Source: Thermodesulfobacteriota bacterium
Lineage (GTDB): Bacteria; Desulfobacterota_D; UBA1144; Nemesobacterales; CSP1-2
Assembly: GCA_035559815.1 (NCBI GenBank)
Contig: DATMAT010000057.1
Location: 6,359 to 70,358, forward strand
Reading direction: 5' to 3'
Length of the DNA stretch: 64,000 nucleotides
In this document: piece after piece, positions 1 to 64,000 of the stretch
How positions within the stretch are numbered: the stretch's first letter is position 1
Layout: each line of letters starts with the position of its first letter
Notes under the pieces: generated by a model
The model's input: only the letters and a program-made list of their open reading frames with translations
Told to the model about the DNA's origin: nothing
The model's database searches: none
Position numbers and translations under genes: made by a program

Positions 1-59
1 AGCTACTGAGTATCATTAAGTTAAAACCCCATTTCTGTAGATATAATTTAGAATAAGCT

Positions 60-782
60 ATGAGGACAAGGAATTTCATATTACCGGTCGTTTGTCTTCT
101 TTTTCTGATACCCATTACCTCACTCGCCGGCAAGCTGTATAAGTGGGTCGACGAGAAGGGCGTAACCCATGTTACCGATGACCCGGAAAAAGTCCCTGAA
201 GAGCATAAAGGTTCGATGAAAAAATTCGCCCCTGAAGACAAACTAGACTCATTAACAATCAAAGTTGAAGACATATGGAAGGACATTAAGAGCGAAAAAG
301 TGAAAATCGCCGCCGGGATCGCCGGGTTAATAATCATTACTGCGTTATACAAGCTGCTGAGACGAACAAAACTAAGAACAAACGAAAAGAAAAGGGAGAA
401 ACATCTCCAGGCACTAGAGCAGTCCGGGATAGACGTCCTAGACCTTGCCCAATATCAAAAATACATCGGAGCATTATTGACCAGACAAGGCTTTAATTTG
501 AGGACACCGGAAGGCTCTTTTAACCTCGGTGTTGACCTGATCGCCGAAAAGGATAAGAGCAGGTACGCCGTCCAGATCAAGCGGCAAGCATCTCCCATAT
601 CCGGTGCTATAGTCAACGACCTGGAGAGGGAAAAACACCGGTATGGTTGCGACCGGTCCATGATTATCAGCAACAATTACTTCACCGATGACGCCGTGGA
701 GAGAGCGGGGCCGAGCGGGTGCACACTTATCGACAGGGAAAAGCTCGGGGAGTGGATCCGGCAATTTGGGGAAAAAGCGTAA
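60..782 (+). CDS. Membrane-anchored protein with a DUF4124-like N-terminus and a C-terminal Mrr-type restriction-endonuclease-like domain
   Basis: 240-aa ORF. Hydrophobic N-terminus, then KLYKWVDEKGVTHVTDDP (DUF4124-like), a second TM segment, and a C-terminal GVDLIAEKD...YAVQIKR core resembling Mrr_cat nucleases. Confidence 0.55.
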   Translation: MRTRNFILPVVCLLFLIPITSLAGKLYKWVDEKGVTHVTDDPEKVPEEHKGSMKKFAPEDKLDSLTIKVEDIWKDIKSEKVKIAAGIAGLIIITALYKLLRRTKLRTNEKKREKHLQALEQSGIDVLDLAQYQKYIGALLTRQGFNLRTPEGSFNLGVDLIAEKDKSRYAVQIKRQASPISGAIVNDLEREKHRYGCDRSMIISNNYFTDDAVERAGPSGCTLIDREKLGEWIRQFGEKA

Positions 783-963
783 ATGCTTAAAGTTCTATAG
801 CCACAGAGAGCACGGAGACAAAAAGGTATTTCTGGAAATTATATTTGTTTACTAGTTGTAATCTCTTCCCAACCTAATCTAAAAGAAACTAAAGATAACC
901 TTAAGGAATTGGTATAATATTCGTCTGTTAATCGGAGCTAGTTAATTTTAAGAAATTTCATAT

Positions 964-2655
964 ATGAAAAAGCTGAATAAACCTATAAGAAAAATTCCGG
1001 TAATAAAACCAGGGCTGGGTATCAGAACCATCCCGGAGATGCTGGAGAGTAGTGCTGAGAAATATAAAGACAAAACAGCATTCATGATGCCCAGAAAGAA
1101 CAGGATGTATGAAATCAGCTTCGGTCAGACCCTGGAGTACGTTAAGCGCATTTCCAGGCATCTGAGGGAACTGGGCTTAGGGAAGGGTGACCACATAGCC
1201 ATTCTCGGAGAAAACAGGCCGGAGTGGGGGATAGCCTACTTCTCCGTAGCCTGGGTGGGCGCCACCGCCATCCCTCTTGATGCCAGGGCCTCACCCGACT
1301 CTTACAAGCCGATCCTAAAATTCTCCGGGGCTAAGGCCATAATCTTATCCCGCTCGTTTCTTCCCTACGTTGAATCCATTTCCGACGAATTGGAGCAACT
1401 GAGACATATCATTTTGATGGATGATTTTGAAGATATATACAACCGCTATTCGACCGGGGTGGATAGGGACACGGTTTCGCCTGACGACCTAATGGAAATT
1501 CTATTCACCTCCGGAACAACCGGCGACCCCAAGGGAGTGATGCTGACCCACGGTAACATCATGTCAAACGTGGACGATATCTACAGCGCCATAGAATTCA
1601 ACCCGGAAGATAGCATGTTTTCCATCCTACCTATCCATCACTCCTACGAATGCACTGGTGGGCTTCTCACCCCTTTCTATAACGGTATGAGCGTATTTTA
1701 CGCCAGAAGCCTGAAACCGAACGAAATGATAGAGGACCTGAGGAGTGCTAAGCCGACCCTCTGGCTTAATTCCCCACTGATTCTGGAGAAGCTCTACCAG
1801 CGGATGAATAAAGAGCTATCCAACCAGAAAGGCTTAAGAGCCTTCGTAACCAACATCCTGCCAAAGAGATTGATCGGCAAAAAGATTAAGGAGAGGTTAG
1901 GACTTCAAAGAATAAGGCTTATAGTATGCGGCGGTGCCGCCCTGCCCGGCTGGGTTTCCAGAGGGCTCGAGGAGTTGGGCTTTCCAATCATACAAGGCTA
2001 CGGTCTTTCCGAAGCAGCACCGCTTATAAGCGTTAATCCCCCCTCGAACCCCAATAACGATAGTGTGGGCATGGTCATACCCAGCGATGAGGTCGAGATA
2101 AGGAATATGGACGGCGAGGGAAACGGCGAGATAATCGCCCGCGGGCCGAACATAATGAAGGGGTATTACAAAAACGAAAGGGCTACGGAAGAAGTACTGA
2201 CCCCGGACGGATGGCTACTAACCGGGGATGTGGGCTATTTTGACGAGGAGGGTTACCTATACATAACCGGCAGAAAAAAGTTCGTGATAGTTACCAAGGG
2301 AGGAAAGAACGTATTCCCGGAGGAAATAGAGGAGAAGCTGACAAAATCGCCATACATCGAAGAGGCCCTGGTGTTCAGCCCGGACGATGAGAATATTCAG
2401 GCTATAATCCATCCCAACATGGAGGAGGTCCGAACAAAACTGGGCAGCTTGGGAGAGGAGTTAAGCGATGAAAACGTGTGGAAACTCCTGAAAGAGGAGA
2501 CCAGAAAAGCCAACCGGGACCTGGAGACGTACAAGAGGATTAGGCACTTTGCGGTGAGGTACGAAGAGTTCCCCAAGACCACAACCCGCAAGATCAAAAG
2601 GCATCTCTTCAGGAATGTGAGTTTAGGGCTCGAAACGAAAGTCTTTAGGGATTAG
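964..2655 (+). CDS. Long-chain acyl-CoA synthetase (AMP-binding family)
   Basis: 563 aa. AMP-binding motifs TSGTTGDPKGVMLTH, GYGLSEAAP and GWLLTGDVGYFDEEGYLYITGRKK. Confidence 0.85.
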   Translation: MKKLNKPIRKIPVIKPGLGIRTIPEMLESSAEKYKDKTAFMMPRKNRMYEISFGQTLEYVKRISRHLRELGLGKGDHIAILGENRPEWGIAYFSVAWVGATAIPLDARASPDSYKPILKFSGAKAIILSRSFLPYVESISDELEQLRHIILMDDFEDIYNRYSTGVDRDTVSPDDLMEILFTSGTTGDPKGVMLTHGNIMSNVDDIYSAIEFNPEDSMFSILPIHHSYECTGGLLTPFYNGMSVFYARSLKPNEMIEDLRSAKPTLWLNSPLILEKLYQRMNKELSNQKGLRAFVTNILPKRLIGKKIKERLGLQRIRLIVCGGAALPGWVSRGLEELGFPIIQGYGLSEAAPLISVNPPSNPNNDSVGMVIPSDEVEIRNMDGEGNGEIIARGPNIMKGYYKNERATEEVLTPDGWLLTGDVGYFDEEGYLYITGRKKFVIVTKGGKNVFPEEIEEKLTKSPYIEEALVFSPDDENIQAIIHPNMEEVRTKLGSLGEELSDENVWKLLKEETRKANRDLETYKRIRHFAVRYEEFPKTTTRKIKRHLFRNVSLGLETKVFRD

Positions 2656-2662
2656 CCCTAAA

Positions 2663-4660
2663 TTAATCCTGATTCCGAAACACACCTGTGACCCCGGCGA
2701 TTTTTTCCGGCTCGCCCAGTAGAATTAATATGTCGTTGGCAGCCAGTTGGGTATCTCCACCAGGATTAGGCAAGATGTTCGAGTCCCGGCGAATCGCCAA
2801 AAGGGTGACCCCGTATTTATTTCTAAGCTCGATCTGGGCCAGGGACTTTCCGATTATAGGGGACTTGTCGCTCACCTGAAGCGTGCAAACCTCGACATTG
2901 GGAAAGTGAAAGGTTAAGTCAAACAAGGACGGGGATGACCTGGAAGGACTCCTGAACATTTCGTACCCGTCGGACCTCACCTCGGCGATGAACTTTTCGA
3001 TATCGTCTCTGGGAACAAGGTATTTGGTCAGCACACGGGTAAAGATCTCCACCGAGGTCTCAAATTCCTCCGGAATAACCTCATCCGCGCCTAATTCGTA
3101 CAGGGGATTGACCTCCTGAATAAAGCGCGTCCTGGCAATAATATACACCTTCGGGTTTAGCCTTCGGGCGATGGAGGTCACTTGTCTGGTCGCTGCCGGG
3201 TCGGAGATCGCTATCACCACCACCCGGGCGTCCTTTATACCGGCATGCTCGAGCACTGCCTCTTGAACTGCGTCTCCGTAATAGATGAGTTCTCCCTTCT
3301 CCTGTTCATCCCTGACCGTTTCCGGGTTCATCTCCAGAATTAAATAGGGTATACCCGCAGCTTTGGCCGCACGGGCCACATTCCTGCCATTAACCCCGAA
3401 ACCTATTATGATGAGATGATCTCTGAGGCGCTCCTGGCGGTCGGCAATATCTATCCCCCGGTAAGGGTATAAACCTGATTTTAATCTTTCCGGCAGTGGC
3501 AACCGTGACACAGAATCGGCGATGCGAGGGGCCAGAGCTATGATAAAAGGAGCAGCAGCCATGCTTAACACCGAAACGGAGAGAAAGGTTTGATAGACGC
3601 TACCATCAAGCAAATCGTTTTGAAGACCGGTTCTAGACAATATGAAGGAAAATTCTCCAACCTGGCTTAGGGTCAAACCCACCAGGATGGTGGTACGAAG
3701 CGGAAACCCGATCAAAGCGCTGGCAAACCCGGCGGTGATGGTTTTCAACATCAGCACGCCCAAGGCAATCATTGCTATCAAAAATGGGTGGCTGAAAAGA
3801 AAATCAAGGTCGAGGAGCATCCCGATGGAGATGAAAAAGAAGCTGAGGAATACGTCACGGAAAGGCAGGATGTTGCTTAGCGCCTGGTGGCTGTATTCAG
3901 ACTCGGAAATGATAAGCCCGGCCAGGAATGCCCCGAGGGCTAGAGAGAGGCCGATGCTGGATGTAAGCCAGGCCACCGCAAAGCACATGACCACTATACT
4001 CAACAAGAAAAGCTCCCGGCTCCTAGTTCGGGCAATCTGAAAGAGCAGGCGAGGTACCAGGTAATGGGCGCTTGCCACCACCAATGCGATTACCAGTACA
4101 CCTTTGACCAGAAGATAGAGGAGGGATTGTCCCACATTCTCTACCCCTCTGGAGAGAAGGGGAGTCAACAACATCATAGGAACAACTATCACATCCTGGA
4201 AGATCAAAATAGCCAGGGAAGTACGTCCTTGTGGACTATCAACCTCGGCTCTTTCCTGGAGTAGTTTTAGCACAATGGCCGTACTGCTGAGGGATATAAG
4301 AAATCCCAGAAAAACCGATTCCCCAAACGGTCGACCGAAGAGCTCAGCCACGACGAATACGACCAGTATGGTTATGAACACCTGAAGAGAACCACCTAAC
4401 AATACTGTTTTTCTGATGTGAAGAAGACTTTTCAGAGAAAACTCAATACCGATCGTGAATAGCAGTAGAACAACCCCTATCTCGGCCAGGGTTTCCACTT
4501 CGTGTGACTGCTTTATCAAGGCTAGGCCGTATGGCCCGGCTATCGTTCCGGTCAAGAGAAACCCGACTATGGTGGGCACACGCAGTCGGTGGCATATGAA
4601 GAGAACAAAAATGGAAAGTCCAAATATTATGACTATTTCGCTGAGTAAAGGTATCTGCAT
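2663..4660 (-). CDS. CPA2 cation:proton antiporter with TrkA-N/TrkA-C regulatory domains (Kef-like)
   Basis: 665 aa. About 12 TM helices, then a Rossmann segment IIIGFGVNGRNVA and a C-terminal TrkA-C-like domain. Confidence 0.85.
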   Translation of the reverse strand: MQIPLLSEIVIIFGLSIFVLFICHRLRVPTIVGFLLTGTIAGPYGLALIKQSHEVETLAEIGVVLLLFTIGIEFSLKSLLHIRKTVLLGGSLQVFITILVVFVVAELFGRPFGESVFLGFLISLSSTAIVLKLLQERAEVDSPQGRTSLAILIFQDVIVVPMMLLTPLLSRGVENVGQSLLYLLVKGVLVIALVVASAHYLVPRLLFQIARTRSRELFLLSIVVMCFAVAWLTSSIGLSLALGAFLAGLIISESEYSHQALSNILPFRDVFLSFFFISIGMLLDLDFLFSHPFLIAMIALGVLMLKTITAGFASALIGFPLRTTILVGLTLSQVGEFSFILSRTGLQNDLLDGSVYQTFLSVSVLSMAAAPFIIALAPRIADSVSRLPLPERLKSGLYPYRGIDIADRQERLRDHLIIIGFGVNGRNVARAAKAAGIPYLILEMNPETVRDEQEKGELIYYGDAVQEAVLEHAGIKDARVVVIAISDPAATRQVTSIARRLNPKVYIIARTRFIQEVNPLYELGADEVIPEEFETSVEIFTRVLTKYLVPRDDIEKFIAEVRSDGYEMFRSPSRSSPSLFDLTFHFPNVEVCTLQVSDKSPIIGKSLAQIELRNKYGVTLLAIRRDSNILPNPGGDTQLAANDILILLGEPEKIAGVTGVFRNQD

Positions 4661-4770
4661 GTAAACAAAAGCTCCTTGAAATCAGGAACAGCTAACCATC
4701 GTGAAATATACGGAGTACGAATAGGTCGGATAAAACAGTAAACAATATAACATTTAAAGCTATCTTCATC

Positions 4771-5310
4771 CTAACTTTTATTCTTCCTTAGAATCTTAAA
4801 AACTTCCATCACCACCAGTATGCTCGATGCCAGGAGGAACAGGAAAAACCATTCCTCGATTGAAACCGGCGAGACTTGCAGAACCTTCTGCATGAACGGG
4901 ACATACATAGCCATGATGTGGATACCCTGGGCCGCAAGAACACCCACCACGAGAAAAACATTCTGCTTTAACGAGATCTTGAACACAGATTGGTATTCCG
5001 AGCGGCAGTTGAATACATGATAATTTTCCAACAAGACCATGAGCAATAAAACTATATTGCGAGCCGCAAATTCCTCCCAACCCGATTCCAACAACCAATA
5101 CCAGACTCCAAAAGATAAAGAGCCCATGACCGCACCGGAGACAAGCGTTTGCTGAACCATCAACCGGTTAAAAATACCCTCGGTCGGTTTACGGGGCGGT
5201 CGCAACATTGCCCCTGGCTCCCCGGGCTCAAAGGCCAGGGCGACGTCCTGAATGCCGTTGGTCACCAGATTAAGCCAGAGAAGTTGCTCTAAAAAGAGTG
5301 CAAGCGGTAA
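4771..5310 (-). pseudogene. 3' remnant of a P-type cation-transporting ATPase (C-terminal TM bundle only)
   Basis: The frame reads LPLALFLEQLLWLNLVTNGIQDVALAFEPGEPGAMLRPPRKP, which matches the TM5/6 to C-terminus region of P-type ATPases. The ~700 upstream residues are absent. The similarity stops where an opposite-strand CBS ORF begins at 5311. Confidence 0.55.
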
Positions 5311-5511
5311 ATGGCGACGAGTGTCAAGAAAATGACAAGCAGTCCGGTGATAACGTTAACAGAGGAGGATACCGTCGAAGAAGTAGTGAAGAAGATGCTC
5401 CACTATGATATAAACCGTATCCCCATTGTTGATAAAGAGGGAAGACCAGTCGGAATAGTTGCTCGATACGACCTGCTTCGGCTGATTTCACCGGTTAACA
5501 AAACAAGATGA
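5311..5511 (+). CDS. Single CBS-domain protein (possibly a fragment)
   Basis: 66 aa. VITLTEEDTVEEVVKKMLHYDINRIPIVDKEGRPVGIVARYDLLRL is one CBS motif, whereas CBS motifs usually occur in pairs. Confidence 0.45.
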   Translation: MATSVKKMTSSPVITLTEEDTVEEVVKKMLHYDINRIPIVDKEGRPVGIVARYDLLRLISPVNKTR

Positions 5512-5572
5512 AAAACAATAAGCCTAGCCCAAGTAAAACTCTTTTCTTGGCGTGTTAAAAGTAGTTAAGTGG

Positions 5573-5609
5573 GTAGGTAAAAGTACTCTACCGAAGTACT
5601 TTTACCTAC
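5573..5609. terminator. Perfect 15-bp-stem hairpin between convergent genes (candidate bidirectional terminator)
   Basis: GTAGGTAAAAGTACT-ctaccga-AGTACTTTTACCTAC, lying between the CBS gene end and the lipoprotein gene end. Confidence 0.55.
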
Positions 5610-5674
5610 GGTAAACCTTTTATATTGTCGTCGGCAATCTTTAATGAATTTAAAAGCTTAAATCGGAAAAGTTT

Positions 5675-6115
5675 TCAATGGGCAGGGGCTTCTTCCGTTT
5701 CATGTTCCATCATCTCTTTCCCGTGCTCCATCATTTCCTCGCCTTCCTTCTTCATTTCTTCCGCTGCCTCCTCCATCTTTTCACCGGCTTCTTCCATCGC
5801 TTTACCGGTTTCCTCGGCTGCATCCTTTCCCATCTCGGCGGCATCTTCCATCGCTTCGCCGGCTTTCTCTGCAGCTTCCTCTGCCATTTCCGCCGCATCT
5901 TCAGCCGCACCTACTGCCGCCTTTCCAGCATCTTCCACCATCTCACCGGCTTTTTCTCCAGCTTCTTCCATTGCTTCGCCGGCTTTTTCCGCGCCTTCCT
6001 TCACCGCCTCACCCGCTTCTTCAGTCGGTTTCTCCGCCCTCTCCGGACAGGCGCTCAAACCCACTACAAAAACACCTACCGACAGCACGATAAAAAGCTT
6101 CTTGAAGATTGACAT
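5675..6115 (-). CDS. Acidic Ala/Glu/Met-rich repeat lipoprotein
   Basis: AGGAGGAGG Shine-Dalgarno 7 nt upstream of the ATG. Signal peptide with lipobox VVGLSAC. The mature part consists of repeats such as AGEAMEEAGEKAGEMVEDAGK and ends EEMMEHGKEMMEHETEEAPAH. Confidence 0.6.
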   Translation of the reverse strand: MSIFKKLFIVLSVGVFVVGLSACPERAEKPTEEAGEAVKEGAEKAGEAMEEAGEKAGEMVEDAGKAAVGAAEDAAEMAEEAAEKAGEAMEDAAEMGKDAAEETGKAMEEAGEKMEEAAEEMKKEGEEMMEHGKEMMEHETEEAPAH

Positions 6116-6389
6116 GTCCTACCTCCTCCTTTAAGTATTTTCGCTATTCAATATTGAAAAAAAGCACAAAGTCAGAGCATTATGCAATTTGTGCACTAAT
6201 ATACACCATACCATTCCATTTTGTAAAGGCTTTAACCAACGACATGACCGTCGTCTATTTGCTTCAGAAAATTCGATGTTTAATCAGTCCGGAAAGCCAG
6301 ATAAAATTACAAACTAAGAGTCTTCGTTTAAGTGAATAGGATATCCCGCAGTGCTACTTTAGAGCGAACAACTTTAGGAGGGTCAAGCA

Positions 6390-7169
6390 ATGAAATTAGA
6401 CGGAAAGGTAGCCGTTGTAACCGGGGCGGCAAGCGGCATCGGACTGGCCATAGCCGAGGGACTAGCTAAAGAGGGTGTAAATATAACCATAGCCGATTTG
6501 GACGGTGAAGGAGGGAAGAAGGCTGTAGAGAAAATTCAAAAACTGGGTAGAGACGGTCTTTTCGTCAAAACCGATGTCACCAAGCGCGAGGACTGTAAGA
6601 ATCTAATCGCCGAGACCATGAAGAAGTTTGGTCGAATCGATATTCTGGTCAACAATGCCGGGCTACAGCACGTATCCCCGATCATTGATTTTCCGGAAGA
6701 GAAATGGGACCTGCTCATTGGGGTTATGATTACCGGCCCTTTCCTCTGCACCAAATATGCACTTCCACACATGATAAAACAAAAATGGGGAAGGATAATA
6801 AACATATCTTCCATACACGGGATTATTGCCGCTAAATTCAAATCCGCTTACGTTTCGGCAAAGCACGGCGTGATCGGTCTTACCAAGGTAACCGCGTTAG
6901 AGATGCTAGAACATGGAATAACCGCAAACGCTATATGCCCCACATTCGTGCGTACTCCACTCGTAGATAAACAGATAGACGACCAAGCCAAGGCCCACGG
7001 CATACCCAGGGAAGAAGTGCTCGAAAAGGTAATCCTGGCCGAGGCCCCTATGAAAAGGATGCTCGAACCGGAAGAGGTGGCAGACCTGGTTGTTTATTTG
7101 TCCGGCGAGTCGGCCCGTAACATCACCGGGTCGGCAATAACCATAGATGAGGGATGGACGGCGCAGTAA
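6390..7169 (+). CDS. bdhA: 3-hydroxybutyrate dehydrogenase-like short-chain dehydrogenase
   Basis: 259 aa. TGAASGIGLAIA cofactor motif, NNAGLQHVSPIIDFP, catalytic YVSAKHG, and a C-terminal IDEGWTAQ typical of BdhA-type SDRs. Confidence 0.75.
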   Translation: MKLDGKVAVVTGAASGIGLAIAEGLAKEGVNITIADLDGEGGKKAVEKIQKLGRDGLFVKTDVTKREDCKNLIAETMKKFGRIDILVNNAGLQHVSPIIDFPEEKWDLLIGVMITGPFLCTKYALPHMIKQKWGRIINISSIHGIIAAKFKSAYVSAKHGVIGLTKVTALEMLEHGITANAICPTFVRTPLVDKQIDDQAKAHGIPREEVLEKVILAEAPMKRMLEPEEVADLVVYLSGESARNITGSAITIDEGWTAQ

Positions 7170-7206
7170 AAAGAGATGTCTAAACTCACTTTAGTTGAGG
7201 TTTATA

Positions 7207-8127
7207 TCACCCGGCTCGTCGTTTTATAATGTTCTTACCAGAGACTCGGCGTGTAAATTCTTTGGCGACTTTGAGAAATGCTTGCAAAACAGGAGACTTA
7301 TTATCACGCTTCCAAGCTACATTTAATTCCATCTTTTTCATTGGCTGCCACAGCTCGCGATAAACCACTCCCTCTCTTTTCAAGTCTTTCATCGATTCGG
7401 GAACTAATGATATACCCAATCCCGTTGCAATAAGTCCAAGTATAGTTTGCATCTGGTTTGCTTCCTGTATTACGTTGGGAGTGAAATCGGCATTCTGGCA
7501 AAGTCCAATGATTTGATTGTAAAGACCACAACCTAGATGGCGAGGAAATAAGACAAAAGGCTCGCTTTTTAATGCTCGAAGAGGTATCTTCTGTTTTGCT
7601 GAAAGAGGGTGATTCTCCGGCAGTGCTACGATAATAAACTCCTCCAGTATGGGTTCAAAAGAAAGCTCTTCATCCCGTATGGGTGAAAGAAGAAAACCAA
7701 CTTGAATGTCCTTGTTATGGAGAGCCTCTATGAGTTGAGCGGTAGTCATTTCTTTTAATTGCAGATGAATATCAGGGAATCGCTCTCTGAAAATCTTTAG
7801 AATGTTAGGAATTACATCATATGTAGCAAAACCCTCAAAACCTACCGTAAGCTCACCAATTTCTCCACGGCTTGCACGCTGAGCGGTACGTATAGACTGT
7901 TCGACCCGCTCAAGTATCCTCCGCGCTTCATCGAGAAATGCTCGTCCCGCCTCAGTCAACTCAATTCTGCGTTTAGTCCTGCGGAGAAGTTCAACCCCTA
8001 ATTGTTTTTCCAGTTGGCGTATTTGCTGACTGAGTGGAGGTTGGGCAATATGGAGTCTTTTAGCAGCCTCACCAAAATGCAGTTCTTCAGCGACCGCGAC
8101 AAAGTATCGCAAATGTCTCAATTCCAT
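7207..8127 (-). CDS. LysR-family transcriptional regulator
   Basis: 306 aa. N-terminal MELRHLRYFVAVAEELHFGEAAKRLHIAQPPLSQQIRQLE helix-turn-helix plus a LysR substrate-binding domain. Confidence 0.9.
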   Translation of the reverse strand: MELRHLRYFVAVAEELHFGEAAKRLHIAQPPLSQQIRQLEKQLGVELLRRTKRRIELTEAGRAFLDEARRILERVEQSIRTAQRASRGEIGELTVGFEGFATYDVIPNILKIFRERFPDIHLQLKEMTTAQLIEALHNKDIQVGFLLSPIRDEELSFEPILEEFIIVALPENHPLSAKQKIPLRALKSEPFVLFPRHLGCGLYNQIIGLCQNADFTPNVIQEANQMQTILGLIATGLGISLVPESMKDLKREGVVYRELWQPMKKMELNVAWKRDNKSPVLQAFLKVAKEFTRRVSGKNIIKRRAG

Positions 8128-8301
8128 AGCCTCATTATATCATACTTTTAAAGTCTTAATTTATAACGAAAAATATATTGGACTAATATAAACCGCTTAT
8201 ATAAAATCTAAGCAGACTAAGGCTCTTAACAAATAATCCGAATAAGTATAGAAGTTTTCATTTGAGATTAAATAAAAACAATAGCAAGGGAGAGTAAAGA
8301 G

Positions 8302-8673
8302 ATGACTGATGAAGAAAGAAAATCCATAGCTTCGGAGTATCTAAAGAGGCTTGATAGAGGTGAAGATTTCTTCGAGCTTTTTGACGAAAATGCCGAGGTA
8401 TTCTTTCCCAGGTCGGGCGTCGCGGTAGGGGCTGATGCATACAAGAAGCTCTTCTCCGATTTAGCGGCGAAGGTGAAAAGGTTCAGGCATCATCATGCCT
8501 ATTTAAACTGGATAATTCAGGGCGACATGGTCGTGGCTGAAGGATCGAGCGAGGGAGAATTAAAGACCGGAGAAAAATGGACTGACAGCAAATGGTGCGA
8601 TGTATTTGAGATTAGGAACGGCAAGATTCAACGTCTCTACATATACCTGGACCCGGAGTACTCCAGATATTAA
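8302..8673 (+). CDS. SnoaL/NTF2-like small protein
   Basis: 123 aa. Size and pattern (KWCDVFEIRNGKIQRLYIYLD) are typical of the NTF2-like fold. Divergent from the LysR gene. Confidence 0.45.
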   Translation: MTDEERKSIASEYLKRLDRGEDFFELFDENAEVFFPRSGVAVGADAYKKLFSDLAAKVKRFRHHHAYLNWIIQGDMVVAEGSSEGELKTGEKWTDSKWCDVFEIRNGKIQRLYIYLDPEYSRY

Positions 8674-8817
8674 TGAAGTGCATATTGCAAAAACAGAGCA
8701 CAAAGCTGTGCCTGTATACAAAAGCTGATTCCCCATAGAAGTATCCAAGCAAGATCAAAGACGACGAAGGATAAAATAAGTTGCTAAAAAAATATCTAGC
8801 ATAAGGAGGAAAGTATT

Positions 8818-9537
8818 ATGATATACCCTGAGATTAAGACGAAACTTTTTCTAGTTGTTTTGCTTTTCCTGGTTTCTACAAGCGCCTGGGCGCAAAAGCC
8901 ATCTCCCAGAATGCTGACACCAACCAACCATATATTAATTCTAATCGACCATCAGCCCCAGATGGCTTTTGCCACCAAGTCAATCGATATCGTGGAGTTG
9001 AGGAATAACGTAACCGGACTGGCCAAAGCAGCCAAGGTTTTTAACGTTCCGGCTATATTAACGACAGTAGCAGAAAAAACCTTTAGCGGCCCTATGTTTC
9101 CGGAAATCATGGCTGTCTTCCCCGACCAGCAACCCATAGACAGGACCACAATGAACACCTGGGAGGATGATAGGGTAGTTAAAAAGGTAAAAGAGTTTGG
9201 TAAGAAGAAATTGGTGATCGCAGCTTTGTGGACTGAGGTATGCGGAGTTGGCCCGGTACTTTCTGCAATTGATGAAGGTTATGAAGTTTATTTCGTTACC
9301 GACGCATCCGGTGGTGTAAGTGACGATGCGCATAACATGGCCATAGAAAGAATGGTACTGGCAGGCGCCATCCCGATTACCTGGCTTCAGTACATGCTGG
9401 AATTACAACGGGATTGGGCAAGACAAGAAACTTATGCGGCTGTTACTGGTATTGCAAAAGAACACGGCGGCGGTTATGGGCTTGGAATAATTTATGCCAA
9501 GGAAATGTTCGGTGCAGAGGAAGGTAAAAACCAGTAA
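8818..9537 (+). CDS. Secreted isochorismatase-family hydrolase
   Basis: 239 aa. Signal peptide ending STSAWAQ. Isochorismatase-like core with LVIAALWTEVCGVGPVLSAIDEGYEVYFVTDASGG. Confidence 0.7.
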   Translation: MIYPEIKTKLFLVVLLFLVSTSAWAQKPSPRMLTPTNHILILIDHQPQMAFATKSIDIVELRNNVTGLAKAAKVFNVPAILTTVAEKTFSGPMFPEIMAVFPDQQPIDRTTMNTWEDDRVVKKVKEFGKKKLVIAALWTEVCGVGPVLSAIDEGYEVYFVTDASGGVSDDAHNMAIERMVLAGAIPITWLQYMLELQRDWARQETYAAVTGIAKEHGGGYGLGIIYAKEMFGAEEGKNQ

Positions 9538-9667
9538 GGCTAACCAATATGAAAGGGTCATGTGCAAAATGGGGGCACATGCCTCGTTGTTTTAGTATTT
9601 TTCTCAGCCATGGCGAAGCTTAGGGGTTCAAAATTTTGAGCCCCTATTAAAAAACAAGGAGACAGAT

Positions 9668-11491
9668 GTGATGAGAGCATTCAAAAGAATTAACAGATTA
9701 ATTCAAGGCGGCTCTTCTTTTCTAGTTATGATTTTTTTCTCTGTGTTGCTCTTCTTTTATCAATTCCAATCTGAACCCCCAGCCTCCAGGGCGGACACGA
9801 TAATAAAAAACGGTAAAATTGCTACGCTTAACCAAGATAATCAATTCGTTTCTGCCGTTGCCATCAAAGGGGACGAATTCATTGCAATCGGAAGTGACCA
9901 GGAAATCCTGAACTATAAAGGTCCCGATACCAAGGTGATTGATGTAAAAGGGAAGACCGTTATTCCGGGGTTAAACGACTCCCACTCCCATTTAATAAGA
10001 GGGGGTCTAAATTACAACCTGGAACTGAGATGGGATGGAGTAAGGTCTTTGAATAAAGCGCTTGAGATGCTTAGAGAGCAAGCCAAACGGACTCCAGAAG
10101 GACAATGGGTTCGTGTTGTAGGCGGGTGGTCTGAGTATCAATTTAAGGAAAAGAGATTGCCAACACTTGAAGAGATAAACGAAGCTGCGCCCGACACACC
10201 GGTATTTGTGATGTATTTATATTCTTTAGGGTTTTTGAATAAAGCAGCTATTGAGGCGCTGGGTTATACAAAAGACACAAAATACCCCGGAGGAGAGATT
10301 CAACTGGATAAAAATGGAAACCCTACAGGGCTTCTCATAGCCAAGCCAAGCGCGCTGATTCTTTATTCAACGCTTCTCAAGGGGCCAAACCTCTCTACGG
10401 AAGACCAGCTTAATTCAACCCTTCATTTCTTTCGTGAGCTCAACCGGTTTGGTTTAACCAGTTCTATAGACGCAGGCGGCGGCGGTCAGAATTTCCCCAA
10501 TGACTACCAGGTTGCCAAAAGGCTAGCTCAGGAAGGTAAGTTGACAATTCGTATTTCCTACTATCTCTTTGCCCAAGAGAAAGGAAGGGAGCTTGAGAAC
10601 TACGAAGAATGGATAAAGATAGTTAAACCCGGTCATAATGGCGATATGTTTCGCCCAAACGGATATGTAATGGAAGGAGCCGGAGAAAACCTGACCTGGT
10701 CAGCGGCCGATTTTGAGAATTTCCTGGAACCTAGACCAACGCTCTCGGAAAACATGGAAGGGGAGCTTAAAGCAATAGTTCAGCTACTGGTAAAAAACCG
10801 CTGGCCCTTCAGAATCCATGCCACTTACGACGAATCCATCGAACGTTTTTTAAACGTATTTGAGGAGGTAAATAAGGAGACACCGTTTAACGGTTTAAGA
10901 TGGACTATCGACCATGCCGAAACCATTTCTGAAAGGAATCTAAATAGGGTCAAGGCCCTCGGCGGAGGTATAGCAGTTCAGAATCGTATGATGTTTCAAG
11001 GGGAACATTTTGTGGAAAGGTACGGTGCTAAGGCCGGAGAGAATGCTCCACCAATTAAGAAGATGTTAGACATGGGAATTCCGGTAGGACTGGGTACGGA
11101 CTGTACCAGAGTTTCAAGCTATAATCCCTGGCTGGCATTATACTGGATTACATCTGGCAAGACCTGGGGGGGAACGGTTATTTACCCGGAGGAAAACCGC
11201 CTCAGCCGGGTCGAAGCATTAAGACTAATGACTGAGGGCAGCGCGTGGTTTTCCGGCGAAGAAGGTGTAAAGGGAACGATTGAAGTTGGGAAATATGCCG
11301 ATTTGGCGGTTCTCTCGGCGGATTATTTCTCCGTTCCCGAGGAGGAAATAAAAAATATTGAATCGGTATTGACTATCGTAGGGGGAAAGCTAGTCTATGC
11401 GAAAGACGAGTTCAAAGACCTGGCTCCGTGGAATCTGCCTGTGAGTCCGGCTTGGTCCCCGGTTGCCGAATTTGGCAGTTATGTAAATTAG
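9668..11491 (+). CDS. Amidohydrolase (Amidohydro_3 / YtcJ-like metal-dependent hydrolase)
   Basis: 607 aa. N-terminal TM segment, PGLNDSHSHL metal-binding motif, and C-terminal GKYADLAVLS typical of the family. Confidence 0.8.
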   Translation: MMRAFKRINRLIQGGSSFLVMIFFSVLLFFYQFQSEPPASRADTIIKNGKIATLNQDNQFVSAVAIKGDEFIAIGSDQEILNYKGPDTKVIDVKGKTVIPGLNDSHSHLIRGGLNYNLELRWDGVRSLNKALEMLREQAKRTPEGQWVRVVGGWSEYQFKEKRLPTLEEINEAAPDTPVFVMYLYSLGFLNKAAIEALGYTKDTKYPGGEIQLDKNGNPTGLLIAKPSALILYSTLLKGPNLSTEDQLNSTLHFFRELNRFGLTSSIDAGGGGQNFPNDYQVAKRLAQEGKLTIRISYYLFAQEKGRELENYEEWIKIVKPGHNGDMFRPNGYVMEGAGENLTWSAADFENFLEPRPTLSENMEGELKAIVQLLVKNRWPFRIHATYDESIERFLNVFEEVNKETPFNGLRWTIDHAETISERNLNRVKALGGGIAVQNRMMFQGEHFVERYGAKAGENAPPIKKMLDMGIPVGLGTDCTRVSSYNPWLALYWITSGKTWGGTVIYPEENRLSRVEALRLMTEGSAWFSGEEGVKGTIEVGKYADLAVLSADYFSVPEEEIKNIESVLTIVGGKLVYAKDEFKDLAPWNLPVSPAWSPVAEFGSYVN

Positions 11492-11669
11492 AAAATACGT
11501 CACGTCCAGCCGTTCTTTCGATAAAAAAGGTGCAAGTTTTAGACATAAATATTGCAGAATCGTTGCGACCACCAGGGCACGTAGAAGTAGAAAATGTCAT
11601 TTGGAATATCTTGGAGTGAATTGATTTTGTATAATACAGGAACAACTTTTATAGGAACCAGCTAGTTAT

Positions 11670-12929
11670 ATGCTCGATCACGACAAAAAGTTATCAGCTA
11701 ACTCCGATTTATTATCACTTTTCATCAGAGCGCCTAACTTGACAATTATAGTCTCGATTCTTTGCTTAATTTTAAGCCTCACCAGTTGCATTTCCCCGGT
11801 GATTTTAGACCAAGCGGTCTTACAATACGACGAGGCAGTTAACCAGACGCAATCTAAAATGCTTCTTCTAAATATTGCACGAGCGAGGCATTATCTCCCC
11901 ACCCATTTTACCTCTGTCTCAAACATCGCCGCCACTTACAACTTCGAGGTAAATGCCGGTATAACCGGAGGAGTAATCGAAGAGGGAGACACTCTCTTTG
12001 GCGTTTTAGGAGGAAGTGCGGCGGAAAATCCGACGATTAGCATAATTCCGTTCCAGGGGGAAGAATTCACCAAACGTCTTCTTACCCCGACAGACGAGAC
12101 AAAGTTTGAGTTTCTTTTCCATCGGGAAGCTGATATGGGGATCCTTTTAAGACTTATGGCAACTGCAATCTTTTTTGAAGAAGACGGTAAACGAGTTATT
12201 TACCGAAACGACCCAAGATACCCGGGAGAATACACAGAGTTTCGTCGCCGTGTCTTACACCTCTCATACCTCGACGAATCTCAAAAACTGGACGTCGGAG
12301 CCATTCAATATGAAGAAGAATGGCCGATACCAAAGGGTCAGCCGCCGAGTTCACAAGATTTAATAAATGCCCTGGAAAGTGGGTTTAGTTGGGAAATAGA
12401 TGAGGAAGGAAAGGCGTATATTTTGAGCAAAAAGTTAACGGGCCGAATGCTCATTGCCAATTATGACCCGGATCAACTGTCTAACAAAGAGCGACGCAAA
12501 CTACAAGATAGGGCTCAGCAGTTTCCCAGATATTTTATCCTGGTTGACATACGCCCCGGTTATCCCGGAGGGGATTACCCCTTTCAAGGATGGATCAAGC
12601 TTCGAAATTTCAACGGCATAATAGAATTTATCGCTCGGGGTATAGCAGATAGTCCAGAATTTGATGTAGTAAAGGACGCACGCACAGGCCCCGTGCTGAG
12701 AAACCCTGCTAAGACACTGGATATCAAGGAGACGAATAGAGAGCCCTTGGATGCAGCCTTGACGGTCGGGTTCAGAGGGAAAGTGTATTCGATAGCAAAT
12801 AAGCCGGATGAAGAGGGAATCTTCGGTAAATGGGACCGAGAGGCATTTGAGGTACTTTACCAACTATTTCAGATGACGGTGACAGATTTAACCCGAGTTC
12901 CCGTTCCGCCAATAACCATATCGAAGTAA
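11670..12929 (+). CDS. Hypothetical lipoprotein
   Basis: 419 aa. Hydrophobic N-terminus with LSLTSC lipobox. I recognise no domain. Confidence 0.4.
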   Translation: MLDHDKKLSANSDLLSLFIRAPNLTIIVSILCLILSLTSCISPVILDQAVLQYDEAVNQTQSKMLLLNIARARHYLPTHFTSVSNIAATYNFEVNAGITGGVIEEGDTLFGVLGGSAAENPTISIIPFQGEEFTKRLLTPTDETKFEFLFHREADMGILLRLMATAIFFEEDGKRVIYRNDPRYPGEYTEFRRRVLHLSYLDESQKLDVGAIQYEEEWPIPKGQPPSSQDLINALESGFSWEIDEEGKAYILSKKLTGRMLIANYDPDQLSNKERRKLQDRAQQFPRYFILVDIRPGYPGGDYPFQGWIKLRNFNGIIEFIARGIADSPEFDVVKDARTGPVLRNPAKTLDIKETNREPLDAALTVGFRGKVYSIANKPDEEGIFGKWDREAFEVLYQLFQMTVTDLTRVPVPPITISK

Positions 12930-12996
12930 TTTAAACCATTCTTTATGGTATCCTCATTTGACTGCTGACGGCAGCTACCTTACGAAATCACAAAGC

Positions 12997-14619
12997 ATGA
13001 ACGAGCAGCGTAAAGAGAATTCAGCCTGGACCCCTCTCAAAGAACCTATTTTTCGAGCACTGTGGATCGCCACGGTTGCATCAAACATCGGTACTTGGAT
13101 GCAGGATGTGGGGGCAGCATGGCTTATGACTTCGCTAGCGCCGTCACCCCTAATGGTCGCATTGGTCGAGGTAGCCACAACCCTGCCCATGTTTATGCTC
13201 GCCCTTCCTGCTGGAGCTCTGGCGGACATAGTCGACCGACGCCGTCTTCTACTCATTACCCAGGGATGGATGTTAGTAGTAGCCGCCGGACTCGGCATAT
13301 TGACTCTATTCGGCATTACTACCCCGTGGCTTCTATTAGCCTTCACTTTCTTACTGGGTTTGGGCGCAGCCATGAATGCACCCGCCTGGCAGGCCATAGT
13401 ACCGGAGCTGGTAACGATTAAAGAAATACCGGCCGCGGTTGCTCTTAACAGCGTCGGGTTCAATATTTCTCGCGCTGTCGGGCCCGCTCTGGGAGGGCTC
13501 ATTGTCGCCGCTGCCGGAGCCTACGCAGCGTTTATCTTGAACGCTGTCACGTTTCTGGGAGTTATAGTTGTTCTTTATCGCTGGCGCCGTAAGCCTAGTG
13601 ATAGCGCATTGCCCTCCGAACGTTTATTCGGGGCAATGCGGGCCGGGCTTCGTTATGTACGCCAATCAGAGGCCCTTCGCTCGGTCCTGGTTAGGAGTGG
13701 AGTTTTTATAATCTTCGCCAGTGCCATGTGGGCGCTCATGCCCCTTGTTGCCAGAATAGAACTGGGACGCGGCCCAGCCGGATATGGAATGCTTCTTACC
13801 TCCTTTGGAGTGGGTGCGGTGCTTGGGGCAACCGTCTTGCCCGCTTTTAGAAGAAGAATTTCGATAGATACGGTTGTTGCTGGTGCGACGATCCTGTTCG
13901 CCCTGGTGCTCCTTTCGTTTGCCTACCTCCGTATTTTTAGTCTCTTGTGCGCTGTTACATTAGTCGGGGGAGCCATGTGGCTGACGCTTCTATCCAGCTT
14001 CAACACTGCGGTGCAGGCGTCCGTTCCCTCTTGGGTTAGGGCCAGGGCCTTGTCCGTATACCTCCTTGTTTTCTTTGGGGGTTTTGCCGGGGCGAGTACA
14101 GTCTGGGGCATTACGGCAACGCATCTGGGGATTTCGAACACATTCGTAATTTCCTCTATAGGGCTCGCCCTTGGACTTGCCCTCACTCGCCGCTACCGTC
14201 TGATAAAATTCGAGGGGCTAGACCTTTCTCCTACAAAGCGCTGGCCTGCGCCGACAATGGTTCATAAAGTGGAACCAGACCATGGACCGGTGCTTGTAAC
14301 GATTGATTATCGAATCGACCCGGCAAGGTCTCGTGATTTTGCAAGAGTAATGAAGGCGGTGAGCGCAATACGTCTGAGAGACGGCGCTATTCGCTGGAAT
14401 CTATTCAAGGACACGGAAGACCCGGGGCGGTACTTGGAAACCTTCATCGTCGAATCTTGGATTGAACACCTGAGACAGCACGAGCGCGTAACCATTTCGG
14501 ACCACGAAATTTTAGACCAAGCGCTTGCCTATCACACCGGTAATAAACCCCCGGTTGTCTCACATTTCATCGCAGAGCCGTTAACCAAATATTTAGAGGA
14601 GGAATCATCTGATGAGTAA
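12997..14619 (+). CDS. MFS transporter with a ~130-aa soluble C-terminal extension
   Basis: About 12 TM helices of MFS_3/EntS-like character, then a soluble tail (VLVTIDYRIDPARSRDFARVMKAV...ESWIEHLRQHER). The ORF track starts at TTG 12958, and ATG 12997 is the alternative used here. Confidence 0.75.
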   Translation: MNEQRKENSAWTPLKEPIFRALWIATVASNIGTWMQDVGAAWLMTSLAPSPLMVALVEVATTLPMFMLALPAGALADIVDRRRLLLITQGWMLVVAAGLGILTLFGITTPWLLLAFTFLLGLGAAMNAPAWQAIVPELVTIKEIPAAVALNSVGFNISRAVGPALGGLIVAAAGAYAAFILNAVTFLGVIVVLYRWRRKPSDSALPSERLFGAMRAGLRYVRQSEALRSVLVRSGVFIIFASAMWALMPLVARIELGRGPAGYGMLLTSFGVGAVLGATVLPAFRRRISIDTVVAGATILFALVLLSFAYLRIFSLLCAVTLVGGAMWLTLLSSFNTAVQASVPSWVRARALSVYLLVFFGGFAGASTVWGITATHLGISNTFVISSIGLALGLALTRRYRLIKFEGLDLSPTKRWPAPTMVHKVEPDHGPVLVTIDYRIDPARSRDFARVMKAVSAIRLRDGAIRWNLFKDTEDPGRYLETFIVESWIEHLRQHERVTISDHEILDQALAYHTGNKPPVVSHFIAEPLTKYLEEESSDE

Positions 14620-15559
14620 AGAAATTCTGGGAATACATCATGTCACCGCAATAGCCGGCGAGCCGCAGGAGAACGTGGATTTCTATGCCGGAATACTGGG
14701 CTTACGCCTGGTCAAACAGACCGTTAATTACGACGACCCCGGCACATACCACCTTTATTACGGAGACGAGCTTGGCCATCCCGGCACGATTATGACTTTT
14801 TTCCCTTGGCCGGGAGCACGCAGGGGACAACGAGGCACCGGGCAGGTAACGGTTACGTCATTCTCAGTACCGGAGGGGTCTTTCAGCTACTGGACAGAAA
14901 GATTCAAACAAAACGACATAGCTTTTGAAGACCCGGTCCGCCGTTTCGATGAGGAAGTGCTCACCTTCCTTGACCCGGATGGGTTAGTTCTTGAGCTGGT
15001 ATCTCATGCCCGTGCGGATGAGCGTAGCCCATGGAAAGATGGCCCTATTCCCCAAGAACACGCTATAAGGGGATTCTACGGCGTGACTATCACGGTTGAA
15101 GGGTACGAGCGCACTGCATCATTATTAACTCAAGTACTTGGCTTCCGTTATCTCAATGATACCAGCAACAGGTTTAGATATGAAGCGGGGCCGGGGGGTT
15201 CCGGCACTCTCATCGACGTCCTCTGTCTTCCCTACGGAACTATGGGTAGAATAGCCGTTGGCACCGTTCACCACGTTGCCTGGCGAGTGGCCAAACATGA
15301 AGAGCAAAAAGCCCTGAGGGAAGAGATTGCCGGGCTAGGGTTTAACGTTACTCCGGTTATTAACCGCAATTATTTTCACTCGATTTACTTTCGAGAGCCC
15401 GGGGGCGTTCTATTTGAGATTGCCACCGACCCACCCGGATTCACTGTAGATGAATCACCGGAGCAACTGGGAACAAAACTACAGCTTCCGCCCTGGCTTG
15501 AACCAAATCGGGCGAAGATTGAGCAGATTCTTCCTCCATTGCGTTTGCCGAAGCTATGA
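14612..15559 (+). CDS. VOC-family ring-cleaving dioxygenase (MhqO/MhqA-like)
   Basis: 315 aa. GIHHVTAIAGEPQENVDFYAGILGLRLVKQTVNYDDPGTYHLYYGD is the hallmark N-terminus of this glyoxalase/dioxygenase family. Overlaps the MFS stop by 8 nt. Confidence 0.8.
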   Translation: MSKEILGIHHVTAIAGEPQENVDFYAGILGLRLVKQTVNYDDPGTYHLYYGDELGHPGTIMTFFPWPGARRGQRGTGQVTVTSFSVPEGSFSYWTERFKQNDIAFEDPVRRFDEEVLTFLDPDGLVLELVSHARADERSPWKDGPIPQEHAIRGFYGVTITVEGYERTASLLTQVLGFRYLNDTSNRFRYEAGPGGSGTLIDVLCLPYGTMGRIAVGTVHHVAWRVAKHEEQKALREEIAGLGFNVTPVINRNYFHSIYFREPGGVLFEIATDPPGFTVDESPEQLGTKLQLPPWLEPNRAKIEQILPPLRLPKL

Positions 15560-15604
15560 GGAAGAGTGATATTATAACTTCAACCTCTGATGAGGAAATA
15601 TGGC

Positions 15605-15900
15605 TGTCATCATTCCGAACCCTTCGATTCCTCAGGGTAAACTATGTGAGGAATCTTATTCGGTTTAGGGAATTTTCCCTTTCTTGTCATTCCCACGAAT
15701 CTTGTCCTCGCGGAAGCGGGGAGTGGGAATCCAGTCTTTAATTATGGATCCCGGATAAAGCTTGTCCCCGCATGTATTTAGCGGGGAACATTCGGGGATG
15801 ACAGAAAGGGTGGACACCCGATTGACCCCCGGTTTAACCGGGAAGACGGGAATGACAACACAAGGTGCCCGATTGATCCTTCAGTCTACTGGAATGGAGA
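15605..15900. repeat. Cluster of MITE-like repeats bounded by GTCATTCCC.../...GGRATGAC inverted ends
   Basis: 15686-15802 is GTCATTCCCACG...GGGAATCCAG...ATGGATCCC...ACATTCGGGGATGAC. 15817-15856 is CCCGATTGACCCCCGGTTTAACCGGGAAGACGGGAATGAC. Related copies lie at 41497, 43812 and 45647. Confidence 0.65.
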
Positions 15901-15926
15901 CAAGGTGCAGAATTGGCACGACGTGA

Positions 15927-16565
15927 GTGAGTAAAATGACTATTAAAGACCTCGGATTTATTCATTCCTTTGTCCCGGCGGAAAACCCGGAATCGTCTAC
16001 AACCTTACTCCTACTTCACGGAACGGGAGGAAACGAGGAGAGCTTGCTTTCACTCGGAAATACGCTGTCTCCGGGATCAGCATTACTCAGTCCGAGAGGC
16101 AAGGTGCTCGAAAATGGAATGCCTCGGTTCTTCAGGCGTTTTGCCGAAGGGGTTTTTGACCTCGAAGACCTGGTCTTCCGTACTCACGAACTGGCCGAGT
16201 TTATCGAGGCTTCATCCGTCGTTTACGATTTCGACCTGAGTAGGCTCGTAGCGGTTGGATATTCGAATGGAGCCAATATTGCCGTCAGCATTTTATTGCT
16301 GCATCCGAAACTCCTAGCCGGGGCAGTCTTGTTTCGCCCCATGGTGCCCTTCATGCCCCGGATAATGCCCGACCTCGCTAGAATCCCTGTCCTCATATCC
16401 GCCGGAATACATGATCCCATTGTTAGCGAAGAAGAGTCGGAAAGATTGTCCGAGCTACTTCAGAACGCCGGGGCGAATGTCACATTTCTTTGGCAAAAAA
16501 GGGGACACGATCTGGGATCCGACGAAATTAAATATGCTAAAGAATGGCTGTCCAAGCTGTGGTGA
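15927..16565 (+). CDS. Phospholipase/carboxylesterase-family alpha/beta hydrolase (MhqD-like)
   Basis: 212 aa. LLLLHGTGGNEESL and nucleophile elbow GYSNG. Confidence 0.8.
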   Translation: MSKMTIKDLGFIHSFVPAENPESSTTLLLLHGTGGNEESLLSLGNTLSPGSALLSPRGKVLENGMPRFFRRFAEGVFDLEDLVFRTHELAEFIEASSVVYDFDLSRLVAVGYSNGANIAVSILLLHPKLLAGAVLFRPMVPFMPRIMPDLARIPVLISAGIHDPIVSEEESERLSELLQNAGANVTFLWQKRGHDLGSDEIKYAKEWLSKLW

Positions 16566-16597
16566 ATTCATATCCCTGCCCTAGATTGTTCCTTATG

Positions 16598-16623
16598 TAG
16601 AGACGCAACATTTTGCGTCTCTA
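16598..16623. repeat. 11-bp-stem palindromic hairpin (TAGAGACGCAA-catt-TTGCGTCTCTA)
   Basis: Read directly. Lies 33 nt after the esterase stop with no U-tract. Same GTAG...CTAC style as the palindromes at 22129, 41451 and 53393. Confidence 0.5.
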
Positions 16624-16733
16624 TAGTACTAGAAGGTCTGAATTCGATTGTTTGCCTAAGTTAAATTTTCTAAGATATTATTTATCGATATAGAAAAGCA
16701 AAATTGTTCATAATAAGAGATTGATTGTCAGAG

Positions 16734-16866
16734 TTGGCCTGATGGTAATCAAAGGACTTCAATGACGTATAAATAAGAAGCAACCCCTCTTTAATTTTCC
16801 CCTTACCGAGGGGGGAAACACAAGGGGGGATAGAAAAACTATTTGAACTAACAGGGTTAGGACAGC
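16734..16866. repeat. ~130-bp hairpin-containing repeat element, compact copy
   Basis: TTGGCCTGATGGTAATCAAAGGACTTCAATGACG...CAACCCCTCTTTAATTTTCCCC-ttaccgag-GGGGGAAACACAAGGGGGG...TATTTGAACTAACAGGGTTAGGAC. The two halves recur at 30952-31017 and 31285-31335. Confidence 0.55.
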
Positions 16867-16979
16867 GTTTGCATAGCAAACAAAAAAGAGGGTAACCTGA
16901 TTTTAAAAAGATGCTGTTATTATCTAAAGGCCTTGTTTTACGAGTATGAATCGTTAGTTTCTAATTATTTTGGAAAGCA

Positions 16980-17711
16980 GTGATGGAAGAGGAAATTCAA
17001 AAGGCAAAAGAAATACTTAGAAACGCACGTGGGATTACCGTCCTCACCGGTGCGGGTATTTCCGCGGAAAGCGGTATTCCCACCTTTCGCGGAGAAGACG
17101 GCCTCTGGAAGAAATATAACCCTGTAGATGTGGATACCGCCGACGGCTTTAGACGGAATCCCCAGTATGTGTGGGAATGGTATAACGGCTTAAGGGAACT
17201 CATATCCACGAAAAAGCCAAATCCAGCCCATCATGCCCTTTTCAAACTGGAAAAGATAAAACCCTATTTTAGCATCATAACCCAGAACGTGGACGACCTT
17301 CATCGGGTCTCCGGAAACAAGAATATAATCGAATTACACGGCAACATCTTTCGGACCAGATGTGTTGAATGTTTACATGAAGAAGAAAACCGGGAGGTTC
17401 CGTTAGCCGAGATACCTCCACGCTGTAAAAAGTGCGGAGGACTACTAAGGCCTGCCGTTGTGTGGTTCGAGGATTACATTCCACTACCAATAATAGACTC
17501 ATGTCTTTTATCGATCGAGAATTCCGACGTAATGCTTATTATTGGGACTTCCGGATTGGTAGAACCTGCTGCTTCGATGGGCCTCGTAGCTAAGCATATC
17601 GGAAAGACGGTAATCGAGGTAAACCTGGAGGAGTCCACCCATTCTCAGAAGTACGACCTGGTTCTTTTGGGAAAAGCGGGAGAGATCTTACCAAGAATTA
17701 TCCCTGACTGA
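16980..17711 (+). CDS. cobB: NAD-dependent protein deacylase (Sir2 family)
   Basis: 243 aa. GAGISAESGIPTFRG, QNVDDLH, and a zinc ribbon CVEC...CKKCGG. Confidence 0.85.
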   Translation: MMEEEIQKAKEILRNARGITVLTGAGISAESGIPTFRGEDGLWKKYNPVDVDTADGFRRNPQYVWEWYNGLRELISTKKPNPAHHALFKLEKIKPYFSIITQNVDDLHRVSGNKNIIELHGNIFRTRCVECLHEEENREVPLAEIPPRCKKCGGLLRPAVVWFEDYIPLPIIDSCLLSIENSDVMLIIGTSGLVEPAASMGLVAKHIGKTVIEVNLEESTHSQKYDLVLLGKAGEILPRIIPD

Positions 17712-17739
17712 ATAGGTTTATTATCTCTTTTTACCAACG

Positions 17740-18340
17740 GATATAAATCCGCTCATACTGAGCTTGTCGAAGTATGAATTTAACACATAAGGTGTTCGTC
17801 CTTCGATAGTTCGACAAGCCCACTACTCAGGACGAACGGATTGGTTGCTTTTGTCCTCTATCCTATTCTTTCTTCATGGTGAGCCCTTGGACTTCGCTTA
17901 GAGCTTGTCCTGAGTAAAACAAAGGAATAAACTCATGCGAAGGAGCTTACTAGGAATCTGACAGAAGTGTCATTTCGGATGAACATGAGGAATCTTAAAC
18001 AATTTCATTACTAAGATTCCTCCCTTCGGCTGGAATGACAACCGGGTCTGATTACCTCTTAAAAGAATTTATCCCTGCCTGCCTTCCTTCCATGTCATTG
18101 CGAACGTTCCAGTTCCCTGACTTCCTCCCTCTTGATCGCTACCCCCAGATCCCAGCGAAGCAATCTCGCTTTTTTCAAGGGATTGCTTCGTCGTGGAATT
18201 TATCCTGAGCCTGCCGAAGGACTCCCTCGCAATGACACCCAAAAGCATTCCAAGTCTCCACTCTCACCACTTGCGATTACCTACCGTCCCTGTCATTGCG
18301 AGCCGCCGTCTTTTGGCGGCGTGGCAATCTCTTATTTTGA
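17740..18340. repeat. 600-bp non-coding tract packed with MITE-like inverted-repeat elements
   Basis: Example at 17969-18039: GTCATTTCGGATGAACATGAGGAATCTTAA...TTACTAAGATTCCTC...GGAATGAC. GTCATTGCGA/TCGCAATGAC pairs lie at about 18093, 18226 and 18291. Relatives occur at 30.4-31.3 kb. Confidence 0.55.
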
Positions 18341-18439
18341 ACAAGTTTGATTTGCTAGAAAATTTAACCCCCGTCCTTGCCCACCGAACCTAAGCGTAAG
18401 ACATCAGTAATATCCTCTCAATTTAATCATCCTTATTGC

Positions 18440-18465
18440 GGAAATTTTTTGAAACTTTTCGTCTA
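18440..18465 (+). promoter_or_regulatory. ECF-sigma-type promoter motif, copy a
   Basis: GGAAATTTTTTGAAACTTTTCGTCTAAG. GGAA, a 16-nt spacer, then CGTCTA. Ends 37 nt upstream of the GGDEF gene ATG. Confidence 0.5.
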
Positions 18466-18502
18466 AGACTGGCTAAAGGATCAAAAAGGAGGGTGATGGG
18501 AG

Positions 18503-19555
18503 ATGAAGACTAAGGTGGTTTCTTCCGTTGTTAAGTCAGTCTCTGGCCCGGATACACAGCCATCTGTGCAGAGTAAAGAGCTGTCGACATACAATAACCC
18601 GGAGATTGAAGAGCTAAAGATAGTCAGAAATAAAGGGTCAGCGGCATACAAATTCCATACTTTAATATCATACATACCCCTGCCCAAGAGCTACCTCGGT
18701 AAAATCACCCTGCTTATATTTCTAGCCGGATATCTCCCCATCCTGGCTTTCGTACTTTATCTTTTAACTTCTCACCCGAACGACCCGGCTTCAAAGCTTC
18801 AGATTTTCGGCATCAGCCTCGCTTTTGCCCTTCTGGGGCTAGCCGTCACCGCTTACCCGCTGAAATTGCTGCTTTCATCGTTATTGGTAGTCTCTCGCGC
18901 CCTCGACCAGTACATAAACGATAAAAAGATTCCGACGTTGTCCACCAGCCAGATCGATGAACTGGAGAGATTAATGCTGGATATTGAATTTAAGATACTC
19001 GACCTCCAGGGGCACATCCGGTCACTCGAAAAAAGGTCTATGACGGACTATCTAACCGGAATCCAAAACCGGTACTCTGCAGAGAGGCAGCTTAAGGAAG
19101 ATATCGCCCGTGCTCAGAGAAGCGGAAAAGAAATCTCATTAATAATCCTGGATATCGACGAATTCAAGCTTATCAACGACCGTTACGGCCACGATGTGGG
19201 GGATATTTGTTTAAAGCATGTAGTCGAGATAATCCAGGGCGGCATACGCAAGGGAGACTGGCTGGGGAGATGGGGAGGAGATGAATTCGTATTATTACTC
19301 TTCGATTCTGATGAAAAATCCTCGAGAAAAATAGTGGAGCGCATTGGTGACGCGGTGAAGGAGCAACCGGCCTTGACACCCAAGGGCGAGATAAGCATGA
19401 GCCTGAGCGTGGGCATATGCCAGCACAATGGAAAAGACCAAGCGGAGGAGCTTTTCAAGAAGGCCGATTGTGCCCTTTTATTGGCGAAGCGATTAGGAAA
19501 GTCGCAAATAGTCTATTACTCCAATACCCTCCCTATCTCAGCTACACATACTTAG
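18503..19555 (+). CDS. Membrane diguanylate cyclase (GGDEF)
   Basis: 350 aa. Two TM helices, a coiled linker, the RWGGDEF active site, and an intact RKGD (RxxD) I-site 5 residues upstream of it. Confidence 0.85.
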   Translation: MKTKVVSSVVKSVSGPDTQPSVQSKELSTYNNPEIEELKIVRNKGSAAYKFHTLISYIPLPKSYLGKITLLIFLAGYLPILAFVLYLLTSHPNDPASKLQIFGISLAFALLGLAVTAYPLKLLLSSLLVVSRALDQYINDKKIPTLSTSQIDELERLMLDIEFKILDLQGHIRSLEKRSMTDYLTGIQNRYSAERQLKEDIARAQRSGKEISLIILDIDEFKLINDRYGHDVGDICLKHVVEIIQGGIRKGDWLGRWGGDEFVLLLFDSDEKSSRKIVERIGDAVKEQPALTPKGEISMSLSVGICQHNGKDQAEELFKKADCALLLAKRLGKSQIVYYSNTLPISATHT

Positions 19556-19804
19556 CTCCTAACGGTTATTATTAGCGACGCAAATGTTTACGAGAGGACT
19601 TTTCTTGAACCCTTCTTAATAATGTAATAAAATGAGCTATCGAAAAAGGATGGAGGTCGTGATATTCAGCCTAAATTATCGTCAGCCCTCCGCGGCTACG
19701 GACACCTGCCCGAACGTAATTTTCTTTACCGAAGGTTTTACCAGTTTAACCAATATCGAAGAACACCGTATTTCTGCTTTCCTCTAAAAACCTAGGAGAC
19801 AGAA

Positions 19805-22123
19805 GTGGCAAATAAAATTGCTGGAATCAGAGAGAGACCTTTAAAATTAATCTTTATCTCACTTCTTTTAACCTCCTGCACCAGCGCTTTTTTAGTATTT
19901 CTCCTATCCGGCGGGCCTGGCGGACTGCCCATTGTTCCGGCGTTCATAGTTCCCGGAGCAAGGCAACTGGTGGCAACATCCAGCCACCCGCTTGTCCGAT
20001 TCTTCTCCGAGCCCCAGGTCGCTGCAGTGACGCCCGATAACTCCAAGGTTTACGTCACCAACCTAAGAAGCGACTCGGTATCGGTGATAGATACAGCAAA
20101 GGATAGAATAACGGCAACGATACCGGTTGGTAGAAATCCTTTCTCATTGGCCATAACACCAGACGGGACCAAGGTCTATGTGGCCAATTTCGGAAACCTT
20201 TTCCAGCCGGGAAACACCGTCTCGGTGATAGATGCTGAAACGGACGCCGTCGTCGCCACGGTTAGAGTGGGGATTAACCCGGGAGCAATAGCCATAACCC
20301 CGGACGGCTCTAAAGCCTATGTGGCAAACTCCGGATTCTCCGCCTCCGATAACACCGTCTCGGTGATAGATGTGGCCACAGACCAGGTTATCGCCACGGT
20401 AATTGTGGGAATTAATCCCGGGGCGTTAGCAATAACCCCGAATGGCTCAAGAGTCTACGTAAGCAACACCATCAGCAGCACCGTCTCGGTGATCGATACT
20501 TCAACCGACGAGGTAATGGATACGATAAACGTCGGGTTTAACCCAGCGGGGATAGCTATTACTCCCGACGGTTCCAAGGTCTATGTGGCCAACAATCTAA
20601 GCGATTCCGTGTCGGTGATAGACACGTCCAGCAACCGGGTTATCACCACCATTCCAGCAGGGACAGAGCCCTTGATTGTAGCAATAACACCCGACGGCTC
20701 GAAGGCTTACATCACCAGCTTAAGTAGCGACTCGGTCTCGGTGATAGATGTATCAAACGACGCCGTTGTCAACACAATTCCGGTCGGCAATATTCCGGTG
20801 TCCATAGGGATAACGGCGGATAGCTCTAAAGCCTATGTAGGAAACTGTAATTGCGGCATAGCCGACCCGGACAGTCCGGACACCGTATCGGTAATAAACG
20901 TATCGATGGATGAGGTTATTGCCACGATTCCGGTCGGATTTGGGCCGCTCGGCCTGGCCATAACATCAGACGGCTCCAAGGTGTACGTGCCCAGCTCCAA
21001 CGGCAGCACCGTATTTGTGGTCGACACAACTACAGACGAGGTTATTTCGGTAATACCGTCGGGGACAGGACCGGCGGCCATAGCGATAACGCCCGACGGC
21101 ACCAAGGTCTACGTGAGCAACTTTAATAACCCGGACAGTCCAGGCAATACCATATCAGTAATAAATACCGAAACAAACACAGTCGTTGATGAAGTCGAAG
21201 TAGGCATTGGGCCTGCTGCGCTGGCCATAACCCCGGATGGTTCAAAACTGCTGGTTGCTAATTACGGGAGTATATCCGAGCCTGGAAATACCATATCGGT
21301 GATAGAGATTGAGACGAACACGCTGATTGCCGACTTAACTGTCGGAACCGGCCCGATGGCTATTGCCATAAGCCCCGACGGCTCTAAAGCCTATGTGGCT
21401 AATTTTGGCAGTAGCAATTCAGTCGGCAATACCGTGTCGGTGATCGACCTTACTAGCAATACCGTTACACAAAGCATCGGTGTCGGTAATGGGCCTGCCG
21501 GAATAGCCATAACGCCCGACGGCTCACAGGTTTATGTCACCAACCTGGGCGGCGTCGAGGATCCTCCCGATTCCAGCGCTAGAAGCACGGTATCGGTAAT
21601 AGATACCGCAACTAATTCAGTAATCGCTGAGATACCGGTAGGAATTGGTCCCCTGGGCATAGCCATAACCCCGGACGGAACCAGGGCTTATGTGGCCAAC
21701 TTCGGCGGCATTACTTCTTTTAGCGACTTCGCCGCTGGAAATAAGGTGTCGGTCATAGATGTAATAAATAACATATTGATCGGTGAAGTGAACCTCGGAG
21801 ATGGTTTTCTAGGTCTTGGGCCGGCCGGCGTAGCCATAACCCCGGACGGATCTACCATATACGTAACCAACTTCGACATTGTTAATGAGGAGCTATTGGG
21901 CTCGGTCAAGGTTTCTACCCCCGGGGATACTATATCGGTGATAGATTCGACAAGTAACACGGTTACCGAAACTATCAACGTCGGAGAGAGGCCGCTGGGG
22001 ATAGCGATTACCCATGATGGAACTAAGGCTTATGTGGCTAACTACTTCGGCAATAGCGTTTCGGTGATAGATGTTTCGACCAATAGTGTGGCCGAGGAGA
22101 TACCAATTAAAAATGAAAAATGA
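19805..22123 (+). CDS. YVTN-family beta-propeller repeat protein (~17 repeats)
   Basis: 772 aa with a GTG start and N-terminal TM/signal. About 40-aa units of ITPDGSKVYVAN...NTVSVID..T. The repeats are also conserved at nucleotide level (ACCGTCTCGGTGATAGAT recurs). Confidence 0.8.
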   Translation: MANKIAGIRERPLKLIFISLLLTSCTSAFLVFLLSGGPGGLPIVPAFIVPGARQLVATSSHPLVRFFSEPQVAAVTPDNSKVYVTNLRSDSVSVIDTAKDRITATIPVGRNPFSLAITPDGTKVYVANFGNLFQPGNTVSVIDAETDAVVATVRVGINPGAIAITPDGSKAYVANSGFSASDNTVSVIDVATDQVIATVIVGINPGALAITPNGSRVYVSNTISSTVSVIDTSTDEVMDTINVGFNPAGIAITPDGSKVYVANNLSDSVSVIDTSSNRVITTIPAGTEPLIVAITPDGSKAYITSLSSDSVSVIDVSNDAVVNTIPVGNIPVSIGITADSSKAYVGNCNCGIADPDSPDTVSVINVSMDEVIATIPVGFGPLGLAITSDGSKVYVPSSNGSTVFVVDTTTDEVISVIPSGTGPAAIAITPDGTKVYVSNFNNPDSPGNTISVINTETNTVVDEVEVGIGPAALAITPDGSKLLVANYGSISEPGNTISVIEIETNTLIADLTVGTGPMAIAISPDGSKAYVANFGSSNSVGNTVSVIDLTSNTVTQSIGVGNGPAGIAITPDGSQVYVTNLGGVEDPPDSSARSTVSVIDTATNSVIAEIPVGIGPLGIAITPDGTRAYVANFGGITSFSDFAAGNKVSVIDVINNILIGEVNLGDGFLGLGPAGVAITPDGSTIYVTNFDIVNEELLGSVKVSTPGDTISVIDSTSNTVTETINVGERPLGIAITHDGTKAYVANYFGNSVSVIDVSTNSVAEEIPIKNEK

Positions 22124-22128
22124 ATTTT

Positions 22129-22156
22129 GTAGGGGCACATTGCAATGTGCCCCTAC
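22129..22156. repeat. Perfect 28-bp palindrome GTAGGGGCACATTGCAATGTGCCCCTAC
   Basis: Read directly. Starts 6 nt after the YVTN gene stop. Related copies at 41451 and 53393. Confidence 0.7.
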
Positions 22157-22198
22157 TTATCCTAACGTCAACATCGAGGTCGTTAAAAAGGGAAAGCG

Positions 22199-24127
22199 AT
22201 GAAATCAGTTTTGCCAAATGTAATAGATAGAAAGTCACCTCATCTAATTCTTCTCATTGCCGCTCTATTACCGCTAATTTTTAATTTAGCCTGTGATGGT
22301 GGAGAGGACGGAGAAGGAAAGCCTAGCGTCAGTCGTAAAATATTCGTCGCCAGTTCGGGCGGGGACAAAATAACCGTCTTCAATGCCGACGATGATGGTG
22401 ACGCCACACCGATAAGAACAATCGGGTCAAATACCGGGCTCATTAGACCTCAAGCAGTCTACGTTGACACAGTCAATGATGAAATATTCGTGGCCAACAC
22501 CGGGAATAACACAATTACCGTATACAGGAAAGGAGAGGATGGAGATGTAGCTCCTTTAAGAAGCATAGGTGGAGATAACACATTCCTTTTTCGCCCGGTA
22601 GCGATATTCGTCGATACCCAAAATAATGAAATTTTCGTGGCTAACCTATTTTCAATCACAGTGTATGGAAGGACAGACCAAGGGAACGTCTTCCCCACAA
22701 GGACTATAGAAGGAGAAAATACGGGGCTTTCTTTTCCCAGCGGAATATTCGTGGATGCAGAGAACGATGAGATTTTCGTATCCAACACCGAGAACGACAC
22801 CGTCACCGTGTACGGACGGTCGGCAGGGGGAGATGCCTCGCCCTTGAGGACACTATTTGTATTAGATGGAAGCGATAACGGTATCCATGAGACATTGGGT
22901 TTATTCGTCGACGCAAAAAATGGAGAGCTCTATGTGATTGATGCCGTTTTACCGGACTTTCCATCACCAGTCCCGATTACCCGGCCTATCAAGAGCACGA
23001 TAAAGGTGTATGGAAGAGATGCCGAGGGAAATGAACCTCCTTCAAGAACCATCGAGGGAGAAAGCACCGGACTTTTCAATCCTTCCGGCATCTATGTCAA
23101 TAATAATGAGATATTTGTGATTAACTCCTTTAATAACACCCTGACCGTCTATGAAAGAGAAGCCGAGGGGGACGCACCACCTTTGAGAACGCTTACCATA
23201 TTTGACTCTAACGACGCCGGCTTTCGGGCGTTCCGGGGGATGTCTTTGAGCATATCCGTGGATACCGAGGACGGCGAGATATTCGTTTCTAATCTTAACG
23301 ACACAATCACGGTTTATGGTAGAATGGCGGAGGGAAACACGCTTCCAATTAGAATCATAGGATCCCGCACCGGTCTTCTAGACCCAAACTGGATATACGT
23401 GGATACGGAGAACAAGGAAATATTTACCAGTAACTTTTTCAGCCAGCAGGTCACCGTGCACGGAATAATTGACGAAGGGAATGTTGCACCACTAAAAACC
23501 ATACCTCAAGGGCTTTTATCCCCGCAGGGAATTTTTGTGGATACTAAGAATGAGGAGATATTCGTTTTAACCAACGCCGCCGACACTGTCACTGTGTATG
23601 GAATGAGAGATAACAAACCTTTAAGGACGATATTCGGTGGAAACACCGGATTATCCTCTCCCCGGGGTATATACGTCGATATAGAAAGTAACGAGATATT
23701 CGTCACAAACCTGGGCAACGACACCATCACTGTCTACGACAGGACGGCTGAAGGAGACGTAAGCCCTTTGCGGATTATAGGCGGGGATAATACCGGCCTC
23801 CTCGGACCACAGGGAATATTTGTAGATAGAGAAAATGATGAGATTTTCGTTTCTAACTTTTTTACGATCACCGTATATAATAGGACTGCTGAAGGAGACG
23901 CCACCCCTTCCAGGACCATAGATGGGTTTAACACCGGGCTGGACGGGCCAACCGGGATATTCGTGGATGGGGAGAGCAATGAGATATTCGTCACGAACTT
24001 CAACAACAACAGCATCACTGTTTACGACAGGGCGGCGGAAGGGGATGTTGCTCCCTTAAGAAGCTTAGCCGGTCCTCACACCGGGCTTTCATTGCCGTTC
24101 GGAATATTCGTTGCCGATTCGCCATAG
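22199..24127 (+). CDS. NHL-like beta-propeller repeat lipoprotein (~14 repeats)
   Basis: 642 aa. Lipobox IFNLAC. About 46-aa units of P.GIFVD..N.EIFVSN..N.TITVY.R.AEGD..PLRTI.G.NTGL. Confidence 0.7.
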   Translation: MKSVLPNVIDRKSPHLILLIAALLPLIFNLACDGGEDGEGKPSVSRKIFVASSGGDKITVFNADDDGDATPIRTIGSNTGLIRPQAVYVDTVNDEIFVANTGNNTITVYRKGEDGDVAPLRSIGGDNTFLFRPVAIFVDTQNNEIFVANLFSITVYGRTDQGNVFPTRTIEGENTGLSFPSGIFVDAENDEIFVSNTENDTVTVYGRSAGGDASPLRTLFVLDGSDNGIHETLGLFVDAKNGELYVIDAVLPDFPSPVPITRPIKSTIKVYGRDAEGNEPPSRTIEGESTGLFNPSGIYVNNNEIFVINSFNNTLTVYEREAEGDAPPLRTLTIFDSNDAGFRAFRGMSLSISVDTEDGEIFVSNLNDTITVYGRMAEGNTLPIRIIGSRTGLLDPNWIYVDTENKEIFTSNFFSQQVTVHGIIDEGNVAPLKTIPQGLLSPQGIFVDTKNEEIFVLTNAADTVTVYGMRDNKPLRTIFGGNTGLSSPRGIYVDIESNEIFVTNLGNDTITVYDRTAEGDVSPLRIIGGDNTGLLGPQGIFVDRENDEIFVSNFFTITVYNRTAEGDATPSRTIDGFNTGLDGPTGIFVDGESNEIFVTNFNNNSITVYDRAAEGDVAPLRSLAGPHTGLSLPFGIFVADSP

Positions 24128-24186
24128 AGGTTTTAACCATCTTTTGCAATGCTAACGCCCTACAAAAGTTACAGAGGAGACTGGTC

Positions 24187-24381
24187 ATGGTTACCAAAAC
24201 CTGCATGATGAATTGGCTGGCATATAAGGGGGTTCCCACGGTGTATAGAAACACCATTGCAGACGAGGCAGTAAAGGCTACCTCGGCATCAGCGCTCAAG
24301 GCAGCACTGAAAGCAAAGGGCATCCCTCAAACCTGGATTGACATAGGGGTATGGTGTTACTATAAATGCGGCGGGAAGTAG
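24187..24381 (+). CDS. Small hypothetical protein (64 aa), uncertain
   Basis: GAGGAG Shine-Dalgarno about 8 nt upstream of the ATG. C-terminus WCYYKCGGK. No recognisable domain. Confidence 0.25.
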   Translation: MVTKTCMMNWLAYKGVPTVYRNTIADEAVKATSASALKAALKAKGIPQTWIDIGVWCYYKCGGK

Positions 24382-24401
24382 TTAAGACAATGCCAAACTT
24401 A

Positions 24402-24427
24402 GGAAACTTGTCTCAACTTTTCGTCTA
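24402..24427 (+). promoter_or_regulatory. ECF-sigma-type promoter motif, copy b
   Basis: GGAAACTTGTCTCAACTTTTCGTCTAAG. Ends 139 nt upstream of the TPR-CHAT gene. Confidence 0.5.
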
Positions 24428-24566
24428 AGAAGGAGAAAAACAAGCAGGTTTTGATGGTGAAACTGGGTCAGGATGATATCTTTTCGATTAAATTGCATTA
24501 AACTAAATTCTGGCAATCGCAATACTATTTCATACTTTAGCCATCCTTTTAAACCATCAGAAAAAA

Positions 24567-27392
24567 ATGATTGATTTTTCTTTCCTTCATCAAAAGAGCA
24601 TTAATTCCTATCTAGTCATAATGCTGATTACTTTATCTCTACCCTCGTGCGTAACGATAAAAAAAGCGGATATTAAAGTTCAGGACGAAGGAGCAGTACG
24701 GTTAATCACCGAAGGCGGGAAATTGTACGACCGGGGAAGATATGATGAAGCCCTGGGAAAATTCTCTGCGGCGGAGGCAGAGACCAGCTTGCCCCAGGAT
24801 AAAATTAGGATTGCGGACATATTATCCAAAGGCGGCTTCGACCTCTTCGAGAAAAAGCTCTTTGATGCTGCACTTTCCTACTACAACCAATCACTGAAGA
24901 TAAACAGGGTTTTAGATAACAAGCCGGGACTGGTTAATGACTACAGTTACATGGGAAGTATTTACACGGATATAGGAAAATACGACGAGGCGATCCTTCA
25001 CTTCAATCAGGCCATCGAACTGCAAAAGGACATGAATGATAAAGCCGGAGTAGTTCACAACCTGAATAACCTCGCCAATCTCCACGGCTACCTGGGCGAC
25101 TACCAGGAATCTATAAATCTTCTAAACCGGGCCCTTCAGATTAGCCGGAGCACCGACGTCCCGACCCAAACGGCAAGAACACTGATAAATCTTGCCGCTA
25201 TCGATTTTCGCCTGAGAAACTACGAAAAATCTATTGATTACCTAAACCAAGCACTTCAGATTGCGGATAGGGTAAAAAATGAAAACCTGAAAGCGGAAGC
25301 CCTAAACCTAACCGGCGTCGTCTACAGAGAGCAGGGTGAATTCGATAAGGCTTTAGCCAATTACCTTGCCGCGCTGAAAATCAACAAGAAAGAGGGCGTT
25401 GAAGCTGCAATCATAACCAGCCTTAGCACTATTGGCGAATTGTATAAGGAGACTGGAAGATACGGCCAAGCTCTTCAATACATTCAGGAATCTCTCCACC
25501 TGAGCAGGGAATCGAAAAACCAACTGATGACCGCCGTCAACCTGAATTACATGGGGGAGGTGAGATACAAGCAGGGAAAATACGACCAGGCTCTCAATCT
25601 TTACCAATCATCCTTGGGAATCTTTGAAGAGCTTGGGTTCAGGGACCGGATAGCCAGAAGCTACAACAACATCGGTTACCTGAGAGGGGAAACCGGGCAG
25701 TGGGATTCTGCGATCGAGAACCTGGATAAGGCCATCTCCATCTATAAAGACCTGGGAGACAGGGAGTGGGTCCGCATCTCTCTCTTTGGCCGGGGACTTT
25801 ATTCAGAAGAAAAAGGGGACCTTCTTTCCGCAGAAAAAAACTACAAGGAGGCCGTGGATATATTTGAATCGGTTAGAGAGGACGTCGCCGGGGGCCTGGA
25901 AGCAGAGCAAACCTTCAGCGACGTGAACGTGGAGATTTACGAGAGGCTGGTGTCATTGCTCCTGCGGCTTGGGAAAGACGAGGAAGCGCTCGAGTATATA
26001 GAAAGGAGCAGGTCAAAGAACCTCCGGGACACGTTTCTAAGGAGCGGTATCAGCTCTTTTGACGAGAGAACCAGGGGACTCCTTGAAAGATTTGATGAGC
26101 TTTTCAGAAAAGAGGCTTCCATAAACTACCAGTTGGTGAGGGAAAGAGCAAAGGCATTGCCTAACCCGGAGAAGATAGACAATTTAGTAAAAACATTGGC
26201 CAGGACTAGGGAAGAATTTATGAGAATAAATTCTGCTTTAGAGTCCGAAAATCCCAAGCTGTACGGCCTGCTCAGTATAAAACCGGAAGACGTTGCCGAA
26301 CTGGTAAAAAAGAATAGGCTCCCCGGAGACGTTATCTTTGTAGAGTACTTTATCACCGATAAAGAGACCTACATATTTCTCATGAGCGACAGGGACCTGA
26401 AGGTCAAGACCGTTTCTGCGAAGAAAGAGGAACTTGCAGAATTGGTCAAACTGTTTAGAGACCTGATAGAGCTTAATAAATCCATACCCAGCAACCGCTG
26501 GCGGGATGACCAGAGTGAGGAATACGAACAGGCTATAAAACCGCTCAAGAAGACATCATCGACCCTCTACGCCTACCTCATAGAGCCAATCGAGGCTGAG
26601 ATTGCCCCGGCCGAAACCATAGCCGTGATTCCCTTCGGCTCGCTCCATTACCTCCCATTCAACGCCTTGGCAAAAGAAAGGGATGACGGCACGTTGGAAT
26701 TTCTCATAGAAAGGAAGAAGCTCGTCTATATTGTTTCCGCCTCCGCCAATTACCTGGACGTAGTCCTGGGAAACGGCCGTAAAAGAGGAATCGAGAGTCT
26801 GGTTGCCTTTGGCAACCCGGACCTTGGGGAACCGGACCTCGCCCTTCCCTATTCCCAGGAGGAAGTTAAAGCCATAAAAACACTCTTTCCAAACGCCACC
26901 GTGTTCCTGGGAAAGGATGCTACCAAATATAATTTCGAGAGCAACTGGGGGGTGAATGACATAATCCATATGGCCACGCATGCAGTCGTCAAAGGAACGC
27001 CGTCAATACTCTTGGCCCCTTTAGGCACGGGCAGTCTTACCCTGAAAGACATTACCGGGCTGCCCCCTGCCGAGAACACCCATCTTGTGGTGCTCTCCGC
27101 GTGCCAGGCGGCGGTTGTAAGTGACGAAGACGGCCATGCTGCCGAGGAGCTAAACAGTATAGCTCTCGCTTTCAGCATGGTAGGCACCCCATCGGTTATT
27201 GCCACCCTCTGGAGGATAGAGGACAAAGCTACATTTGAGCTGATGGAGGATTTTTATGAGAATTTAAAGAAAGAGGGCAGATTCGATTACGAGGCGTTGA
27301 GAAGGGCACAGTTAGAGATGCTTAAGAGGCCGGATAAATACGGCCAGCCATTCTACTGGGCGCCCTTTATTCTTATGGGGGTATGGGAGTAG
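24567..27392 (+). CDS. TPR-repeat / CHAT-domain (caspase-like) lipoprotein
   Basis: 941 aa. Lipobox LSLPSC, about 8 TPR units (NLANLHGYLGDYQESINLLNRALQI and similar), and a C-terminal CHAT domain with His (IIHMATHAV) and Cys (VVLSACQAA) dyad contexts. Confidence 0.85.
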   Translation: MIDFSFLHQKSINSYLVIMLITLSLPSCVTIKKADIKVQDEGAVRLITEGGKLYDRGRYDEALGKFSAAEAETSLPQDKIRIADILSKGGFDLFEKKLFDAALSYYNQSLKINRVLDNKPGLVNDYSYMGSIYTDIGKYDEAILHFNQAIELQKDMNDKAGVVHNLNNLANLHGYLGDYQESINLLNRALQISRSTDVPTQTARTLINLAAIDFRLRNYEKSIDYLNQALQIADRVKNENLKAEALNLTGVVYREQGEFDKALANYLAALKINKKEGVEAAIITSLSTIGELYKETGRYGQALQYIQESLHLSRESKNQLMTAVNLNYMGEVRYKQGKYDQALNLYQSSLGIFEELGFRDRIARSYNNIGYLRGETGQWDSAIENLDKAISIYKDLGDREWVRISLFGRGLYSEEKGDLLSAEKNYKEAVDIFESVREDVAGGLEAEQTFSDVNVEIYERLVSLLLRLGKDEEALEYIERSRSKNLRDTFLRSGISSFDERTRGLLERFDELFRKEASINYQLVRERAKALPNPEKIDNLVKTLARTREEFMRINSALESENPKLYGLLSIKPEDVAELVKKNRLPGDVIFVEYFITDKETYIFLMSDRDLKVKTVSAKKEELAELVKLFRDLIELNKSIPSNRWRDDQSEEYEQAIKPLKKTSSTLYAYLIEPIEAEIAPAETIAVIPFGSLHYLPFNALAKERDDGTLEFLIERKKLVYIVSASANYLDVVLGNGRKRGIESLVAFGNPDLGEPDLALPYSQEEVKAIKTLFPNATVFLGKDATKYNFESNWGVNDIIHMATHAVVKGTPSILLAPLGTGSLTLKDITGLPPAENTHLVVLSACQAAVVSDEDGHAAEELNSIALAFSMVGTPSVIATLWRIEDKATFELMEDFYENLKKEGRFDYEALRRAQLEMLKRPDKYGQPFYWAPFILMGVWE

Positions 27393-27398
27393 GTTGAC

Positions 27399-27468
27399 AA
27401 TTTCGGATTTCGGAATGCGGATTTAAGTATTTCTTCCGTCCGCAATCTGCAATCCGAAATCCGAAATT
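27399..27468. repeat. Inverted arrays of 7-bp repeats forming a long imperfect hairpin
   Basis: Left side: AATTTCGG ATTTCGG AATGCGG ATTT. Right side: CCGCAAT CTGCAAT CCGAAAT CCGAAAT T. The outer 16 bp (27399-27414 and 27453-27468) are perfectly complementary. Sits between the CHAT stop and promoter motif c. Confidence 0.55.
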
Positions 27469-27474
27469 AAACGG

Positions 27475-27499
27475 GGAAGTTCCCCAGGCTTTTCGTCTA
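27475..27499 (+). promoter_or_regulatory. ECF-sigma-type promoter motif, copy c
   Basis: GGAAGTTCCCCAGGCTTTTCGTCTATA with a 15-nt spacer. Ends 47 nt upstream of the anti-sigma ATG. Confidence 0.5.
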
Positions 27500-27546
27500 T
27501 ACTAATATGTGTTAGTTTAAGTATCGAATTTTTCGGAGATTACTTT

Positions 27547-28152
27547 ATGAAATTAGAAAAAGAAGATGAAATATTGGGTGCGGTGGCGATATCCCTGATT
27601 GAAAGAAAAGGGGGAGAATGCCCTTCTGACGAGGAATTCGCCTTATACCTGGACAGAAAGTTAAACCGAGAGAGGAAAAAGACCCTCATCTCCCACTTTA
27701 TTTCCTGCCCTGCCTGCCGGGACAGACTGGCCGTCTCGAACTTGGCTCTCGAAACCGCCAGAGAGGAAAACATCCTAGAGAAATTACTGACTTTTTTCGG
27801 CCGTCCGCTGGTCATAGCGCCCGTAGCCATCGTAATACTCTTCCTGGCGGCTATAACCCTGAACGTTTATCTAAAATCGTCCAATTTTCCTGACACCGAA
27901 GAAAGATACAGGGGTGGAGATTTAGTCAGCGTAAACCAGGTTGATTTAACCCCTGGCCTCTTGAGAATTATCCAAGAGGGCGACCAGGGGGAATTAAAAA
28001 ATAACCTTGCCAAAGAGCTGCCTCCTCACTCTGAGGTATCGGATATAGTGGTGGAAGAGAGGCTTAAGTCTCTAAAGGACTTAAAGGAGAATGAGAAGAT
28101 AACCTTAATACTTTACAGCGATGGTTTATTGAAGGTGAAGCTAACCCAATAA
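27547..28152 (+). CDS. zf-HC2 anti-sigma factor, single-pass membrane protein
   Basis: 201 aa. HFISCPAC fits the H-x3-C-x2-C motif. TM helix LVIAPVAIVILFLAAITLNVYL, then an extracytoplasmic tail. Confidence 0.65.
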   Translation: MKLEKEDEILGAVAISLIERKGGECPSDEEFALYLDRKLNRERKKTLISHFISCPACRDRLAVSNLALETAREENILEKLLTFFGRPLVIAPVAIVILFLAAITLNVYLKSSNFPDTEERYRGGDLVSVNQVDLTPGLLRIIQEGDQGELKNNLAKELPPHSEVSDIVVEERLKSLKDLKENEKITLILYSDGLLKVKLTQ

Positions 28153-28154
28153 AC

Positions 28155-28946
28155 TCATAGCGTTTGTTCAAATATCTCCTTGATATCGTCGTTGGTTATC
28201 CCCTTTTCTCTCATGTATTTCCCCAGGCTCTTCAGTATCTTTTCTATTCTTTTGTACACCTTTTTCTGGTCAAGCCCGGGAATAGCCCCGGATATCTCCC
28301 TTGCGCTCAAATCTTGCTCGAAATAGAGCTGTAGTATCAGAATATCCTCCTCTTCGAGCCTGTGAACCTCCTCCCTGAGCACTTTCAACACCATCTCCTT
28401 TTTCTCTTTGGCCTCGGTGGTTATCAGACTCTCCTCCGGATTTGCCCCCCTACCCTCGGAGGCAATACCATCTACCTGTTCCCCGAGAAAAACGGTTCGC
28501 TTTTCATCGATCTCATCCATATTCACCCTACTCTCCCTTATCCTTTTTTCCACTTCATCAACCCTTATTTGAGCCTCCTCCGGGGGGATTTTAAACTCCG
28601 CTTGAATGGAATTCTCTACCCAGCCGGGAGACAAATTGTGATAAAAGAAGAGTTTAAAAACATGACGGTTTATCTCGTCGAACGCCCAGTAATACTTGGG
28701 TAAGACCTTATATCCGAATTGACTTCTCCTAAAATCAATGATGAGCTTCCCGGTAACGCTCTGGAGAAATGTCTTAAAGCTCGCCTCCCCGCGGAAGGAG
28801 CCTATCCTCCGGCTATTATCCTCATGTAGCTTCTCCCACACGTACAGGAAACAATCATTGGCCAGGTCGGGGTTGTTAGAAAAGCTCCTTCTACACATAG
28901 ACCGAACTACCAGTATGTCCTCATCAGTTAAGGTCCTATTATCCAT
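28155..28946 (-). CDS. Sigma-70-family ECF-like sigma factor, unusually long (263 aa)
   Basis: Region-2-like FLYVWEKL...FRGEASFKTFLQSVTGKLIIDFRR and region-4-like ILILQLYFEQDLSAREISGAIPGLDQKKVYKRIEKILKSL, separated by ~120 aa that include an acidic linker. Confidence 0.65.
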   Translation of the reverse strand: MDNRTLTDEDILVVRSMCRRSFSNNPDLANDCFLYVWEKLHEDNSRRIGSFRGEASFKTFLQSVTGKLIIDFRRSQFGYKVLPKYYWAFDEINRHVFKLFFYHNLSPGWVENSIQAEFKIPPEEAQIRVDEVEKRIRESRVNMDEIDEKRTVFLGEQVDGIASEGRGANPEESLITTEAKEKKEMVLKVLREEVHRLEEEDILILQLYFEQDLSAREISGAIPGLDQKKVYKRIEKILKSLGKYMREKGITNDDIKEIFEQTL

Positions 28947-29121
28947 TTTATGGTCGGGAAAAAGTAGCTATCTACGGGGTTAATCTGCTAATTCGCTGAT
29001 TAAAAGCCGGGGCTGGAAGCTTATCAATCCTCCATCTGATAATCTCGGCCAAATTCGCAGACCACCATCCGTCCTCGATTTTGAAAAAGATTTTAATACC
29101 ATACGGTCGTAATTAAAAGGG

Positions 29122-29146
29122 GGAATTTTCTCAAGCTTTTCGTCTA
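29122..29146 (+). promoter_or_regulatory. ECF-sigma-type promoter motif, copy d
   Basis: GGAATTTTCTCAAGCTTTTCGTCTATA with a 15-nt spacer. Ends 101 nt upstream of the LuxR-type gene GTG. Confidence 0.5.
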
Positions 29147-29247
29147 TATTCGAACAAGAGAACGAGGAATAAAGGTTATTAAAACCGGATGGATTCAGAC
29201 ATGATTAAAAACCCGAATTTCCATTTTAGCATGAAAAAGGAGGTACC

Positions 29248-29886
29248 GTGGTGAGAGAATCGAATAATCCGATACAAATAGCCTTAGCATCGCGCTCCCA
29301 GTTTTTTCTCCAAGGAATAAAAAGGATTCTCCAGGATGAGGGCGACATAAAGATAGTTGCCGAGGTTATCGATTCAAAAGAGGTCAAGAAATGTATTAAA
29401 GAGATAAAACCGGACTTTATATTTATCGACAATAGAACCCCGGAGTTTAGCATCCAGGATCAACTGAATTCCTTGATTAATAAAAATTGCACTACCCGGT
29501 TTATCTTATTCGACACCTATAGGGGGGAAAAACATTTTTCACGAAACATCGTATATATAAGCAGGGAAGCAGGCTCCAAAGAATTAATCGAGAGCGTGAG
29601 AAAAAACAGCCGGAGTAATGAAGGTGCTCAAGACAGGAAAGATTACTCGGGCCATGACAAAAATAGGCTTACAAACAGGGAAGCAGACATAGTTAATTTA
29701 ATCAAAATCGGCATGAGCAACAAAAGAATTGCTCAAAGACTCTCCATAAGGGAAAAAACGGTGAAGGCAAACCTGACCAATATTTTTACGAAACTACAGG
29801 TCCAAAGCAGGTACCAGCTCCTAGTGCGGGCCAGGCAGCAAGGCCCTAATAATTCTTCAGAACATGAATTTTCAAAAACCGGCTAA
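29248..29886 (+). CDS. LuxR/NarL-type regulator with an atypical (pseudo-)receiver domain
   Basis: 212 aa. C-terminal HTH LTNREADIVNLIKIGMSNKRIAQRLSIREKTVKANLTNIFTKL. The receiver-like N-terminus has IALASRS where the acidic DD pair normally sits, and retains FIFIDN. Confidence 0.7.
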   Translation: MVRESNNPIQIALASRSQFFLQGIKRILQDEGDIKIVAEVIDSKEVKKCIKEIKPDFIFIDNRTPEFSIQDQLNSLINKNCTTRFILFDTYRGEKHFSRNIVYISREAGSKELIESVRKNSRSNEGAQDRKDYSGHDKNRLTNREADIVNLIKIGMSNKRIAQRLSIREKTVKANLTNIFTKLQVQSRYQLLVRARQQGPNNSSEHEFSKTG

Positions 29887-29903
29887 GGATAGGAGGCTTT
29901 TCC

Positions 29904-30344
29904 ATGGCTACAGCTCAAAACCTGGAAAGGAACGGCGCAACAGCGGATATAAAAGCAATATGCAGGTGGATACAAAAAAAGCTGGGCGTAAGCCAGCCTG
30001 AAACACTCATAGTACCCATATATAACCACATAAACGAATACAGCCCAAGGTACATCGCCAGACGCCTCGCCGAAAAAGACACCAAGCTGAGGGTATTTTT
30101 CCACTTTAAGGACATGAACGATTACATCACCCTTTCGAGTAATGGGCAATTAAATGTGAGAGACGGGCAAGAAGAGTTGTTCAAGGCCTGGGGAATCTCT
30201 CAATTCAGAGACCTTAACCCTCAAACCATCTTCCAGGAGCTTGAGGGCAGAATAAGAAAAATAAACGTTATATCCTTCTCCGATTATATGAATCATTCCT
30301 TTAACTCCTACTCCGACTTTATAGAGTGGCTGTCTGAAGGGTAG
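29904..30344 (+). CDS. Hypothetical protein, likely co-transcribed with the LuxR-type gene
   Basis: 146 aa. GGAGG Shine-Dalgarno and a 17-nt gap after the upstream stop. No recognisable domain. Confidence 0.4.
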   Translation: MATAQNLERNGATADIKAICRWIQKKLGVSQPETLIVPIYNHINEYSPRYIARRLAEKDTKLRVFFHFKDMNDYITLSSNGQLNVRDGQEELFKAWGISQFRDLNPQTIFQELEGRIRKINVISFSDYMNHSFNSYSDFIEWLSEG

Positions 30345-30399
30345 ATTCAAGTAGCGATTATGTTTCATCCCTCTACTCAATATTTTCATCAGAAGACAG

Positions 30400-30700
30400 G
30401 ATTAGTTCTAAGAATGAAGCACCCCGCGGCAAGCCGCAGTGTATCAATACATACGCATGTACTCTAACGCGACATTGCGAGAGTTGCGATGCAATATGTT
30501 TAGATTCCTCACGTTTGTTCGGAATGACAAAAGCGGTTTTGCAGTCTCGGAAACGCAAATAGGGTTCTGTCATTTCGAAGGGAGAAATCTTAGTTTTTGG
30601 GAAACCTTTTGTCACATTGCTTCGTCGCGGAGTCTATCCTGAGGAAATCGAAGGACTCCTCGCAATCAGCGGAAACTCTGTGGCAAGCCACAGCGAATTC
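30400..30700. repeat. MITE-like repeat tract
   Basis: Contains AGATTCCTCACGTTTGTTCGGAATGAC, GTCATTTCGAAGGG and TTGCTTCGTCGCGG...CGAAGGACTCCTCGCAAT (compare 18170-18235), plus small hairpins GCGGCAAGCCGC and TGTGGCAAGCCACA. Confidence 0.5.
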
Positions 30701-30720
30701 TCAAGTTAAATTCATCAGAG

Positions 30721-30746
30721 GGAAATATCCATGAACTTTTCGTCTA
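30721..30746 (+). promoter_or_regulatory. ECF-sigma-type promoter motif, copy e (orphan)
   Basis: GGAAATATCCATGAACTTTTCGTCTAGT. No credible ORF for ~720 nt downstream. Confidence 0.4.
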
Positions 30747-30951
30747 GTACTTACGTAAGACAGGGATGATAAATCAGAACTAAGGCAACTACATACTCTC
30801 CAAACCTCCTGGCCGGCGCCGTTCCTCGCCCCATCGAACACGGCGCTGGCTGGCTAAGAAAGCTTGAAGTACCGGACAGTCAAATATGCTTTAATCTCGT
30901 CTTAAAGGTGGTTAATTATCCTCGCTCCCGGGTCAAGATGTTTTTATTAGC

Positions 30952-31335
30952 TTGGCCTGAAGGTAATGAAAGTACTTCAATGACGGAATAGGAAAAAGCA
31001 ACCCCTCTTTAATTCTCGTCTCAATAAGCCTGTCCTAAGCCCAGTCGAAAGGGCTATATCAAGCACGGTCGAAGGGTTGAAGTATGTCGATTTTGTCATT
31101 CCGAGTCTTGTCCCGAACTAACGTGAGGGAGCTTGCCAGGAATCTTAAGTAATAGCTTACTTATCTTCCTAACCAATACCTTAAGATTTCTCACGTTCGT
31201 TCGAAATGACATCCTCACTCTTTAATCCCACCTATAGACCCGCCCTGAGCATGCTCGAAGGGGCTGCCCTTAGGAGTCAAATTAGGGGAGAATACAAGGG
31301 GGTAAGAGGTTATTTAACAAATAGGTTCAGGACCG
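30952..31335. repeat. Second copy of the 16734-type element, split by a ~267-bp nested insertion
   Basis: Left half 30952-31017 and right half 31285-31335 align with 16734-16866. The hairpin loop is replaced by 31018-31284, which itself contains a GTCATTCCGAG...CGAAATGAC element at 31095-31210. Confidence 0.55.
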
Positions 31336-31472
31336 GTCAGGGCTGAAAATGGCAGGGTAAGAAATGATCCCTCCGAATAACAAATTACCCAAGCTCAGGA
31401 GCTTCACCAAAGATTGAAATTTCCGATTACCAATGTAATTTTCTAGGGGTAAACTCGCTGGGTAAGCACTTA

Positions 31473-33086
31473 ATGAAATTTGACTACGAAAAACTCTGCC
31501 GCTCTTGGAAATGGCAAATACCCAAATACTACAATATAGGGCGTGACTGTACCGACAAACATGTCAGGACAGAATCGCACCGGAATAAAATCGCACTATA
31601 CTGGGAGGATGAAGAGGGAGAAACCAGGAGATTCACGTTTACCGACCTTTCGGTTATTACCAACAAGATAGGAAATGCCCTACTTTCTCTCGGGTTCCAA
31701 AAAGGCGACCGTCTCCTTATTCGACTACCGAACCTTCCTGAATTTCCCCTGGTTTTTCTGGGGGCGATAAAAATTGGCGCAGTCCCCATTCCCACAAGCT
31801 CGATGCTTACTGCCGAAGAGATCGGTTTTCTGCTGGACGACAGCGGAGCTAGATGTATTGTTACCACTTCAGGGTTATACGAAGCGGTGGAAGAGAATCG
31901 AGGCCGGCATGAACGTTTCAGAGACGTTCTTATCGTGGGCCGACCCACACCTTCGGGTTGCATAGATTTAAACGAATTAATAAGGAAGAGTCCAGAAGGA
32001 TTGGATGTCCCGGAGACAAAAGCGGATGACGTAGCCTATATTTGTTATACATCCGGGACGACCGGGTTTCCAAAGGGTGTCGTTCATGCGCAACGGGCAC
32101 TGATCGGGCGCGACCCTTCCGCTCTTTACTGGCAGGCCTTGAAACCGCACTATACGGTCATGCATGCCGGAAAATTAAACTGGACTTACACCCTGGGCAC
32201 GGGATGCCTTGACCCATGGCGGCACGGTTGCTCCACGGTGATCTATGGAGGAGAGCACAACCCCAAAAAATTTTTTGAGCTAATAGCCAAGTACAGGGTT
32301 AACGTATTTATGGCCGTGCCTAGTGTTTATAGGCAGATGCTTCGCACCGCAGACGAGGTTAGTCCCGACCTTGCCAGTCTTCATCACGCCCTTAGCGCCG
32401 GAGAGCACCTGAGCGAAGAACTCTTTCACTCATGGGAAAGCAAACTAGGGGTAGAACTCTACGATGGCCTGGGCATGAGCGAGTTCAGTTACTATCTCTC
32501 AAACATGCCGGGTATGCCGATAAAACCGGGGTCTCCAGGAAAGCCGCAGCCGGGGCACCGCTCTACCCTCGTTGACCAGTACGGCCATGAGGTCGGCATT
32601 GGAGAGAGCGGGGTTCTAGCTACTCCGAAGAATGACCCCGGAATAATGCTTCGATACTGGCAGCGTCCGGAGGAAACCGAGAAGATGTTTCTAGGTGAAT
32701 GGTTTGTAAGCGGGGATTACTTTTACAAGGACGAGGACGGCTACTTCTGGCTTGTGGGAAGAGAAGACGACATAATCACCACATTTGGGTATAGGGTTTC
32801 GCCATTCGAGGTAGAGAGGGTTTTAGGTGAACATCCAATAGTCCATGAATGCGCGGTGACCGGTATCGATGTCGGAGAAGATAAAACAATTACAACGGCT
32901 TTTGTAGTGCTTAAAGAAACCATGCCGGAAATGGAAAAGCTAAAAGAAGAGCTTTTAGACTACACTCTTAAACGTCTTGCCAGATACAAATGTCCCCGGG
33001 AAATAATCTTCCTTGAATCACTTCCTAAGACCGCAAATGGGAAGATTAAGCGCCGTGCACTTAGAGAAACATACAATACTTTCTAA
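31473..33086 (+). CDS. AMP-forming acyl-CoA synthetase
   Basis: 537 aa. YTSGTTGFPKGVVH, GDYFYKDEDGYFWLVGREDD and LPKTANGKIKRRAL. Confidence 0.85.
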   Translation: MKFDYEKLCRSWKWQIPKYYNIGRDCTDKHVRTESHRNKIALYWEDEEGETRRFTFTDLSVITNKIGNALLSLGFQKGDRLLIRLPNLPEFPLVFLGAIKIGAVPIPTSSMLTAEEIGFLLDDSGARCIVTTSGLYEAVEENRGRHERFRDVLIVGRPTPSGCIDLNELIRKSPEGLDVPETKADDVAYICYTSGTTGFPKGVVHAQRALIGRDPSALYWQALKPHYTVMHAGKLNWTYTLGTGCLDPWRHGCSTVIYGGEHNPKKFFELIAKYRVNVFMAVPSVYRQMLRTADEVSPDLASLHHALSAGEHLSEELFHSWESKLGVELYDGLGMSEFSYYLSNMPGMPIKPGSPGKPQPGHRSTLVDQYGHEVGIGESGVLATPKNDPGIMLRYWQRPEETEKMFLGEWFVSGDYFYKDEDGYFWLVGREDDIITTFGYRVSPFEVERVLGEHPIVHECAVTGIDVGEDKTITTAFVVLKETMPEMEKLKEELLDYTLKRLARYKCPREIIFLESLPKTANGKIKRRALRETYNTF

Positions 33087-33120
33087 GTGTGTTATCTACA
33101 CTATTAACAGTCAAACCTGT

Positions 33121-33146
33121 AGTTGGGCTATGATCGTAGCCCAACT
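33121..33146. terminator. 10-bp-stem hairpin between convergent genes
   Basis: AGTTGGGCTA-tgatcg-TAGCCCAACT, between the acyl-CoA synthetase stop (33086) and the P9 stop (33180). Confidence 0.4.
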
Positions 33147-33179
33147 TGAGCTGGCTATAAATTTTCCGCGATATTTAAG

Positions 33180-33536
33180 TTATTGGCAAAACTTATCTAC
33201 CGTACAAATATCATAGGTATCACAGAAAGGCCCCCATGAAAACGGCCAGCAATCCGTCACCGGGGAACATTTCTTTGCACACCTACCGCTGCTACACTGA
33301 TTATTACTCTCGCACCGGCTCCCTCTGGGGAGATTACTACCGGAGGGTGGTGGGGGTTGGTCAGCACCTCCGTTCCCCACAGGCCTACTAAAAAGCCACT
33401 GAAGGAGTTGGTCCAAAAATTGCGGACTAACCACATCTCCCGGCAATAGTGAACGTGAGGATCTCTGTTGGTAGTAACCTCTTGTTTTATATAGCGATAC
33501 CTCCGCTGTAAACCCTGGAAGTGTAGATATTCTCAT
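33180..33536 (-). CDS. Leader-bearing Cys-rich protein P9 (118 aa)
   Basis: AAGGAGG Shine-Dalgarno. N-terminus MRISTLPGFTAEVSLYKTRGYY. C-terminal 8-Cys region CESNNQCSSGRCAKKCSPVTDCWPFSWGPFCDTYDICTVDKFC. Confidence 0.7.
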   Translation of the reverse strand: MRISTLPGFTAEVSLYKTRGYYQQRSSRSLLPGDVVSPQFLDQLLQWLFSRPVGNGGADQPPPPSGSNLPRGSRCESNNQCSSGRCAKKCSPVTDCWPFSWGPFCDTYDICTVDKFCQ

Positions 33537-33620
33537 CTTGGTTGCCTCCTTTTAGCCTAGATTTAACTTCGGCCGTCCTAATAATGCCATATTAGCAGCT
33601 AAGATTGCAAATTGATGACC

Positions 33621-34094
33621 CTAAACAAAACAGATGCCCCCATATCCGGGTAGCGTCACAGTGGAACAGGACGCACCGACAAAGGGAATCGGAACACAAA
33701 TTCTATTTCTGCAGAGGCAGGGAGTAGTAGAGAAAAATGTCATAATTGCAGTTCCGGCGATCTGTCCCGATACGCTCGATGTGCGTGCTATAGCGCCCGG
33801 CATATATGCAATCAAGTTACGATCACATTGGCAATCAAGATATCCGCGGCGACCGTAGCAGAGGTCATGTTCCCTACATACTGCATCGACTGCGTCTATG
33901 GGCGGTGTATTTCCGGTTGGATCACCGAATCCGGGCCCGCAGTAATTGCCGTAAACCGGGACGCTGAGTTGTTGCGGCAATACCGGATCTTGTTTGGAGC
34001 GTAGGTTTATCTTTACGCCTTTATTGTCAATGCCGTAACGCTTTATTTGCCTGCCTAAGCTGGCCTCCGCTTTAAATCCTGGCACCTTGTTCAT
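33621..34094 (-). CDS. Leader-bearing protein P8 with a phospholipase-A2-like domain (157 aa)
   Basis: AAAGGAG Shine-Dalgarno. N-terminus MNKVPGFKAEASLGRQ. YCGPGFGD, then about 17 aa, then CREHDLCY, which is the secreted-PLA2 Ca-loop and His-Asp motif arrangement. Confidence 0.7.
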   Translation of the reverse strand: MNKVPGFKAEASLGRQIKRYGIDNKGVKINLRSKQDPVLPQQLSVPVYGNYCGPGFGDPTGNTPPIDAVDAVCREHDLCYGRRGYLDCQCDRNLIAYMPGAIARTSSVSGQIAGTAIMTFFSTTPCLCRNRICVPIPFVGASCSTVTLPGYGGICFV

Positions 34095-34118
34095 TTCATT
34101 CAACTCCTTTTTTTGTAT

Positions 34119-34925
34119 TCACCGGTCGTAGTAAGGTGACATCTTTGTAACCAAGAACGGAAACTCCGACCACAAAAGCGCAATGGCACCTGTTACAAAT
34201 GGGGCTGCAGCACTAGTTTCTCCAAATGTGAGCGACTTGCCATTAGCCCCGAGGCTGGTAATGTTGTCGCCGGGAGCGCTTAGACCTCGCTTTCCGATAG
34301 AACTTCCTAGGTTCGAGTAGTTAATCGGTCTACCTTGAAGGTCGCAGGCAACAACCGGAATAACCCACGTGTGACCGGTAACGGCAGAACTTCCGATAGT
34401 CCCCTGATTCCCAGCCGCCGCAACAACAATAACACCACCCCTTGCAGCATAATCTAGAGCCTTTTCTAATTCGCGCTCACCTTTAGATGATGGTTGTGCA
34501 AGTGCAGCGCTTAGGTTTATTACACGCGCACCTGCATCAATGGTCTCTATGATTGCCCCTGCAAGCTCCTCTGGGGTTGCGCTTGGCAGGGATTTAGCGG
34601 GCTCACCCCAGGTCTGTCTGTTTCCCGATGCCCTCTCTGAAAAAATGGGACGTACAAGCAGTGTGCAATCAGGACAGATTGCCGGAGCTAGAGAACCCCT
34701 CCTACCGCACAAGATGCCTGCCACAAACGTCCCATGCATACAGGCAGCACTGCTTGCTACGGTGTATGTCCCATCCAGTTTTCCAGGAACCTCGCGGATA
34801 TTTTCACCTGTAAGGCTGGGATGGTTAATTATGATGGGGCCATCTATTAACCCAACTGTAATTTCGGGTCTACCGCTTGTGAGTTCCATCAATGCTGTGA
34901 GCTTGACCACATCCAAAGGATTCAT
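34119..34925 (-). CDS. Subtilisin S8 peptidase, second copy, C-terminally truncated and fused to the tail of the PatG-DUF-like gene (possibly decaying)
   Basis: 268 aa, highly similar by eye to the peptidase at 41599-42495 up to LLWSEFP. It then ends FLVTKMSPYYDR, identical to the last 12 aa of the protein at 40062-41006. GLIDGP, HGTFVAG and AAAGNQG are kept, but the Ser motif reads GETSAAAP (Gly to Glu). No obvious Shine-Dalgarno. Confidence 0.65.
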   Translation of the reverse strand: MNPLDVVKLTALMELTSGRPEITVGLIDGPIIINHPSLTGENIREVPGKLDGTYTVASSAACMHGTFVAGILCGRRGSLAPAICPDCTLLVRPIFSERASGNRQTWGEPAKSLPSATPEELAGAIIETIDAGARVINLSAALAQPSSKGERELEKALDYAARGGVIVVAAAGNQGTIGSSAVTGHTWVIPVVACDLQGRPINYSNLGSSIGKRGLSAPGDNITSLGANGKSLTFGETSAAAPFVTGAIALLWSEFPFLVTKMSPYYDR

Positions 34926-35001
34926 AGTTTCATCTATGAATCCTTGTTTAACCGAAAATTCCCATTTTAAATAAACTTGTTTATATCTAAGCCTTTCCTA
35001 G

Positions 35002-35283
35002 TGCCATTGTCTTACAAAGAATAGGTTATTGTCAAGGAAAATTTTTTCTCCCTACTTTACTTCTGAGGAAGATGAAAATTACGTAGATACTGTAAAATTT
35101 TTGAGAATGTAGAAAGAGGTGAGTTAAAAGCTATAACAAGCAAAGTCCCCGACTTCACTCAGATAGCTGTAGGAGTTTTGAGGAAGGTGAGAACTTTTCT
35201 TACAAACGATCTGGATTTCAAGGAAATAGAGAGCATAAGAGTTATACAATTAAGTAACTTTAAAACGGTCAAGCAACCTTAAA
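35002..35283 (+). pseudogene. Degraded PIN-domain (VapC-like) remnant
   Basis: Open frame without a start codon reads ...ERGELKAITSKVPDFTQIAVGVLRKVRTFLTNDLDF. The PIN-like ending KEIESIRVIQL is only reached after a 1-nt shift in an A-run near 35220. The N-terminal catalytic region is absent. Confidence 0.3.
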
Positions 35284-35512
35284 TGTCTTTCCGATAAGAA
35301 CGAGTCCTTCTAACTCTTCTCTCTCAAGCTTTCTTCTAATCTCGTCAAATTTCCTTACAGTATCGGGTGCGTAGAATCTCTTACCACATTTTAGACATAC
35401 CTCAAGCCATAACCCTAAGAACTGCCGTGTTAGTTCCACCTCATAGGAGCTTATCAACTTCCTTTTCGACGATTTCCCCTCCACACACAGGACATTTATC
35501 AAATAGCTTCAT
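35269..35512 (-). pseudogene. YgiT-type zinc-finger (MqsA-like antitoxin) gene with an internal frameshift
   Basis: ATG at 35512 overlaps the upstream stop as ATGA and encodes MKLFDKCPVCGGEIVEKEVDKLL, then stops at 35441-35443. The second zinc knuckle (EVCLKCGKRFYAPDTVRKFDEI) continues in another frame, which is the listed ORF 35269-35502. Confidence 0.5.
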
Positions 35513-35847
35513 CCCTTTGTTAAAACCTCAATAATATTTTTCATATTCTCAAATACTTCTTCTACCGATGGCTCTTCACACGGCACATGCTTTCCTGCCT
35601 CCCCAAAGGGATGATAGTGCCATCCCTTCAGATTATCAATTCCATAAATCCTCTCGTTCTTATGTATCAGTGCAAAATCTTTCCTTTCAGTCTCACAGTT
35701 AGCATAAATGTCTATCAGTAAATCTTGTTGAAAAGTAATTCGAACATATAGGTGAGTATTTCGAACTATATTGTATTGAAGCGTAACTAGAGGGAAGAAT
35801 TTCTTAGAGGCGTTATTTATCTCTTCTAAGAAGCGATTTAAATCCAA
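35509..35847 (-). CDS. DUF6516/TumE-like putative toxin
   Basis: 112 aa. RIYGIDNLKGWHYHPFGEAGKH resembles the DN..H.HP...H core I associate with TumE-family proteins. Translationally coupled to the zinc-finger gene. Confidence 0.4.
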   Translation of the reverse strand: MDLNRFLEEINNASKKFFPLVTLQYNIVRNTHLYVRITFQQDLLIDIYANCETERKDFALIHKNERIYGIDNLKGWHYHPFGEAGKHVPCEEPSVEEVFENMKNIIEVLTKG

Positions 35848-35859
35848 AAAGGCACCTTT

Positions 35860-36189
35860 CTACTCTAGGTTTTTAAGTAGTTCAAGCCATTTTTTCTTCT
35901 CAGCCTCTAATCCTTCCCAGACCATGTAATGCCTCTCTACCCGATGAGAGTACTTGTTCTCTATTTCTCCTCTCTCCCAGGCATCTGCAAATTCATTAAA
36001 GGTGCTCCCATATTTTACCTCAAACTTGTAAATTTCCTCTTCACATTCCCGGAGACGCCTAGCCAGATCAGACTTTATCAATTTGAGTATTTTTTCTCCC
36101 GGTGTATCTCCTTCAACATAATCGAAAAATTCGAGTATCTCTTTAGATAGGTCTAACGTAGGCATCTTATTTTCCTTATTTTGACTCAA
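35860..36189 (-). CDS. Hypothetical small helical protein in the TA islet
   Basis: 109 aa, 12 nt upstream of the TumE-like gene. No recognisable domain. Confidence 0.35.
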   Translation of the reverse strand: MSQNKENKMPTLDLSKEILEFFDYVEGDTPGEKILKLIKSDLARRLRECEEEIYKFEVKYGSTFNEFADAWERGEIENKYSHRVERHYMVWEGLEAEKKKWLELLKNLE

Positions 36190-36245
36190 TTAACTACACA
36201 GATTCTACCTTCCTATAATGACAAATGTCAAAAAACTAACTCCAT

Positions 36246-36539
36246 CTAGTGTTCTTCTCGTTCTGCGACAAAGTCCGCCTGTGGTGAGCAAAGTCGAACC
36301 ACTGTCAGCGAGCCAGGAATCTTCGAGAGAGCTTTCCTCACCGCCTCGAGGCTTATGCTCTCATCCACCTCGGCGGCATAGAGTTGCAAGCATTCGACAA
36401 CTAGCCATTCCTCCTCCGAAGGGATTGCTGGCAACTTAGACACGATTAAGGTGACGCGCTCGTGCTCACGGAGGTCAAGCGGTTCCAGCAGACGTAATAC
36501 ACCATTCTCATAAACCGCTTCAAGCCTTTTACTCATCAC
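36246..36539 (-). CDS. DUF104 (AF2212-like) antitoxin-family protein
   Basis: 97 aa. N-terminal LEAVYENGVLRLLEPLDLREHERVTLIV is the typical DUF104 motif. Confidence 0.5.
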   Translation of the reverse strand: MMSKRLEAVYENGVLRLLEPLDLREHERVTLIVSKLPAIPSEEEWLVVECLQLYAAEVDESISLEAVRKALSKIPGSLTVVRLCSPQADFVAEREEH

Positions 36540-36681
36540 GTACCTCTTTTACCCAAGACTTGTCCTGGCGTCTACTTCTTTTATCCCTCTAAGCCGTGCC
36601 CTAAGGCGACATCTTGGCGACTAGGAATAAGAACTTCTCAGCTAGATCTTAAATAACCACCTCTTCTCTCTGCAGTTGATC

Positions 36682-36930
36682 TCAGAAACAGATCCAACGG
36701 CAGTATCCACCCCAATGAGGCAGGCACACCCGGACGCATGAGGGCTCCACAATAGGCCACCGAAGCAAGTCTGGCCTAAAGAACTGTGTATCTGTGAAGA
36801 GCAATTGCGCTGGATATATGGTTACGTTAGCTTGGTTCAGAAGAGTGATCATCTGGTAATGTTCACTTGTCTTATAGAGTGATACTTCTGCGGTGAATCC
36901 CGGCATCTTCATCTGGTTCATTTTATTCAT
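36682..36930 (-). CDS. Leader-bearing Cys-rich peptide P7 (~82 aa; start uncertain, 36930 or 36921)
   Basis: N-terminus MNKMNQMKMPGFTAEVSLYKTSEHYQ. Putative core after IYPAQ is LLFTDTQFFRPDLLRWPIVEPSCVRVCLPHWGGYCRWICF (4 Cys). Confidence 0.7.
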   Translation of the reverse strand: MNKMNQMKMPGFTAEVSLYKTSEHYQMITLLNQANVTIYPAQLLFTDTQFFRPDLLRWPIVEPSCVRVCLPHWGGYCRWICF

Positions 36931-37029
36931 CCCCACTTCAACAAAATTTTTTGACCTCACTTCCGCTAGGAGATATGTCGTTGCACTTAGTAAATCGTTT
37001 TTCACCCTCCTTAATCAGAGAGCGAAGAG

Positions 37030-37995
37030 TCAGACCGGGATACAACGCCCCGAATCGAAGAGGCAAGTCCAACCAGGTGGACAGCCACTGTTGCCACAAC
37101 ACGACCAACCCGGCGGAGCACACTTTGTGCCATTAGCACAGCAGGAGTGACCAGGCGGGCAGCAACCCCGCCCGCAACACACAGGAGCCCACGACGGACA
37201 GCAATGGTCGCCACAACACCGCTCACCAGATACGCAGCAGCGGTTGCCACAAGTCTGACCCGCCGGGCAACAACCACCGCCGGTGCATACTTCTCCTGGC
37301 CCACAGCAGTGATTGTTACAGACTCGACTAGGTGGACAGCAGCCCTCGATGGTGCACTGCTCTCCCGGAGCACAGCGACGGTTATTGCAGACTCGATCTG
37401 CAGGAGCACAGCCGTCCAGGGTGCACACTTCTTCCGGCGCACAACAACGCTCGTTGCAGACTCGATCTTTAGGGCAGAAGCCGTCCCTAGTGCACTGCTG
37501 CCCATCTGGCACATAACAACCGAAACCGAAGCAGCATCGTTGACCTGGCGGACAGCAGCTTAATGTATATCCGGTTGCCGTTTCATTAAGGATGTGGCAG
37601 CATTCATGGTCTCCCGGGCAACATTCCGGACGCTTTCCGATGCGCCCGCACAACTTCATTTCAGGTGGACAGAGAGGAGGAATGAACTCGCATTGGACCA
37701 AGCACTGTACTCTGCATTCATCACGCAGAATCGCGATTGGAACATCCGGATTATCAATGCGTCCAGCTTTGACGCAGGCACCTACGCAGCGATCAACACA
37801 GGGTTTTTTATGGCAATATTCCATGCACTGATGGTCAGGGTGGCCAGCCCTGAGGCAATCGTCCATACAACGATTCACACCGTTGTATGCCGGGTATATA
37901 GTCTCATTCACTTGGCTAGAAGTCCCAATAGTATAGTAGTGCCCGCTCGTTTTATAGAGTGACCCTTCTGCGGTAAATCCTGGTATCTTGTTCAT
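37030..37995 (-). CDS. Leader-bearing giant Cys-rich repeat protein P6 (321 aa)
   Basis: N-terminus MNKIPGFTAEGSLYKTSGHYY. About 58 Cys by my count, with CCPPG..CC motifs. Three tandem 23-aa units RVCN..CCAPEEVCT.DGCAPAD are also visible as repeated TTGCAGACTCGATCT at nucleotide level. Confidence 0.75.
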   Translation of the reverse strand: MNKIPGFTAEGSLYKTSGHYYTIGTSSQVNETIYPAYNGVNRCMDDCLRAGHPDHQCMEYCHKKPCVDRCVGACVKAGRIDNPDVPIAILRDECRVQCLVQCEFIPPLCPPEMKLCGRIGKRPECCPGDHECCHILNETATGYTLSCCPPGQRCCFGFGCYVPDGQQCTRDGFCPKDRVCNERCCAPEEVCTLDGCAPADRVCNNRRCAPGEQCTIEGCCPPSRVCNNHCCGPGEVCTGGGCCPAGQTCGNRCCVSGERCCGDHCCPSWAPVCCGRGCCPPGHSCCANGTKCAPPGWSCCGNSGCPPGWTCLFDSGRCIPV

Positions 37996-38064
37996 TTAAT
38001 TCGCCCCTAATTTCAATCATAATATGTCGTGCCTAATCACGGCCTTCACCCGGGTGCATAAGGT

Positions 38065-38388
38065 CTAAGTTCGAGTAGGGCTGCATCCTTTGAGGCATTC
38101 TCGATAATTCTCATCGCAGATAATACAGTGGGTAGATCCCTTCGGGTTTTCAGGCGTGCCTTCACAACCCTCCAAACACAGGACCCAGGCTATATAGCAA
38201 AGACCTCTACAAAGCGAACGCCCGATCCCGCCAAAAAGCCCAGAACCGGGCGATACAGGTAATGGATTAATAGTCAGTTGAGAAATAACTCTTTGCCCAC
38301 AGTTGCTATAAGCTTGCATCGCTATAGACTGGTACTGCTCACTCGTCTTATAAACCGATGCCTCTGCTGTGAATCCCGGTGTTTTCAT
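38065..38388 (-). CDS. Leader-bearing Cys-rich protein P5 (107 aa)
   Basis: N-terminus MKTPGFTAEASVYKTSEQYQ. C-terminal region LCRGLCYIAWVLCLEGCEG...HCIICDENYRECLKGC. Confidence 0.7.
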   Translation of the reverse strand: MKTPGFTAEASVYKTSEQYQSIAMQAYSNCGQRVISQLTINPLPVSPGSGLFGGIGRSLCRGLCYIAWVLCLEGCEGTPENPKGSTHCIICDENYRECLKGCSPTRT

Positions 38389-38441
38389 TTCATCAACCCC
38401 CATTTATTTCAGATTATCCCTACAGCAGCCGACCTAAACCC

Positions 38442-38693
38442 TTAGGCCATTCCCCCGCCACCACAGACCCCAAAGCACGCACCGCACGTCAAAAAATCTC
38501 CTGGGTCTGGCACAGGCGACATAACAAGGAAAGCCGCACAGGCTAGGCAAGCGGTCATGCAAAACCTGCTTCTGAACATCGCCGGAACGATCCCACTTTC
38601 TTTCATATCCGAACTATAAGAAACCGTATATCGTCCAGTAGACCTGTATACAGAGGTTTCTGCAGTAAATCCAGGCAAATTCATTTTACTCAT
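38442..38693 (-). CDS. Leader-bearing Cys-rich peptide P4 (83 aa)
   Basis: GGAGGTG Shine-Dalgarno. N-terminus MSKMNLPGFTAETSVYRSTGRY. Hydrophobic Cys/Gly-rich core FCMTACLACAAFLVMSPVPDPGDFLTCGACFGVCGGGGMA. Confidence 0.7.
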   Translation of the reverse strand: MSKMNLPGFTAETSVYRSTGRYTVSYSSDMKESGIVPAMFRSRFCMTACLACAAFLVMSPVPDPGDFLTCGACFGVCGGGGMA

Positions 38694-38748
38694 TTTATTC
38701 ACCTCCTTCACACATTGTTCAAAACCGAGATGAGTGCAGTAATCGGTC

Positions 38749-39126
38749 TTACCAGCCGAACCCGACACCTAGCTCGGTGTCGCAGGTCGTATCTGGCACG
38801 TCCCATTCACCCCAAATATTAAACCAAGTGTTTTTACACCGGTCTGGAGGCCGACCTTCAAGACCCGGAGTCGTTCGACAAGCTTCTTCCCACGATACGC
38901 CCCAAGGGATACCCCACAATATGGCTGAAAACTGTCGCCGTCCGCAGCCTGACCCTTCCGTCCACCAACAGCCGCGCTTAGTACAGTGATCTCTCTTGAA
39001 GCTACCCCAGGTCTGGGCCGGCACAAGGCGTCCCATTTCCGTCGGCATGTACTGAAAACCCGCTCGATACTGATGGCTCCCGCGATATAGCGAAGCCTTT
39101 GCGGTAAATCCAGGTATTTTGTTCAT
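38749..39126 (-). CDS. Leader-bearing Trp/Cys-rich protein P3 (125 aa)
   Basis: GGAGGTG Shine-Dalgarno. N-terminus MNKIPGFTAKASLYRGSHQY. The core has 6 Cys and many Trp (GCWWTEGSGC...ILWGIPWGVSWEEAC...NTWFNIWGEWD). Confidence 0.7.
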   Translation of the reverse strand: MNKIPGFTAKASLYRGSHQYRAGFQYMPTEMGRLVPAQTWGSFKRDHCTKRGCWWTEGSGCGRRQFSAILWGIPWGVSWEEACRTTPGLEGRPPDRCKNTWFNIWGEWDVPDTTCDTELGVGFGW

Positions 39127-39177
39127 TTCATTCACCTCCTTTTTTCACTCCCTCACCAGACCCTAGAGACCGAACAC

Positions 39178-39588
39178 TCAGATCAGGGTGCAGAAAGAAG
39201 GACTACATCCTATGAAGGGTGCACATATTCTCCTGCACTTTGTCCCCGCCGGACAACAGCCCTCGTTATTACAGCAGGACGTACCGGGCGGGCAACAACC
39301 ACGAGCACAGCAAGGATGACCAGGGGGACAAGAGTGGGTGCCGCAGTTGGGTCGAGGTGGAGGAGGTGGGGGTGGAGTACAAGATACTTCTTTACAAATA
39401 GGTCCTCCTGTTTCTGGGTCATATCCAAAGCAACAGGTCTTCTGCCCATTTTCACATGGCGTGCACCCTTTAATCTGTTGTAGTACTAAGCCGCTAACTG
39501 ACTTGCTAGTCCAAGTCGATTCAAGCGCATAAATCCCAGCCGTCCTGTAGAGCGAAGCCTCTGCGGCAAATCCCGGCATTTTGCTCAT
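39178..39588 (-). CDS. Leader-bearing Cys/Pro-rich protein P2 (136 aa)
   Basis: GGAGGTG Shine-Dalgarno. N-terminus MSKMPGFAAEASLYRTAGIY. The core has a poly-Pro tract PPPPPPPRP and CCPPGTSCCNNEGCCPAGTKC repeats similar to P6. Confidence 0.7.
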   Translation of the reverse strand: MSKMPGFAAEASLYRTAGIYALESTWTSKSVSGLVLQQIKGCTPCENGQKTCCFGYDPETGGPICKEVSCTPPPPPPPRPNCGTHSCPPGHPCCARGCCPPGTSCCNNEGCCPAGTKCRRICAPFIGCSPSFCTLI

Positions 39589-39657
39589 TTGACTCACCTC
39601 CTTTCTCTTTTTCCTCCGTCCGTATAGAATTCACCTGATAAACCGCCGCGGTCTCAA

Positions 39658-40026
39658 CTAGTCAATCGCTACCAAGCTGTCAACACAGTCACGCCACGGC
39701 TCACTTGCCGGCACCCAACCCCAATAGCAGCCAGGCGGTTCAGGACAGATCTTTGCATACTTAAACCATTGGCATATCCGGCACTCGGTTTGAAAAGTCA
39801 GACCCCAAAATTTCCATGTGCTGGTCGTTTTATCCCAGCACAATTTTTTCATCGTAAACACTACGCCCGGCATTGATGTTGGCACGTCAACGGTAGATAG
39901 TGTGCCCATCAGTCCCTGGGTAAGAACCAACGCACCTACTCTCACGCCTGCACGATTCGGGGCTACTGCATAGCTCATGGCTGATTTGTAGAGCGAGACC
40001 TCTGCTGTAAACTCAGGCAATTTCAT
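39658..40026 (-). CDS. Leader-bearing Trp/Cys-rich protein P1 (122 aa)
   Basis: GGAGGTGA Shine-Dalgarno. N-terminus MKLPEFTAEVSLYKSAMSY. Core LCWDKTTSTWKFWGLTFQTECRICQWFKYAKICPEPPGCYWGWVP...DC. Confidence 0.7.
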   Translation of the reverse strand: MKLPEFTAEVSLYKSAMSYAVAPNRAGVRVGALVLTQGLMGTLSTVDVPTSMPGVVFTMKKLCWDKTTSTWKFWGLTFQTECRICQWFKYAKICPEPPGCYWGWVPASEPWRDCVDSLVAID

Positions 40027-40061
40027 TTCCTTCACCTCCATTCAATTGAATCCGGTCGACC

Positions 40062-41006
40062 TCACCGATCATAATACGGCGACATCTTTGTAACCAGGAA
40101 CGGAAACTCCTCGGTCACATCCACACGGGTAAAGAACTTCTCGGTAACGTCCGTCTGACGATTGGTGAAGGAGAAAATGACATCTACAACCTTGCGTGTG
40201 CCGCTGAGAGGCGAATGACGAACTTCTACCGCTGTCAAAGAAGAGTTTTGAGCAAAAGCCTCCGCAGCTTTAGCATAGATGGCGTTGTATCGTACTGCCA
40301 GATAGTTTAAAGCACGGTGGTCGTCAGTGGCTCCGGCATTGTCAGCTATCTGCATTATCCTCATGAATAGCTCCTCTGCTGCTGGGGTGAACTCCTTTGC
40401 TGACATCTTTTCCGGCTTAGGAATAGATTTGATTAGAGAATCGATATCGAATGAATACATCTGGTCGAACACAACAATAGGCACCATGAGTCCATTGCAC
40501 ATCTCTGGCGGGGCGATTGGCCCTCTCATGCCAATAACCACATCAACATCAGTGGGGCGTGGAGCGGGACGTAAGGCCTCCACTAACATATCCAGGTCCG
40601 CAGGGTCGCGCGGCACCAGAATGTATGTCTCCAAACCCTCAATGGTTAAAACCCAGCACATCTGTCTCACCAGGTAGCGGTTCTGTCTATGGGTCAGAAC
40701 CTTGTGGAGTGCCTCTCGGTCGGTAAGCCCGGCTGTCTTTTCCCGCCCTGTAACTTGGGCGAATTCCTTCTCCACAGCTAAACGAGGAAAGCGGGCCTCG
40801 ACCCTGCCCAGGGCATAAACGAAGCTGGGTGTAACTCCGCCATTTGACCCGGTGGAGCTTCCGCATGTAGGACACCCTCCCCCTCCAGCTTGGGTGGGAA
40901 GAATAGTTCCAGTACGACTTTCAGAAGAGGATACTACTGTTGGTGAGTCTTTCACGTTAACGGCTTGCTCTCCCATCTGTTCCTTCGATTCAACATTTTC
41001 TTCCAT
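40062..41006 (-). CDS. Protein resembling the C-terminal DUF of cyanobactin proteases PatA/PatG (PatG_C/PatG_D-like)
   Basis: 314 aa from the ATG preceded by AAGGAGGAG. FVYALGRVEARFPRLAVEKEF, CWVLTIEGLETYILVP, LMVPIVVFDQMYSF, DHRALNYLAVRYNAIY and FTRVDVTEEFPFLV follow the motif order I recall for the PatG DUF (VYALG..GYDFG.EARRD.F ... DRALNF ... DVS..PV). Recalled from memory, not verified. Confidence 0.5.
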   Translation of the reverse strand: MEENVESKEQMGEQAVNVKDSPTVVSSSESRTGTILPTQAGGGGCPTCGSSTGSNGGVTPSFVYALGRVEARFPRLAVEKEFAQVTGREKTAGLTDREALHKVLTHRQNRYLVRQMCWVLTIEGLETYILVPRDPADLDMLVEALRPAPRPTDVDVVIGMRGPIAPPEMCNGLMVPIVVFDQMYSFDIDSLIKSIPKPEKMSAKEFTPAAEELFMRIMQIADNAGATDDHRALNYLAVRYNAIYAKAAEAFAQNSSLTAVEVRHSPLSGTRKVVDVIFSFTNRQTDVTEKFFTRVDVTEEFPFLVTKMSPYYDR

Positions 41007-41199
41007 GATATTTCTCCTCCTTTCAGGATAGATTTCAAAGGCTTCATAATTAGCCACAAAGACTCAAAGGAAATTGTTAACGAGTTAGCTTACGCCTTTT
41101 GTCGTGTTAGCGAGTTTGCGTGTTATTTTTCTAGCTCGTAAACCAGCAAACACGTTAACCCGCAAACATTGTTTCTTTGTGCCTTGGTGGTTTATATTT

Positions 41200-41418
41200 T
41201 TATCTCGAACGCCTGCCAGAGAAAACCAGCCAACCGTTGAGTGTGGAGGCGCGACGTTCACATCCGCCACACGGTTTAATCCCAATAGTAGACGTGACTC
41301 GCTTAATCGCATCACCCAGTCCAATTTCCTCATCGCTAATGAAACCAGGAAGACGAACCCGGTAAGGCTGTCCTTTAGTCTTACTTCTTTGACCATTTCT
41401 TGTTTCTTCCTTTTTCAT
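41200..41418 (-). CDS. Small basic protein with an LPGF motif and a C-x-x-C pair (72 aa)
   Basis: AGGTGA Shine-Dalgarno. MKKEETRNGQRSKTKGQPYRVRLPGFISDEEIGLGDAIKRVTSTIGIKPCGGCERRASTLNGW. Lies between the S8 and DUF genes. Confidence 0.4.
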   Translation of the reverse strand: MKKEETRNGQRSKTKGQPYRVRLPGFISDEEIGLGDAIKRVTSTIGIKPCGGCERRASTLNGWLVFSGRRSR

Positions 41419-41450
41419 GACATTCACCTATGTTACGCAAATATACATTA

Positions 41451-41477
41451 TAGGGGGACGCTGCAGCGTGCCCCTAC
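41451..41477. repeat. GTAG...CTAC-type palindrome copy (TAGGGGGACGCTGCAGCGTGCCCCTAC)
   Basis: Read directly. Imperfect relative of the palindromes at 22129 and 53393. Confidence 0.6.
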
Positions 41478-41496
41478 CTAAGTTGAACGCACAACT

Positions 41497-41569
41497 GTCA
41501 TTCCCGCACGCTTATGGATACCCCACAGCTCCCCGATAACTACATTCGGGGACAGGATTCGGGTATGAC
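41497..41569. repeat. MITE-like element (GTCATTCCCGC...ATGGATACCCC...ACATTCGGGGAC...GGGTATGAC)
   Basis: Same family as 15686-15802 and 45647-45716. Inserted between the S8 gene and the small ORF. Confidence 0.6.
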
Positions 41570-41598
41570 AATGTAAAAAAGCGAATAACGTGAGATAT

Positions 41599-42495
41599 TC
41601 ACCTCCTTAAACCAGACCTTATAATCTGATACGCCCCCCATGCATCAAGCAAGGGTGGAACTACCGTATTTCTCCTTCGCCCGTTCGACCGTGTAATCAC
41701 GACTTTCATATCAGCACCGGTAGCTTTTGGGAACTCTGACCAAAGCAGCGCAATAGCCCCCGTCACAAAGGGAGCCGCAGCGCTCGTTCCGCTGAACGTG
41801 AGTGGTTTGCCATCGGCTCCGAGGCTAGTAATGTTGTCGCCGGGGGCGCTCAGACCTCGTCTCCCTATCGAATTTCCCAGATTGGAGTAACTAATCGGTC
41901 TACCCTGAAGGTCACAGGCAACGACCGGGATAACCCAAGGGTGACGGGTGATAACAGTGCTACCAACTGCTCCCTGATTTCCCGCCGCTGCTACAATCAA
42001 AACGCCTCTCTTTGATGCATAATTCAAAGCCCCTACTAACTCTCGTTCACCTGTGGAAGATAGCTGCGCCATAGCTGCACTCAGGTTTATCACGTGCGCT
42101 CCCGCATCAATGGTCTCGATTAATGCCGCTGCTAGTTCATCGGGAGTGGTACTGGGCATGGGCTCTAGATGCTGGCTGCGGCTATTTCCATTTCCTGACA
42201 TCGTCTCAGCAAAAATAGGACGCACCAACAACGTGCAATCAGGACAGATAGCCGGAGCTACAGAACCCCTCTTTCCGCACAAAATTCCTGCCACGAATGT
42301 TCCATGCAAACAGGCGACACTACTTGCCTGTGCACATGCACCCGCAAGTTTTCCAGGGACCTCACGAATGTCTCCACCTGAAAGATCCGGATGGTCTAAT
42401 AACACGGGCCCGTCAATCAGACCAACTACTATCTCTGGCCTCCCGCTGGCAATATCCATCAAAGCGGTGAGCCTGATTAAATCCAGATGATTCAT
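41599..42495 (-). CDS. Subtilisin-family S8 peptidase without a signal peptide (PatA-like)
   Basis: 298 aa from ATG 42495 (GAGGTGAGG Shine-Dalgarno). Catalytic contexts VGLIDGPVLLDHP (Asp), CLHGTFVAG (His), AAAGNQG (Asn) and FSGTSAAAPFVTG (Ser). No hydrophobic N-terminus. Confidence 0.8.
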   Translation of the reverse strand: MNHLDLIRLTALMDIASGRPEIVVGLIDGPVLLDHPDLSGGDIREVPGKLAGACAQASSVACLHGTFVAGILCGKRGSVAPAICPDCTLLVRPIFAETMSGNGNSRSQHLEPMPSTTPDELAAALIETIDAGAHVINLSAAMAQLSSTGERELVGALNYASKRGVLIVAAAGNQGAVGSTVITRHPWVIPVVACDLQGRPISYSNLGNSIGRRGLSAPGDNITSLGADGKPLTFSGTSAAAPFVTGAIALLWSEFPKATGADMKVVITRSNGRRRNTVVPPLLDAWGAYQIIRSGLRR

Positions 42496-42683
42496 GCGTG
42501 GATTCCTCACCTCAACCCAGTGATAGGAGTTAAAAACTAGATAAAGACTAAAGGAGAACGAGTACTTACAGTTAATCTTTCAAGTGAGCAGAAATAAACA
42601 ACCGGCGGTTATCGTTAATAACCTGATGTTGTGGACAGAAGTTGCTTAGGCTCTTTATAGTTATTGCTCTCCCTCTCAGGGTG

Positions 42684-42713
42684 ATTATAGGCCTAGTCAA
42701 AAAGTAAAGTCAA
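42684..42713 (-). promoter_or_regulatory. Candidate sigma-70 promoter for the S8/precursor locus
   Basis: On the minus strand, TTGACT, an 18-nt spacer, then TATAAT. About 175 nt upstream of the S8 start and downstream of the LLM gene stop. Confidence 0.4.
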
Positions 42714-42753
42714 GCAAAATTTTGACCGAGTAAAAAAATGGCCTATGTAAAAA

Positions 42754-43695
42754 TCAACTGCCCGCCAGAGCCTTAATCATGATCTTCATCACCTCGACAT
42801 TGCTCTGCTTTCCCACCGGGTTTGGGACGATGATCGGAAGTTGAACCCCTGCTTCTCTGTAAGCCTCGAGTCTTTCACGGCACCTTTCGGCAGGGCCAAC
42901 CAAAGCCACCGCGTCCAGTAGGTCATCGGAAAACGCCTCGGCTGGGCTTACACCAGATTTAATCTTCTCCACCACATCGCCAAATCCTAAGTTTGTAATC
43001 AAGCGCTGGTAGAAAGGAAAGCGGGCATAGCCGGAAAGACCGCGCTTTCCGGCGTTTCTGGCAGCTTCCAAGTCGTCGGAGATAAAACAAGGGATTCCAT
43101 TGGTGATGTCGATATCCGAAGGAGCACGGCCGGCCTTTTCCGCACCTCTTTTAACCGCGCCTATCAGCTTCTTCAAATGACCGGGAGTAGCCATATAGGG
43201 CATGATGCCGTCTGCTACCTCGCCGGCCAGTTCCGCCGCTTTTTCGGTCAGCACCGCCGTGTATATCGGGAGATAAGGGAGTTGTCTTTTGATTGTCAAG
43301 AGTGGCGAGCTTCCATCAGCGAAGGACCTGACCGCTGTCACATATTTTCGCATTTCCTCGATCGGGTCTTTCATGTCAATTCCGAAGCGGTCATTCACCG
43401 GCTTATGACTGACACCCAACCCAAGCACCATCCTTCCGCCTGAAATTTCCTGAACAGTAAGGGCCTCGGCCGCACATATAACCGGCTGGCGCATGTAGAT
43501 ATTGGTTATCCATGTACCCACTTTAATTTTCGAGGTCGCCTCGGCAAAAACCTGGGCGTTAGCCAGGGCGCTGTAGGGTGGCACCTCCGGGGAAAATATC
43601 GCCTCGAATCCCCCAGCCTCCGCTTCTTTGGCTAAAGCGCGAAGGTCGTCTACGCTGCATCCCCATACCGGTGAAATGGTCGCTATCCGTTTCAT
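42754..43695 (-). CDS. Luciferase-like (LLM class) flavin/F420-dependent oxidoreductase
   Basis: 313 aa. TIM-barrel LLM pattern (FEAIFSPE..., GRMVLGLGVSHKP). Confidence 0.75.
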   Translation of the reverse strand: MKRIATISPVWGCSVDDLRALAKEAEAGGFEAIFSPEVPPYSALANAQVFAEATSKIKVGTWITNIYMRQPVICAAEALTVQEISGGRMVLGLGVSHKPVNDRFGIDMKDPIEEMRKYVTAVRSFADGSSPLLTIKRQLPYLPIYTAVLTEKAAELAGEVADGIMPYMATPGHLKKLIGAVKRGAEKAGRAPSDIDITNGIPCFISDDLEAARNAGKRGLSGYARFPFYQRLITNLGFGDVVEKIKSGVSPAEAFSDDLLDAVALVGPAERCRERLEAYREAGVQLPIIVPNPVGKQSNVEVMKIMIKALAGS

Positions 43696-43811
43696 TCATC
43701 TTCTCCTCCTTTTATTTTGGCCACGAATTCTCACCAATAGTCTCGAATGAAAAATGAAAATGAATAAAAAACTGGTATTAGCATTTATAGATTCTAAATA
43801 AGACGCAAAAC

Positions 43812-43896
43812 GTCATTGCCGCATGCATTTGCGGTAATCCAAAGCACTGATGGATGCCCGATTGATCCGCCGGTTTAAACGGGGGACGGGCATGAC
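43812..43896. repeat. MITE-like element (GTCATTGCCGC...GCGGTAATCC...ATGGATGCCCGATTGATCCGCCGGTTTAAACGGGGGACGGGCATGAC)
   Basis: Combines modules seen separately at 15686-15802 and 15817-15856. Confidence 0.6.
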
Positions 43897-43975
43897 CATC
43901 ATAAGACATACAGAACAGGAGTGAACGAGGTTTTAATTTGTGATAATTCGTGTTCATTCGTGGCTAAATAGTCAT

Positions 43976-44869
43976 CTAATACTGATTAATCACATCCCGG
44001 TAAAAATCGGGGCGGAGCAAAGACTCATCTCCTCTTTCCAAGACCGCTCTTATCTCTTCCAAGACCCTTTCCTTATCCTGGGGGAATCTTGCTTTGATAG
44101 GAAGATAATTAGAGATGTGATTCGAAAAGAAATACCCGTCAGTCAGGTTTGTATTCTCGACGATAATTTCTAGCTCTTTTATCATCTGAAACTTATCCGG
44201 GAGTTTGAACTTTCCGTCAAGCCACTCCTGGTAAATCGGAGCCCCCGGGCGGACCTGAAGGGAAAGTGCCCCTACATACTCAGGGTCAGTATCGGTCAAG
44301 AGCCTTCCGGTCGCATATGCATGCTCAAGGCTTCTATCCACCCCGCCAACCCCGAGAAGAACCATGGCCGAGTTTTTGACCCCGGCCTCTTTAAGGATTT
44401 TTGATGCTCTTACCGTCTCCTCGTAATTTGCCCCTTTTTTAATCCTTTCTAGAACTATATCGTCTCCGCTTTCAAATCCGATGTAAACCATCTCCAACCC
44501 GAGGTCCCTCAGCACTTTTAAATTCTCAGCTCCTTTTCTCAGGATGTCGCTAACGTTTGCATACATGGTAATTCGCTGCAAGTCCGGACGTTTCTCCTTT
44601 AAATACTGCAAAATCTCGACCAGCTTTTTCTGGGGCATGACCAGGGCGTTGCCATCGGCGATGAACACCCGGTTGAAATCATATCTCTCCACAGCTTCAT
44701 CAATAATAGTCTTGATCTCATCTATGGGGCGCATACGAAACCTTTGGGTATCTTTCCGATACATGGCGCAGTAGGTGCACTCGTTATGAGAGCAGCCTAT
44801 CGTAGCCTGAAGGATGAAGCTATTTGCCTCGCTGGGAGGCCGGAAAAGCGGCATGGAATATTCAATCAT
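43976..44869 (-). CDS. Radical SAM protein
   Basis: 297 aa. The cluster motif reads GCSHNECTYC, which is C-x4-C-x2-C rather than the canonical C-x3-C-x2-C, followed by a TIM-barrel-like GFESGDD segment. Confidence 0.7.
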   Translation of the reverse strand: MIEYSMPLFRPPSEANSFILQATIGCSHNECTYCAMYRKDTQRFRMRPIDEIKTIIDEAVERYDFNRVFIADGNALVMPQKKLVEILQYLKEKRPDLQRITMYANVSDILRKGAENLKVLRDLGLEMVYIGFESGDDIVLERIKKGANYEETVRASKILKEAGVKNSAMVLLGVGGVDRSLEHAYATGRLLTDTDPEYVGALSLQVRPGAPIYQEWLDGKFKLPDKFQMIKELEIIVENTNLTDGYFFSNHISNYLPIKARFPQDKERVLEEIRAVLERGDESLLRPDFYRDVINQY

Positions 44870-45068
44870 GACCCTAGAAGTTAACGTAAAAAGGGGGTTA
44901 ATGCAAGCAATCCTCCCTAAACTTTACAAAGGAGAATCATTCGTTATAATCAAAGCACCATGGAACAGCACGAGAAAGAAGGAACAATCTACATACTGGC
45001 AATCATAGGTTTTATTGCGTCAATCTTAATCCTTGTATCTTTGACGCACGTAATCTTTGATTAAAGCA

Positions 45069-45557
45069 CTATTCCGATACAGCCCATCTTATTATGTGTA
45101 GTATCATTTCTTCGGGGTCTAATATGGACCCTGTATTATCTTTCAGTAAGTAACCGTCTTCTGTTTTAACAAAAGAGACTTTAATAAGCTGTCTAGCCCT
45201 GGTGAGTAGGTTCTCGCCCGAACCGGAATTTTGTCTCTTTTTGCCGAATACCACCACCTGACCTGGCTCATCGTCGAGAAAAACTACAAACTTCTCCGGA
45301 GCAACCAGACAAAACCCGACCCGTTTTCCGGAGAGATTAAGGAAAAGGGCCAAGAGTTCCCCCGGCAAACTATAAACAGAGAGCCCTTCATCCCCCACCA
45401 ACTGGTTGTAAAAGCTTACCGCCAACTCCGCAATTTTGAGTAGGCCGTTCATAACCTCTTTTACATCGTCTGGTGCGGATTCGGCTTTCCGGTCCGCCGT
45501 TTTCGTTTTTAGTTTTTCCCTAGCCAAACTCATCACTTCCTCACGAAAGTTATTCAT
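45069..45557 (-). CDS. Hypothetical protein
   Basis: 162 aa from the ATG preceded by GGGAGAG. No recognisable domain. Confidence 0.35.
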   Translation of the reverse strand: MNNFREEVMSLAREKLKTKTADRKAESAPDDVKEVMNGLLKIAELAVSFYNQLVGDEGLSVYSLPGELLALFLNLSGKRVGFCLVAPEKFVVFLDDEPGQVVVFGKKRQNSGSGENLLTRARQLIKVSFVKTEDGYLLKDNTGSILDPEEMILHIIRWAVSE

Positions 45558-45646
45558 ATTGTCTCTCCCATGTGTATTTATAATTTTATTATGTGTCATT
45601 TATCCTATGACAAAGTCCTTCAAATTAATCAGACCCCATACCGTAT

Positions 45647-45780
45647 GTCATTCCCGCGAAAGCGGGAATCCAGTTTTTTAAAAGATGGATTCCCGATTAG
45701 TACATTCGGGAATGACAGATTGGTAGATCCCGCTTAAGCTTGTACCCGAAAGCATTAATCGGGTAACGTGCGGGAATGAC
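45647..45780. repeat. MITE-like elements with GTCATTCCCGCG / CGCGGGAATGAC-type inverted ends
   Basis: GTCATTCCCGCGAAAGCGGGAATCCAG...ATGGATTCCCGATTAGTACATTCGGGAATGAC, followed by GATCCCGCTTAAGCTTGTACCCG...GTGCGGGAATGAC. Both modules occur fused in the copy at 15686-15802. Confidence 0.65.
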
Positions 45781-45842
45781 TTTCTTTTTGAGCATAGTAG
45801 CCATTTGGATGATCAACACTAGCTCACCATTCAGTTACAATA

Positions 45843-46184
45843 ATGATAATGAAGATTCCTATCCCCGACGGGTCGAGCTTTCTAGGCTATCTCACCACGA
45901 AGGGAAGAGTAACAGGGAAAGAGCATACAGTAAAATTACGATTAGTCTTCTACAAGGGAAGATTCTTTGCATCCAGGAGAAGCCTGGCCGGAGACTGGTT
46001 AAAAAATGTAATGACCAATCCATCGGTTTCCGTTGAAGTTAACGGGACGGTGGTCGAGGGTCTGGCCAGACTGGTCGAAGACGACGAACTATCACGAAAG
46101 ATATCGGAGTTGAAATATGACGATATACGAAGAGAAGAAAGCAGGGTGGTAGTAGAGATTACCCCTATCGAATCAACCGAATAG
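45843..46184 (+). CDS. Small DUF385-like (deazaflavin-dependent nitroreductase family) protein
   Basis: 113 aa. LTTKGRVTGKEHTVKLRLVFYKGRFFASRRS...DWLKNVMTNPSVSVEV resembles the DUF385 beta-barrel pattern. Confidence 0.4.
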   Translation: MIMKIPIPDGSSFLGYLTTKGRVTGKEHTVKLRLVFYKGRFFASRRSLAGDWLKNVMTNPSVSVEVNGTVVEGLARLVEDDELSRKISELKYDDIRREESRVVVEITPIESTE

Positions 46185-46209
46185 TACTAAGAAAACCAAG
46201 ACATGAGCC

Positions 46210-47451
46210 TTATTCAAGACCCTTCACTATTTGTTCCAAATCCGTATTAGGGTCCTTCAGCCCGTCCTCGTATTTTCTTATGTCAATGTCTCGAATTTGT
46301 ATTAGTTCCCGCACTGCCCTTACCCCCTTTCCACCCGGCTCGATGAGAAAGGCGCCAACTATTCGGCCATCTCGAACGGCAAAAGAACCGACCGGGGGTT
46401 CCCCAGGCATTCCCCTGACCCAATGTTCTTGCCCGAATTCGAGGGCACCTACAAAAATAAGCGGTAGACCAAAAATGGCCGAGTCATAACCGGTTACCTG
46501 TGAGTAGGGAATTTTTGCCCCGGCCATATTTCTTCCGGCAATTCTCCCCTGAAACTGAGCGTTCTCTATGTGACCGACCAGATGCTTTTCTCCCAGAATT
46601 AAATCATCAAACTCGGCCAGGTCTCCGGCGGCATAAACCCCGTCTATGCTGGTCTCTAGAAATTCATTAACCCGAATGCCCCGTTCAACCGATATGTCCG
46701 TACCCTTGAGGAAATCGATGTTCAGGTCAAGCCCTATACCCACCCCCACCAAATCCCCCTCATAAGTCTTTCCGCTCTCGGTTTTCACCGAACCTACTGT
46801 TCCACCCTTGCCCTCAAACTCGACCACCTTCTCGTTTGGAAAGACCTCGACCCCGCCCTCCACGAGTTTCTCTATCAGATAATTCCCTAGAGGCTCAGGT
46901 ATTAGCGTCTGCCAGACATATTTCTCCATCATAATGAGCTTTACCGGAACTCCCACTTCACGAAGAGCAACCGCCAGCTCGACCCCTATGAAGCTTCCGC
47001 CTATGACCACAGCCTGCCTTGAATTATTAGCCGCTTTTATGATTTGATTAGAGTCATCAAGGGTCCTGAGATAATAAATGCCCTCTAGGTTTCTGCCTGG
47101 AATATCAAATTTCCTCGGCCTGCCTCCGGTGGAAATTAGTAGTTTTTCATAATTGATCTCCGCCCCGTCGTCGAGTGTCACCCTTTTTTCCTGGAAACCA
47201 GACCTAACCGCACGCCTGCCCTTGATGAAAATCGCCTCGTTCTTATCAAAGAAGTCCTCCTTCACCAAATAAAGGGCATCTTCGCCAAACCGTCCTTGAA
47301 TGTATCCCTTGGTCAGAAGGGGAAGCGAATAGGTGCGATACGGCTCGGCCCCGACGATGACTATCTTCCCCTGCTTGTCCTCCTGCCTGATACCCCTCAC
47401 CGCCCAGGCCCCGGCTGGTCCTGCTCCCAGAATTAAATATTTGGTCTGCAC
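46210..47451 (-). CDS. FAD-dependent pyridine nucleotide-disulfide oxidoreductase (ferredoxin/rubredoxin-reductase-like)
   Basis: 413 aa. LILGAGPAGAWA, a second Rossmann segment VVIGGSFIGVELA, and VYAAGDLAEF. Confidence 0.8.
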   Translation of the reverse strand: MQTKYLILGAGPAGAWAVRGIRQEDKQGKIVIVGAEPYRTYSLPLLTKGYIQGRFGEDALYLVKEDFFDKNEAIFIKGRRAVRSGFQEKRVTLDDGAEINYEKLLISTGGRPRKFDIPGRNLEGIYYLRTLDDSNQIIKAANNSRQAVVIGGSFIGVELAVALREVGVPVKLIMMEKYVWQTLIPEPLGNYLIEKLVEGGVEVFPNEKVVEFEGKGGTVGSVKTESGKTYEGDLVGVGIGLDLNIDFLKGTDISVERGIRVNEFLETSIDGVYAAGDLAEFDDLILGEKHLVGHIENAQFQGRIAGRNMAGAKIPYSQVTGYDSAIFGLPLIFVGALEFGQEHWVRGMPGEPPVGSFAVRDGRIVGAFLIEPGGKGVRAVRELIQIRDIDIRKYEDGLKDPNTDLEQIVKGLE

Positions 47452-47643
47452 TGCTTAATTATAAACGCTGGCACTAATCGGTAAAGAATTCGCTATTTTT
47501 AACCGGAATTTTTCTTGAGCTTGAATATAAAGAAAGTTATACTTTTTGATGTTTGATAGCAAAGAAATCCGCATTAAAAGGAGCTAAATATAGAGCATAT
47601 ACACGGCAATACATCCGGCTTAAAACCAAGCGAGCTACGCAGC

Positions 47644-49275
47644 TTGGCCAGGCTTTACAGAAGAAGAATCCCACCTAAAGAAGTAATAACCCTGGAACTG
47701 GGAAGAACGCTTTCCCAGATATCCTCCGATATAGAAAGAGCAATAAGCATTCTCATAGACCGAAGGGGAAAGGTGGAAGCTGTATTTGTAGGCGAGTCCT
47801 ATGAAGTGCCTTTTGACAAGATTCTGGAGAGGCACAGAGAGGCAAAATACAGACTGAGGGGATATCGCCTAGTTCATACCCACCTTAAAAATCCCCCCCT
47901 TACCCATTCAGACCTGGTTACCCTGCTGAACGAAAGGCTTGACCTGATTGGTGCACTAGAGGTAAGAGACGGCGGTCTTCACGGAAAATTCGAGGTGGCG
48001 CATATTCTTCCGCCAAATTCCAGGGAGGAGATGTGGCGGATAATCACGTACAACGACTTGGGAAGAATTGATATAAATTTTGAAGAGTTCATAAGAGATA
48101 TTGAGAGCGAGATAGAAAAAGCGTACTTCCAATTTGGCGGGAGGAGTGAAAAAGAAGGCGTCTTTCTGGTCGGCTTTTCCACCAAACACCGGGCAGAGGC
48201 TCAGGAATCGCTAGATGAGCTCGAATCACTGGCACTCTCTGCAGACAAAGTGGTGTTAGATAAAACGGTACAGGTTAGAAAGCAAATAGACCCCAGATAC
48301 CTCATCGGAAAGGGGAAACTGGAAGAGGTAATCCTGAAAGCGAAGCAGGTCGGCGCTGAGACTCTTATTTTTGACGTCGAGCTTACCCCAGCACAGGTGA
48401 GAGGGATCTCCGATGAGACCAACCTGCAAGTGGTAGACAGGACACAATTGATATTGGAAATCTTTTCAAGACACGCCACCACCAGCGAGGGAAAAATTCA
48501 GGTTCAGCTTGCACAGCTACGCTACACCCTACCCCGGCTTACCGGCAAGGGCGTCGAACTATCCCAACTAGGGGGCGGAATCGGCACCAGAGGGCCCGGA
48601 GAGAAGAAGCTTGAAGAGGAAAGAAGAAGATTGAGAAAACAGATAGAGCGCTACGAAAAACAGATCGAGGAGCTTAGCCGGAGGCGTGAACACACCAGAA
48701 AGCACCGAAGAGAAACCGGCGTTCCCACCGTCACCCTAATCGGTTATACCAATGTGGGGAAATCCACGCTCTTTAACGCTCTCACTAAAAGCGGGGTGGT
48801 AGTGCAGAACAAGCTCTTCTCCACTTTAAACCCCACTACCCGGAGGCTTATGCTTCCCAGCGGAAGAGAGATACTCATAACCGATACGGTCGGATTCATA
48901 AGGAATCTGCCCAAGGAGCTGGTAACCGCATTTCGGGCCACCCTCGAAGAATTGGGAGGGTCCTCTCTTCTAGTTCATGTAGCTGACTGTAGCGACCCGA
49001 TGGTAGAGGAAAGAATAGAATCGGTCGAGAACATACTGAGAGCGGCCGGCTACGACTCGGTCCCCAGAATTATAGTATTCAACAAGATAGATTCCGTCCC
49101 ATCCCAGGTAACCAAAGATGGATTAAAGAGCAGATACAAAGGAACTCTGGTATCAGCACTAAATAAAGAAACACTTGATGACCTACTGGAAAAACTGGAC
49201 GAGGAAATAAAATTCCTCGAAATCGGCAGACAAACTCAAATAACTAAGTCTAATCTATCGGAAGCTAAAGCCTGA
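47644..49275 (+). CDS. hflX: GTPase HflX (N-terminal extent uncertain; TTG start in the ORF track)
   Basis: HflX N-domain followed by G1 GYTNVGKSTLFN, G3 DTVGF and G4 NKID. Confidence 0.85.
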   Translation: MARLYRRRIPPKEVITLELGRTLSQISSDIERAISILIDRRGKVEAVFVGESYEVPFDKILERHREAKYRLRGYRLVHTHLKNPPLTHSDLVTLLNERLDLIGALEVRDGGLHGKFEVAHILPPNSREEMWRIITYNDLGRIDINFEEFIRDIESEIEKAYFQFGGRSEKEGVFLVGFSTKHRAEAQESLDELESLALSADKVVLDKTVQVRKQIDPRYLIGKGKLEEVILKAKQVGAETLIFDVELTPAQVRGISDETNLQVVDRTQLILEIFSRHATTSEGKIQVQLAQLRYTLPRLTGKGVELSQLGGGIGTRGPGEKKLEEERRRLRKQIERYEKQIEELSRRREHTRKHRRETGVPTVTLIGYTNVGKSTLFNALTKSGVVVQNKLFSTLNPTTRRLMLPSGREILITDTVGFIRNLPKELVTAFRATLEELGGSSLLVHVADCSDPMVEERIESVENILRAAGYDSVPRIIVFNKIDSVPSQVTKDGLKSRYKGTLVSALNKETLDDLLEKLDEEIKFLEIGRQTQITKSNLSEAKA

Positions 49276-49336
49276 CCGGATATGACTGAAATTCTCGAAG
49301 CTCTTTAGACCGGCATACAAGAAGTTCGGTACTGGA

Positions 49337-50239
49337 TCAAATAGCCACCTCGGCTATCCCGCCCTTTATAACCTTGATATCATCCTCCTGTCTCGTCACC
49401 TCAAAACCCAGTATGGTCCTTCCATCCTGCCTGCCTATCTCCCACCCGTCAGCAACGAGAACATCACCGGGATAGACCGGGCTGGAGAACCGTACGTTGA
49501 TCCTGGACAACAAGGCCGGGTTGCTATCGGCGTAGCACTCGATTATGGCCCTCATGGCCATAGACATCGTACAAAGACCGTGCACGATTATCCCCTTAAG
49601 CCCGGCTGCTTTGGCCACCTTTTCATCGATATGAATCGGGTTCCGGTCATTGGATGCTTCGGCGTATCTATAGGTGATGTCCTCACTCACCCTTATAATC
49701 CTCCTGAATGCCAGGGGGCTCTCTCCACCTAGCGCAACCGGTTCCTTCTTCCCGTCGTTCTTGGGCTTCTGCCCGCTTCCGATGCCCCTTATGAATATTC
49801 CCCAAACGGAGTCTACAACCTTAACCCCGTTTTGGTCCCTCGAAGCAACATTAAAAACTATGAGCTCGCCGCTGCCCTTATCCTCTATGCTCTTTATCTT
49901 AGCTACGGCGGTGATTTTATCCCCGGGTCGAATCGGCTTGTAGAAATGCATTTCCTGCTCGCCATGGACCAGCATGAGAACATTACGTGCCGCTTGCTCC
50001 CTTCCTCCATGAAGACCTTCGTCAGTCCATATTTCTTCGAGTAAAGGAAGCTCGTAGACAACAGCGAAGCTCGGAGGAGCCATGCCCAGCGGTCCCTCCG
50101 GGCTTAAGGCGCCGTCATAATTGAAGTAGGTTAGGTTACGGGCTCCAATAGCCCAGGCATACTTGTGTATAGCCTCCTCAGTAACCTCGTAAACTATCGG
50201 ACTGAATTCCTTGCCTATGTATTCCCGGTTAAGGCCCAT
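49337..50239 (-). CDS. Double hot-dog MaoC-family (R)-hydratase/dehydratase
   Basis: 300 aa from the ATG preceded by AAGGAGAG. N-terminal MaoC_dehydrat_N-like half, then a C-terminal half with SNDRNPIHID. Confidence 0.75.
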   Translation of the reverse strand: MGLNREYIGKEFSPIVYEVTEEAIHKYAWAIGARNLTYFNYDGALSPEGPLGMAPPSFAVVYELPLLEEIWTDEGLHGGREQAARNVLMLVHGEQEMHFYKPIRPGDKITAVAKIKSIEDKGSGELIVFNVASRDQNGVKVVDSVWGIFIRGIGSGQKPKNDGKKEPVALGGESPLAFRRIIRVSEDITYRYAEASNDRNPIHIDEKVAKAAGLKGIIVHGLCTMSMAMRAIIECYADSNPALLSRINVRFSSPVYPGDVLVADGWEIGRQDGRTILGFEVTRQEDDIKVIKGGIAEVAI

Positions 50240-50778
50240 GTTTATTCTCTCCTTCTTTCTCCTATTTGTGTTTCTTACATCTTTTCCAGAATCTACACCG
50301 ACCACAACCCATTTTAGGTTTGCAACTGCACAGACCTCTACTATAACAAACTGTAAATACGTGAGGAAAATCCTTCCATATTTAGAAATTGGTAAACAGT
50401 TGGGATACCATATTCGCCCCTAAAATCCTCAAAACCCATTGATATATTTGAGTAATTATTGCAGTCAGGGAATTCTTTAGGCCTCATTGCCGTTATTTTT
50501 AATTTAATATGAAAAAGTACTCTTTGTCAACATAATAATTCGCAATTGCAAAATCCTGCTTATTATAATTAGCTCCGTATCACAGACAGAGGCGAACAAT
50601 AATTAACTTTGAAATAGAGGCTAAAGCAATAGGATTTAAGTATGGTTTAAGCACCGGGAATTAAGAATGCCCTTCTCCTGTTTGGTCAATTTTTGAATGT
50701 CCAGGCCTGGATAAGTCCTTGATTTTCCACCAACAGGTAATATCTTATGAGAAAAGCGCCATTTCCGGAGGATTAGAC

Positions 50779-53382
50779 ATGAAGTTTGAAAAATTAACGA
50801 TCAAGGCACAGGAAGCGGTTGGGGAAGCGCAGGCTATCGCCCAAAGGGAAAAGAATCAACTGATCGATATACCGCATTTGCTATTCGCACTACTTAACGA
50901 AGAAGGAATTCCTACTGAGATCATAGGTAAAATAGGTGCCAACCCGCACGCCATTCGTGACCTGGCAAAGAGGGAGATCGGATTATTGCCCAAAATAGAG
51001 GGGGCGGCAGACCAGGTTTATCTAAGCCGGGAAATGAGCCAGGCGCTAAATACTGCCGAGCAAGAAGCCAAATCCCTAGGCGACGAATACATAAGCACGG
51101 AACATCTTCTTCTGGGAATAGCGCAACAAGCTATAGGCAACATTAAAAACGAGTTTAAACGGCTGGGTATAACCAGAGAAAATATACTCAAGGTTCTCAA
51201 AGAGGTAAGAGGCGGGCAAACCATAACCAGCCAAACCCCGGAGGAGACATTCCAGGCCCTCAAGCAGTACGGCAAAGACTTCACCGAGCTTGCCCGTCAG
51301 GGAAAGCTCGACCCGGTAATCGGCCGTGACGACGAGATTAGAAGAGTCATACAGGTGTTATCACGGAGGACTAAGAATAACCCGGTGTTGATAGGAGAGC
51401 CGGGGGTAGGAAAGACGGCAATCGTAGAGGGGTTAGCACAGAGAATAGTAAACGGGGATGTACCCGAGGGCCTCAAAAATAAACGCCTGGTAGCTCTCGA
51501 CGTGGGAGCGCTGGTGGCCGGCGCAAAGTACCGAGGGCAATTCGAAGAGCGGCTCAAAGCGGTGTTGAAAGAAATCACCGAATCTCAGGGTGAGATAATC
51601 CTCTTTATAGATGAGATCCATACCGTCGTTGGAGCCGGCGCAGCCGAGGGAGCGATGGATGCATCAAACATGCTCAAACCAGCCCTGGCCCGCGGCGAGC
51701 TTCACTGTATAGGCGCCACCACACTCGACGAATACCGGAAGCACATTGAAAAGGATGCCGCACTGGAGAGGAGATTCCAGCAGGTATTCGTGGACGAGCC
51801 TACTGTAGAGGAAACGATTTCTATACTCAGGGGTCTCAAAGACAAATACGAGGTTCATCACGGGGTGAAGATAAAAGACGAGGCCCTGATCGCCGCGGCC
51901 GTACTTTCCAACCGATACATAACCGGAAGATTTCTCCCGGATAAGGCCGTTGACTTGATAGACGAAGCCGCAGCAAGGCTGAGGATGGAAATAGACTCCA
52001 TGCCTACTGAGATTGATGAAATCGAGCGGCGGATTATGCAACTGGAGATAGAAAGAGAGGCTCTAAAAAAAGAAAAGGACGAAGCCTCGGTGGAAAAACT
52101 GAATTTGATTGAGAAGCAGATCAGCAACCTCAGGGAAGAAGCGGACAGCTTGAAAGCGCACTGGCAGAGGGAAAAGGAGCATATATCCGAGATCAGAAAG
52201 ATAAAAGAAGAAATCGACAGGGTGAAGATGGAAGCAGAAAAAGCGCAGAGGCTTAGCGACCTCTCCAAGGCATCTGAGCTTCTGTACGGAAAGCTCCCTG
52301 AACTAAACAAGAAACTAGAGGACAAGAGTAAAGAACTGGCCGAGATTCAGAAGGCAAAGAAGATGCTTAAAGAAGAGGTTGACGCCGAGGACATTGCCGA
52401 GATTGTATCCAAGTGGACCGGGATTCCGGTCTCAAGGCTCATGGAGGGCGAAGTGGAAAAGCTCATCCACATGGAAGAGCGTCTTTCAAAAAGAGTGGTG
52501 GGACAAGAAGAGGCAATTAGGGCGGTTTCTGATGCCCTCAGGCGTTCCCGTGCTGGCCTTTCCGACCCGAAGAGGCCGATCGGATCCTTCATTTTCCTTG
52601 GTCCAACCGGCGTGGGAAAAACAGAACTGGCCAGGGCGCTTGCCGAATTCATGTTTGATGACGAGAACGCAATGGTGCGTATTGATATGAGCGAGTACAT
52701 GGAGAAGCACACCGTATCCAGGCTGATAGGCGCTCCTCCGGGCTATGTTGGATATGAAGAGGGTGGACAACTAACCGAGGCGGTAAGAAGACGCCCCTAC
52801 TCCGTGATATTATTCGATGAAATCGAAAAAGCACACAACGATGTTTTCAATATCTTGCTTCAAATCCTGGACGATGGACGTCTTACCGACGGGCATGGAA
52901 GAACTGTAGATTTCAGGAACACCGTTATCATCATGACCTCTAACCTGGGAAGTTCAGAGATACACGGGATGATGAAAGAGGAAGCGGTCAGACAGAAGGT
53001 GATGAATGTGCTGAGAGAGCACTTCAGGCCGGAATTCTTAAACCGAGTGGATGAAATAATCATTTTCCGGTCCCTCTCTATAGAACGGTTAAAGGAGATT
53101 GTCGGTATTCAGATTGAATATCTAAGAAAGAGACTCTCCGAGAAAAAGATCGAACTCGAACTCAAGGAAGAAGCAAAAGAATTACTGGCCGAAAAGGGAT
53201 ACGACCCGGTTTACGGGGCCAGGCCGCTCAAGAGGACCATCCAGCGGCTCATAGAAAACCCATTGGCTACAAAGATTTTGCAAGGAGAATTTAAGGAAGG
53301 AGATACCGTGCTGGTGGATGTGGACAAAAACAAGGAATTTGTCTTCACCAAGAAGCAGAAGAAGAAGGTAGCGGCTAGCTGA
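50779..53382 (+). CDS. clpB: ATP-dependent chaperone ClpB
   Basis: 867 aa from [14 protein letters not shown]. Clp_N repeats, Walker [10 protein letters not shown], a long coiled-coil M-domain, a second Walker [10 protein letters not shown], and GARPLKR. Confidence 0.95.
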
Positions 53383-53392
53383 TGCATACGTC

Positions 53393-53419
53393 AAGGGGCG
53401 CGCTGCAGCGTGCCCCTAC
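53393..53419. repeat. GTAG...CTAC-type palindrome copy (AAGGGGCGCGCTGCAGCGTGCCCCTAC)
   Basis: Read directly. Starts 11 nt after the clpB stop, between convergent genes. Confidence 0.6.
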
Positions 53420-53434
53420 AACAACAATCACAAA

Positions 53435-53875
53435 TCAATCCAATGGATTCATCACGTTTAGAAATTCGAATCTGGCAAAGTGTTTTGTGTTTCTCGTAAT
53501 TATTCCATCGACCCCGTTATCCAGAAGCGTTGCGACAAAAACTAGGTCAAATATATCTTGCCCCGCTATGTCATAGTTAGATAGCAAGTTTATGACATTT
53601 CGCAAATTGCTTTTACGGGGATATATCTTGGGTATGTTTTTAGCTCTTATATAAGTTTCTATTATTTCTCTTGCCTGACCAGTTGGTAAAGGCTTCTCCA
53701 CCCGTCGTGCGTTTGTAATAACAGAATAGAATTCGTATAAGCTTTGATAGGGTAAGCAGGTACTTATGCTTCCGGTTAATACCTCTTCCTTTAAGAAAGC
53801 ATGGGCTTTCGGATTAAGTGGGCTGTCCAGATTGAAGGCGTAAACTAAAATATTGGTGTCAATAGCATATACCAC
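53435..53875 (-). CDS. PIN-domain toxin (VapC-like)
   Basis: 146 aa with a GTG start sharing 1 nt with the upstream TAG. Acidic residues in IDTNIL, YEF and IFDLVFVA, plus C-terminal TRNTKHF. Confidence 0.8.
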   Translation of the reverse strand: MVYAIDTNILVYAFNLDSPLNPKAHAFLKEEVLTGSISTCLPYQSLYEFYSVITNARRVEKPLPTGQAREIIETYIRAKNIPKIYPRKSNLRNVINLLSNYDIAGQDIFDLVFVATLLDNGVDGIITRNTKHFARFEFLNVMNPLD

Positions 53876-54189
53876 TAATTATTACCCATTTTACGGTCAA
53901 GATACTCTTCATAAACGCTTTTTCTCGTTAAGGCTTCCTCTTTGATCTCGCCTAAATGCCCTGTAGGGATTTCCTTTAATTCTATGCCTTCTTCCTTACT
54001 TAAAGCTCTACCCCGTCTTAAGAGAAATTCTCTCAAGTCCTCTTCCGTTACCCTGTAGCTGCGTCCTACCTTGACCGCTTTAAGACGCCCCTGTTCAATA
54101 TAACCTCTCAGAGTTACTTTATTGACCCCCAGAATTTTTGATAACTCGTCTAAGTTATAAATCTTTAGTCCCGCTACCCTTATCGGCAT
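53875..54189 (-). CDS. Excisionase/MerR-type HTH antitoxin partner of the PIN toxin
   Basis: 104 aa. YNLDELSKILGVNKVTLRGYIEQGRLKAVKVGRSYRVTEEDLREFL. Confidence 0.65.
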   Translation of the reverse strand: MPIRVAGLKIYNLDELSKILGVNKVTLRGYIEQGRLKAVKVGRSYRVTEEDLREFLLRRGRALSKEEGIELKEIPTGHLGEIKEEALTRKSVYEEYLDRKMGNN

Positions 54190-54887
54190 CTTATTGCCTT
54201 TTGAACATGTTCTTAGTACTATATTATAACTTTAAATTAGTTTGTCAAGCGTTTTCTATGTTAACGTAACTTTTTATAGATCGGATTCTTCTAACAGGGG
54301 TGGCAGAAACGTCTACGGTAAAGGTTTTGCTGTAATTTAAGGCGAGCTTGGAGAGCAGTTCTGGATAAAAAGACGGCGCTCTGGGATTTTCCTATGTTCC
54401 TAGTTGTTGTCACGCTTCCTTTCTTCATTGTAGCCCTTTACACCTCATATATGATAATGTTCTGGGCTACAATTTTTTTCACCACGAGCATTTTACTGAA
54501 ACTCTGTCTGTCAACTGAATGGTGCTCTTCTATGAACAGAAATAACAATTTTGTCATTAAAAACACCACTAATCTTGACTTGAAATCAGGTTTTTTGTAC
54601 TTTATGGGCTATAATCAGTGAGAGCGTATGTTTGCGGTACAACTCACTTAATAAAATGTTATATTGCGTTTTTCAATCTAAGTAAGTTAACCACTAGCCC
54701 ATGGGTAGACTGTCTATTCCTAATCCGCTCAAAGTTGAGTTCGCTACCGTTGAAGCTCTTTGGAACTCAACAGGAAAAACTCGACGTGTTGATGCCCTGA
54801 TCCTATCATGGGTTAAATATGAGAAGCAGCTTCGGCGTCTATTCTGCTTTCTAGTGTTCCAACACCCGAAGATCAGCTCTGATAAGA

Positions 54888-55292
54888 TTGATGAAATCGT
54901 CACTGTTCAAAAGAAACCTTTATCCAGAAACTTTCATCGCTGGCATCAAAGCTCTTGGCGTTACTACAGTACCAGAACTGCTTGATGAGCGTCATGCAAA
55001 ACTCTGGGCGGAGATATGTCGCATTAAGAAGTATAGAAACAAGCTTATTCATGGTCAGATAACCGGCCAAGGTATCTCATCTGCTCAACTGGAGCAGGAT
55101 ACTCTCTGGATTATCGAATGGATTTCCTGCCTTGCTCAAGCTGCGGAAAATACCTTTGGCTACGATGGACTTAAGCGGAACACATACCGCAATGCCAAGA
55201 GCATTTCAAAGATCAATGTTGAGCGCTATCCATTCTCAACGGCTGAAGAGTTCAAGCAATGGCTGTCTCGGTTAGTAGCTAAGTTTGGCTAA
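54888..55292 (+). CDS. HEPN-motif protein (R-x4-H), possibly the 3' part of a frameshifted longer gene
   Basis: 134 aa. KYRNKLIHGQ fits the HEPN R-x4-6-H motif within a helical context. ORF 54701-54985 overlaps it in another frame. Confidence 0.4.
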   Translation: MMKSSLFKRNLYPETFIAGIKALGVTTVPELLDERHAKLWAEICRIKKYRNKLIHGQITGQGISSAQLEQDTLWIIEWISCLAQAAENTFGYDGLKRNTYRNAKSISKINVERYPFSTAEEFKQWLSRLVAKFG

Positions 55293-55334
55293 CAAAGTTC
55301 ATTTATATTTGAGTATTCATTTTGAGGATAGGAA

Positions 55335-56699
55335 ATGTCAGACCATACAACTGCGTTAGTACCCCTGGAATCCTGGTGTTATAACTCGCCGGAGTTGCGT
55401 GCATCTGGTAAATCGATAGATGTAGGCTTACTAGTTGAGGCACTTATCTATTACGATCGCGTTATCGTTAATGTTGGTAACCAACCACAATTTGCAGAAT
55501 TATTAAATTGGTTTATCGCTCAGAAAAAGTACAATGATTTCCTCGCCCTTGTTAATGATGGCGTCATAAGAATATAGGATTACGCGTTCTCAACCAACGC
55601 CATTTTAAAAGACGGCGTTTATTCGATCTGGAATATCCAAGATTCTATTCAAGCGCAACCAAATACTTTTGATCAGCGTTTTCTATATCACAAAGATATA
55701 CAAACTTGTTTAAATCATGCACGACAAAGGCAGAAACTGTATAAAGCACTGAGGGATAAAGTTATTGAAGTAAAAGCTGATGAATTTGGAAGCGCTATAG
55801 AAAACGCTAGACGGGATTATGACGATGCTAATAGAAATGCGCTAATAATTCAAGCTTTTGTTGATGAATTATATAAAATTAAAAACTTAGGTAGCGTACC
55901 AGAAGTAAGTGCTAGTGTAATAGCTTCACCAGATGGTGGTCGAAAGCATATCACTTGGAATGTTGATTTTGATCATCTTTCTTACATAGCAGGAAAAGAA
56001 CTCAATTTCCATCGTGGTACGCCACTCACTGCGGGGGCTATTTCAAATAGGCTACTGTGGTCAGCAGCTTCATTGGAATGTGACTTGTATTTAGGACAAC
56101 CAATCAGTGTATTGGTAGGTGATAAACTATATGAAAGCGGTAAGCAAATTAGCAAGGTTCATTCTATTATTGAAGAGCTACATCAGAAGGTAGAGTTTCC
56201 AGATTTACGTCAGCTAGTAAATTGCGGGAAGATAGGCCTTAAAGAAATTTTAATCATAAGAAAAAAGGCTCGAAAATTTCGTGAATGGCTACAACAAGAA
56301 TCGGATCGAGACAGGGATGCAATAATTGCATACCATCACGAAGTTGCCAAAGAGGCAGGGTTTACAAAGTTGGGTCGCAAAAGACTAAACCTCATAGGTG
56401 TGATCGGAGGTGGAGCTATTGGTTCTGTTGTAGGAAGCGTTGTTTCAGGCCATTCAGGTGCTGCATTAGGTGGTGCAGCAGGTAGTACTGTAGGATATGT
56501 ATTAGACATTGCCTCTAAGCTAGGGGCAGATTGGAAACCAGTAGTATTTGGTAACTGGTTTAGGGACCGGATTGAAAAAGTATTAGATAACAAAGAGCGA
56601 CTGGCACTAATGGCATTCAAACCGCTCAGCTCATCGGCTGCTTTAAACGCAGTGTTAGAAGATAGAGTTAAGCCCGTCGTAAGGCAAACGCTTCATTAA
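55335..56699 (+). pseudogene. 454-codon reading frame interrupted by one in-frame TAG (55575-55577); function unknown; glycine-zipper membrane segment near the C-terminus
   Basis: I translated 55578-56072 by hand and found no further stops, in the same frame as both listed ORFs (55335-55577 and 56073-56699). GAGGATAGG Shine-Dalgarno before ATG 55335. C-terminal GVIGGGAIGSVVGSVVSGHSGAALGGAAGSTVG. Confidence 0.5.
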
Positions 56700-57418
56700 G
56701 AAACAGACAAAATAATCTCGTCGACCACTGCCTCAGGCTCTTTTGCCTCGGTTATAGCTCTTCCTATCACCAAGTAATCTGCTCCGAGAGAAACGGCTTC
56801 GGAGGGGGTTACAACCCTCTTTTGATCATGGATACCTAGACCCAAGCGAACACCAGGCACAACCAGTATAAATCTATCTCCAAATTCTTTCCTCAAAATC
56901 TCAACCTCTTTTCCGGAGGCAACCAGCCCGTCCACCCCGGCTTTATCGGCAAGTGCGGCAAGTCTAATCACTTCTTCTTGAGAACCATAGTTAATACCAA
57001 TCTCCCTTAAATTTTCTTCGGCCTGACTGGTTAGCACGGTTACCGCCAGGACAAGCGGCCTGGGTTTTGACAGTTTCTGAGACTCATCTCGAACTGTTTC
57101 TACCGTTGCTTTCATCATTTCTAATCCACCGAGAGCGTGAATGGTAAACATCTTAATACCATGTTGGACTACCTGACGAGATGCCTTTTCTACTGTCGAG
57201 GGAATATCGTGGAACTTGAGATCAAGAAAAATATCCACGCCGATATTGATAAATTCTCTTATACCTTCTGGTCCTGAGTTTAAAAAAAGGATTGGCCCGA
57301 CCTTGAATGCTTTAATTTTTTGTTTGAGTCTTTCCACCCAGCTTTTAGCTTCTTTAAACTTGGGAAAATCCAGGGCCAAGATAATTCGCTCTTCGGGTCT
57401 GAGATTAGGTTTAACCAT
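56696..57418 (-). CDS. pyrF: Orotidine 5'-phosphate decarboxylase
   Basis: 240 aa. ILALDF, DLKFHDIPSTV and VVPGVR motifs. Confidence 0.9.
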   Translation of the reverse strand: MVKPNLRPEERIILALDFPKFKEAKSWVERLKQKIKAFKVGPILFLNSGPEGIREFINIGVDIFLDLKFHDIPSTVEKASRQVVQHGIKMFTIHALGGLEMMKATVETVRDESQKLSKPRPLVLAVTVLTSQAEENLREIGINYGSQEEVIRLAALADKAGVDGLVASGKEVEILRKEFGDRFILVVPGVRLGLGIHDQKRVVTPSEAVSLGADYLVIGRAITEAKEPEAVVDEIILSVS

Positions 57419-57531
57419 GTTTTGAAGTTAGAAGCCACAAATTGACACAGATGGACACGAATGAAAAGAAATTTGTGATTTTAGCACTGAAGACAAATCG
57501 TTTTTATTCGTGTAAATTCGTGGCTACTTGA

Positions 57532-59247
57532 TCACTTTGAACCAAGAATCATCTCAACTTCTTTCTCCACTTCTTCGATCTTTACCTTCTTAGAGATCCC
57601 ACCTTTTCTCAACTTTATCTCTGCTGCGCCTTCCTTGATGGTCCTGGGCCCGACGGTAACCTGAATGGGCATACCCATCAAGTCCGCATCCTTAAACTTG
57701 AATCCGGCGCTTTCTTCCCTGTCGTCGATAATCGCCTCCACACCGCGGTCGAGCAGATTTCTATAAATTTCCTCGGCAACGTTTTTTACTCGCTCCTCTT
57801 TCATATTGAGCGGAAGAATAACCACCTGAAAAGGGGCCAGAGAAAGCGGTAGTACTATTCCATTTTCATCATAGTTCTGTTCTATCGCCGCCGCAACCGT
57901 ACGACCGATGCCAATACCGTAGCACCCCATTATGAATAATCTCTCCTTCCCGTTTGCATCGATAAAAGTGGCATTCATGCTCTCGCTATACTTGGTTCCG
58001 AGCTTAAAAACATGGCCTACCTCGATTCCTCTACTGGAGCGGAGAACACCGCCTTTACATCTCGGACACGGGTCACCATCAGATGCCACCCTAACGTCTG
58101 CAAATTCACTTACACGAAAATCCCTGTCCAGGTTTACATTAATCACATGGTAATCCCTTTTGTTCGCCCCGGTAACTGCATTCCTTATGCCCTTAATAGA
58201 CCGGTCGGCAATAATTCTAATCTTGAGTCCAACCGGGCCGCTAAATCCGAGCGGCCCCGTCGTTACCTCTTCGATCCTATTCGGTGTGGCAAGCTCGACT
58301 GTATCTGCACCGATCGCTTTTTTGAGCTTGGTCAAGCTGAGCTCATGGTTCCCCCGGACAAGCGCAGCCACCGGTTGGCCATCAGCCTCCACTATCATAG
58401 TTTTTATCAAATCACTCGGTTTAACCTTTAAGAACGTGGCAACCTGCTCCACCGTCTTTAAGCCGGGGGTATGAACCTCCTGAATTGGTCTTTCTTCGAG
58501 GCCTTTTTCCGTCGTTTCTCCACCGCCCTCCCCTATCTCCGCCAGCTCCAGATTAGCCGCATAATCGCACTTGTTGCAGCTCATAATCACATCCTCACCG
58601 GTCGGGGCCAGGACCATGAACTCGTGGGAAAAACTACCTCCGATATTACCCGTATCCGCCAGCACCGCGCGAAACTCAAGCCCGCATCTCTCGAAAATAC
58701 GGTTATAGGCTTCGTACATCAGCCAGTAGGATTTATCAGCCCCTTCGTCGTCGGCATCAAAGCTGTAGGCGTCCTTCATTATGAATTCCCTGGCCCGCAT
58801 AACGCCGAACCGCGGGCGGATTTCGTCCCGGAATTTTGTCTGAATCTGGTACAGGTTGACCGGCAGTTGCTTATAAGACCTTATTTCCCGGCGAACGATG
58901 TCCGTTATAATCTCCTCGTGAGTGGGGCCGAGGCAGAATTCCCTCTCCGCCCTGTCCTTAAACCGGAGGAGTTCCCTTCCGTATTTATCCCACCTTCCGC
59001 TTTCCTTCCAGAGTTCCGCTGGTAAAACCGAGGGCATGAGCAATTCAATAGCCCCGGCTCGGTTCATTTCTTCCCTCACTATATTCTCAACCTTTTTTAT
59101 CGAGCGAAGTCCGAGCGGAAGATAGTTATAAATCCCGGCAGCCAGTTTTCTTATCATCCCGGCACGCACCATCAGCTTATGGCTTATCACCTCGGCATCG
59201 GCAGGGTCTTCTTTTAGAGTAGGAAGGAAATAATTAGAGTATCTCAA
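57532..59247 (-). CDS. proS: Prolyl-tRNA synthetase (bacterial type with editing insertion)
   Basis: 571 aa. MRYSNYFLPTLKEDPADAE N-terminus, class II motifs, an INS domain and a C-terminal anticodon-binding domain. Confidence 0.95.
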   Translation of the reverse strand: MRYSNYFLPTLKEDPADAEVISHKLMVRAGMIRKLAAGIYNYLPLGLRSIKKVENIVREEMNRAGAIELLMPSVLPAELWKESGRWDKYGRELLRFKDRAEREFCLGPTHEEIITDIVRREIRSYKQLPVNLYQIQTKFRDEIRPRFGVMRAREFIMKDAYSFDADDEGADKSYWLMYEAYNRIFERCGLEFRAVLADTGNIGGSFSHEFMVLAPTGEDVIMSCNKCDYAANLELAEIGEGGGETTEKGLEERPIQEVHTPGLKTVEQVATFLKVKPSDLIKTMIVEADGQPVAALVRGNHELSLTKLKKAIGADTVELATPNRIEEVTTGPLGFSGPVGLKIRIIADRSIKGIRNAVTGANKRDYHVINVNLDRDFRVSEFADVRVASDGDPCPRCKGGVLRSSRGIEVGHVFKLGTKYSESMNATFIDANGKERLFIMGCYGIGIGRTVAAAIEQNYDENGIVLPLSLAPFQVVILPLNMKEERVKNVAEEIYRNLLDRGVEAIIDDREESAGFKFKDADLMGMPIQVTVGPRTIKEGAAEIKLRKGGISKKVKIEEVEKEVEMILGSK

Positions 59248-59387
59248 TTTTTCTTTACCTCGGTGAGTAATAAGTTACCGATTTTGCTGTCAAAAGCAAT
59301 AAGAAATAATAAAGCACCTGTCCTATCGTCCTAGCTAAATGAGACCATTTTGAGTAAACTTTCACCCAAGCTTAACCGAGCTGAGGG

Positions 59388-60506
59388 ATGATAGTTTCTC
59401 ATAAAAAGATATTTATTATACATTTGCTCACTGCTTTCTTATTATCGGGTCACGAGATATGGGCAAGTGACCGGATGATCCCATCGGGCGCTTGCACCAA
59501 TAACCTGATAATGACATTTCCCACTTCCGGCCCCGAGCAAACGCGCTGGGATATATGCTTCGAAACTATATCGGCCAATGGATTGGTCATCACCCAGGCT
59601 TTGTTTCGCCGGTCGGCGGGTTCCTCGCAAATACAGGTTTTGTCCGACGCCCGGATTGCCGAAATCTTCGTACCCTACCATCCGGGATCTCCTCGCTTTC
59701 ACGATGTAAGCGACTTCAACTTCCCGTTATTAACACTTAAAGGTACAGACTGCCCTGCCTCGGCGGGCGGTACACTCATCGGGAATTCTCAAGTATGTAA
59801 GGAGGTGCGAGACCGAGGAGTAGCCTGGAAGGATGACAGCCTGGTGCGTAGAGGAGAGGAATTGGTGCTATGGTCCGTGGTCGACGCTTCTAACTACAAC
59901 TACATCATACAATGGGTATTTCGGGATGACGGAACGATTCTAGGAGAGGTGGGGTCCACCGGACCCAAACTGGGTGGCGCTGACGATACCACCGGGCACA
60001 TGCATACCTTTTCCTGGCGGCTCGACATCGACCTCAACGGTTCCGACGGGGACTCAGTTCACTTAACCAGGCATTCCGAGCCTCTTCCCGGCCTGTCCGC
60101 AACCGACCACGAAAGACTTATCACCACCGAATCGGGACTGGTATGGAAACCCAGAAAATATACCACCCTGAAGATCAGCGACACCTCCCTCCAAAATGAC
60201 AACGGGCGCACTACGTCCTACGAGCTAGTCCCGCTGCGGTCCGGAACGGCACGGCATAACGAGGCGTTCACCAAAAAGGATTTGTGGGTCACCAGATTTA
60301 AAGAAGGAGAGCTACTGGCCAGGAATCTGCCTTCATTCCTGACAAACGAGTCGGTAGTGGATACAGACATAGTTATCTGGTATACGGTGGGAGCGCACCA
60401 CGAGAACGGGATGCGGGACGAGGATCGAGACACGGTGCCGGTCAAATGGGTAGGATTCGAGTTATCCCCAAAGAACCTCTTCAACGGCACTCCGCTTTAC
60501 CCGTGA
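59388..60506 (+). CDS. Secreted short copper-amine-oxidase-like protein (catalytic domain only)
   Basis: 372 aa with a signal peptide. ASNYNYIIQWVFRDDGTI sits at the TPQ-site position (consensus N-Y-D/E-Y). HMH in TGHMHTFSWRLDIDLNG matches the H-x-H copper ligands. VIWYTVGAHHENGMRDED matches the third-His region. Confidence 0.55.
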   Translation: MIVSHKKIFIIHLLTAFLLSGHEIWASDRMIPSGACTNNLIMTFPTSGPEQTRWDICFETISANGLVITQALFRRSAGSSQIQVLSDARIAEIFVPYHPGSPRFHDVSDFNFPLLTLKGTDCPASAGGTLIGNSQVCKEVRDRGVAWKDDSLVRRGEELVLWSVVDASNYNYIIQWVFRDDGTILGEVGSTGPKLGGADDTTGHMHTFSWRLDIDLNGSDGDSVHLTRHSEPLPGLSATDHERLITTESGLVWKPRKYTTLKISDTSLQNDNGRTTSYELVPLRSGTARHNEAFTKKDLWVTRFKEGELLARNLPSFLTNESVVDTDIVIWYTVGAHHENGMRDEDRDTVPVKWVGFELSPKNLFNGTPLYP

Positions 60507-60574
60507 GTCGCCTAGACTAGATGATTAAACGGATGAGATTCTGTATAATTAACAGAGTCTTTTTTTAAGGAGAA

Positions 60575-61042
60575 ATGAAGATGAATAGGATTTGGAAAAA
60601 TATTGCTTTAGCCACGGCAGTACTGTTAATCGGTATAGGAGCTTTCTCAGCGTATCCAGAGTCCCAATCCAACACGACCACAGTTACGGTCTATAAGGAC
60701 GCCTCTTGCGGCTGTTGTACCAAGTGGGTTGACCACCTCAAAGAAAATGGCTTCCAGGTAACCGCACATGACACTACCGATTTGATGAAGGTCAAGACTG
60801 AACATGGGATTCCGGGCAAACTTTCTTCTTGTCATACCGCGCTCGTGGACCGTTATGTAGTAGAAGGGCACGTACCCGCAGATGTGGTAAAGCGCTTACT
60901 ATCGGAAAAACCTGACGTGGTTGGAATCGCTGTGCCCGGAATGCCCATGGGGTCGCCGGGCATGGAGGGTAACTACACCGAGCCCTACAACGTTCTTACT
61001 TTCGATCGCGAAGGGAATACGAAGGTTTATACTAGCCATTGA
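60575..61042 (+). CDS. DUF411 (CopG-like) periplasmic metal-binding protein
   Basis: 155 aa. Signal peptide, CGCCTKWVDHL, SCHTALVDRYVVEGHVPADVVKRLL and GMPMGSPGME. Confidence 0.75.
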   Translation: MKMNRIWKNIALATAVLLIGIGAFSAYPESQSNTTTVTVYKDASCGCCTKWVDHLKENGFQVTAHDTTDLMKVKTEHGIPGKLSSCHTALVDRYVVEGHVPADVVKRLLSEKPDVVGIAVPGMPMGSPGMEGNYTEPYNVLTFDREGNTKVYTSH

Positions 61043-61127
61043 CTGGATACACCAGTATAACCACCCTTCATCTGCTTAATGTCGGCTTGATTTGCACGAG
61101 TATCCAGTCTATCTTAACAATCAAAAG

Positions 61128-62024
61128 ATGGATAACCGCTCAAAAACAGATGAAGACGGTATAATTTCCCTGCCTGTCCAAAAGGTAAAAGGCGTTCATA
61201 CATCCGCACATCAAGACCTTCTGGTCGTGGAAGAACCTTTGGAAATTCGGCTTGGTTTCTATTCAGAAGGCAAACGCAAAAACAAAAGCATATCCGTCAC
61301 CATGCGCACGCCGGGGCAGGATTTGGAGTTGGCCGCCGGGTTTCTTTTTAGCGAAGGAATCATAAATGGCTTTGACTGTATCGAGAATATTCGCCATCTT
61401 GATTCCAATGGAGGCAGGGGGCGGCAGAGCAATGTTGTTCATGTGGAATTAGTGCCCAACGTAGGGATTGATTTCAACAGGCTTGAGAGACACTTTTATA
61501 CTACGTCCGGTTGCGGCGTTTGTGGTAAGACCTCGATCCAGGCTCTTCAATTAATCGGACGCCCTGTGTTGCCCGATGACAGCCCGATTCTTAAATCCGA
61601 AACCATTCATATGCTCCCCGAAGCCCTCTTGAATGCACAAACCGTATTTGGTCGAACCGGAGGCTTACACGCCGCTGCCCTTTTCGATCGCAGTGGAAAG
61701 CTGATGGCGTTAAGGGAGGATGTCGGACGCCATAACGCCGTGGACAAGGTAATCGGGGCAAAGCTGTTTGAAAAACGAATTCCGTTAGTTGACCAACTCC
61801 TTCTGGTCAGCGGAAGGGCCGGTTTTGAGATTGTGCAAAAAGCCCTCATGGCTGGAATTCCAGTCCTTGCTGCCGTCGGAGCCCCCTCGAGCTTAGCAGT
61901 AGAATTAGCTTCTAATCTCAACATGACTCTGTTGGGGTTCGTTCGGGACAACCGATTCAATATTTATTCCGGAGCATGGAGAATCAAGATAGACGGTGCC
62001 GGATACAGGATGCAAGATAAATAA
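61128..62024 (+). CDS. fdhD: Formate dehydrogenase accessory sulfurtransferase FdhD (start uncertain; TTG 61092 in the track)
   Basis: SGCGVCGK motif, GGLHAAALF and EDVGRHNAVDKVIG. Confidence 0.85.
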   Translation: MDNRSKTDEDGIISLPVQKVKGVHTSAHQDLLVVEEPLEIRLGFYSEGKRKNKSISVTMRTPGQDLELAAGFLFSEGIINGFDCIENIRHLDSNGGRGRQSNVVHVELVPNVGIDFNRLERHFYTTSGCGVCGKTSIQALQLIGRPVLPDDSPILKSETIHMLPEALLNAQTVFGRTGGLHAAALFDRSGKLMALREDVGRHNAVDKVIGAKLFEKRIPLVDQLLLVSGRAGFEIVQKALMAGIPVLAAVGAPSSLAVELASNLNMTLLGFVRDNRFNIYSGAWRIKIDGAGYRMQDK

Positions 62025-62102
62025 TGACTAATCCTGCATCGTGAATCATTCATCATGTATCGTTTTCTGGATAATAAATAGTTACACCGTGGCATATTAG
62101 TA

Positions 62103-64000
62103 ATGAAGGAAAAAATAGAACACGGAAAATCACGCGAAGAGCCCCCTGAGGAGTTTGCCGGGATCGAAGTTAAACCACCCAAGAAAACGGCTGCAGGGAT
62201 CCCCGCTATTTTATCCACCTTACAACACTCGTACAACGACATGGGCGTTATTAACGCCGTGAAAACACTGCTTAAGGTAAATCAGAAAGACGGCTTTGAT
62301 TGCCAAAGCTGTGCCTGGCCGAACCCGGATGACCACCGTCATACGGTTGAATTTTGTGAAAACGGCGCCAAAGCCGTCGCCGATGAAGCCACCAGAAAGC
62401 GGGTCACGCCGGAGTTTTTCAAGAGATGGTCGGTTACAGAACTCAGCAACAAATCGGATTACTGGCTCAACAAACAGGGACGGCTAACACACCCTATGGT
62501 GCTTGGCGAGGGCAGCGACCATTATGCACCGATAAGTTGGGAAGAAGCATTCAAACTCATTTCCGAGGAATTAAATTCACTTTCCTCCCCCGACGAAGCC
62601 GTCTTCTACACATCGGGAAGGACAAGCAACGAGGCAGCATTTCTATATCAGCTCTTTGTAAGACAATTCGGCACAAATAACCTGCCGGACTGCTCTAACA
62701 TGTGCCACGAATCGAGTGGGAGGGCGTTAACCGAGACCATAGGCGTTGGCAAAGGGACGGTAAGCCTGAATGACTTCGAGCTTGCGGATGCCATATTCAT
62801 AATCGGCCAGAATCCCGGCTCTAACCACCCGCGGATGCTGTCTTCCCTCCAGAAGGCGGCTAGAAAGGGCTGTAAGATAGTGAGCATAAACCCTCTGCCT
62901 GAAACCGGATTCTTCCACTTCAAGAATCCCCAGGAAGTCTTGGAGACGCTATTCACAAGGGGCACACAGCTTTCTAACCTTTTTCTTCAGGTACGCATCA
63001 ACGGAGACGTCGCCCTGTTAAAAGGCATCATGAAAGAGATGCTCGAAGAGGAAGAGCGCCGACCGGGAAATGTATTAGACCACGAGTTCATCCGGGAGCA
63101 CACGGTAGGCTTTGAGAGCTTTGTCGACGACTTACGAAAGACGGAGTGGGACGAGATTCTAGAAGAAAGCGGAATCACCAGAGAGCAAATAAGAGAAGCA
63201 GCTAGGATCGCCATAGACTCGAAACGCATGATCTGCTGCTGGGCAATGGGGTTGACCCAGCACAAGAATGCGGTGGCAACTATACAAGAGATCGTTAACC
63301 TAATGCTTCTTCGCGGCCAGATTGGAAGGCCCGGAGCCGGCCTTTGCCCTGTTCGAGGCCACAGCAATGTTCAGGGCGACCGAACCATGGGGATCTGGGA
63401 GCGGCCGACAGAGGCTTTTTTCGAAAGCCTTTCCAAAGAGTTCGATTTTGAGCCACCTCCCCAGCACGGATACGATACCGTCCAGTCAATAAAAGCCATG
63501 TATGAAGGTAAAGCAAAAGTCTTCATAGCTATGGGCGGCAACTTCCTCTCGGCAACGCCGGATACCCATTACACGGCAGAGGCGCTCAGGCGCTGTCGAT
63601 TAACCGTCCACGTGTCAACGAAACTGAATCGCTCCCATCTAATCACCGGAAAACGGGCATTGATACTTCCGTGCCTCGGCCGTTCGGAAAAGGACGTGCA
63701 GGCAGAGGGACCTCAGTTTGTCACTGTAGAGGACTCGATGAGCGTCGTGAGTTCCTCACGTGGGTCGCTCAAACCAGCGTCCGAACATTTACTTAGCGAG
63801 CCGGCAATCGTGGCCAGGCTCGCCCGGGCAACATTAGGGGAACGAAGCACCGTAGATTGGGAAGGTCTTGTAGCAAATTACGACCGCATACGAGATCACA
63901 TAGCAAAAGTAATTCCGGGATTTCATGACTATAATCGTCGTATTCGGGAGGGGAGTTTTTACCTTCCTAATAGCGCACGGGAGCGTGAGTTTAACACCCC
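62103..64000 (+). CDS. FdhF/YdeP-family molybdopterin oxidoreductase (3' end beyond the window)
   Basis: My translation from ATG 62103 reads MKEKIEHGKS...GFDCQSCAWPNPDDHRHTVEFCENGAKAV...SGRTSNEAAFLYQLFVRQFGTNNLPDCSNMCHESSG. The frame stays open to the window edge. It is absent from the ORF track because no stop is reached. Confidence 0.85.
   Translation, partial: MKEKIEHGKSREEPPEEFAGIEVKPPKKTAAGIPAILSTLQHSYNDMGVINAVKTLLKVNQKDGFDCQSCAWPNPDDHRHTVEFCENGAKAVADEATRKRVTPEFFKRWSVTELSNKSDYWLNKQGRLTHPMVLGEGSDHYAPISWEEAFKLISEELNSLSSPDEAVFYTSGRTSNEAAFLYQLFVRQFGTNNLPDCSNMCHESSGRALTETIGVGKGTVSLNDFELADAIFIIGQNPGSNHPRMLSSLQKAARKGCKIVSINPLPETGFFHFKNPQEVLETLFTRGTQLSNLFLQVRINGDVALLKGIMKEMLEEEERRPGNVLDHEFIREHTVGFESFVDDLRKTEWDEILEESGITREQIREAARIAIDSKRMICCWAMGLTQHKNAVATIQEIVNLMLLRGQIGRPGAGLCPVRGHSNVQGDRTMGIWERPTEAFFESLSKEFDFEPPPQHGYDTVQSIKAMYEGKAKVFIAMGGNFLSATPDTHYTAEALRRCRLTVHVSTKLNRSHLITGKRALILPCLGRSEKDVQAEGPQFVTVEDSMSVVSSSRGSLKPASEHLLSEPAIVARLARATLGERSTVDWEGLVANYDRIRDHIAKVIPGFHDYNRRIREGSFYLPNSAREREFNT

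Follow-up and report, generated by a model that had tools for sequence, protein, structure and literature searches.

A candidate leader-guided proteolytic maturation locus with a split PatA and polymorphic Cys-rich precursors

We read the locus described here, with fair but far from full confidence, as a mobile leader-guided proteolytic maturation system that is built on a split PatA and whose products would be polymorphic disulfide-bonded peptides and proteins. In the window, meaning the whole 64,000-nucleotide stretch that was analysed, nine precursor genes with a common N-terminal leader accompany the genes of a PatA-type S8 peptidase, a small Cys protein and a standalone cyanobactin-DUF protein (Table 1). 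The same order, S8, small protein, DUF protein and one or more precursors, is found in nearly all of 80 loci selected for the DUF gene.

Organization of the locus

The upstream peptidase carries the Pfam domain Peptidase_S8 (2.5e-27), and the intact catalytic triad of the original prediction is confirmed by conservation, as D28, H64, N173 and S237 are each at least 98% conserved among 120 homologues. Its likeness to PatA also holds: among solved structures it comes closest to the N-terminal proteases of cyanobactin pathways (4h6w, 4h6v and 3zxx; E 1e-31 to 1e-29), and positions 1-179 of TIGR03895 are matched at 1.2e-32. A macrocyclase-type S8 was considered and rejected, since the PatG macrocyclase structure matches at 4e-14, far less well than 4h6w and 4h6v (1e-31 to 1e-29). 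As had been claimed, the peptidase lacks a signal peptide; it also lacks a transmembrane segment (maximum hydropathy 1.41), and from its sequence it is predicted to be cytoplasmic.

The 314-aa protein, thought to resemble the C-terminal DUF of cyanobactin proteases, matches exactly these Pfam families (PatG_D 1.4e-32, PatG_C 5.5e-35). Residues 1-57 form a disordered tail with I-L-P-T-Q39 and C45-P-T-C48, and DUF proteins from different phyla are 61-78% identical. The small C-x-x-C protein is present as well, with C-G-G-C as its motif. In a consensus of 65 copies R-L-P-G-F, G-L-G-D and C-G-G-C-E-x-R-A-x-x-L-N-R-W are invariant, and 69 of 85 loci have its gene, flanked by those for S8 and DUF. 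This protein has no match in Pfam, NCBIfam or PADLOC, and a single-sequence AF2 model was unusable (pLDDT 52.7). Signal peptides and transmembrane segments are absent from the small and DUF proteins too.

Table 1. Features of the locus (positions in the window)
Feature	Position	Strand	Description
Best sigma-70-like promoter match	42684..42713	-	TTGACT-18-TATAAT, 11/12, upstream of the S8 gene; a consensus match alone, regional count of such sites not above shuffle expectation
PatA-type S8 serine peptidase	41599..42495	-	298 aa; PF00082
Small conserved Cys protein	41200..41427	-	72 aa from ATG 41418; between S8 and DUF genes
Standalone PatG_D+PatG_C ("cyanobactin DUF") protein	40062..41006	-	314 aa
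P1 precursor	39658..40026	-	122 aa; leader ends VLTQ37; core 85 aa, 6 Cys, 7 Trp
P2 precursor	39178..39588	-	136 aa; core 99 aa, 20 Cys, poly-Pro and CCPxG repeats
P3 precursor	38749..39126	-	125 aa; core 88 aa, 6 Cys, 10 Trp
P4 precursor	38442..38693	-	83 aa; hydrophobic core 45 aa, 6 Cys
P5 precursor	38065..38388	-	107 aa; core 70 aa, 8 Cys
P6 precursor	37030..37995	-	321 aa; core 285 aa, 58 Cys, CCPxG/CxPxxxC repeats
P7 precursor	36682..36930	-	82 aa; core 41 aa, 4 Cys
Second S8 copy, truncated	34119..34925	-	Peptidase_S8 9.6e-26; directly upstream of P8 and P9
P8 precursor	33621..34094	-	157 aa; core 116 aa, 10 Cys; phospholipase A2 motifs
P9 precursor	33180..33536	-	118 aa; core 79 aa, 8 Cys

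A family of leaders

All nine precursor genes were found where the original prediction had placed them, and they share the N-terminal motif M-x-x-PGFTAE-x-SLY-[KR]-T-x3-Y, in which P, F, A, S and Y are invariant in nine of nine. A search of every stop-to-stop open reading frame of the window with a leader HMM returned precisely these nine and no further match at E<0.01; the sharing is far above chance expectation. At the DNA level, the Shine-Dalgarno sequence, the start codon and the 5' end of the leader form a repeat family (D3) with 71-82% identity among the precursor genes. The GGAGG-type Shine-Dalgarno sequence that had been ascribed to every gene is present in five of the nine, and P5 to P8 instead have GGGG, AGGGG or AAGGAG.

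In the alignment of precursors from related loci, the leader columns are conserved at 100% (P), 99% (F), 97% (A), 88% (S) and 83% (Y), and the Met lies just three residues ahead of PGF, at the extreme N-terminus. A second leader motif, which the original prediction did not mention, has the form [VIL]-x-[PTSL]-[QA] in the window and ends 32-37 residues past the Pro of PGF in nine of nine precursors. Across loci it reads [VI] (91%), any residue, P (100%) and Q (70%) or A (29%), ending 32-34 residues past the leader Pro in 201 of 261 precursors; the strict xP[QA] form is missing from 107 of 368 anchored precursors. The leader had been thought to fall outside the known classes, and indeed no Pfam or NCBIfam model matches it, Nif11 and NHLP included. 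Judged by these comparisons, the leader of about 37 residues is a family without an earlier name.

Cargo

Cys accounts for 13.3% of the residues in the cores but for 0.34% in the leaders. Of the cores, 237 have an even number of Cys, 15 an odd number and nine none at all, and each of the nine cores in the window has an even number; counts of six (70 cores) and ten (15 cores) are frequent. Core lengths range from 21 to about 440 residues. The description of the nine cores as mutually unrelated is mostly correct, the exception being P2 and P6, which share CCPxG-type repeats (BLASTP 1e-15). The P6 core matches no Pfam family. The enzyme-domain cargo that had been noted is P8, whose translation contains a phospholipase A2 (PLA2) Ca-loop, YGNYCGPG, and the HD dyad in CREHDLCY. 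It matches PF08398 at 3.6e-5 (24.4 bits, cut-off 23.9) and PF00068 at 2.9e-6, below the cut-off of the latter model. PLA2 and Stig1-like repeats, which we take to be domains of secreted proteins, are the only Pfam matches among the cargo.

Orthologues of several cores were found in the syntenic relatives L085 and L086 and in a further locus, L005. In L085 they are 96% (P2 core), 88% (P3), 94% (P4), 92% (P5) and 82% (P9) identical; P5 is 72% identical in L086, the P1 core has a 73% identical orthologue in L005 (9916-10233), and large cores related to P6 are present in both L085 and L086. The pN/pS ratio is about 0.26 in orthologous cores against about 0.46 in leaders, and purifying selection acts on these cores.

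Distribution, turnover and mobility

The predicted linkage of leader genes to S8 and DUF genes was found from both sides: leader open reading frames occur in 79 of 80 DUF loci (one to eight each), and S8 and DUF genes in six of six contexts selected by the leader. A leader profile search returned 2,185 protein clusters, and in nearly all of the matches listed the aligned part is residues 1-40; DUF and S8 clusters number at least about 8,000 and at least 7,956, respectively. A genome scan gave 242 confirmed loci in more than 10 phyla. Environmental genomes that contain the module, so far unannotated, number in the thousands and come from more than 10 phyla. Carriers include Acidobacteriota, cyanobacteria, nitrifiers, methanotrophs, anammox bacteria, Streptomyces and rhizobial plasmids, among others; Nitrosospira multiformis, Methylobacter luteus, Edaphobacter modestus and Pseudanabaena are carriers in culture. 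As had been noted for the window, modifying enzymes and exporters are lacking: none is conserved beside the 80 related loci, and neither is a lysis gene, a disulfide oxidoreductase or an immunity gene.

The precursor sets and their orders differ between the present locus, L085 and L086. At least 14 loci, and L087 as well, carry orphan pieces of the DUF 3' end among their precursor genes, and the arrays evolve through cassette turnover that leaves such fragments behind. The module has been seen on plasmids, beside a Tn3 transposase and a recombinase, and beside IS elements, and genes of toxin-antitoxin (TA) type are inserted within precursor arrays.

The window also holds a second, truncated S8 copy that had not been reported before. 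It lacks the last ~45 codons; from LLWSEFP it runs on in frame into the final 12 codons of a DUF gene, FLVTKMSPYYDR and a stop. The DNA repeats D1 and D2 that it shares with the first S8 gene are 73-75% identical, and repeat D4 (34119-34167) is 88% identical to the DUF 3' end (40062-40110). This copy is a relic of another S8-small-DUF module.

Proposed maturation route

In the proposed route, the machinery would consist of the cytoplasmic PatA-type S8 peptidase, the standalone DUF protein and the small R-L-P-G-F/C-G-G-C protein, and any protein starting with the ~37-residue leader could be a substrate. The leader would follow the plan M-N-M-PGFTAEASLYKT-x3-Y, a variable spacer and [VI]-x-P-[QA] at a fixed distance of 32-34 residues. 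Its N-terminal motif may be where the machinery docks, the DUF protein being the most plausible partner. No binding of the PatG DUF to its cognate precursor was seen in vitro (PMC4259220), so leader docking by the DUF protein is a conjecture. The S8 peptidase would cleave C-terminal to the Q or A of [VI]-x-P-[QA]; with a hydrophobic P4 and Pro or Ala at P2, this predicted cut is in the register of the PatA site, as PatA-like enzymes cleave after G(L/V)E(A/P)S (PMC10885120). The freed core, of 21 to about 440 residues, would pair its Cys as disulfides once beyond the reducing cytoplasm. Against this route, no exporter is conserved and the S8, small and DUF proteins lack signal peptides and transmembrane segments, which leaves a Cys-rich product cut in the cytoplasm no evident way to an oxidising compartment. 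In the arsenal, whole precursor cassettes would be gained, lost and reshuffled through recombination at the conserved DUF 3' end.

Relation to known systems

Cyanobactin PatA/PagA combines an S8 domain with a C-terminal DUF, whereas here these are separate proteins with a small protein between them. PatG macrocyclase, PatD heterocyclase, PatF and an AYDG-type follower are all lacking, the leader has no Pfam or NCBIfam relatives, the module extends beyond cyanobacteria, and the cores are long and Cys-rich, unlike the cassettes of 6-11 residues in cyanobactins. The quinohemoprotein amine dehydrogenase (QHNDH) pathway has a step like the one proposed here: in the cytoplasm, the subtilisin-like peptidase QhpE takes the N-terminal leader off the Cys-rich gamma subunit QhpC, which later acts outside the cytoplasm. 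However, QhpC is a single dedicated substrate with radical SAM cross-links and a dedicated ABC exporter, none of which is conserved here, and that pathway is not known to have a DUF partner.

The use of one leader and one machinery for many co-encoded precursors with hypervariable cores is shared with the prochlorosin/Nif11 and NHLP systems, but the NCBIfam models of those leaders do not match, and the machinery is a protease only, with neither a lanthionine synthetase nor any further enzyme of modification. Class II bacteriocins and microcins are also unmodified or disulfide-only peptides with cleavable leaders, often several per locus; their leaders end in GG rather than [VI]-x-P-[QA], and their C39-peptidase ABC exporter and a recognisable immunity gene are lacking here, where cargo reaches ~440 aa. 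As in CDI and Rhs polymorphic toxin loci, a constant N-terminal part precedes variable payloads, displaced downstream cassettes keep a stub of conserved upstream sequence, and turnover between close relatives is fast. In those loci, however, the stub belongs to the toxin gene itself and not, as here, to the 3' end of the neighbouring DUF gene; immunity genes and a secretion apparatus are absent here, and toxicity of the cores is putative. By analogy only, kexin and furin, also S8 enzymes, remove conserved pro-regions from hypervariable disulfide-rich mini-proteins of venoms and defence, but those precursors have signal peptides, enter the secretory pathway and meet the protease in an oxidising compartment, where dibasic sites are cut. 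The precursors here have no signal peptide, and the S8 peptidase is predicted to be cytoplasmic.

Alternative explanations

The leader could instead serve mainly to direct export or targeting by a non-Sec route that has gone unrecognised; the S8 protein would then play the part of a signal peptidase, and the DUF and small proteins would be targeting chaperones that pass cargo on to a housekeeping transporter. The extreme N-terminal position of the motif, the PLA2 and Stig1-like domains, the even Cys counts and cargo above the typical size of a RiPP or bacteriocin core would suit this, as would the unusual conservation of the DUF and S8 proteins, expected of parts of a multi-partner machine. 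We regard it as unlikely, given that the conserved module has no membrane component, the leader profile shows no hydrophobic or twin-arginine feature, and the machinery is most closely related to PatA and the DUF, which are maturation enzymes of the cytoplasm. Quite improbable, in our estimate, is that the products are true RiPPs whose Cys are cross-linked or modified (e.g., by thioethers or macrocyclisation) by enzymes encoded elsewhere in the genome, S8 and DUF performing only the last step. The homology to cyanobactin enzymes speaks for it, and QhpE, which the S8 peptidase matches weakly (NF049966, 32.5 bits, cut-off 165), removes the leader from a Cys-rich peptide with cross-links made by a radical SAM enzyme. 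A radical SAM gene (43976-44869) also lies two genes upstream and is syntenic in L085 and L086, but it adjoins the module in close relatives only. Moreover, a modifying enzyme is conserved in none of the 80 loci from many phyla, the cores have no conserved C-terminal recognition sequence for macrocyclisation, and some of them are entire domains or proteins as long as ~440 aa.

Two further readings would keep the cores inside the cell, and both appear very improbable. Peptides that bind metal or act in redox reactions within the cell, similar to metallothioneins or chalkophores, would fit the very high Cys content, the lack of an exporter and the occurrence of the module in metal-hungry lithotrophs such as ammonia oxidisers, methanotrophs, anammox bacteria and Nitrospira. 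Cores with 6 and 10 Cys argue against Zn(Cys)4 sites, however, and heterotrophic Acidobacteriota supply half of the loci among the matches listed. The extreme diversity and cassette turnover of the cargo, the PLA2 core and the location on plasmids and beside a transposase are likewise unfavourable. A protease-activated abortive-infection system, in which phage attack would lead the S8 peptidase to free toxic cores, is in line with the polymorphic, mobile, cassette-like genetics, the inserted TA-type genes and a match of the S8 protein to the generic PADLOC "subtilase" model (8e-17). Yet PADLOC models match neither the DUF protein, the small protein nor the cargo, and a sensor component is lacking. 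Disulfide-type cargo would fail to fold in the cytoplasm, where a Ca-dependent secreted PLA2 would also be inactive.

Under the favoured reading, a mobile maturation system with a split PatA, the nine cores of the window are probably a polymorphic arsenal that includes a PLA2. By analogy and from the PLA2 core, these products probably act as antagonistic or otherwise extracellular effectors.

Distribution and genomic linkage of the leader family

The leader shared by the nine precursor genes of the window (P1-P9) is widespread among bacteria. A leader profile matches 280 small unnamed proteins in a word-indexed search (5.8 billion proteins) and 2,185 representative clusters at E ≤ 1e-3 in an exhaustive search (1.84 billion), and in nearly all of the matches listed it aligns to residues 1-40; two giant repeat proteins among the matches are false positives. 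The original prediction linked leader genes to genes for an S8 peptidase and a cyanobactin-type DUF protein, and this linkage has been observed from both sides. With six different leader proteins as the starting point, an S8 gene and a PatG_D/PatG_C gene lie immediately upstream in each of the six contexts. A strict pattern scan starting from the DUF covered 185,579 genomes, one for each species, and confirmed 242 loci; 79 of the 80 DUF loci retained hold one to eight leader ORFs. The exception, L047, ends 146 nt past the DUF gene.

The conserved operon has four parts, and the order S8, small protein, DUF and precursors is almost invariable. When all ORFs of 81 loci (the 80 DUF loci and the window) were compared all-versus-all and clustered, only the S8, the DUF and the precursors emerged as conserved, with the small protein confirmed separately by phmmer. 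No exporter, modifying enzyme, oxidoreductase or immunity gene is a conserved partner in these loci, in agreement with the earlier remark that modifying enzymes and exporters are missing. The order varies in a few places: a precursor gene lies between the S8/small-protein gene and the DUF gene, rather than downstream, in L005, L061, L062, L072 and L081, the S8 gene is downstream of the precursors in L036, and no S8 gene is present within 7.9 kb upstream in L027.

Searches with the DUF and with the S8 each reach at least about 8,000 protein clusters, and the names on these matches are limited to "hypothetical protein", "PatG domain" and "S8 family serine peptidase". According to record titles, the 80 loci comprise 40 from Acidobacteriota, 11 from Nitrosospira, Nitrosovibrio or Nitrotoga, six from cyanobacteria, four from Alphaproteobacteria, three each from Brocadia, Chloroflexota and gammaproteobacteria/methanotrophs, two from Verrucomicrobiota and one from a Ca. 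Methanoperedens bin. Singletons, for which MAG binning errors are possible, come from Nitrospira, Bacteroidota, Actinomycetota, Spirochaetia, Entotheonellaceae, Deltaproteobacteria and unclassified MAGs. Cultured carriers include Nitrosospira multiformis, Nitrosovibrio, Methylobacter luteus, Edaphobacter modestus, Pseudanabaena, Mesorhizobium, Sinorhizobium and Streptomyces.

Leader and core anatomy

All nine predicted minus-strand ORFs with a common N-terminus are present in the window, with P, F, A, S and Y invariant in their alignment, and an HMM of the nine N-termini, run against all stop-to-stop ORFs of the 64-kb window, recovers those nine and no others. The C-termini diverge after the common part, as had been described. 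The further claim that the cores are mutually unrelated does not extend to P2 and P6, which are related via CCPxG repeats. Likewise, a GGAGG-type Shine-Dalgarno sequence had been assigned to every gene; five of the nine have GGAGG, and the other four differ. A DNA repeat family (D3) comprises the ribosome-binding site, the start codon and the first codons of the leader.

Among 374 distinct precursors, the start methionine stands three residues ahead of the invariant proline, giving the leader consensus M-N-[MIL]-P-G-F-T-A-E-A-S-L-Y-[KR]-T-x-x-x-Y. It is followed by a variable spacer rich in Ala, Gly and Ser and then by a second motif, [VI]-x-P-[QA] (V 63%, I 28%; Q 70%, A 29%), right after which conservation ceases. 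In 201 of the 261 precursors with the strict motif, it ends 32-34 residues past the proline. The form [VIL]-x-[PTSL]-[QA] is found in all nine window precursors and ends 32-37 residues past the Pro of PGF. A bipartite mechanism of docking plus cutting would impose such a fixed spacing between the motifs. Some database proteins (P0361 and P0368) are predicted to contain two leader motifs in tandem, possibly because adjacent precursor genes were read through or because the precursors are truly tandem.

Full precursors are 23-478 aa long (median 86), with one core of 21 to about 440 aa after [VI]-x-P-[QA]. Cysteine accounts for 0.34% of the leader residues and 13.3% of those in the cores. An even number of Cys residues is present in 237 cores and an odd number in 15, and nine cores have none; common counts are four (96 cores), six (70), eight (26) and ten (15). 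In the window, all counts are even (6, 20, 6, 6, 8, 58, 4, 10 and 8 for P1-P9), and very large Cys-rich cargo is also found at other loci. This strong parity points to complete pairing, and the abundance of 6- and 10-Cys cores argues for disulfides and against Cys4 metal sites, for which reason a Zn(Cys)4 or metallothionein reading was rejected. Macrocyclization of the cores was also rejected, since no conserved C-terminal motif was found in the last six residues of 256 precursors.

In a Pfam scan of 84 long, non-redundant cores, the matches are Stig1-like Cys repeats and phospholipase A2 (PLA2) alone, both of them domain types of secreted, disulfide-bonded proteins. "Serglycin" matches are an artifact of the GS linkers added for the Pfam scan, and a Kazal-domain gene in L087, which carries a separate lipoprotein signal, is not cargo. 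The enzyme-domain cargo of the original prediction is P8: its translated core contains a Ca-binding loop (YGNYCGPG) and a catalytic dyad segment (CREHDLCY) that fit the secreted PLA2 pattern (Y-G-x-Y-C-G-x-G and C-x-x-H-D-x-C-Y), making it a candidate secreted phospholipase A2 by its motifs. P8 scores 24.4 bits against PF08398 (cut-off 23.9) and 28.2 bits against PF00068, under the cut-off of 32.1.

The S8 peptidase, the DUF protein and the small protein

The predicted upstream S8 peptidase has an intact triad, with Asp28, His64 and Ser237 at least 98% conserved in 120 homologues and Asn173 likewise. Among solved structures, it is closest to the N-terminal cyanobactin proteases PagA/PatA (4h6w, 4h6v and 3zxx; E 8.8e-31 to 2.2e-29), and it reaches only 4e-14 against the PatG macrocyclase domain. 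The 314-aa protein, of which a likeness to the cyanobactin DUF had been proposed, matches Pfam PatG_D (1.4e-32) and PatG_C (5.5e-35). The S8 covers positions 1-179 of TIGR03895 at 1.2e-32, scoring under the whole-protein cut-off because the protein is split, and the DUF covers positions 276-597 of this PatA/PatG NCBIfam model; together they constitute a split PatA. The small Cys protein is present as described. The reported lack of a signal peptide in the S8 also applies to the DUF and the small protein, and none of the three has a hydrophobic segment.

PatA-like enzymes cleave after G(L/V)E(A/P)S (PMC10885120), a site with a hydrophobic residue at P4, Pro or Ala at P2 and a small polar residue at P1. 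This is the same register as [VI]-x-P-[QA], and the cut is therefore placed after Q/A. The PatG DUF did not bind PatE, the cyanobactin precursor, in vitro (PMC4259220). In the present family, the disordered N-terminal tail of the DUF contains L-x-P-Q, which is also the motif at which the leader is presumed to be cut, with Q at least 90% conserved (I-L-P-T-Q39 in the window protein). A C-x-x-C motif follows after 5-6 residues, each Cys being at least 90% conserved, and both motifs fall within residues 36-48 of the window protein. The small protein has an invariant R-L-P-G-F, resembling the leader M-P-G-F, and a C-G-G-C. These sequence resemblances suggest that the DUF tail and the small protein may be built-in substrate mimics, and the two Cys pairs may form a shared Zn site or a redox pair. 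A single-sequence AF2 model of the small protein has a pLDDT of 52.7, too low for interpretation.

The small protein is absent from the six cyanobacterial loci that extend upstream of the DUF gene (five of them from the genome scan), which retain the DUF-tail motifs, and from the Methanoperedens bin. In L047, the S8 and the small protein occupy a single ORF; either the two are naturally fused, which would point to physical association, or the MAG has a frameshift or an assembly error. L041 has no small protein, and its DUF stop-to-stop ORF opens with a leader-like FPRFNAEAALGRPSRAYGY...YLMQ in frame with the DUF, possibly what remains of a leader that overlaps the true start of the DUF.

Locus organization and turnover

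The window contains two modules. Module A consists of the S8, small-protein and DUF genes and P1-P7. Module B consists of S', a truncated second S8 with 73-75% DNA identity to the first, running in frame into the terminal 12 codons of a DUF gene (...LLWSEFP followed by FLVTKMSPYYDR and the stop codon), and then P8 and P9. Judged from sequence, module B looks like a collapsed second S8-small protein-DUF module, in which LLWSEFP from the S8 and FLVTKMSPYYDR from the DUF appear to have been brought together by an internal deletion at a short microhomology, GAGTTYCC; P8 and P9 look like its former precursors. One of the four small ORFs between the modules weakly matches an MqsA-type zinc ribbon, and an RHH/PemK pair closes the array of L086. 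Precursor arrays seem to attract toxin-antitoxin-type insertions. In a promoter scan of the window, only the 42.7-kb site scores 11/12; promoter and terminator counts show no excess over shuffle expectation, and Rfam gave no match in the whole window.

Features of the window and of related loci (L numbers) in other genomes
Feature	Locus	Position	Strand	Remarks
S8 peptidase gene	window	41599-42495
Small-protein gene	window	41200-41427
DUF gene	window	40062-41006
S', truncated second S8	window	34119-34925	(-)	without last ~45 codons; directly upstream of P8 and P9
Four small ORFs between modules A and B	window	35269-36539	(-)	one AF2212-like (PF01954, 6.5e-12)
Upstream flank: luciferase-like oxidoreductase and radical SAM genes	window	42754-44869		kept in L085 and L086
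Downstream flank: AMP-dependent ligase gene	window	31473-33086		kept in L085 and L086
S8 and small protein in a single ORF	L047	3905-4999
DUF stop-to-stop ORF with leader-like start	L041	7635-8912
RHH/PemK pair	L086	15543-16147
Orphan DUF fragments	L087	6256-6408 and 7412-7600
Orphan DUF fragments	L008, L010, L013, L023, L033, L044, L050, L065, L066, L068, L070, L073, L079
Leader ORF after DUF gene, Streptomyces plasmid	L090	5209-5601
Leader ORFs after DUF gene, Mesorhizobium plasmid	L091	5790-6050 and 6217-6522

In two close relatives (L085 and L086; DUF 94% and 80% identical), the module is located at the same chromosomal site as in the window. The three flanking genes are shared with these relatives and not with other taxa, indicating a conserved insertion site rather than parts of the system. 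The precursor sets and their orders differ between the three loci: P2, P3, P4, P5 and P9 have orthologues in L085, the sole relative of P1 is in a "Spirochaetia" MAG (L005), and P7, P8 and S' are window-specific. In at least 14 other loci and in L087, precursor genes are separated by orphan 3' fragments of the DUF gene, which always consist of its last 20-105 codons up to the native stop. Such fragments suggest that recombination in the conserved 3' end of the DUF gene has displaced cassettes.

For five orthologous pairs with pooled counts, pN/pS is about 0.26 for the cores (45.5/869 versus 52.5/259) and about 0.46 for the leaders (39.5/439 versus 25.5/131). The low core value indicates purifying selection on constrained, functional products; core diversity is due to cassette turnover, not hypermutation. 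The module is also mobile. It has been found on Mesorhizobium and Sinorhizobium megaplasmids and on a Streptomyces plasmid, where it is flanked by a recombinase gene and a Tn3-family transposase gene, and IS elements adjoin it in L088. DUF identity across phyla is 61-78%. The plasmid leader ORFs are missing from at least two distributed gene tables, themselves incomplete. No match to the module was found in the phage collections INPHARED and IMG/VR.

Comparison with known systems

The locus shares its PatA-type S8 protease and its PatG_D/PatG_C DUF with cyanobactin pathways. However, these pathways have a PatG macrocyclase, whereas all S8 genes here are PatA-type, and their clusters have a heterocyclase (PatD/YcaO) and/or a prenyltransferase (PatF), neither of which is conserved in the 81 loci. 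PatE has short core cassettes between G(L/V)E(A/P)S and the AYDG-type C-terminal recognition sequence; here, a single long core is present, with no such recognition sequence and no PatE-type precursor. Double-glycine bacteriocins and microcins have a GG/GA cleavage motif and a C39-peptidase ABC exporter, while the leader here ends in [VI]-x-P-[QA] and no transporter is conserved near the loci. CDI/Rhs polymorphic toxins are alike in their constant N-terminal part, variable C-terminal payload and orphan cassettes, a likeness of evolutionary pattern only. They differ in that the orphan stub retained here belongs to the DUF gene rather than the toxin gene, in the immunity gene that follows each toxin, where the precursor genes are directly consecutive, and in their dedicated secretion apparatus, no secretion genes being conserved here.

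The original prediction did not place the leader in Nif11, NHLP or another known family, and no model in Pfam (2025) or NCBIfam (June 2026) matches it; the NCBIfam scan of the nine precursors gave no family at E ≤ 0.1, Nif11 and NHLP included. No published description or model of the leader or module was found in these databases or in the freely accessible literature, where one paper merely mentions a "cyanobactin peptidase gene" in Roseomonas oryzae. The working logic is that of RiPP and bacteriocin leader-peptidase modules, with enzymes of the PatA/PatG superfamily. Leader-guided proteolytic maturation by cyanobactin-type enzymes is classified as known, and the leader family, the protein-sized disulfide-type cargo class, the extra conserved subunit and the wide, horizontally spread distribution as new.

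Proposed mechanism and alternatives

In the proposed mechanism, the PGFTAE-SLY motif would dock the precursor on the complex, most likely on the DUF protein, since the latter is conserved better than any other component and lacks a catalytic signature. The S8 would then cleave after [VI]-x-P-[QA], with the small protein and the DUF tail modulating or assembling the complex. The released core would exit the cytoplasm, oxidize to a disulfide-bonded form and work outside the cell, presumably as an antagonistic effector. Leader-guided proteolysis is highly probable, extracellular disulfide-bonded products are likely, and an antagonistic role is tentative, with a little less than an even chance. 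As a whole, the mechanism is somewhat favored, and its main weakness is the missing export step.

The leader as a genuine export signal is a rather unlikely explanation that overlaps the proposed mechanism and is not computationally separable from it. Modifying enzymes hidden elsewhere in the genome are improbable given the protein-sized cargo and the lack of a conserved neighbour across phyla. The cysteine richness of the cores could also reflect metal binding inside the cell, and it is the distribution of Cys counts, together with the PLA2 core and the cassette turnover, that makes this very improbable. An abortive-infection system is equally improbable, with no specific support: a generic "subtilase" model of PADLOC matches the S8 only, and PADLOC models gave no match to the DUF, the small protein or the cargo.

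Biological significance

With leader-guided maturation of this kind, over 2,000 families of gene-encoded peptides and proteins of the disulfide type, all tagged with a leader, would be added. Products of this type are a rich source of bioactive scaffolds, and the leader and protease are possibly a portable pair for biotechnology. The long-unexplained cyanobactin DUF is placed in a minimal and highly conserved three-protein context, in which its function is directly testable. The finding also raises the question of how Cys-rich products without a signal peptide or exporter reach an oxidizing compartment, which is experimentally tractable since cultured carriers exist.

A broader reading, possible but with the balance clearly against it, is that the S8, DUF and small protein form a hitherto unrecognized cytoplasmic pro-protein convertase machine of many bacterial phyla with a putative non-Sec export hand-off. 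If true, this machine would mature disulfide-rich mini-proteins and enzymes of thousands of families, comparable in bacteria to the venom and defensin repertoires of animals. The cyanobactin DUF would gain its first functional context, as a leader-docking or regulatory subunit, with the DUF tail (L-x-P-Q and CxxC) and the small protein (R-L-P-G-F) as substrate mimics, and cyanobactin pathways would be a specialized offshoot of a much larger family.

Follow-up and report, generated by a model that had tools for sequence, protein, structure and literature searches.

A secreted-type phospholipase A2 precursor bearing the leader of a Cys-rich protein family linked to a PatA-like protease and a PatG-DUF protein

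The window (the entire 64,000-nucleotide stretch of DNA analysed here, to which positions refer unless a locus is named) encodes a secreted-type phospholipase A2 (PLA2) behind the same leader as a family of Cys-rich proteins, and this leader is genetically linked, at many loci, to an S8 peptidase and a PatG-DUF protein. We think it probable, if far from certain, that the protein is a two-module precursor, with the leader serving as a handle for a co-encoded PatA-type subtilisin that would release an active extracellular PLA2 of about 115 aa.

Results

The leader-PLA2 precursor gene

The gene and its parts lie on the minus strand:

33621..34094 (-), leader-PLA2 precursor ORF, 157 aa plus stop (ORF list and translation)
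33969..34094 (-), leader, residues 1-42 (MNKVPGFKAEASLGRQIKRYG...DPVLPQQ), aligning with eight other leaders in the window and predicted to be disordered
33969..33983 (-), junction V38-L39-P40-Q41-Q42, the putative protease cleavage region, with the conserved [VI]xP[QA] motif
33921..33953 (-), Ca2+-binding loop YGNYCGPGFGD, residues 48-58 (alignment to bovine and rice PLA2)
33855..33878 (-), catalytic helix motif CREHDLCY, residues 73-80, with the H76/D77 dyad (alignment to bovine PLA2)
33813..33833 (-), helix-3 motif CQCDRNL, residues 88-94, with D91 as the equivalent of Asp99 (invariance and a weak HMMER pairing)
33624..33722 (-), C-terminal Cys-rich beta-hairpin extension, residues 125-157, with five Cys (strands of the model)

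From its N- to its C-terminus, the precursor thus consists of the 42-aa leader, a PLA2 core of the secreted type and a hairpin rich in Cys. Its translation begins with MNKVPGFKAEASL... and has VLPQQ at residues 38-42. The order of motifs given in a preliminary description of this ORF (VLPQQ, then YGNYCGPGFGD, then AVCREHDLCY, the last being residues 71-80) agrees with the translation, but the spacer between the Ca2+ loop and the catalytic motif, put there at about 17 aa, is 12 residues long. A third PLA2 signature, CQCDRNL (88-94), lies beyond the two that had been listed first.

The ATG at 34094 is preceded, 9 nt upstream, by AAGGAG, while an in-frame TTG at 34103 is an unlikely start because the ribosome binding site would be too near. 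The ten Cys residues of the precursor would be enough for five disulfides. Its leader is a divergent copy, with K8 in place of T and G14 in place of Y. An identical NCBI entry is annotated as a hypothetical protein from a Thermodesulfobacteriota MAG. Neither a Sec nor a Tat signal peptide was found on the precursors, and a scan for promoters and terminators around the PLA2 gene gave nothing above the shuffled expectation.

The core domain is a secreted-type PLA2

By sequence, profile and predicted fold, the core domain is a genuine venom-type PLA2. With Pfam, PF00068 matched the precursor with an E-value of 2.9e-6 and 28.2 bits (gathering cut-off 32.1), and PF05826 reached 12.1 bits (cut-off 22). 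Of the Pfam PLA2 models, the parvoviral one, PF08398, alone passes its gathering cut-off, marginally (24.4 bits against 23.9) and only over residues 44-82. When the precursor was searched against the PDB with phmmer, rice PLA2 was the top match and almost all matches were PLA2 chains or parvovirus capsid VP1 proteins, which bear a PLA2; the single unrelated entry was a lyase with an E-value of 0.32. A profile built from 34 homologs matched 51 distinct PDB sequences at E ≤ 1e-3, all of them PLA2, with a best E-value of 2e-7.

In these PDB alignments (phmmer and profile), YGnYCGpG of the Ca2+ loop falls on bovine YGCYCGLG(G), the rice counterpart being YGKYCG, and Y51-C52-G53-P54-G55 satisfies the Y/W-C-G-x-G pattern of the secreted PLA2 superfamily. 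The catalytic stretch C73-R-E-H76-D77-L-C79-Y80 aligns with bovine CCQTHDNCY and fits C-x-x-H-D-x-C. In a second stretch, HMMER weakly paired CQCDRNL with bovine CNCDRN. Across the 34 homologs G49, C52, G53, G55, C73, H76, C79, Y80, C90 and D91 are invariant. The residue after Gly55, which is the second Gly of the classical YCGxGG, is Phe here and His in relatives.

The AlphaFold2 model of the precursor has a pLDDT of at least 90 at 103 residues, and each 10-residue block across residues 61-150 averages 95 or higher. It contains the three helices of a PLA2 fold (68-83, 88-104 and 108-123), followed by a hairpin at 125-151 with strands 125-136 and 140-151 (pLDDT of at least 87). Leader residues 10-41 are below 50, i.e., predicted to be disordered, and the VLPQ(Q) junction sits exactly where the disordered part of the model gives way to the folded part. 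Foldseek against the PDB ranked rice PLA2 first, with a probability of 1.0 and a TM-score of 0.60 on the target. Against a viral structure library it returned the PLA2 regions of parvovirus VP1, many VP1 models having probabilities of 0.98-1.0. The PLA2 domain proposed from the motifs in the preliminary description is therefore upheld, as the Ca2+ loop and the His-Asp dyad align with catalytic positions of the bovine and rice enzymes, and the structure prediction suggested there as a check (AlphaFold2 with Foldseek) matched the PLA2 fold. Ca2+-dependent sn-2 acyl hydrolysis, as in the secreted PLA2 superfamily, is predicted for it. Membership in the bacterial and fungal group XIV sPLA2s (PF09056) was rejected, with neither a profile nor a fold match.

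A shared leader defines a large precursor family

A six-frame motif scan of the window found nine ORFs, all on the minus strand, that share the start M-x(0-8)-[PL]-[GE]-F-x-A-[EK]-x-S-[LV]-[YG]. Besides the PLA2 precursor these are:

33180..33536 (-), the next leader-bearing Cys-rich precursor, 118 aa, MRISTLPGFTAEVSLYKT..., downstream of the PLA2 gene
36682-36930 (-), first of seven further leader-bearing precursors (motif scan and ORF lists, as for the six below)
37030-37995 (-), second further precursor
38065-38403 (-), third further precursor
38442-38693 (-), fourth further precursor
38749-39135 (-), fifth further precursor
39178-39588 (-), sixth further precursor
39658-40041 (-), seventh further precursor

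The seven together span 36682..40041 (-). Alignment of the nine leaders, in which P5, F7, A9, S12 and Y20 are invariant, confirmed that the PLA2 and the Cys-rich proteins have a common leader, as had been proposed. The family consensus is M-x-PGFTAEASLY-x3-Y ... [VI]xP[QA].

A profile of the nine leaders matched 2,166 representatives of 50%-identity clusters at E ≤ 1e-3, and in almost all of the 150 matches listed the leader match covers residues 1-38 of a protein of 40-200 aa. One matching protein of 3,189 aa (P0123) was rejected as a family member, being a eukaryotic repeat protein matched by chance through ...DVSVYKSGKHYTV.... Two metagenome proteins (P0121 and P0145) have two leader motifs per chain, e.g., MNTMKMPGFTAEASFYKT...MNIPGFTAEFAV..., and probably result from read-through or from tandem precursors fused in gene calling.

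Genomes, one per species, were then scanned with a back-translated leader pattern. This yielded 90 loci, as against about two expected by chance (estimated from the degeneracy of the pattern). The bacterial hosts among these loci come from many phyla and include cyanobacteria, Nitrosospira, Nitrosovibrio, Nitrotoga, Methylococcales, Acidobacteriota, Brocadia, Chloroflexota and actinomycetes, so that the family occurs in diderm and monoderm bacteria as well as in archaea. Nitrosospira multiformis (L044), Methylobacter luteus IMV-B-3098 (L038) and Calothrix sp. NIES-4105 (L028) are carriers that can be cultivated. Archaeal genomes with the leader include those of ANME, two from Methanophagales (L045 and L058) and one from Methanoperedens (L070), and the last of these also has the S8 and DUF genes; the system thus crosses the boundary between bacteria and archaea.

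From the 90 loci, 170 precursor ORFs were extracted. Their median length is 88 aa, with a median of six Cys after residue 30, and the number of Cys in the cargo is even in 158 of the 170. The [VI]xP[QA] motif lies about 29-35 residues past PGF in most of them. A conserved leader followed by a hypervariable core, as in RiPPs, is evident from this set, the leader alignment and the profile, and cores across the family are disulfide-rich and range from 30 to 280 aa.

No Pfam model matched the other window precursors, and no NCBIfam model matched any of the nine. A leader-bearing protein of 173 aa from a betaproteobacterial MAG (L027, 3185-3706, minus strand) matched Pfam Kazal_1, a serine-protease inhibitor domain, with an E-value of 6.5e-8; together with the PLA2, this makes two eukaryote-like secreted domains that occur on the leader. 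The nine other long cargos that were scanned had no Pfam match. Long leader-bearing cargos of 230-320 aa (window 37030-37995, minus strand; L015 2276-2971; L057 5209-5910; L093 3736-4419; L002 2-697) consist of repeated CCPxG / C-x-GE-x-C units, with 32-34 Cys in the three locus cargos that were counted; they are granulin-like in look and have no Pfam match.

Full-text literature searches and the curated libraries Pfam, NCBIfam and PADLOC gave no description of the leader family, the leader-PLA2 fusion or the small ORF described below. The family with its PLA2 cargo thus appears to be undescribed, its components (sPLA2 fold, PatA-type protease, PatG DUF and leader/core logic) being individually of known kinds.

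The leader is linked to an S8 protease, a PatG-DUF protein and a small ORF

All-versus-all clustering of 1,925 ORFs of at least 90 aa from the 90 leader loci gave only two real conserved gene families. The most conserved neighbour is a PatG_D plus PatG_C (DUF) protein, present at 63 loci, and an S8 peptidase is present at 53. The remaining large clusters are antisense shadows of these two genes or groups of precursors. Both genes, and a small ORF found between them, occur in the window:

41599..42510 (-), full-length PatA-type S8 protease, 303 aa (Pfam S8 and PDB matches)
41200..41427 (-), small conserved ORF (...RVRLPGFISDEEIGLGDAIKRVTSTIGIKPCGGCERRASTLNGW...), recurring at 37 places
40062..41057 (-), PatG_D plus PatG_C (cyanobactin DUF) protein, 331 aa (Pfam E-values 1e-32 and 5e-35)

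The best PDB matches of the window S8 are the N-terminal cyanobactin proteases PagA and PatA (E-values about 1e-30), and its matches to the PatG and PagG macrocyclases are weaker (1e-14). By these matches it is PatA-like, i.e., of the leader-removing protease type. The DUF protein matches the PatG DUF structure (PDB 4uvq) with an E-value of 1e-5. In most of its 37 occurrences the small ORF (60-75 aa) stands between the S8 and DUF genes (e.g., L016 3871-4095 and L023 4264-4536); its consensus is ...RVRLPGF[IV]SDEE[IV]GLGD[VA]IKR.T...GI.PCGGC.RRAA.LNRW, and it had no match in Pfam, NCBIfam or PADLOC. As the small ORF and the precursor leaders have an LPGF-plus-acidic motif in common, its product could be a leader mimic, a regulator or a docking partner of the precursor system.

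No conserved transporter was found within about 4 kb of the 90 loci or beside the window cluster, and neither a heterocyclase, a macrocyclase nor another modifying enzyme is conserved across these loci; YcaO is absent among the window ORFs scanned. The locus neighbourhoods thus show no dedicated modification beyond proteolysis and disulfides. As in cyanobactin pathways, a PatA-type S8 and a PatG DUF are present, but NCBIfam TIGR03895 gave 113 bits against a cut-off of 421, and a YcaO heterocyclase and/or PatG macrocyclase acting on short cores is lacking. Macrocyclisation was rejected because the S8 is PatA-like and the cores have no conserved C-terminal motif. By inspection, without the use of a predictor, no signal peptides were seen on the S8 and DUF proteins. 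PADLOC returned a generic subtilase match for the S8 protein and nothing for the DUF protein, the small ORF or the PLA2, and no known defence system was assigned for this reason.

That the family does not consist of classic small RiPPs, as had been suggested from the window precursors, is supported by the 90 loci, where the protease, the DUF protein and the small ORF are the sole conserved neighbours, and by cargos that include PLA2 and Kazal domains.

Leader-PLA2 homologs and leaderless relatives

The leader is present in 21 of the best 120 homologs of the PLA2 precursor. All 21 keep H-D at the dyad, 17 have exactly ten mature Cys, and the [VI]xP[QA] junction is present here as well. In independent metagenome contigs, leader-PLA2 homologs with 54% and 50% identity are neighbours of S8/PatG_D/PatG_C genes, which are fused in two contigs (L003 and L004) and split in a third (L005), and further leader-bearing Cys-rich ORFs occur next to them. 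In four homologs the VxPAQ junction is followed by an additional Cys-rich module and a Pro-rich linker before the PLA2 begins, an arrangement that places the end of the leader at the junction. A PLA2 cargo occurs at none of the 90 genome loci, indicating that this cargo is rare.

The other 99 of the best 120 homologs (P0021-P0120; loci L007-L009) form a leaderless sister group, in which the few source names on record are Rubrobacter or Rubrobacteraceae. The N-terminal region of these proteins is Lys-rich and their C-terminal tail hydrophobic (LALLYFSLAERNLALGETLFKRT), they have only four Cys, and 20 of the 99 have H-N in place of H-D at the dyad. The C-terminal Cys-rich hairpin of the leader-bearing homologs is missing from the Rubrobacter-type relatives, which nonetheless retain the junction sequence ITPQQLS. 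In the one genomic context examined, a leaderless gene adjoins a CAP-domain gene, and the S8 and DUF genes are absent nearby.

Neighbourhood of the PLA2 gene in the window

The main cluster of precursor, S8 and DUF genes occupies 36682-42510, and the PLA2 sub-cluster is set apart from it by toxin-antitoxin-like genes at 35269-36539. A second, partial S8 gene lies next to the PLA2 gene:

34119..34925 (-), truncated S8 paralog (S8'), Pfam Peptidase_S8 E-value 1e-25, 24 nt upstream of the PLA2 gene

At its end, S8' has the final 12 codons of the PatG-DUF gene (EFP followed by FLVTKMSPYYDR), with the junction at a GAGTTYCC microhomology; the chimera was compared by DNA alignment of 34119-34160 (-) with 40062-40100 and 41650-41830. 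These alignments fit a diverged copy of the operon that lost the C-terminal end of S8, the small ORF and almost the entire DUF gene by deletion. S8' is absent from a related MAG contig with 69% identity (L002), where the PLA2 gene comes directly after other precursors.

Of the four small genes in the interval 35269-36539 (-), one has an AF2212-like antitoxin-type domain; the four may be toxin-antitoxin genes or mobile cargo. About 6 kb from the PLA2 gene, 24567-27392 (+) encodes a 941-aa protein with TPR and CHAT (caspase-like protease) domains, and its neighbours include a GerE/LuxR regulator (29248-29886) and beta-propeller/NHL proteins (19805-24127). An AMP-ligase gene, the GerE gene and neighbouring genes are syntenic in the related contig. 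Immediately upstream of the S8 gene, 42754-44869 (-) encodes a luciferase-like monooxygenase and a radical SAM protein. The radical SAM, luciferase-like and AMP-ligase genes were rejected as parts of the system, since they are not conserved across the 90 leader loci.

Discussion

Proposed maturation of the precursor

In the pathway that we favour, the first module would be the intrinsically disordered leader of about 42 aa, common to a large precursor family, and the second a minimal secreted-type PLA2 (Ca2+ loop, His76/Asp77 helix and Asp91 helix) extended by a hydrophobic helix and a disulfide-stapled hairpin. The co-encoded PatA-type subtilisin, together with the PatG-DUF protein and the small ORF, would recognise the leader and cut at or just past VLPQ(Q), freeing a five-disulfide PLA2 of about 115 aa. 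Its new N-terminus would lie 6-10 residues before the Ca2+ loop, according to the bond cut; mature bee-venom PLA2 (IIYPGTLWCGHG) has a comparable distance between its N-terminus and its Ca2+ loop. After oxidation outside the cytoplasm, and with Ca2+ available there, it would hydrolyse the phospholipids of other cells.

Paired cysteines and Ca2+ chemistry point to action outside the cytoplasm. As the S8 and DUF proteins have no signal peptides by inspection, processing would be cytoplasmic, where an active PLA2 is dangerous. Either the cut is made in the cytoplasm and the protein, still reduced, has no activity before its export or release, or the machinery is sited at the membrane in a way that is invisible in sequence. 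Activation of a zymogen by leader removal, raised in the preliminary description, is plausible by analogy with pancreatic pro-PLA2 and with the truffle enzyme TbSP1, which is described as activated by removal of an N-terminal segment (reference 40 in the list of PMC11525133). The leader is predicted to be disordered (pLDDT <50 at residues 10-41) and so gives no structural sign of blocking the active site.

Alternative explanations

It is conceivable, though in our view unlikely, that the leader is chiefly an export or addressing signal for some secretion machine, with the S8 protease merely trimming it during or after export. Double-glycine leaders, which are trimmed with export by PCAT transporters, are a precedent. 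Something must export precursors that have no Sec or Tat signal, and the cargos are rich in paired Cys and include domains (PLA2 and Kazal) that are normally extracellular. However, no transporter is conserved near the 90 loci or the window cluster, and the occurrence of the leader in diderm, monoderm and archaeal hosts argues against a dedicated, envelope-specific machine. Moreover, the conserved partner is a homolog of the N-terminal proteases of cyanobactin pathways, which are described as cytoplasmic. On the same grounds (no conserved transporter, the spread over diderms, monoderms and archaea, and a partner protease of the leader-removing PatA type) the idea that the proteins are "leader-addressed" for export, put forward in the preliminary description, found no support. 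Given these sequence comparisons, the leader seems better read as a processing tag than as an export address.

We give still less credence to the PLA2-like domain being inactive, either a membrane- or receptor-binding toxin scaffold such as the Lys49 snake myotoxins or just a stable disulfide fold. The H-N dyad in one fifth of the leaderless relatives (20/99) indicates that loss of the Ca2+-binding Asp is tolerated, and Phe or His stands after Gly55 where classical PLA2s carry a second Gly. However, the window protein and all 21 leader-bearing homologs retain H-D, and His76, Asp91 and the loop glycines are invariant.

Finally, action inside the producer, e.g., as a suicide or anti-phage module triggered by the protease, with a PLA2 that destroys membranes once its leader is gone, would suit the cytoplasmic look (by inspection) of the S8 and DUF proteins and the nearby TPR-CHAT and toxin-antitoxin-like genes, but we regard it as very improbable, as PADLOC gave just a generic subtilase, hypervariable even-Cys cargos better match extracellular diversifying selection, and five disulfides are not expected in a reducing cytoplasm.

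Implications

The leader family comprises about 2,100 clusters at 50% identity, from nitrifiers, methanotrophs, cyanobacteria, Acidobacteriota, anammox bacteria, actinomycetes and ANME archaea. Nearly all of its cargos are orphan sequences of no predictable function, among which the PLA2 and Kazal cargos offer a rare foothold, and the PLA2 fusion is the first biochemical clue to the role of the Cys-rich mini-proteins. These two cargos suggest that the products are folded extracellular-type proteins directed against the membranes or proteases of other cells, rather than small modified peptides, and the family might conceivably function as a toxin arsenal. Cyanobactin-type protease/DUF machinery is thereby extended to protein-sized substrates, which suggests a testable role for the long-enigmatic PatG DUF. 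A new lineage, similar to the animal, plant and parvovirus enzymes, also joins the few known bacterial secreted PLA2s.

More tentatively, and with the balance of our judgement still leaning against it, the PGFTAEASLY leader, PatA-like S8, PatG-DUF protein and small ORF could together be an unrecognised bacterial and archaeal platform for maturing hypervariable disulfide-rich effectors, which leader removal would activate and of which the PLA2 would be the first enzymatically assignable cargo. If true, this would be a prokaryotic counterpart of venom-gland precursor processing.

Comparison with known systems

The window PLA2 core resembles the plant group XI, bee-venom group III and parvoviral PLA2s, with 22-31% identity over about 90 residues to rice OsPLA2 (2wg7) and bee-venom PLA2 (1poc). 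Unlike the plant and bee enzymes, it has an additional C-terminal hydrophobic helix and a Cys-rich hairpin, it is prokaryotic, and it carries a RiPP-style leader where plant XI and bee III enzymes have a Sec signal and a short propeptide. With the parvovirus VP1u PLA2 (PF08398) it shares the minimal PLA2 core, but the viral domain lacks disulfides and belongs to a capsid protein. The group XIV enzymes (Streptomyces violaceoruber, 1LWB; Tuber TbSP1, 4AUP) and TtaP/DUF1353 are also small secreted-type His/Asp PLA2s (PMC11525133).

Pancreatic pro-PLA2 (1hn4, 2bp2) is likewise a PLA2 with an N-terminal extension, which in its case is removed by a serine protease, and it was among the PDB sequences matched by the homolog profile. 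However, the pancreatic propeptide is only 7 residues long and comes after a signal peptide, and the N-terminal helix on which it acts is missing in the window protein.

With the cyanobactin pathway (PatA, PatG DUF and PatE) the leader system has in common a PatA/PagA-like S8, the same DUF, and a conserved leader with a hypervariable core. It differs in having no heterocyclase, macrocyclase or prenyltransferase and in its leader and junction motifs, and its S8 and DUF are often encoded by separate genes with the conserved small ORF between them. Its cores are disulfide-rich proteins of 30-280 aa, whereas those of cyanobactins are peptides of 6-20 aa, and it occurs far outside the cyanobacteria.

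Follow-up and report, generated by a model that had tools for sequence, protein, structure and literature searches.

The S8 protease genes and the precursor array

Two S8 protease genes, referred to as copy 1 and copy 2, are present in the window, which is the whole 64,000-nucleotide stretch of DNA analysed here. The genes and features of the region are all located on the minus strand and are listed below in the direction of reading.

41599-42495, minus strand: copy 1, the intact and PatA-like S8 protease of module 1 (Pfam PF00082; TIGR03895 positions 1-179)
41200-41427, minus strand: small ORF (75 aa) between the S8 gene and the DUF gene (41424-41208 is 88% identical to the related locus L010)
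40062-41006, minus strand: protein with PatG_D and PatG_C domains, called the DUF protein (PF18047, E 1e-32; PF18065, E 5e-35; PDB 4UVQ)
36682-40041, minus strand: seven precursor genes with an M..PGFTAE.SLY leader and Cys-rich cores (translations)
36604-36648, minus strand: degraded orphan 3' fragment of a DUF gene, reading DLAEKFLFLVAKMSP and a stop (tblastn, E 0.01)
35269-36539, minus strand: block of low GC content (37.5%) with four small genes, one of them AF2212-like, between the array and copy 2
34119-34925, minus strand: copy 2, a chimeric ORF of 268 aa, in which a truncated S8 protease carries a DUF tail (translation, Pfam)
34159-34925, minus strand: S8-derived part of copy 2, codons 1-255/256 (blastn matches with copy 1 and about 85 S8 genes)
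34158-34166, minus strand: junction of copy 2, GAG TTT CCG (E-F-P), with 8-10 nt of microhomology common to the S8 and DUF families
34119-34157, minus strand: DUF-derived tail of copy 2, FLVTKMSPYYDR plus TGA (blastn to 40110-40062)
33621-34103, minus strand: precursor with the leader MNKVPGFKAEASLG and a phospholipase-A2-like core, downstream of copy 2
33180-33536, minus strand: last precursor of the array (118 aa), common to L010 (translation, nucleotide match)

Judged from the sequence matches, module 1 is a split PatA system composed of the protease, the 75-aa ORF, the PatG-type protein and the precursor array. The closest solved relatives of the S8 genes are the protease domains of PatA and PagA (PDB 4H6W, 4H6V and 3ZXX; E 1e-29 to 1e-31 for copy 1), and the neighbouring protein matches the DUF structure of PatG (4UVQ). 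A subtilisin-like protease is combined with a domain of unknown function in PatA and PatG (PMC4663559). The cyanobactin PatA contains the protease and the DUF in one protein, whereas here each of them has a gene of its own, a small ORF lies in between, and copy 2 retains just 15 DUF residues. The S8 gene and the DUF gene together span positions 1-179 and 276-597 of TIGR03895, and copy 2, like copy 1, matches the protease part of the model (positions 1-179). The scores of copy 1, copy 2 and the DUF gene against this model are 113.5, 103.2 and 38.4 bits, respectively, below its cut-off of 421.

Several precursor genes are also present in some cyanobactin clusters, as in the array described here (PMC4663559). 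The cyanobactin cores are peptides of 6-20 aa, whereas those of the split system are Cys-rich proteins of 60-350 aa, and no macrocyclase, heterocyclase, PatB or PatC gene was seen in the S8-to-precursor clusters examined. The cyanobactin system belongs to cyanobacteria; in contrast, the split system is found in many bacterial and archaeal phyla. The precursor leaders of the array end in AE(A/V/G)S, which we assume to resemble the PatA site G(L/V)E(A/P)S, as a lead only.

More than 7,900 hits to the S8 family were obtained at E below 1e-10. The order S8 - small ORF - DUF - precursor was found in 80+ related loci, each with one S8 gene except the window. In the close relatives, the cluster is bordered at one end by a radical SAM gene and a luciferase-like oxidoreductase and at the other end by an AMP-binding enzyme, and the same flanks are found in the window. 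An ORF occupies the position of the small ORF in every close relative examined (L001-L004 and L006-L010), and no family match of the 75-aa ORF was detected in profile searches. The scan of species-representative genomes added 80 further loci at 64-75% aa identity from many bacterial and archaeal phyla. The hosts include Acidobacteriota, ammonia oxidisers, Nitrospira, cyanobacteria, Planctomycetota, Methanophagales, Methanoperedens and Methanosarcina.

The low-GC block is absent from L010 and is not part of the protease system. The precursor with the phospholipase-A2-like core begins 24 nt past the stop codon of copy 2; its likely start is the ATG at 34094, and an AGGAG sequence is located at 34104-34108. 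This precursor matches PF08398 with 24.4 bits against a cut-off of 23.9, and its match to PF00068 (E 3e-6) is below the cut-off of that family. The stretch 33616-31203 of the window, with the last precursor, matches 17333-19756 of the sister locus L010 at 87%.

The junction of copy 2

The C-terminus of copy 2 reads TGAIALLWSEFPFLVTKMSPYYDR followed by the stop codon. At the matching place, copy 1 (41599-42495/42510) reads TGAIALLWSEFPKATGADMKVV and continues, and the DUF protein (40062-41006/41057) ends in VDVTEEFPFLVTKMSPYYDR. According to the Pfam analysis, residues 21-257 of copy 2 match PF00082 (E 1e-25). At the nucleotide level, 34925-34159 is aligned with 42495-41729 (73.2% identity over 770 nt, E 8e-129), and 34167-34119 is aligned with 40110-40062 (87.8% identity over 49 nt, E 1e-12). 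The two blastn alignments have 9 nt in common at the junction (G-GAG-TTT-CC). The original prediction, that copy 2 follows the S8 family as far as E-F-P and then turns into the C-terminus of the DUF protein, is borne out by these two adjoining matches.

The tail of copy 2 is the last 12 codons and the stop codon of a DUF gene, and it is not a new domain. No Pfam match to PF18065 (the PatG_C domain, ~115 residues) was detected in copy 2, where only the last 12-15 residues are present. The gene at 40062-41006 is a paralogue of the tail-donor gene, not the donor itself. A TATTAT/TATGAT-like stretch is altered to TACTACGAC in the tail.

Copy 2 was also aligned with S8 genes of other genomes, and the breakpoint is sharp. 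In the comparison with about 85 such genes, the match begins at the start codon of copy 2 (34925-34928) and ends at 34158-34161 in essentially every case. The E-F-P codons were located in all three ORFs, at 34166-34158 in copy 2 (GAG TTT CCG), 41736-41728 in copy 1 (GAG TTC CCA) and 40109-40101 in the DUF gene (GAG TTT CCG); both parents do encode E-F-P at the junction, as had been claimed. The octamer GAG TTY CC is thus found at 41736-41729 in the S8 gene and at 40109-40102 in the DUF gene, and once in the chimera, at 34166-34159. W-S-E-F-P is present in 68 of the 82 S8 genes, and E-F-P is present in 50 of the 55 PatG-type DUF genes, mostly as GAG/GAA TTY CC. The E-F-P codons of the S8 and DUF genes are in the same phase, and therefore any recombination at these two sites keeps the reading frame. 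In module 1, the E-F-P sites are 1627 nt apart; in other loci, the distance is typically 1.0-1.8 kb, with a median of about 1.33 kb.

The source of the window is a metagenome-assembled genome, and a junction of this kind might be an artefact of assembly or amplification, that is, a repeat collapse or a chimeric join between strains. A collapse between repeats had also been named in the original prediction as a finding that would overturn it. We regard such an artefact as very unlikely. A Logan contig (SRR7882662), which was assembled separately, matches the window from 41655 to 24119 with 1 mismatch in 17,537 nt (99.994%), junction included, in agreement with the NCBI contig of the metagenome-assembled genome. 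The copy 2 region has no exact match to module 1 longer than 17 nt (16 nt near the junction), and the junction microhomology is only 8-10 nt. A match of 17 nt is shorter than the k-mers usual in metagenome assemblers. Assembly collapse was rejected on this k-mer argument and on the second assembly. Furthermore, the divergence from module 1 is 27% on one side of the junction and 12% on the other; the chimera was therefore not built out of pieces of module 1.

Copy 2 forms a singleton protein cluster, from a Thermodesulfobacteriota metagenome-assembled genome. The DUF tail is present in none of the 119 best homologues of copy 2. Neither the back-translated junction W-x-E-F-P-F-L-V-T-K-M nor a looser form of this motif was present in the JGI metagenome contigs or in the 185,579 species genomes (GTDB). 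A search with a 53-aa junction-spanning protein query, in which 19 short candidates were scored, missed copy 2 itself and is uninformative on other chimeras. The chimera event is rare, although every module carries the predisposing microhomology.

Conserved features and probable inactivity of copy 2

The reading frame of copy 2 is open for 268 codons with no stop or frameshift. Asp28, His64, Asn173 and Ser238 are kept and align with invariant columns of the family, showing the order of the catalytic triad and the oxyanion Asn. The S8-derived part carries the substitutions G236E, C54Y and R184G. The Gly before Thr-Ser, which is replaced in G236E, is present in 119 of the 119 other homologues, and the Cys replaced in C54Y, which adjoins a second conserved Cys, is present in 118 of the 119. 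The difference that had been pointed out before, GETS in copy 2 but SGTS in copy 1, is seen in the translations; accordingly, copy 2 reads G-E-T-S-A-A-A-P in place of the motif G-T-S-x-A-x-P.

In addition, a C-terminal segment of ~42 residues (...RRxTVVPPLLDAWxAYQ) is missing from copy 2. The segment is present in 116 of the 119 homologues, and the three without it end early and are possibly incomplete or disrupted. The Pfam match of copy 2 ends at position 259 of the 288 positions of the profile, and the catalytic domain is incomplete. According to the alignment to subtilisin BPN', the cut is located just after the helix of the catalytic Ser. From the established fold, the cut removes the last helices of the subtilase domain, and the predicted helices lost, by the copy 1 model, are residues 260-268 and 280-296. 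The AlphaFold2 models were calculated with 30-sequence alignments and show mean pLDDT values of 42 (copy 2) and 52 (copy 1), which are too poor to judge the packing of the tail or of the missing segment.

These features suggest that copy 2 is probably a young and inactive gene remnant. The inactivity is assigned because of the truncation and the two substitutions G236E and C54Y, not because of measured decay. The dN/dS values of copy 2 against its relatives are 0.08-0.11 and those between intact genes are 0.06-0.17, with dS near saturation, and the excess of copy 2 in the Tajima relative-rate test is matched by the intact copy 1. Relaxed constraint was not detected in copy 2 by dN/dS or by the relative-rate test, which is compatible with a recent event. 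Copy 2 shows four deviations at highly conserved columns and five singleton residues, numbers that are high but within the range of the family.

The original prediction held that copy 2 may be inactive or re-purposed, and cited the lack of a clear Shine-Dalgarno sequence. The inactive state is made plausible by the lost C-terminus, G236E and C54Y; no evidence of re-purposing was found. A clear Shine-Dalgarno sequence is indeed absent, but this is weak as evidence and was rejected as a sign of inactivity, because the intact orthologue in L004 is also without one.

In the case of CspC of Clostridioides difficile, a pseudoprotease, an impaired subtilase homologue is kept for a non-proteolytic role. 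Copy 2 resembles this type in having the S8 fold with a change beside the catalytic centre. However, proteins of this type have a complete fold and are conserved across species, whereas copy 2 keeps the triad, is missing part of the fold and is a singleton. A maintained function for the chimera, as a weakened or inactive subtilase serving as a substrate-binding or regulatory partner or simply as a translated leader cistron for expression of the phospholipase-A2-like precursor, is improbable. Such a function would agree with the open frame of 268 codons, the kept catalytic residues and the dN/dS of 0.08-0.11, and also with a promoter-like site 80 nt upstream (35035-35006) and with the precursor, having a good AGGAG, that begins shortly past the stop codon. 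The low dN/dS, however, mostly reflects the history before the fusion (dS 0.9-1.6), and both the missing segment and Gly236 are conserved in the family. The singleton has no orthologue in the protein clusters, the JGI contigs or the GTDB species genomes. Promoter-like hits are no commoner than in shuffled sequence (12 against 11.3), and no sigma-70 site that would serve the precursors was found in the 3' end of the DUF gene.

The tail of copy 2 shows 6 differences in 49 nt from 40062-40110 (TTG/CTG, TCA/TCG, CCT/CCG, TAC/TAT twice and GAC/GAT), all of which are synonymous, and the list given in the original prediction was exactly reproduced at the codon level. As only 10 of the 45 sites in the tail are synonymous, the chance of an all-synonymous set is P about 1e-4 if the tail is neutral. 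The PatG-type genes of the window and of L001, L004 and L010 all encode the same peptide, VDVTEEFPFLVTKMSPYYDR, but with different codons; about 8 differences separate the tail from the L001 and L004 genes (counted by eye in codon displays). This pattern is expected for a tail that diverged as part of a working PatG-type gene of its own and became fused recently, and it is uninformative on selection of the fused tail. The best-preserved detached DUF fragments likewise differ by synonymous changes only (5 of 5 differences in L010 and 12 of 12 in L051). Because these detached or non-coding DUF fragments show the same pattern, selection on the fused tail is unsupported.

Origin of the chimera and of the array

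At the protein level, copy 1 and copy 2 are only 73% identical. The dN/dS comparison that had been proposed gave a dS of about 1.6 between them, near saturation. Copy 2 is closer to P0018 and P0004 from other metagenomes (82% aa identity), and copy 1 is closer to P0023 and P0030 (84-87%); the dS of copy 1 against the orthologous gene of L010 is 0.51. The sister locus L010 is 87-92% identical in nucleotides to the window across the flanks and module 1. A second S8 gene is absent from L010, and 37936-33616 of the window has no counterpart there. Among the 88 non-redundant loci, two S8 copies within 10 kb of an S8 gene are found in the window only.

As each copy is closer to genes of other genomes, a recent tandem duplication of module 1 was rejected as the source of copy 2. 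By these comparisons, copy 2 appears to be a member of a second, long-diverged module, which was probably acquired or imported by this lineage. Adjacent modules do occur, since the end of a PatG gene and a precursor are located ahead of the S8 gene in L012. The undeleted parental module of the copy 2 type was not found, and no relative closer than 82% aa identity is present in the databases searched; the canonical undeleted order is seen in paralogous and orthologous modules. According to the original prediction, a duplicated module had lost about 1.6 kb by microhomology-mediated deletion. The deletion is retained as the best explanation, whereas the duplication is contradicted by the 73% identity, the dS of about 1.6 and the structure of L010.

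We consider it likely that copy 2 is the inactive relic of a second PatA-like module and that it was formed by illegitimate recombination or deletion at E-F-P. In this mechanism, a second S8 - small ORF - PatG_D/PatG_C - precursor module would have been located at the far end of the array. A single event would then have joined the GAG-TTY-CC of W-S-E-F-P in the S8 gene to the same octamer of T-E-E-F-P in the DUF gene. The likeliest route would be replication slippage or a microhomology-mediated deletion of about 1.3-1.7 kb, and a single in-frame deletion is the simplest route because of the canonical order S8 - small ORF - DUF - precursor. The product would be in frame and would terminate in the last 12 codons and the stop codon of the DUF gene itself, and the intergenic spacer of the DUF gene, its Shine-Dalgarno sequence and the next precursor gene would be retained in place. 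The two precursors downstream of copy 2 may be processed in trans by module 1 (41599-42495 plus 40062-41006).

Deletions between short homologies create in-frame fusions or pseudogenes in bacterial genomes. The chimera likewise has one copy of the repeat (GAGTTYCC), with the expected intervening genes (the 3' end of S8, the small ORF and most of the DUF gene) missing, and is a truncated hybrid ORF of a single lineage. It differs in that the microhomology lies in motifs conserved in both families, yet only one instance was found.

Orphan 3' ends of DUF genes were detected ahead of precursor genes in 29 of the 88 loci by tblastn with the PatG-type C-terminus. Examples are 13619-13684 in L010, three in L004 and the degraded one in the window (36604-36648). 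Most of the orphans start near residue 286-297 (RVDVTEEFPFLVTK), and the stop codon and a short AAGGAGG spacer are kept. As most of them start at RVDVTEEFPFLV, the E-F-P site is included. Some orphans (L009, L079 and L071) are non-coding, because they contain in-frame stops. Of the codons in which the orphans differ from the resident full DUF genes, 170 are synonymous and 172 are non-synonymous. This excess of synonymous changes over neutral decay of a local copy suggests that the orphans came from other functional DUF genes. These comparisons are most simply explained if fragments of diverged modules, beginning with the end of the PatG gene, have repeatedly recombined into the arrays, and the tail of copy 2 would fit such a process.

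As orphan DUF tails are common, the partner of the join could also be an orphan, and the deleted length is then not fixed. In this case, the S8 gene would have captured a cassette, by fusion to an orphan DUF 3' end that already existed together with its spacer and precursor. The same product would result from a larger deletion that removed precursor genes or from recombination with incoming DNA. We regard cassette capture as rather unlikely. The frequency of orphans directly upstream of precursors, most of them with E-F-P, would be in line with it, as would their divergence rich in synonymous changes and the degraded orphan within the window itself. On the other hand, the first DUF end downstream of the S8 gene is the full DUF gene in almost every locus, and the deletion takes fewer steps, although sequence alone does not separate the two histories.

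Copy 2 should not be named an active S8 peptidase in annotation. Taken alone, the chimera is a clean natural case of an in-frame short-homology deletion and an ordinary gene remnant. Taken together with the recurrent orphan ends of PatG genes, it indicates that the precursor arrays are mosaics of diverged modules. The split PatA-like system is strongly conserved in many phyla of bacteria and archaea (65-80% aa identity), and no description of it was found in the searchable literature; it is apparently widely transferred and so far undescribed. As a tentative extension, the chimera might be a by-product of a general mode of growth of these arrays, in which the extremely conserved 3' end of the PatG-type gene and the conserved precursor leader might act as a recombination handle that captures foreign precursors, and sometimes whole modules, with redundant proteases collapsed at E-F-P. 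If this is true, the locus would represent a cassette system based on homologous recombination, which diversifies a widespread class of protease-processed Cys-rich proteins in bacteria and archaea.

Detached ends of the PatG-type gene

In 29 of the 88 related loci, which come from many phyla, 3' fragments of the PatG_D/PatG_C gene (the PatG-type gene) are detached and located immediately 5' of precursor genes. Each retains the final 10–30 codons of the gene, occasionally as many as about 115, together with the stop codon and a spacer containing AAGGAGG. They are found at the following positions.

Window, 36604-36648: one fragment
L010 (the closest sister locus), 13619-13684: one fragment
L004, 5771-5821, 6403-6474 and 7391-7420: three fragments
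L009, 5534-5563 and 6142-6216: two fragments
Further loci, including L023, L025, L041 and L070: fragments of the same type

The divergence between the fragments and the resident gene, the full PatG-type gene of the same locus, includes many synonymous changes. Because the divergence is synonymous-rich, the sequences suggest that the fragments were imported from other functional modules. Irregular modules were also observed. In L051 (6577-8766), an 84-codon PatG-gene fragment adjoins DNA methyltransferase and Vsr-like endonuclease genes, and all 12 of its differences from the resident gene are synonymous. L043 has one S8 gene but two full PatG-type genes (5521-6465 and 7840-8790). In L012 (5-148, 730-1605), a PatG-gene end and a precursor are located ahead of the S8 gene, and no PatG-type gene follows that S8 gene.

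Precursor-like genes and the small ORF

The following genes are considered here, all on the minus strand of the window.

33180-33536, 33621-34103 and 36682-40041 (-): nine precursor-like genes with a common N-terminal leader
33621-34103 (-): precursor directly after the chimera, with a secreted-phospholipase-A2-like motif (YGNYCGPG ... CREHDLCY)
37030-37995 (-): 321-aa precursor with an extended tract of repeats of the CCxPGxxC / RCCxPGExC type
41200-41427 (-): 75-aa ORF that lies between the S8 and PatG-type genes

The common leader is M..(M/I/V/L)PGFTAE(A/V/G)SLY(K/R)T, and its AE(A/V)S stretch is similar to the PatA cleavage site. The cores (60–320 aa) are mutually unrelated and mostly Cys-rich, and no obvious signal peptide was detected in the nine genes. 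The precursor after the chimera matches Pfam Phospholip_A2_4 at 24.4 bits (cut-off 23.9); the match to Phospholip_A2_1 has an E value of 3e-6, yet lies under the cut-off. The nucleotide-level similarity between the 321-aa precursor and its L010 counterpart (355 aa) is limited to the 5' end.

The 75-aa ORF, which matches no family, contains LPGFISDEE followed by GLGDAIKRVTSTIGIKPCGGCERR; LPGFISDEE is similar to PGFTAEAS of the leader. ORFs of 65–84 aa occupy the same position in the close relatives L001-L004 and L006-L010.

The region around copy 2

The region between the precursor array and copy 2 and the start of copy 2 contain the following features.

35000-36600 (-): low-GC block (37.5% GC) with four small genes
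36246-36539 (-): AF2212-like gene in the block
35269-35502 (-): gene in the block with a CxxC...CxxC zinc-finger-like sequence
34926-34945 (-): mini-ORF of three codons (ATG AAA CTA TGA), with AAGGA 7 nt upstream

The block, absent from L010, may be an insertion of the toxin-antitoxin type. L012 has a zinc-finger gene like that of the block, located after its S8 gene (3148-3399). The stop codon of the mini-ORF shares bases with the ATG of copy 2 (ATGA), an arrangement that may be due to chance.

Spread of the split PatA-like system

No NCBIfam model was found for the split PatA-like system, and the literature search gave no matching paper. Its S8 protease shows 64–80% protein identity across phyla (window 33180-42510 and loci L012-L091). 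The hosts are Thermodesulfobacteriota, Acidobacteriota, Nitrosospira, Nitrosomonas, Nitrospira, cyanobacteria, Planctomycetota and Flavobacteriaceae among the bacteria, and further Methanophagales, Methanoperedens, Methanosarcina and Hadarchaeum. Such identity across these taxa implies that horizontal transfer has been extensive.

Follow-up and report, generated by a model that had tools for sequence, protein, structure and literature searches.

Toxin–antitoxin-type genes and remnants at the junction of tandem S8/PatG-domain precursor clusters in a Thermodesulfobacteriota MAG

The region between the precursor gene P7 and the peptidase gene S8b in the window (the whole 64,000-nucleotide stretch of DNA analysed here) raises a simple question: how does a group of toxin–antitoxin (TA)-type genes, some of them inactivated, come to lie among the genes of a precursor locus? 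The initial annotation described a decaying islet of five elements – a DUF104-type antitoxin gene, a small helical ORF, a TumE/DUF6516-like gene, a YgiT-type zinc-finger gene and a start-less PIN remnant – inserted between the two halves of one precursor locus. All five elements are present (Table 1), and TA-type material does indeed separate two parts of the precursor locus. However, these parts are two tandem paralogous clusters, whose S8a and S8b proteins share 73% amino acid identity over residues 1–256, and not a single locus split by an insertion.

Table 1. Features of the islet and its immediate flanks (window coordinates)
Feature	Position	Strand	Basis
S8b, a peptidase S8 gene that flanks the islet and opens cluster B	34119–34925	-	Pfam S8, E 9.6e-26
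PIN (vapC) pseudogene, heavily degraded	35043–35259	+	DNA alignment to intact L102 gene
Low-GC operon, 976 bp (promoter, helical partner, TumE-like and zinc-finger genes)	35260–36235	-	Nucleotide identity to L009/L010 and L011
YgiT-type (MqsA N-terminal-like) zinc-finger pseudogene	35269–35512	-	Alignment to intact 80-aa L009/L010 genes
TumE-like gene, 112 aa, intact, putative toxin; TTG start, AAAGGTG ribosome-binding site	35509–35847	-	Family alignment, predicted fold, gene order
Helical partner gene, 101 aa, intact, putative antitoxin, TumA-like by position	35860–36165	-	Homologous gene 5′ of TumE-like genes
Sigma-70-like promoter, TTGACA-N18-TAGAAT	36202–36231	-	11/12 consensus positions
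AF2212-like/DUF104 (VapB-type) antitoxin gene, intact, orphan	36246–36536	-	Pfam PF01954
Degenerate third copy of the 3′ terminus of the PatG_C gene (codes for DLAEKFLFLVAKMSP*), bordering the islet upstream	36604–36648	-	Repeat D11
P7, last precursor of cluster A, flanking the islet; shared PGFTAE leader	36682–37005	-	ORF list; leader repeat families D1–D4

Composition of the islet

Three mutually independent TA-type pieces fill positions 35043–36539, the latter coordinate being an alternative GTG start of the DUF104 gene. The analysis demonstrates the identities of the genes, their lesions, the boundaries between the pieces, the conservation of one gene pair and the purifying selection acting upon it. 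We consider it probable that the islet represents three unrelated type II TA loci stacked where two S8/PatG-domain precursor clusters, tandem but diverged, adjoin each other: an orphan DUF104 antitoxin gene, an imported operon with a putative TumA/TumE-type pair, and an old vapC pseudogene. The islet has a GC content of 0.30–0.38 versus 0.51–0.53 in the flanking genes, and comparison with 80 related S8 loci, of the kind the initial annotation had proposed, reveals no relative of four of its five genes; the sole exception is a homologue of the zinc-finger gene in one locus (L015), where it is paired with a DUF4258 toxin. On this GC contrast and absence from related S8 loci, the islet looks foreign. 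Neither tRNA genes nor Rfam families were found near it. The description of the islet as decaying holds for the zinc-finger and PIN genes but not for the helical/TumE-like pair, which is intact and under purifying selection (dN/dS 0.03–0.19).

A conserved gene pair in a low-GC operon

The GC content is 0.379 in the operon and 0.472 in the window as a whole. The nucleotide identity of the operon to L009/L010 (90%) extends to 35260 and that to L011 (86%) runs from 36235, and no direct or inverted repeats were found bordering it. The contigs that match it at 86–90% DNA identity are unrelated metagenome contigs. A palindrome, TGACAttTGTCA, overlaps the promoter at its −35 hexamer, and this hexamer and the neighbouring spacer are also kept in L011. 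The operon would have been acquired horizontally, carrying its own promoter with it.

The helical ORF, initially listed as a separate element, belongs with the TumE-like gene: all lineages checked conserve it as the upstream partner. Every complete locus examined (L002–L008, L011 and L095–L101) has a homologous gene for 101–104 aa directly 5′ of its TumE-like gene; the partner proteins are related at 28–88% identity, and the two genes are either separated by 3–12 nt or overlap by 4–13 nt. The dN/dS ratio of the partner is 0.03–0.09. Its AlphaFold2 model, obtained from single-sequence input, has three helices (pLDDT 80) and displays no recognizable DNA-binding fold, and searches of the Pfam, NCBIfam, PHROGs and PADLOC profiles returned nothing useful for it; a Chloroflexi orthologue has a precomputed match to PF27273 (MJ0235).

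The TumE-like protein belongs to a family of about 271 representative clusters at 50% identity. It retains all of the near-invariant residues (R66, G69, D71, W76, H77, H79, P80 and H87), its gene has a dN/dS of 0.10–0.19, and its AlphaFold2 model (pLDDT 95) consists of a helix, six or seven antiparallel strands and a second helix. The window protein matches no profile in Pfam, NCBIfam, PHROG or PADLOC, and there is no match to PF20126 at E≤10. Weak PF20126 matches occur in 3 of 107 relatives (best E 6.7e-4), and none was obtained when 13 relatives were scanned singly, including three whose weak precomputed matches were not reproduced locally. The assignment to TumE/DUF6516 thus fails in direct Pfam and NCBIfam searches and draws on these faint family-level matches, the predicted fold and gene order, so that membership is putative and does not come from a profile search.

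Comparison with TumE–TumA (PF20126) reveals both likenesses and differences. TumE is described as two helices on a seven-stranded antiparallel sheet, without a match in the PDB, with the toxin located 3′ of its partner (Durairaj et al. 2023, PMC10584680). The window protein is predicted to be an alpha+beta protein, in the size range of about 110–120 aa and without a PDB relative, and its predicted fold may resemble that published description in packing two helices against six or seven antiparallel strands; its gene is similarly the 3′ member of a bicistronic arrangement with a small family-specific partner. In contrast, the Pfam model misses the window protein and almost the entire 271-cluster family to which it belongs, the 101–104 aa partner is all-helical rather than a RelB-like antitoxin, and in the closest lineage (the window and L009/L010) a zinc-ribbon gene is coupled at the 3′ end as a third gene.

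Judged from gene order and conservation, the helical protein is the likeliest antitoxin of the operon. We infer that the TumE-like protein is a toxin, which probably inhibits translation, and that the helical protein, as in a TumA/TumE-type pair, would bind and neutralize the toxin encoded downstream, with probable autoregulation of the promoter. More tentatively, and on balance we would not rely upon it, the helical (MJ0235-like) and TumE-like proteins could form a large unannotated sister branch of TumE–TumA with its own antitoxin family, including an undescribed three-gene form in which the coupled MqsA-type zinc ribbon serves as a second, dispensable neutralizer or regulator. The helical ORF, nominally hypothetical, and the TumE-like ORF constitute a conserved and selected pair present across phyla and missed by current profile libraries.

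The zinc-finger pseudogene and alternative readings of the operon

The ATG of the zinc-finger gene (35512–35510) overlaps the stop codon of the TumE-like gene (35509–35511) as ATGA, confirming the coupling noted from the initial inspection. Both CxxC motifs (CPVCGG and CLKCGK) are present and, as was also noted, lie in different frames. A frameshift had been placed near 35440–35455; there is a frameshift, but it sits about 40 nt away, and the position originally indicated is that of a nonsense codon, such that there are two lesions and not one. Relative to L009/L010, these are an AGA>TGA change at 35441–35443 (codon 24) and one extra T at 35404/35405. Recoding of the TGA was considered and rejected, as TGA also serves as the stop codon of the TumE-like gene. 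After repair, the zinc-finger sequence reaches 25.9 bits against TIGR03831, for which the cut-off is 20.2, and has a dN/dS of 0.07, which argues for recent inactivation. The protein falls below the MqsA family cut-offs (21.9 bits versus 61.8 for TIGR03830, and 21.5–23.9 versus 30 for PF15731), with only profile positions 1–62 matching, and at 80 aa it lacks a C-terminal HTH domain.

The window gene has the pair of CxxC motifs that characterizes the N-terminal, toxin-binding domain of MqsA and lies immediately 3′ of a putative toxin gene to which it is translationally coupled, as in MqsR/MqsA and DUF4258/YgiT-type pairs (TIGR03831, PF15731, PF14076); it differs in lacking the HTH domain and in scoring under the MqsA cut-offs, in having a TumE-like gene upstream, and in being a pseudogene here. 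It is confined to the closest lineage (the window and L009/L010) and is missing from L011, L002–L008 and L095–L101, a distribution from which the gene appears to be an accessory third component of the operon. As a natural knockout of a coupled gene, the window copy indicates that this third component is dispensable, and its loss would be tolerated because the helical partner is still present.

Other readings of these genes have to be weighed. Because the remainder of the zinc-finger gene looks selected, its lesions could be errors of sequencing or assembly, with an intact gene in the organism. A Logan contig from SRR7882662, which may stem from the same reads, is identical over the whole islet and differs at a single position in 16,147 nt, elsewhere (25761), and it reproduces both lesions exactly; moreover, these are two independent lesions that differ in nature, one being a substitution and the other an insertion into a run of 2 nt rather than a homopolymer. 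We regard an error as very improbable. If the lesions are real, the zinc-finger protein could nonetheless have been the antitoxin that pairs with the TumE-like toxin, the toxin coming first as in MqsR/MqsA, with the consequence that the toxin is now disabled or neutralized in trans and the whole operon is decaying. The ATGA coupling, seen in L009/L010 as in the window, speaks for this reading, and YgiT/MqsA-type zinc ribbons do occur 3′ of toxins, examples being the L015 pair with DUF4258 and the reported DUF4258–MqsA fusions (PMC11980606). Yet the helical partner is always there in the loci from which the zinc-finger gene is missing, and the retention of the near-invariant residues together with the low dN/dS of the TumE-like gene does not resemble a toxin in decay; this arrangement seems quite unlikely.

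An alternative of a different nature is that the helical/TumE-like pair is not a TA system but a small module of two genes with a housekeeping or regulatory role (a nucleic-acid- or metal-binding protein and its chaperone, for instance), which lies among TA debris by chance. Many Anaerolineae contigs have the pair in fixed synteny (uvrC, partner, TumE-like gene, response regulator, release factor, with overlapping gene ends), which would be unusual for a mobile TA system. Neither protein matches any TA or defence profile, and relatives were found neither on plasmids (tblastn of the TumE-like protein and two relatives) nor on viral contigs (scanned with the TumE-like alignment). In other lineages, however, the pair is patchy and resides in TA-rich, IS-bearing islands (HicB, ParE/RHH, IS605 OrfB), and in the window it travels within a low-GC cassette that brings a promoter of its own; the coupling to an MqsA-type zinc-ribbon gene in one lineage and the faint TumE matches among the relatives likewise favour a TA pair. 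A housekeeping or regulatory role is therefore unlikely, less so than the two preceding readings, and we retain the interpretation of the helical and TumE-like proteins as a putative antitoxin and toxin.

The DUF104 gene, the PIN pseudogene and the flanking clusters

The assignment of the DUF104 gene is confirmed by a PF01954 match of 46.1 bits (cut-off 21.6; E 6.5e-12), which covers only residues 2–35 and profile positions 1–34 of 59. The gene encodes 96 aa, or 97 aa if the GTG at 36539 is used, and has a GC content of 0.53; its stop codon lies about 10 nt before the boundary of the imported operon. Members of this antitoxin family usually precede PIN toxins, and this is one of two respects in which the islet recalls VapBC systems. 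The other is the remnant on the + strand, which is 79–89% identical in DNA (35043–35259) to a PIN gene lying 3′ of an AbrB/MazE antitoxin gene on the metagenome contig L102. In contrast to VapBC systems, the window genes are unpaired: there is no PIN toxin partner directly 3′ of the DUF104 gene nor any PIN ORF on that strand, and tblastn found no DUF104 homologues on plasmids. The possibility that the DUF104 gene was once paired with the PIN remnant was considered and rejected, as they are on opposite strands and the intact relative of the remnant is paired with an AbrB/MazE antitoxin; the remnant's relatives use an AbrB-type antitoxin and not DUF104, and the two were therefore not former partners.

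The identity of the PIN remnant was settled only by the metagenome scan that revealed L102, in which the intact gene encodes 152 aa (PF01850, 63.4 bits, E 4e-17). By itself the remnant has no match in Pfam, in a word-based homologue search or in a PDB sequence search. Weak matches to PIN proteins were seen on plasmids (E 4–10). The alignment upholds the initial description of a start-less PIN remnant on the opposite strand, but not the 1-nt shift and A-run proposed near 35220, the frame change being caused instead by a 7-nt insertion (35054–35060) and a 4-nt deletion (after 35096). These are two of five lesions relative to the L102 gene. The others are the loss of the 5′ end (~22 codons, the N-terminal Asp among them, and also the upstream antitoxin gene), a 165-nt deletion after 35141 that removes 55 internal codons including the Glu of VVECL, and the truncation of the last ~7 codons at the module boundary. 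The pseudogene is thus incomplete, without its start codon and the first two catalytic acidic residues.

We infer the order of the insertion events solely from the boundaries and GC contents, because an empty-site genome was not found. The DUF104 gene, of resident GC content, would have lost its toxin partner to become an orphan; the old vapC pseudogene would have had its 3′ end cut where the operon now begins; and the vapC 5′ end and its AbrB-type antitoxin gene would have been lost on the S8b side. TA genes commonly accumulate and decay at recombination-prone junctions, and in that sense the islet is ordinary biology and ordinary genomic junk, of modest value. What it provides is a base-level record of three TA loci stacked and eroded at the seam of two tandem RiPP-like clusters, and this supports the view of the seam as a site of recombination.

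The suggestion that the locus is a recombination hotspot is also backed by sequences on either side of the islet. On one side, the C-terminal 12–14 residues of S8b are a copy of the tail of the PatG_C gene (repeat D8, 34119–34167 versus 40062–40110, 88%). On the other, repeat D11 is 70% identical in nucleotide sequence to 40075–40121, and tblastn of its DLAEKFLFLVAKMSP product shows identity at 10 of 15 residues (E 0.005, search space 2.2 kb). Read as a recombination scar, this tail copy, together with the chimeric S8b C-terminus, fits a recombination-prone junction. Homologues of the P7 leader are found 3′ of S8 genes in related loci.

Anatomy of the islet

The initial annotation placed a decaying toxin-antitoxin (TA) islet between two halves of a precursor locus, and an ORF listing with three-frame translation and alignments to intact relatives both bears out and refines that observation. 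Three TA loci are stacked in it, each in a different condition: an orphan antitoxin gene, a live pair whose accessory gene has died only recently, and a toxin gene that has long been dead. Window positions 25509-41655 agree with a Logan contig (L001, SRR7882662) at every base but one, 25761, and therefore every islet lesion is reproduced by a second assembler, with the proviso that both assemblies may share the same reads. GC content is 0.34-0.41 across ~34800-36250 and ~0.50 on either side (S8b 0.513, PIN fragment 0.367, three-gene module 0.379, DUF104 gene 0.527, whole window 0.472). As a phenomenon the islet is ordinary; the by-product of greatest use is a newly recognised family, conserved and unannotated, of TumE-like putative toxins with their partners, together with its three-gene variant, both of which are open to standard toxicity and neutralisation assays.

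Features of the islet, its flanks and a related contig (window coordinates except for L015; PIN lesions relative to the intact gene of metagenome contig L102)
Feature	Position	Strand	Remark
PLA2-like precursor, cluster B	33621-34103	minus	one further ORF in cluster B
S8b, cluster B	34119-34925	minus
PIN remnant, broken ORFs	35029-35282	plus
PIN 5' loss		plus	first ~22 codons and antitoxin gene
PIN 7-nt insertion	35054-35060	plus
PIN 4-nt deletion	after 35096	plus
PIN 165-nt deletion	after 35141	plus	in frame
PIN 3' loss	35259/35260	plus	last ~7 codons
Zinc-finger reading frame	35269-35512	minus	split
Zinc-finger extra T	35404/35405	minus	one nucleotide
Zinc-finger nonsense AGA>TGA	35441-35443	minus	codon 24
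TumE-like ORF	35509-35847	minus	112 aa
Helical ORF	35860-36189	minus	101 aa from ATG at 36165
Sigma-70-like promoter	36231-36202	minus	TTGACA-N18-TAGAAT; within cassette
DUF104 ORF	36246-36539	minus	97 aa
P7, cluster A	36682-37005	minus	last of the precursors with common PGFTAE leader
PatG_D/PatG_C protein gene, cluster A	40062-41057	minus
S8a, cluster A	41599-42510	minus
DUF4258 toxin and YgiT zinc-finger antitoxin, L015	2832-3399		Methanophagales archaeon contig; ~1.4 kb downstream of S8

The TumE-like gene and its helical partner

Homologues of the 112-aa TumE-like protein, which is identical to NCBI protein VNN20_14310 ('MAG TPA: Thermodesulfobacteriota bacterium'), were sought by word-indexed search and their contigs then fetched. 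They are rare, with five found at 51-100% identity, none carrying a Pfam domain. Amino acid identity is 80% in contigs L002-L007, 51% in L008, and 86% in both L011 and L009/L010. A gene of 101-103 aa homologous to the helical ORF lies upstream in L002-L007, L008 and L011, and the gene truncated at the 5' ends of the short contigs L009/L010 is the same partner, because DNA homology extends into the partner gene, to 35994 and 36111; in these two contigs an intact 80-aa zinc-finger gene follows with a 4-nt overlap. Homology to window DNA, at 86-90% identity, runs from 36235 (L011) to 35260 (L009/L010), limits that define a 976-bp cassette. An exhaustive profile search with the TumE-like family recovered 271 representative clusters (E<=1e-3), and distant Anaerolineae members have a homologous 104-aa partner directly upstream, 28-34% identical to that of the window, with the common motif I..FE.KYG..F.EF..AW...I.D.YS..VE.DY..WE; one of these partners has a precomputed PF27273 (MJ0235) match. 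This recurrence, extending to distant members, makes the small helical ORF an obligate partner of the TumE-like gene and not the separate element that it was first taken to be. Purifying selection acts on both genes (dN/dS 0.03-0.19 in comparisons with L011, L009 and L002), and the TumE-like protein retains all of the nearly invariant residues of its family (R66, G69, D71, W76, H77, H79, P80 and H87), so that decay, as originally proposed, applies to the zinc-finger and PIN genes, which are dead, but not to this live pair.

L011 keeps the -35 hexamer and adjoining spacer of the operon promoter. The palindrome TGACAttTGTCA (36202-36240 region, minus strand) overlaps the -35 hexamer, has an imperfect counterpart in L011 (TGACATTTGTTA), and is a candidate operator for autoregulation.

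The assignment to TumE/DUF6516 is less direct than first suggested. The 112-aa protein has no Pfam or NCBIfam match even at E<=10. PF20126 matches 3 of 107 relatives weakly (best E 6.7e-4) and none of ten further relatives, and the weak precomputed PF20126 matches of three relatives were not reproduced in a local scan. A confident AlphaFold2 model (pLDDT 95) has a helix at each terminus with six or seven antiparallel strands between them, and no meaningful PDB or viral match. These findings agree with the published description of TumE/DUF6516, a seven-stranded antiparallel sheet with two helices packed on it and no PDB match, in which a translation-targeting toxin is encoded downstream of a diverse partner that neutralises it (PMC10584680). 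In function the protein probably resembles TumE, and it may represent a remote branch of the superfamily, although direct profile tests fail.

In L095-L099 (Anaerolineae/Chloroflexi) the order uvrC, partner, TumE-like gene, response regulator, release factor is fixed, with overlapping gene ends, across dozens of contigs, which is odd for a mobile TA pair. Decaying copies of the module also appear in other genomes: L002 (5499-5581), like L003-L005, has an extra 83-nt piece of the TumE-like gene 3' end, which matches window 35528-35610 at 78% identity, in an intergenic gap adjoining an RHH/ParE pair, and the L002 island also holds HicB, DUF5131 and an IS605 OrfB/Cas12f-like gene.

Inactivated and orphan genes

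Aligned with the intact L009/L010 genes, the zinc-finger gene has exactly two lesions. Lesions aside, 16 synonymous and 5 non-synonymous changes separate it from L009 (dN/dS 0.07), and its inactivation is therefore recent. The repaired protein passes TIGR03831 YgiT_finger (25.9 bits, cut-off 20.2), scores below the MqsA family cut-offs and lacks the HTH domain. No zinc-finger gene follows the TumE-like gene in L011, L002-L008 or L095-L101, pointing to an accessory component. In L015, a contig from the set of related S8 loci, a 46% identical homologue follows a DUF4258 toxin gene, and DUF4258-MqsA fusions have been reported (PMC11980606); such a zinc ribbon thus normally acts as the downstream antitoxin, making a role as second antitoxin or regulator plausible, by analogy, in the window operon. 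The L015 pair is a second, independent TA module adjoining this cluster family, flanked by repeated ~170-nt elements (~2361-2804 and 3953-4129).

Profile and word-based searches with the PIN remnant gave no match, and tblastn on plasmids gave weak matches, mostly at PIN genes. A metagenome scan recovered L102, in which an intact antitoxin gene of the AbrB/MazE type precedes a PIN gene of 152 aa (E 4e-17 to Pfam PIN). In DNA the remnant is 89% (35043-35096), 84% (35097-35141) and 79% (35142-35259) identical to this PIN gene. The remnant is an old pseudogene. Its 3' break is the exact start of the three-gene cassette, which therefore abuts and truncates it.

The DUF104 gene, host-like in GC, matches Pfam AF2212-like (PF01954; E 6.5e-12, above the gathering score) over residues 2-35 only. 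No toxin gene lies downstream, where operon homology starts ~10 nt past the stop codon, and the gene is best read as an orphan antitoxin gene. An ATG (36243-36245) directly follows that stop, ~10 nt ahead of the imported operon; speculatively, a lost toxin gene may have left its start codon there.

The seam between flanking clusters

The precursor locus comprises two tandem minus-strand clusters. Over residues 1-256, S8a and S8b share 73% identity. The 3' end of the PatG_C gene (40062-40110) recurs, at 88% identity, as the last 49 nt of S8b (34119-34167, encoding ...EFPFLVTKMSPYYDR*), which makes S8b a chimera with its C-terminal 12-14 residues copied from the PatG_C tail. The tail occurs a third time, in degenerate form (DLAEKFLFLVAKMSP*), at 36604-36648, just downstream of P7 and before DUF104. 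Recombination seems to have struck repeatedly at the tail-RBS-leader junction. The islet thus lies where two diverged copies of the cluster meet, beside recombination scars, a setting that lends general support to the proposed hotspot or duplication boundary. In 80 related S8 loci, which span many phyla, the S8 gene is usually followed after ~1.35 kb by the precursors; in only 3 of 69 loci does the leader motif occur upstream of the S8 gene within 1.5 kb. None of the 80 has a relative of the DUF104, helical, TumE-like or PIN genes, one (L015) has a zinc-finger homologue, and no relative with an empty site at the islet junction was found.

Positions 33180-42510 carry two tandem RiPP-like clusters with one S8 peptidase each, and S8 relatives occur in >80 genomes from many bacterial phyla and some archaea. 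Cluster A has at least six Cys-rich precursors with the common leader M(N)K(I/M)PGFTAExSLYK; the precursors of the region include a 321-aa Cys-repeat protein and the PLA2-like one. Just upstream of S8a, the minus-strand genes for a luciferase-like monooxygenase (42754-43695) and a radical SAM protein (43976-44869) may encode tailoring enzymes of cluster A.
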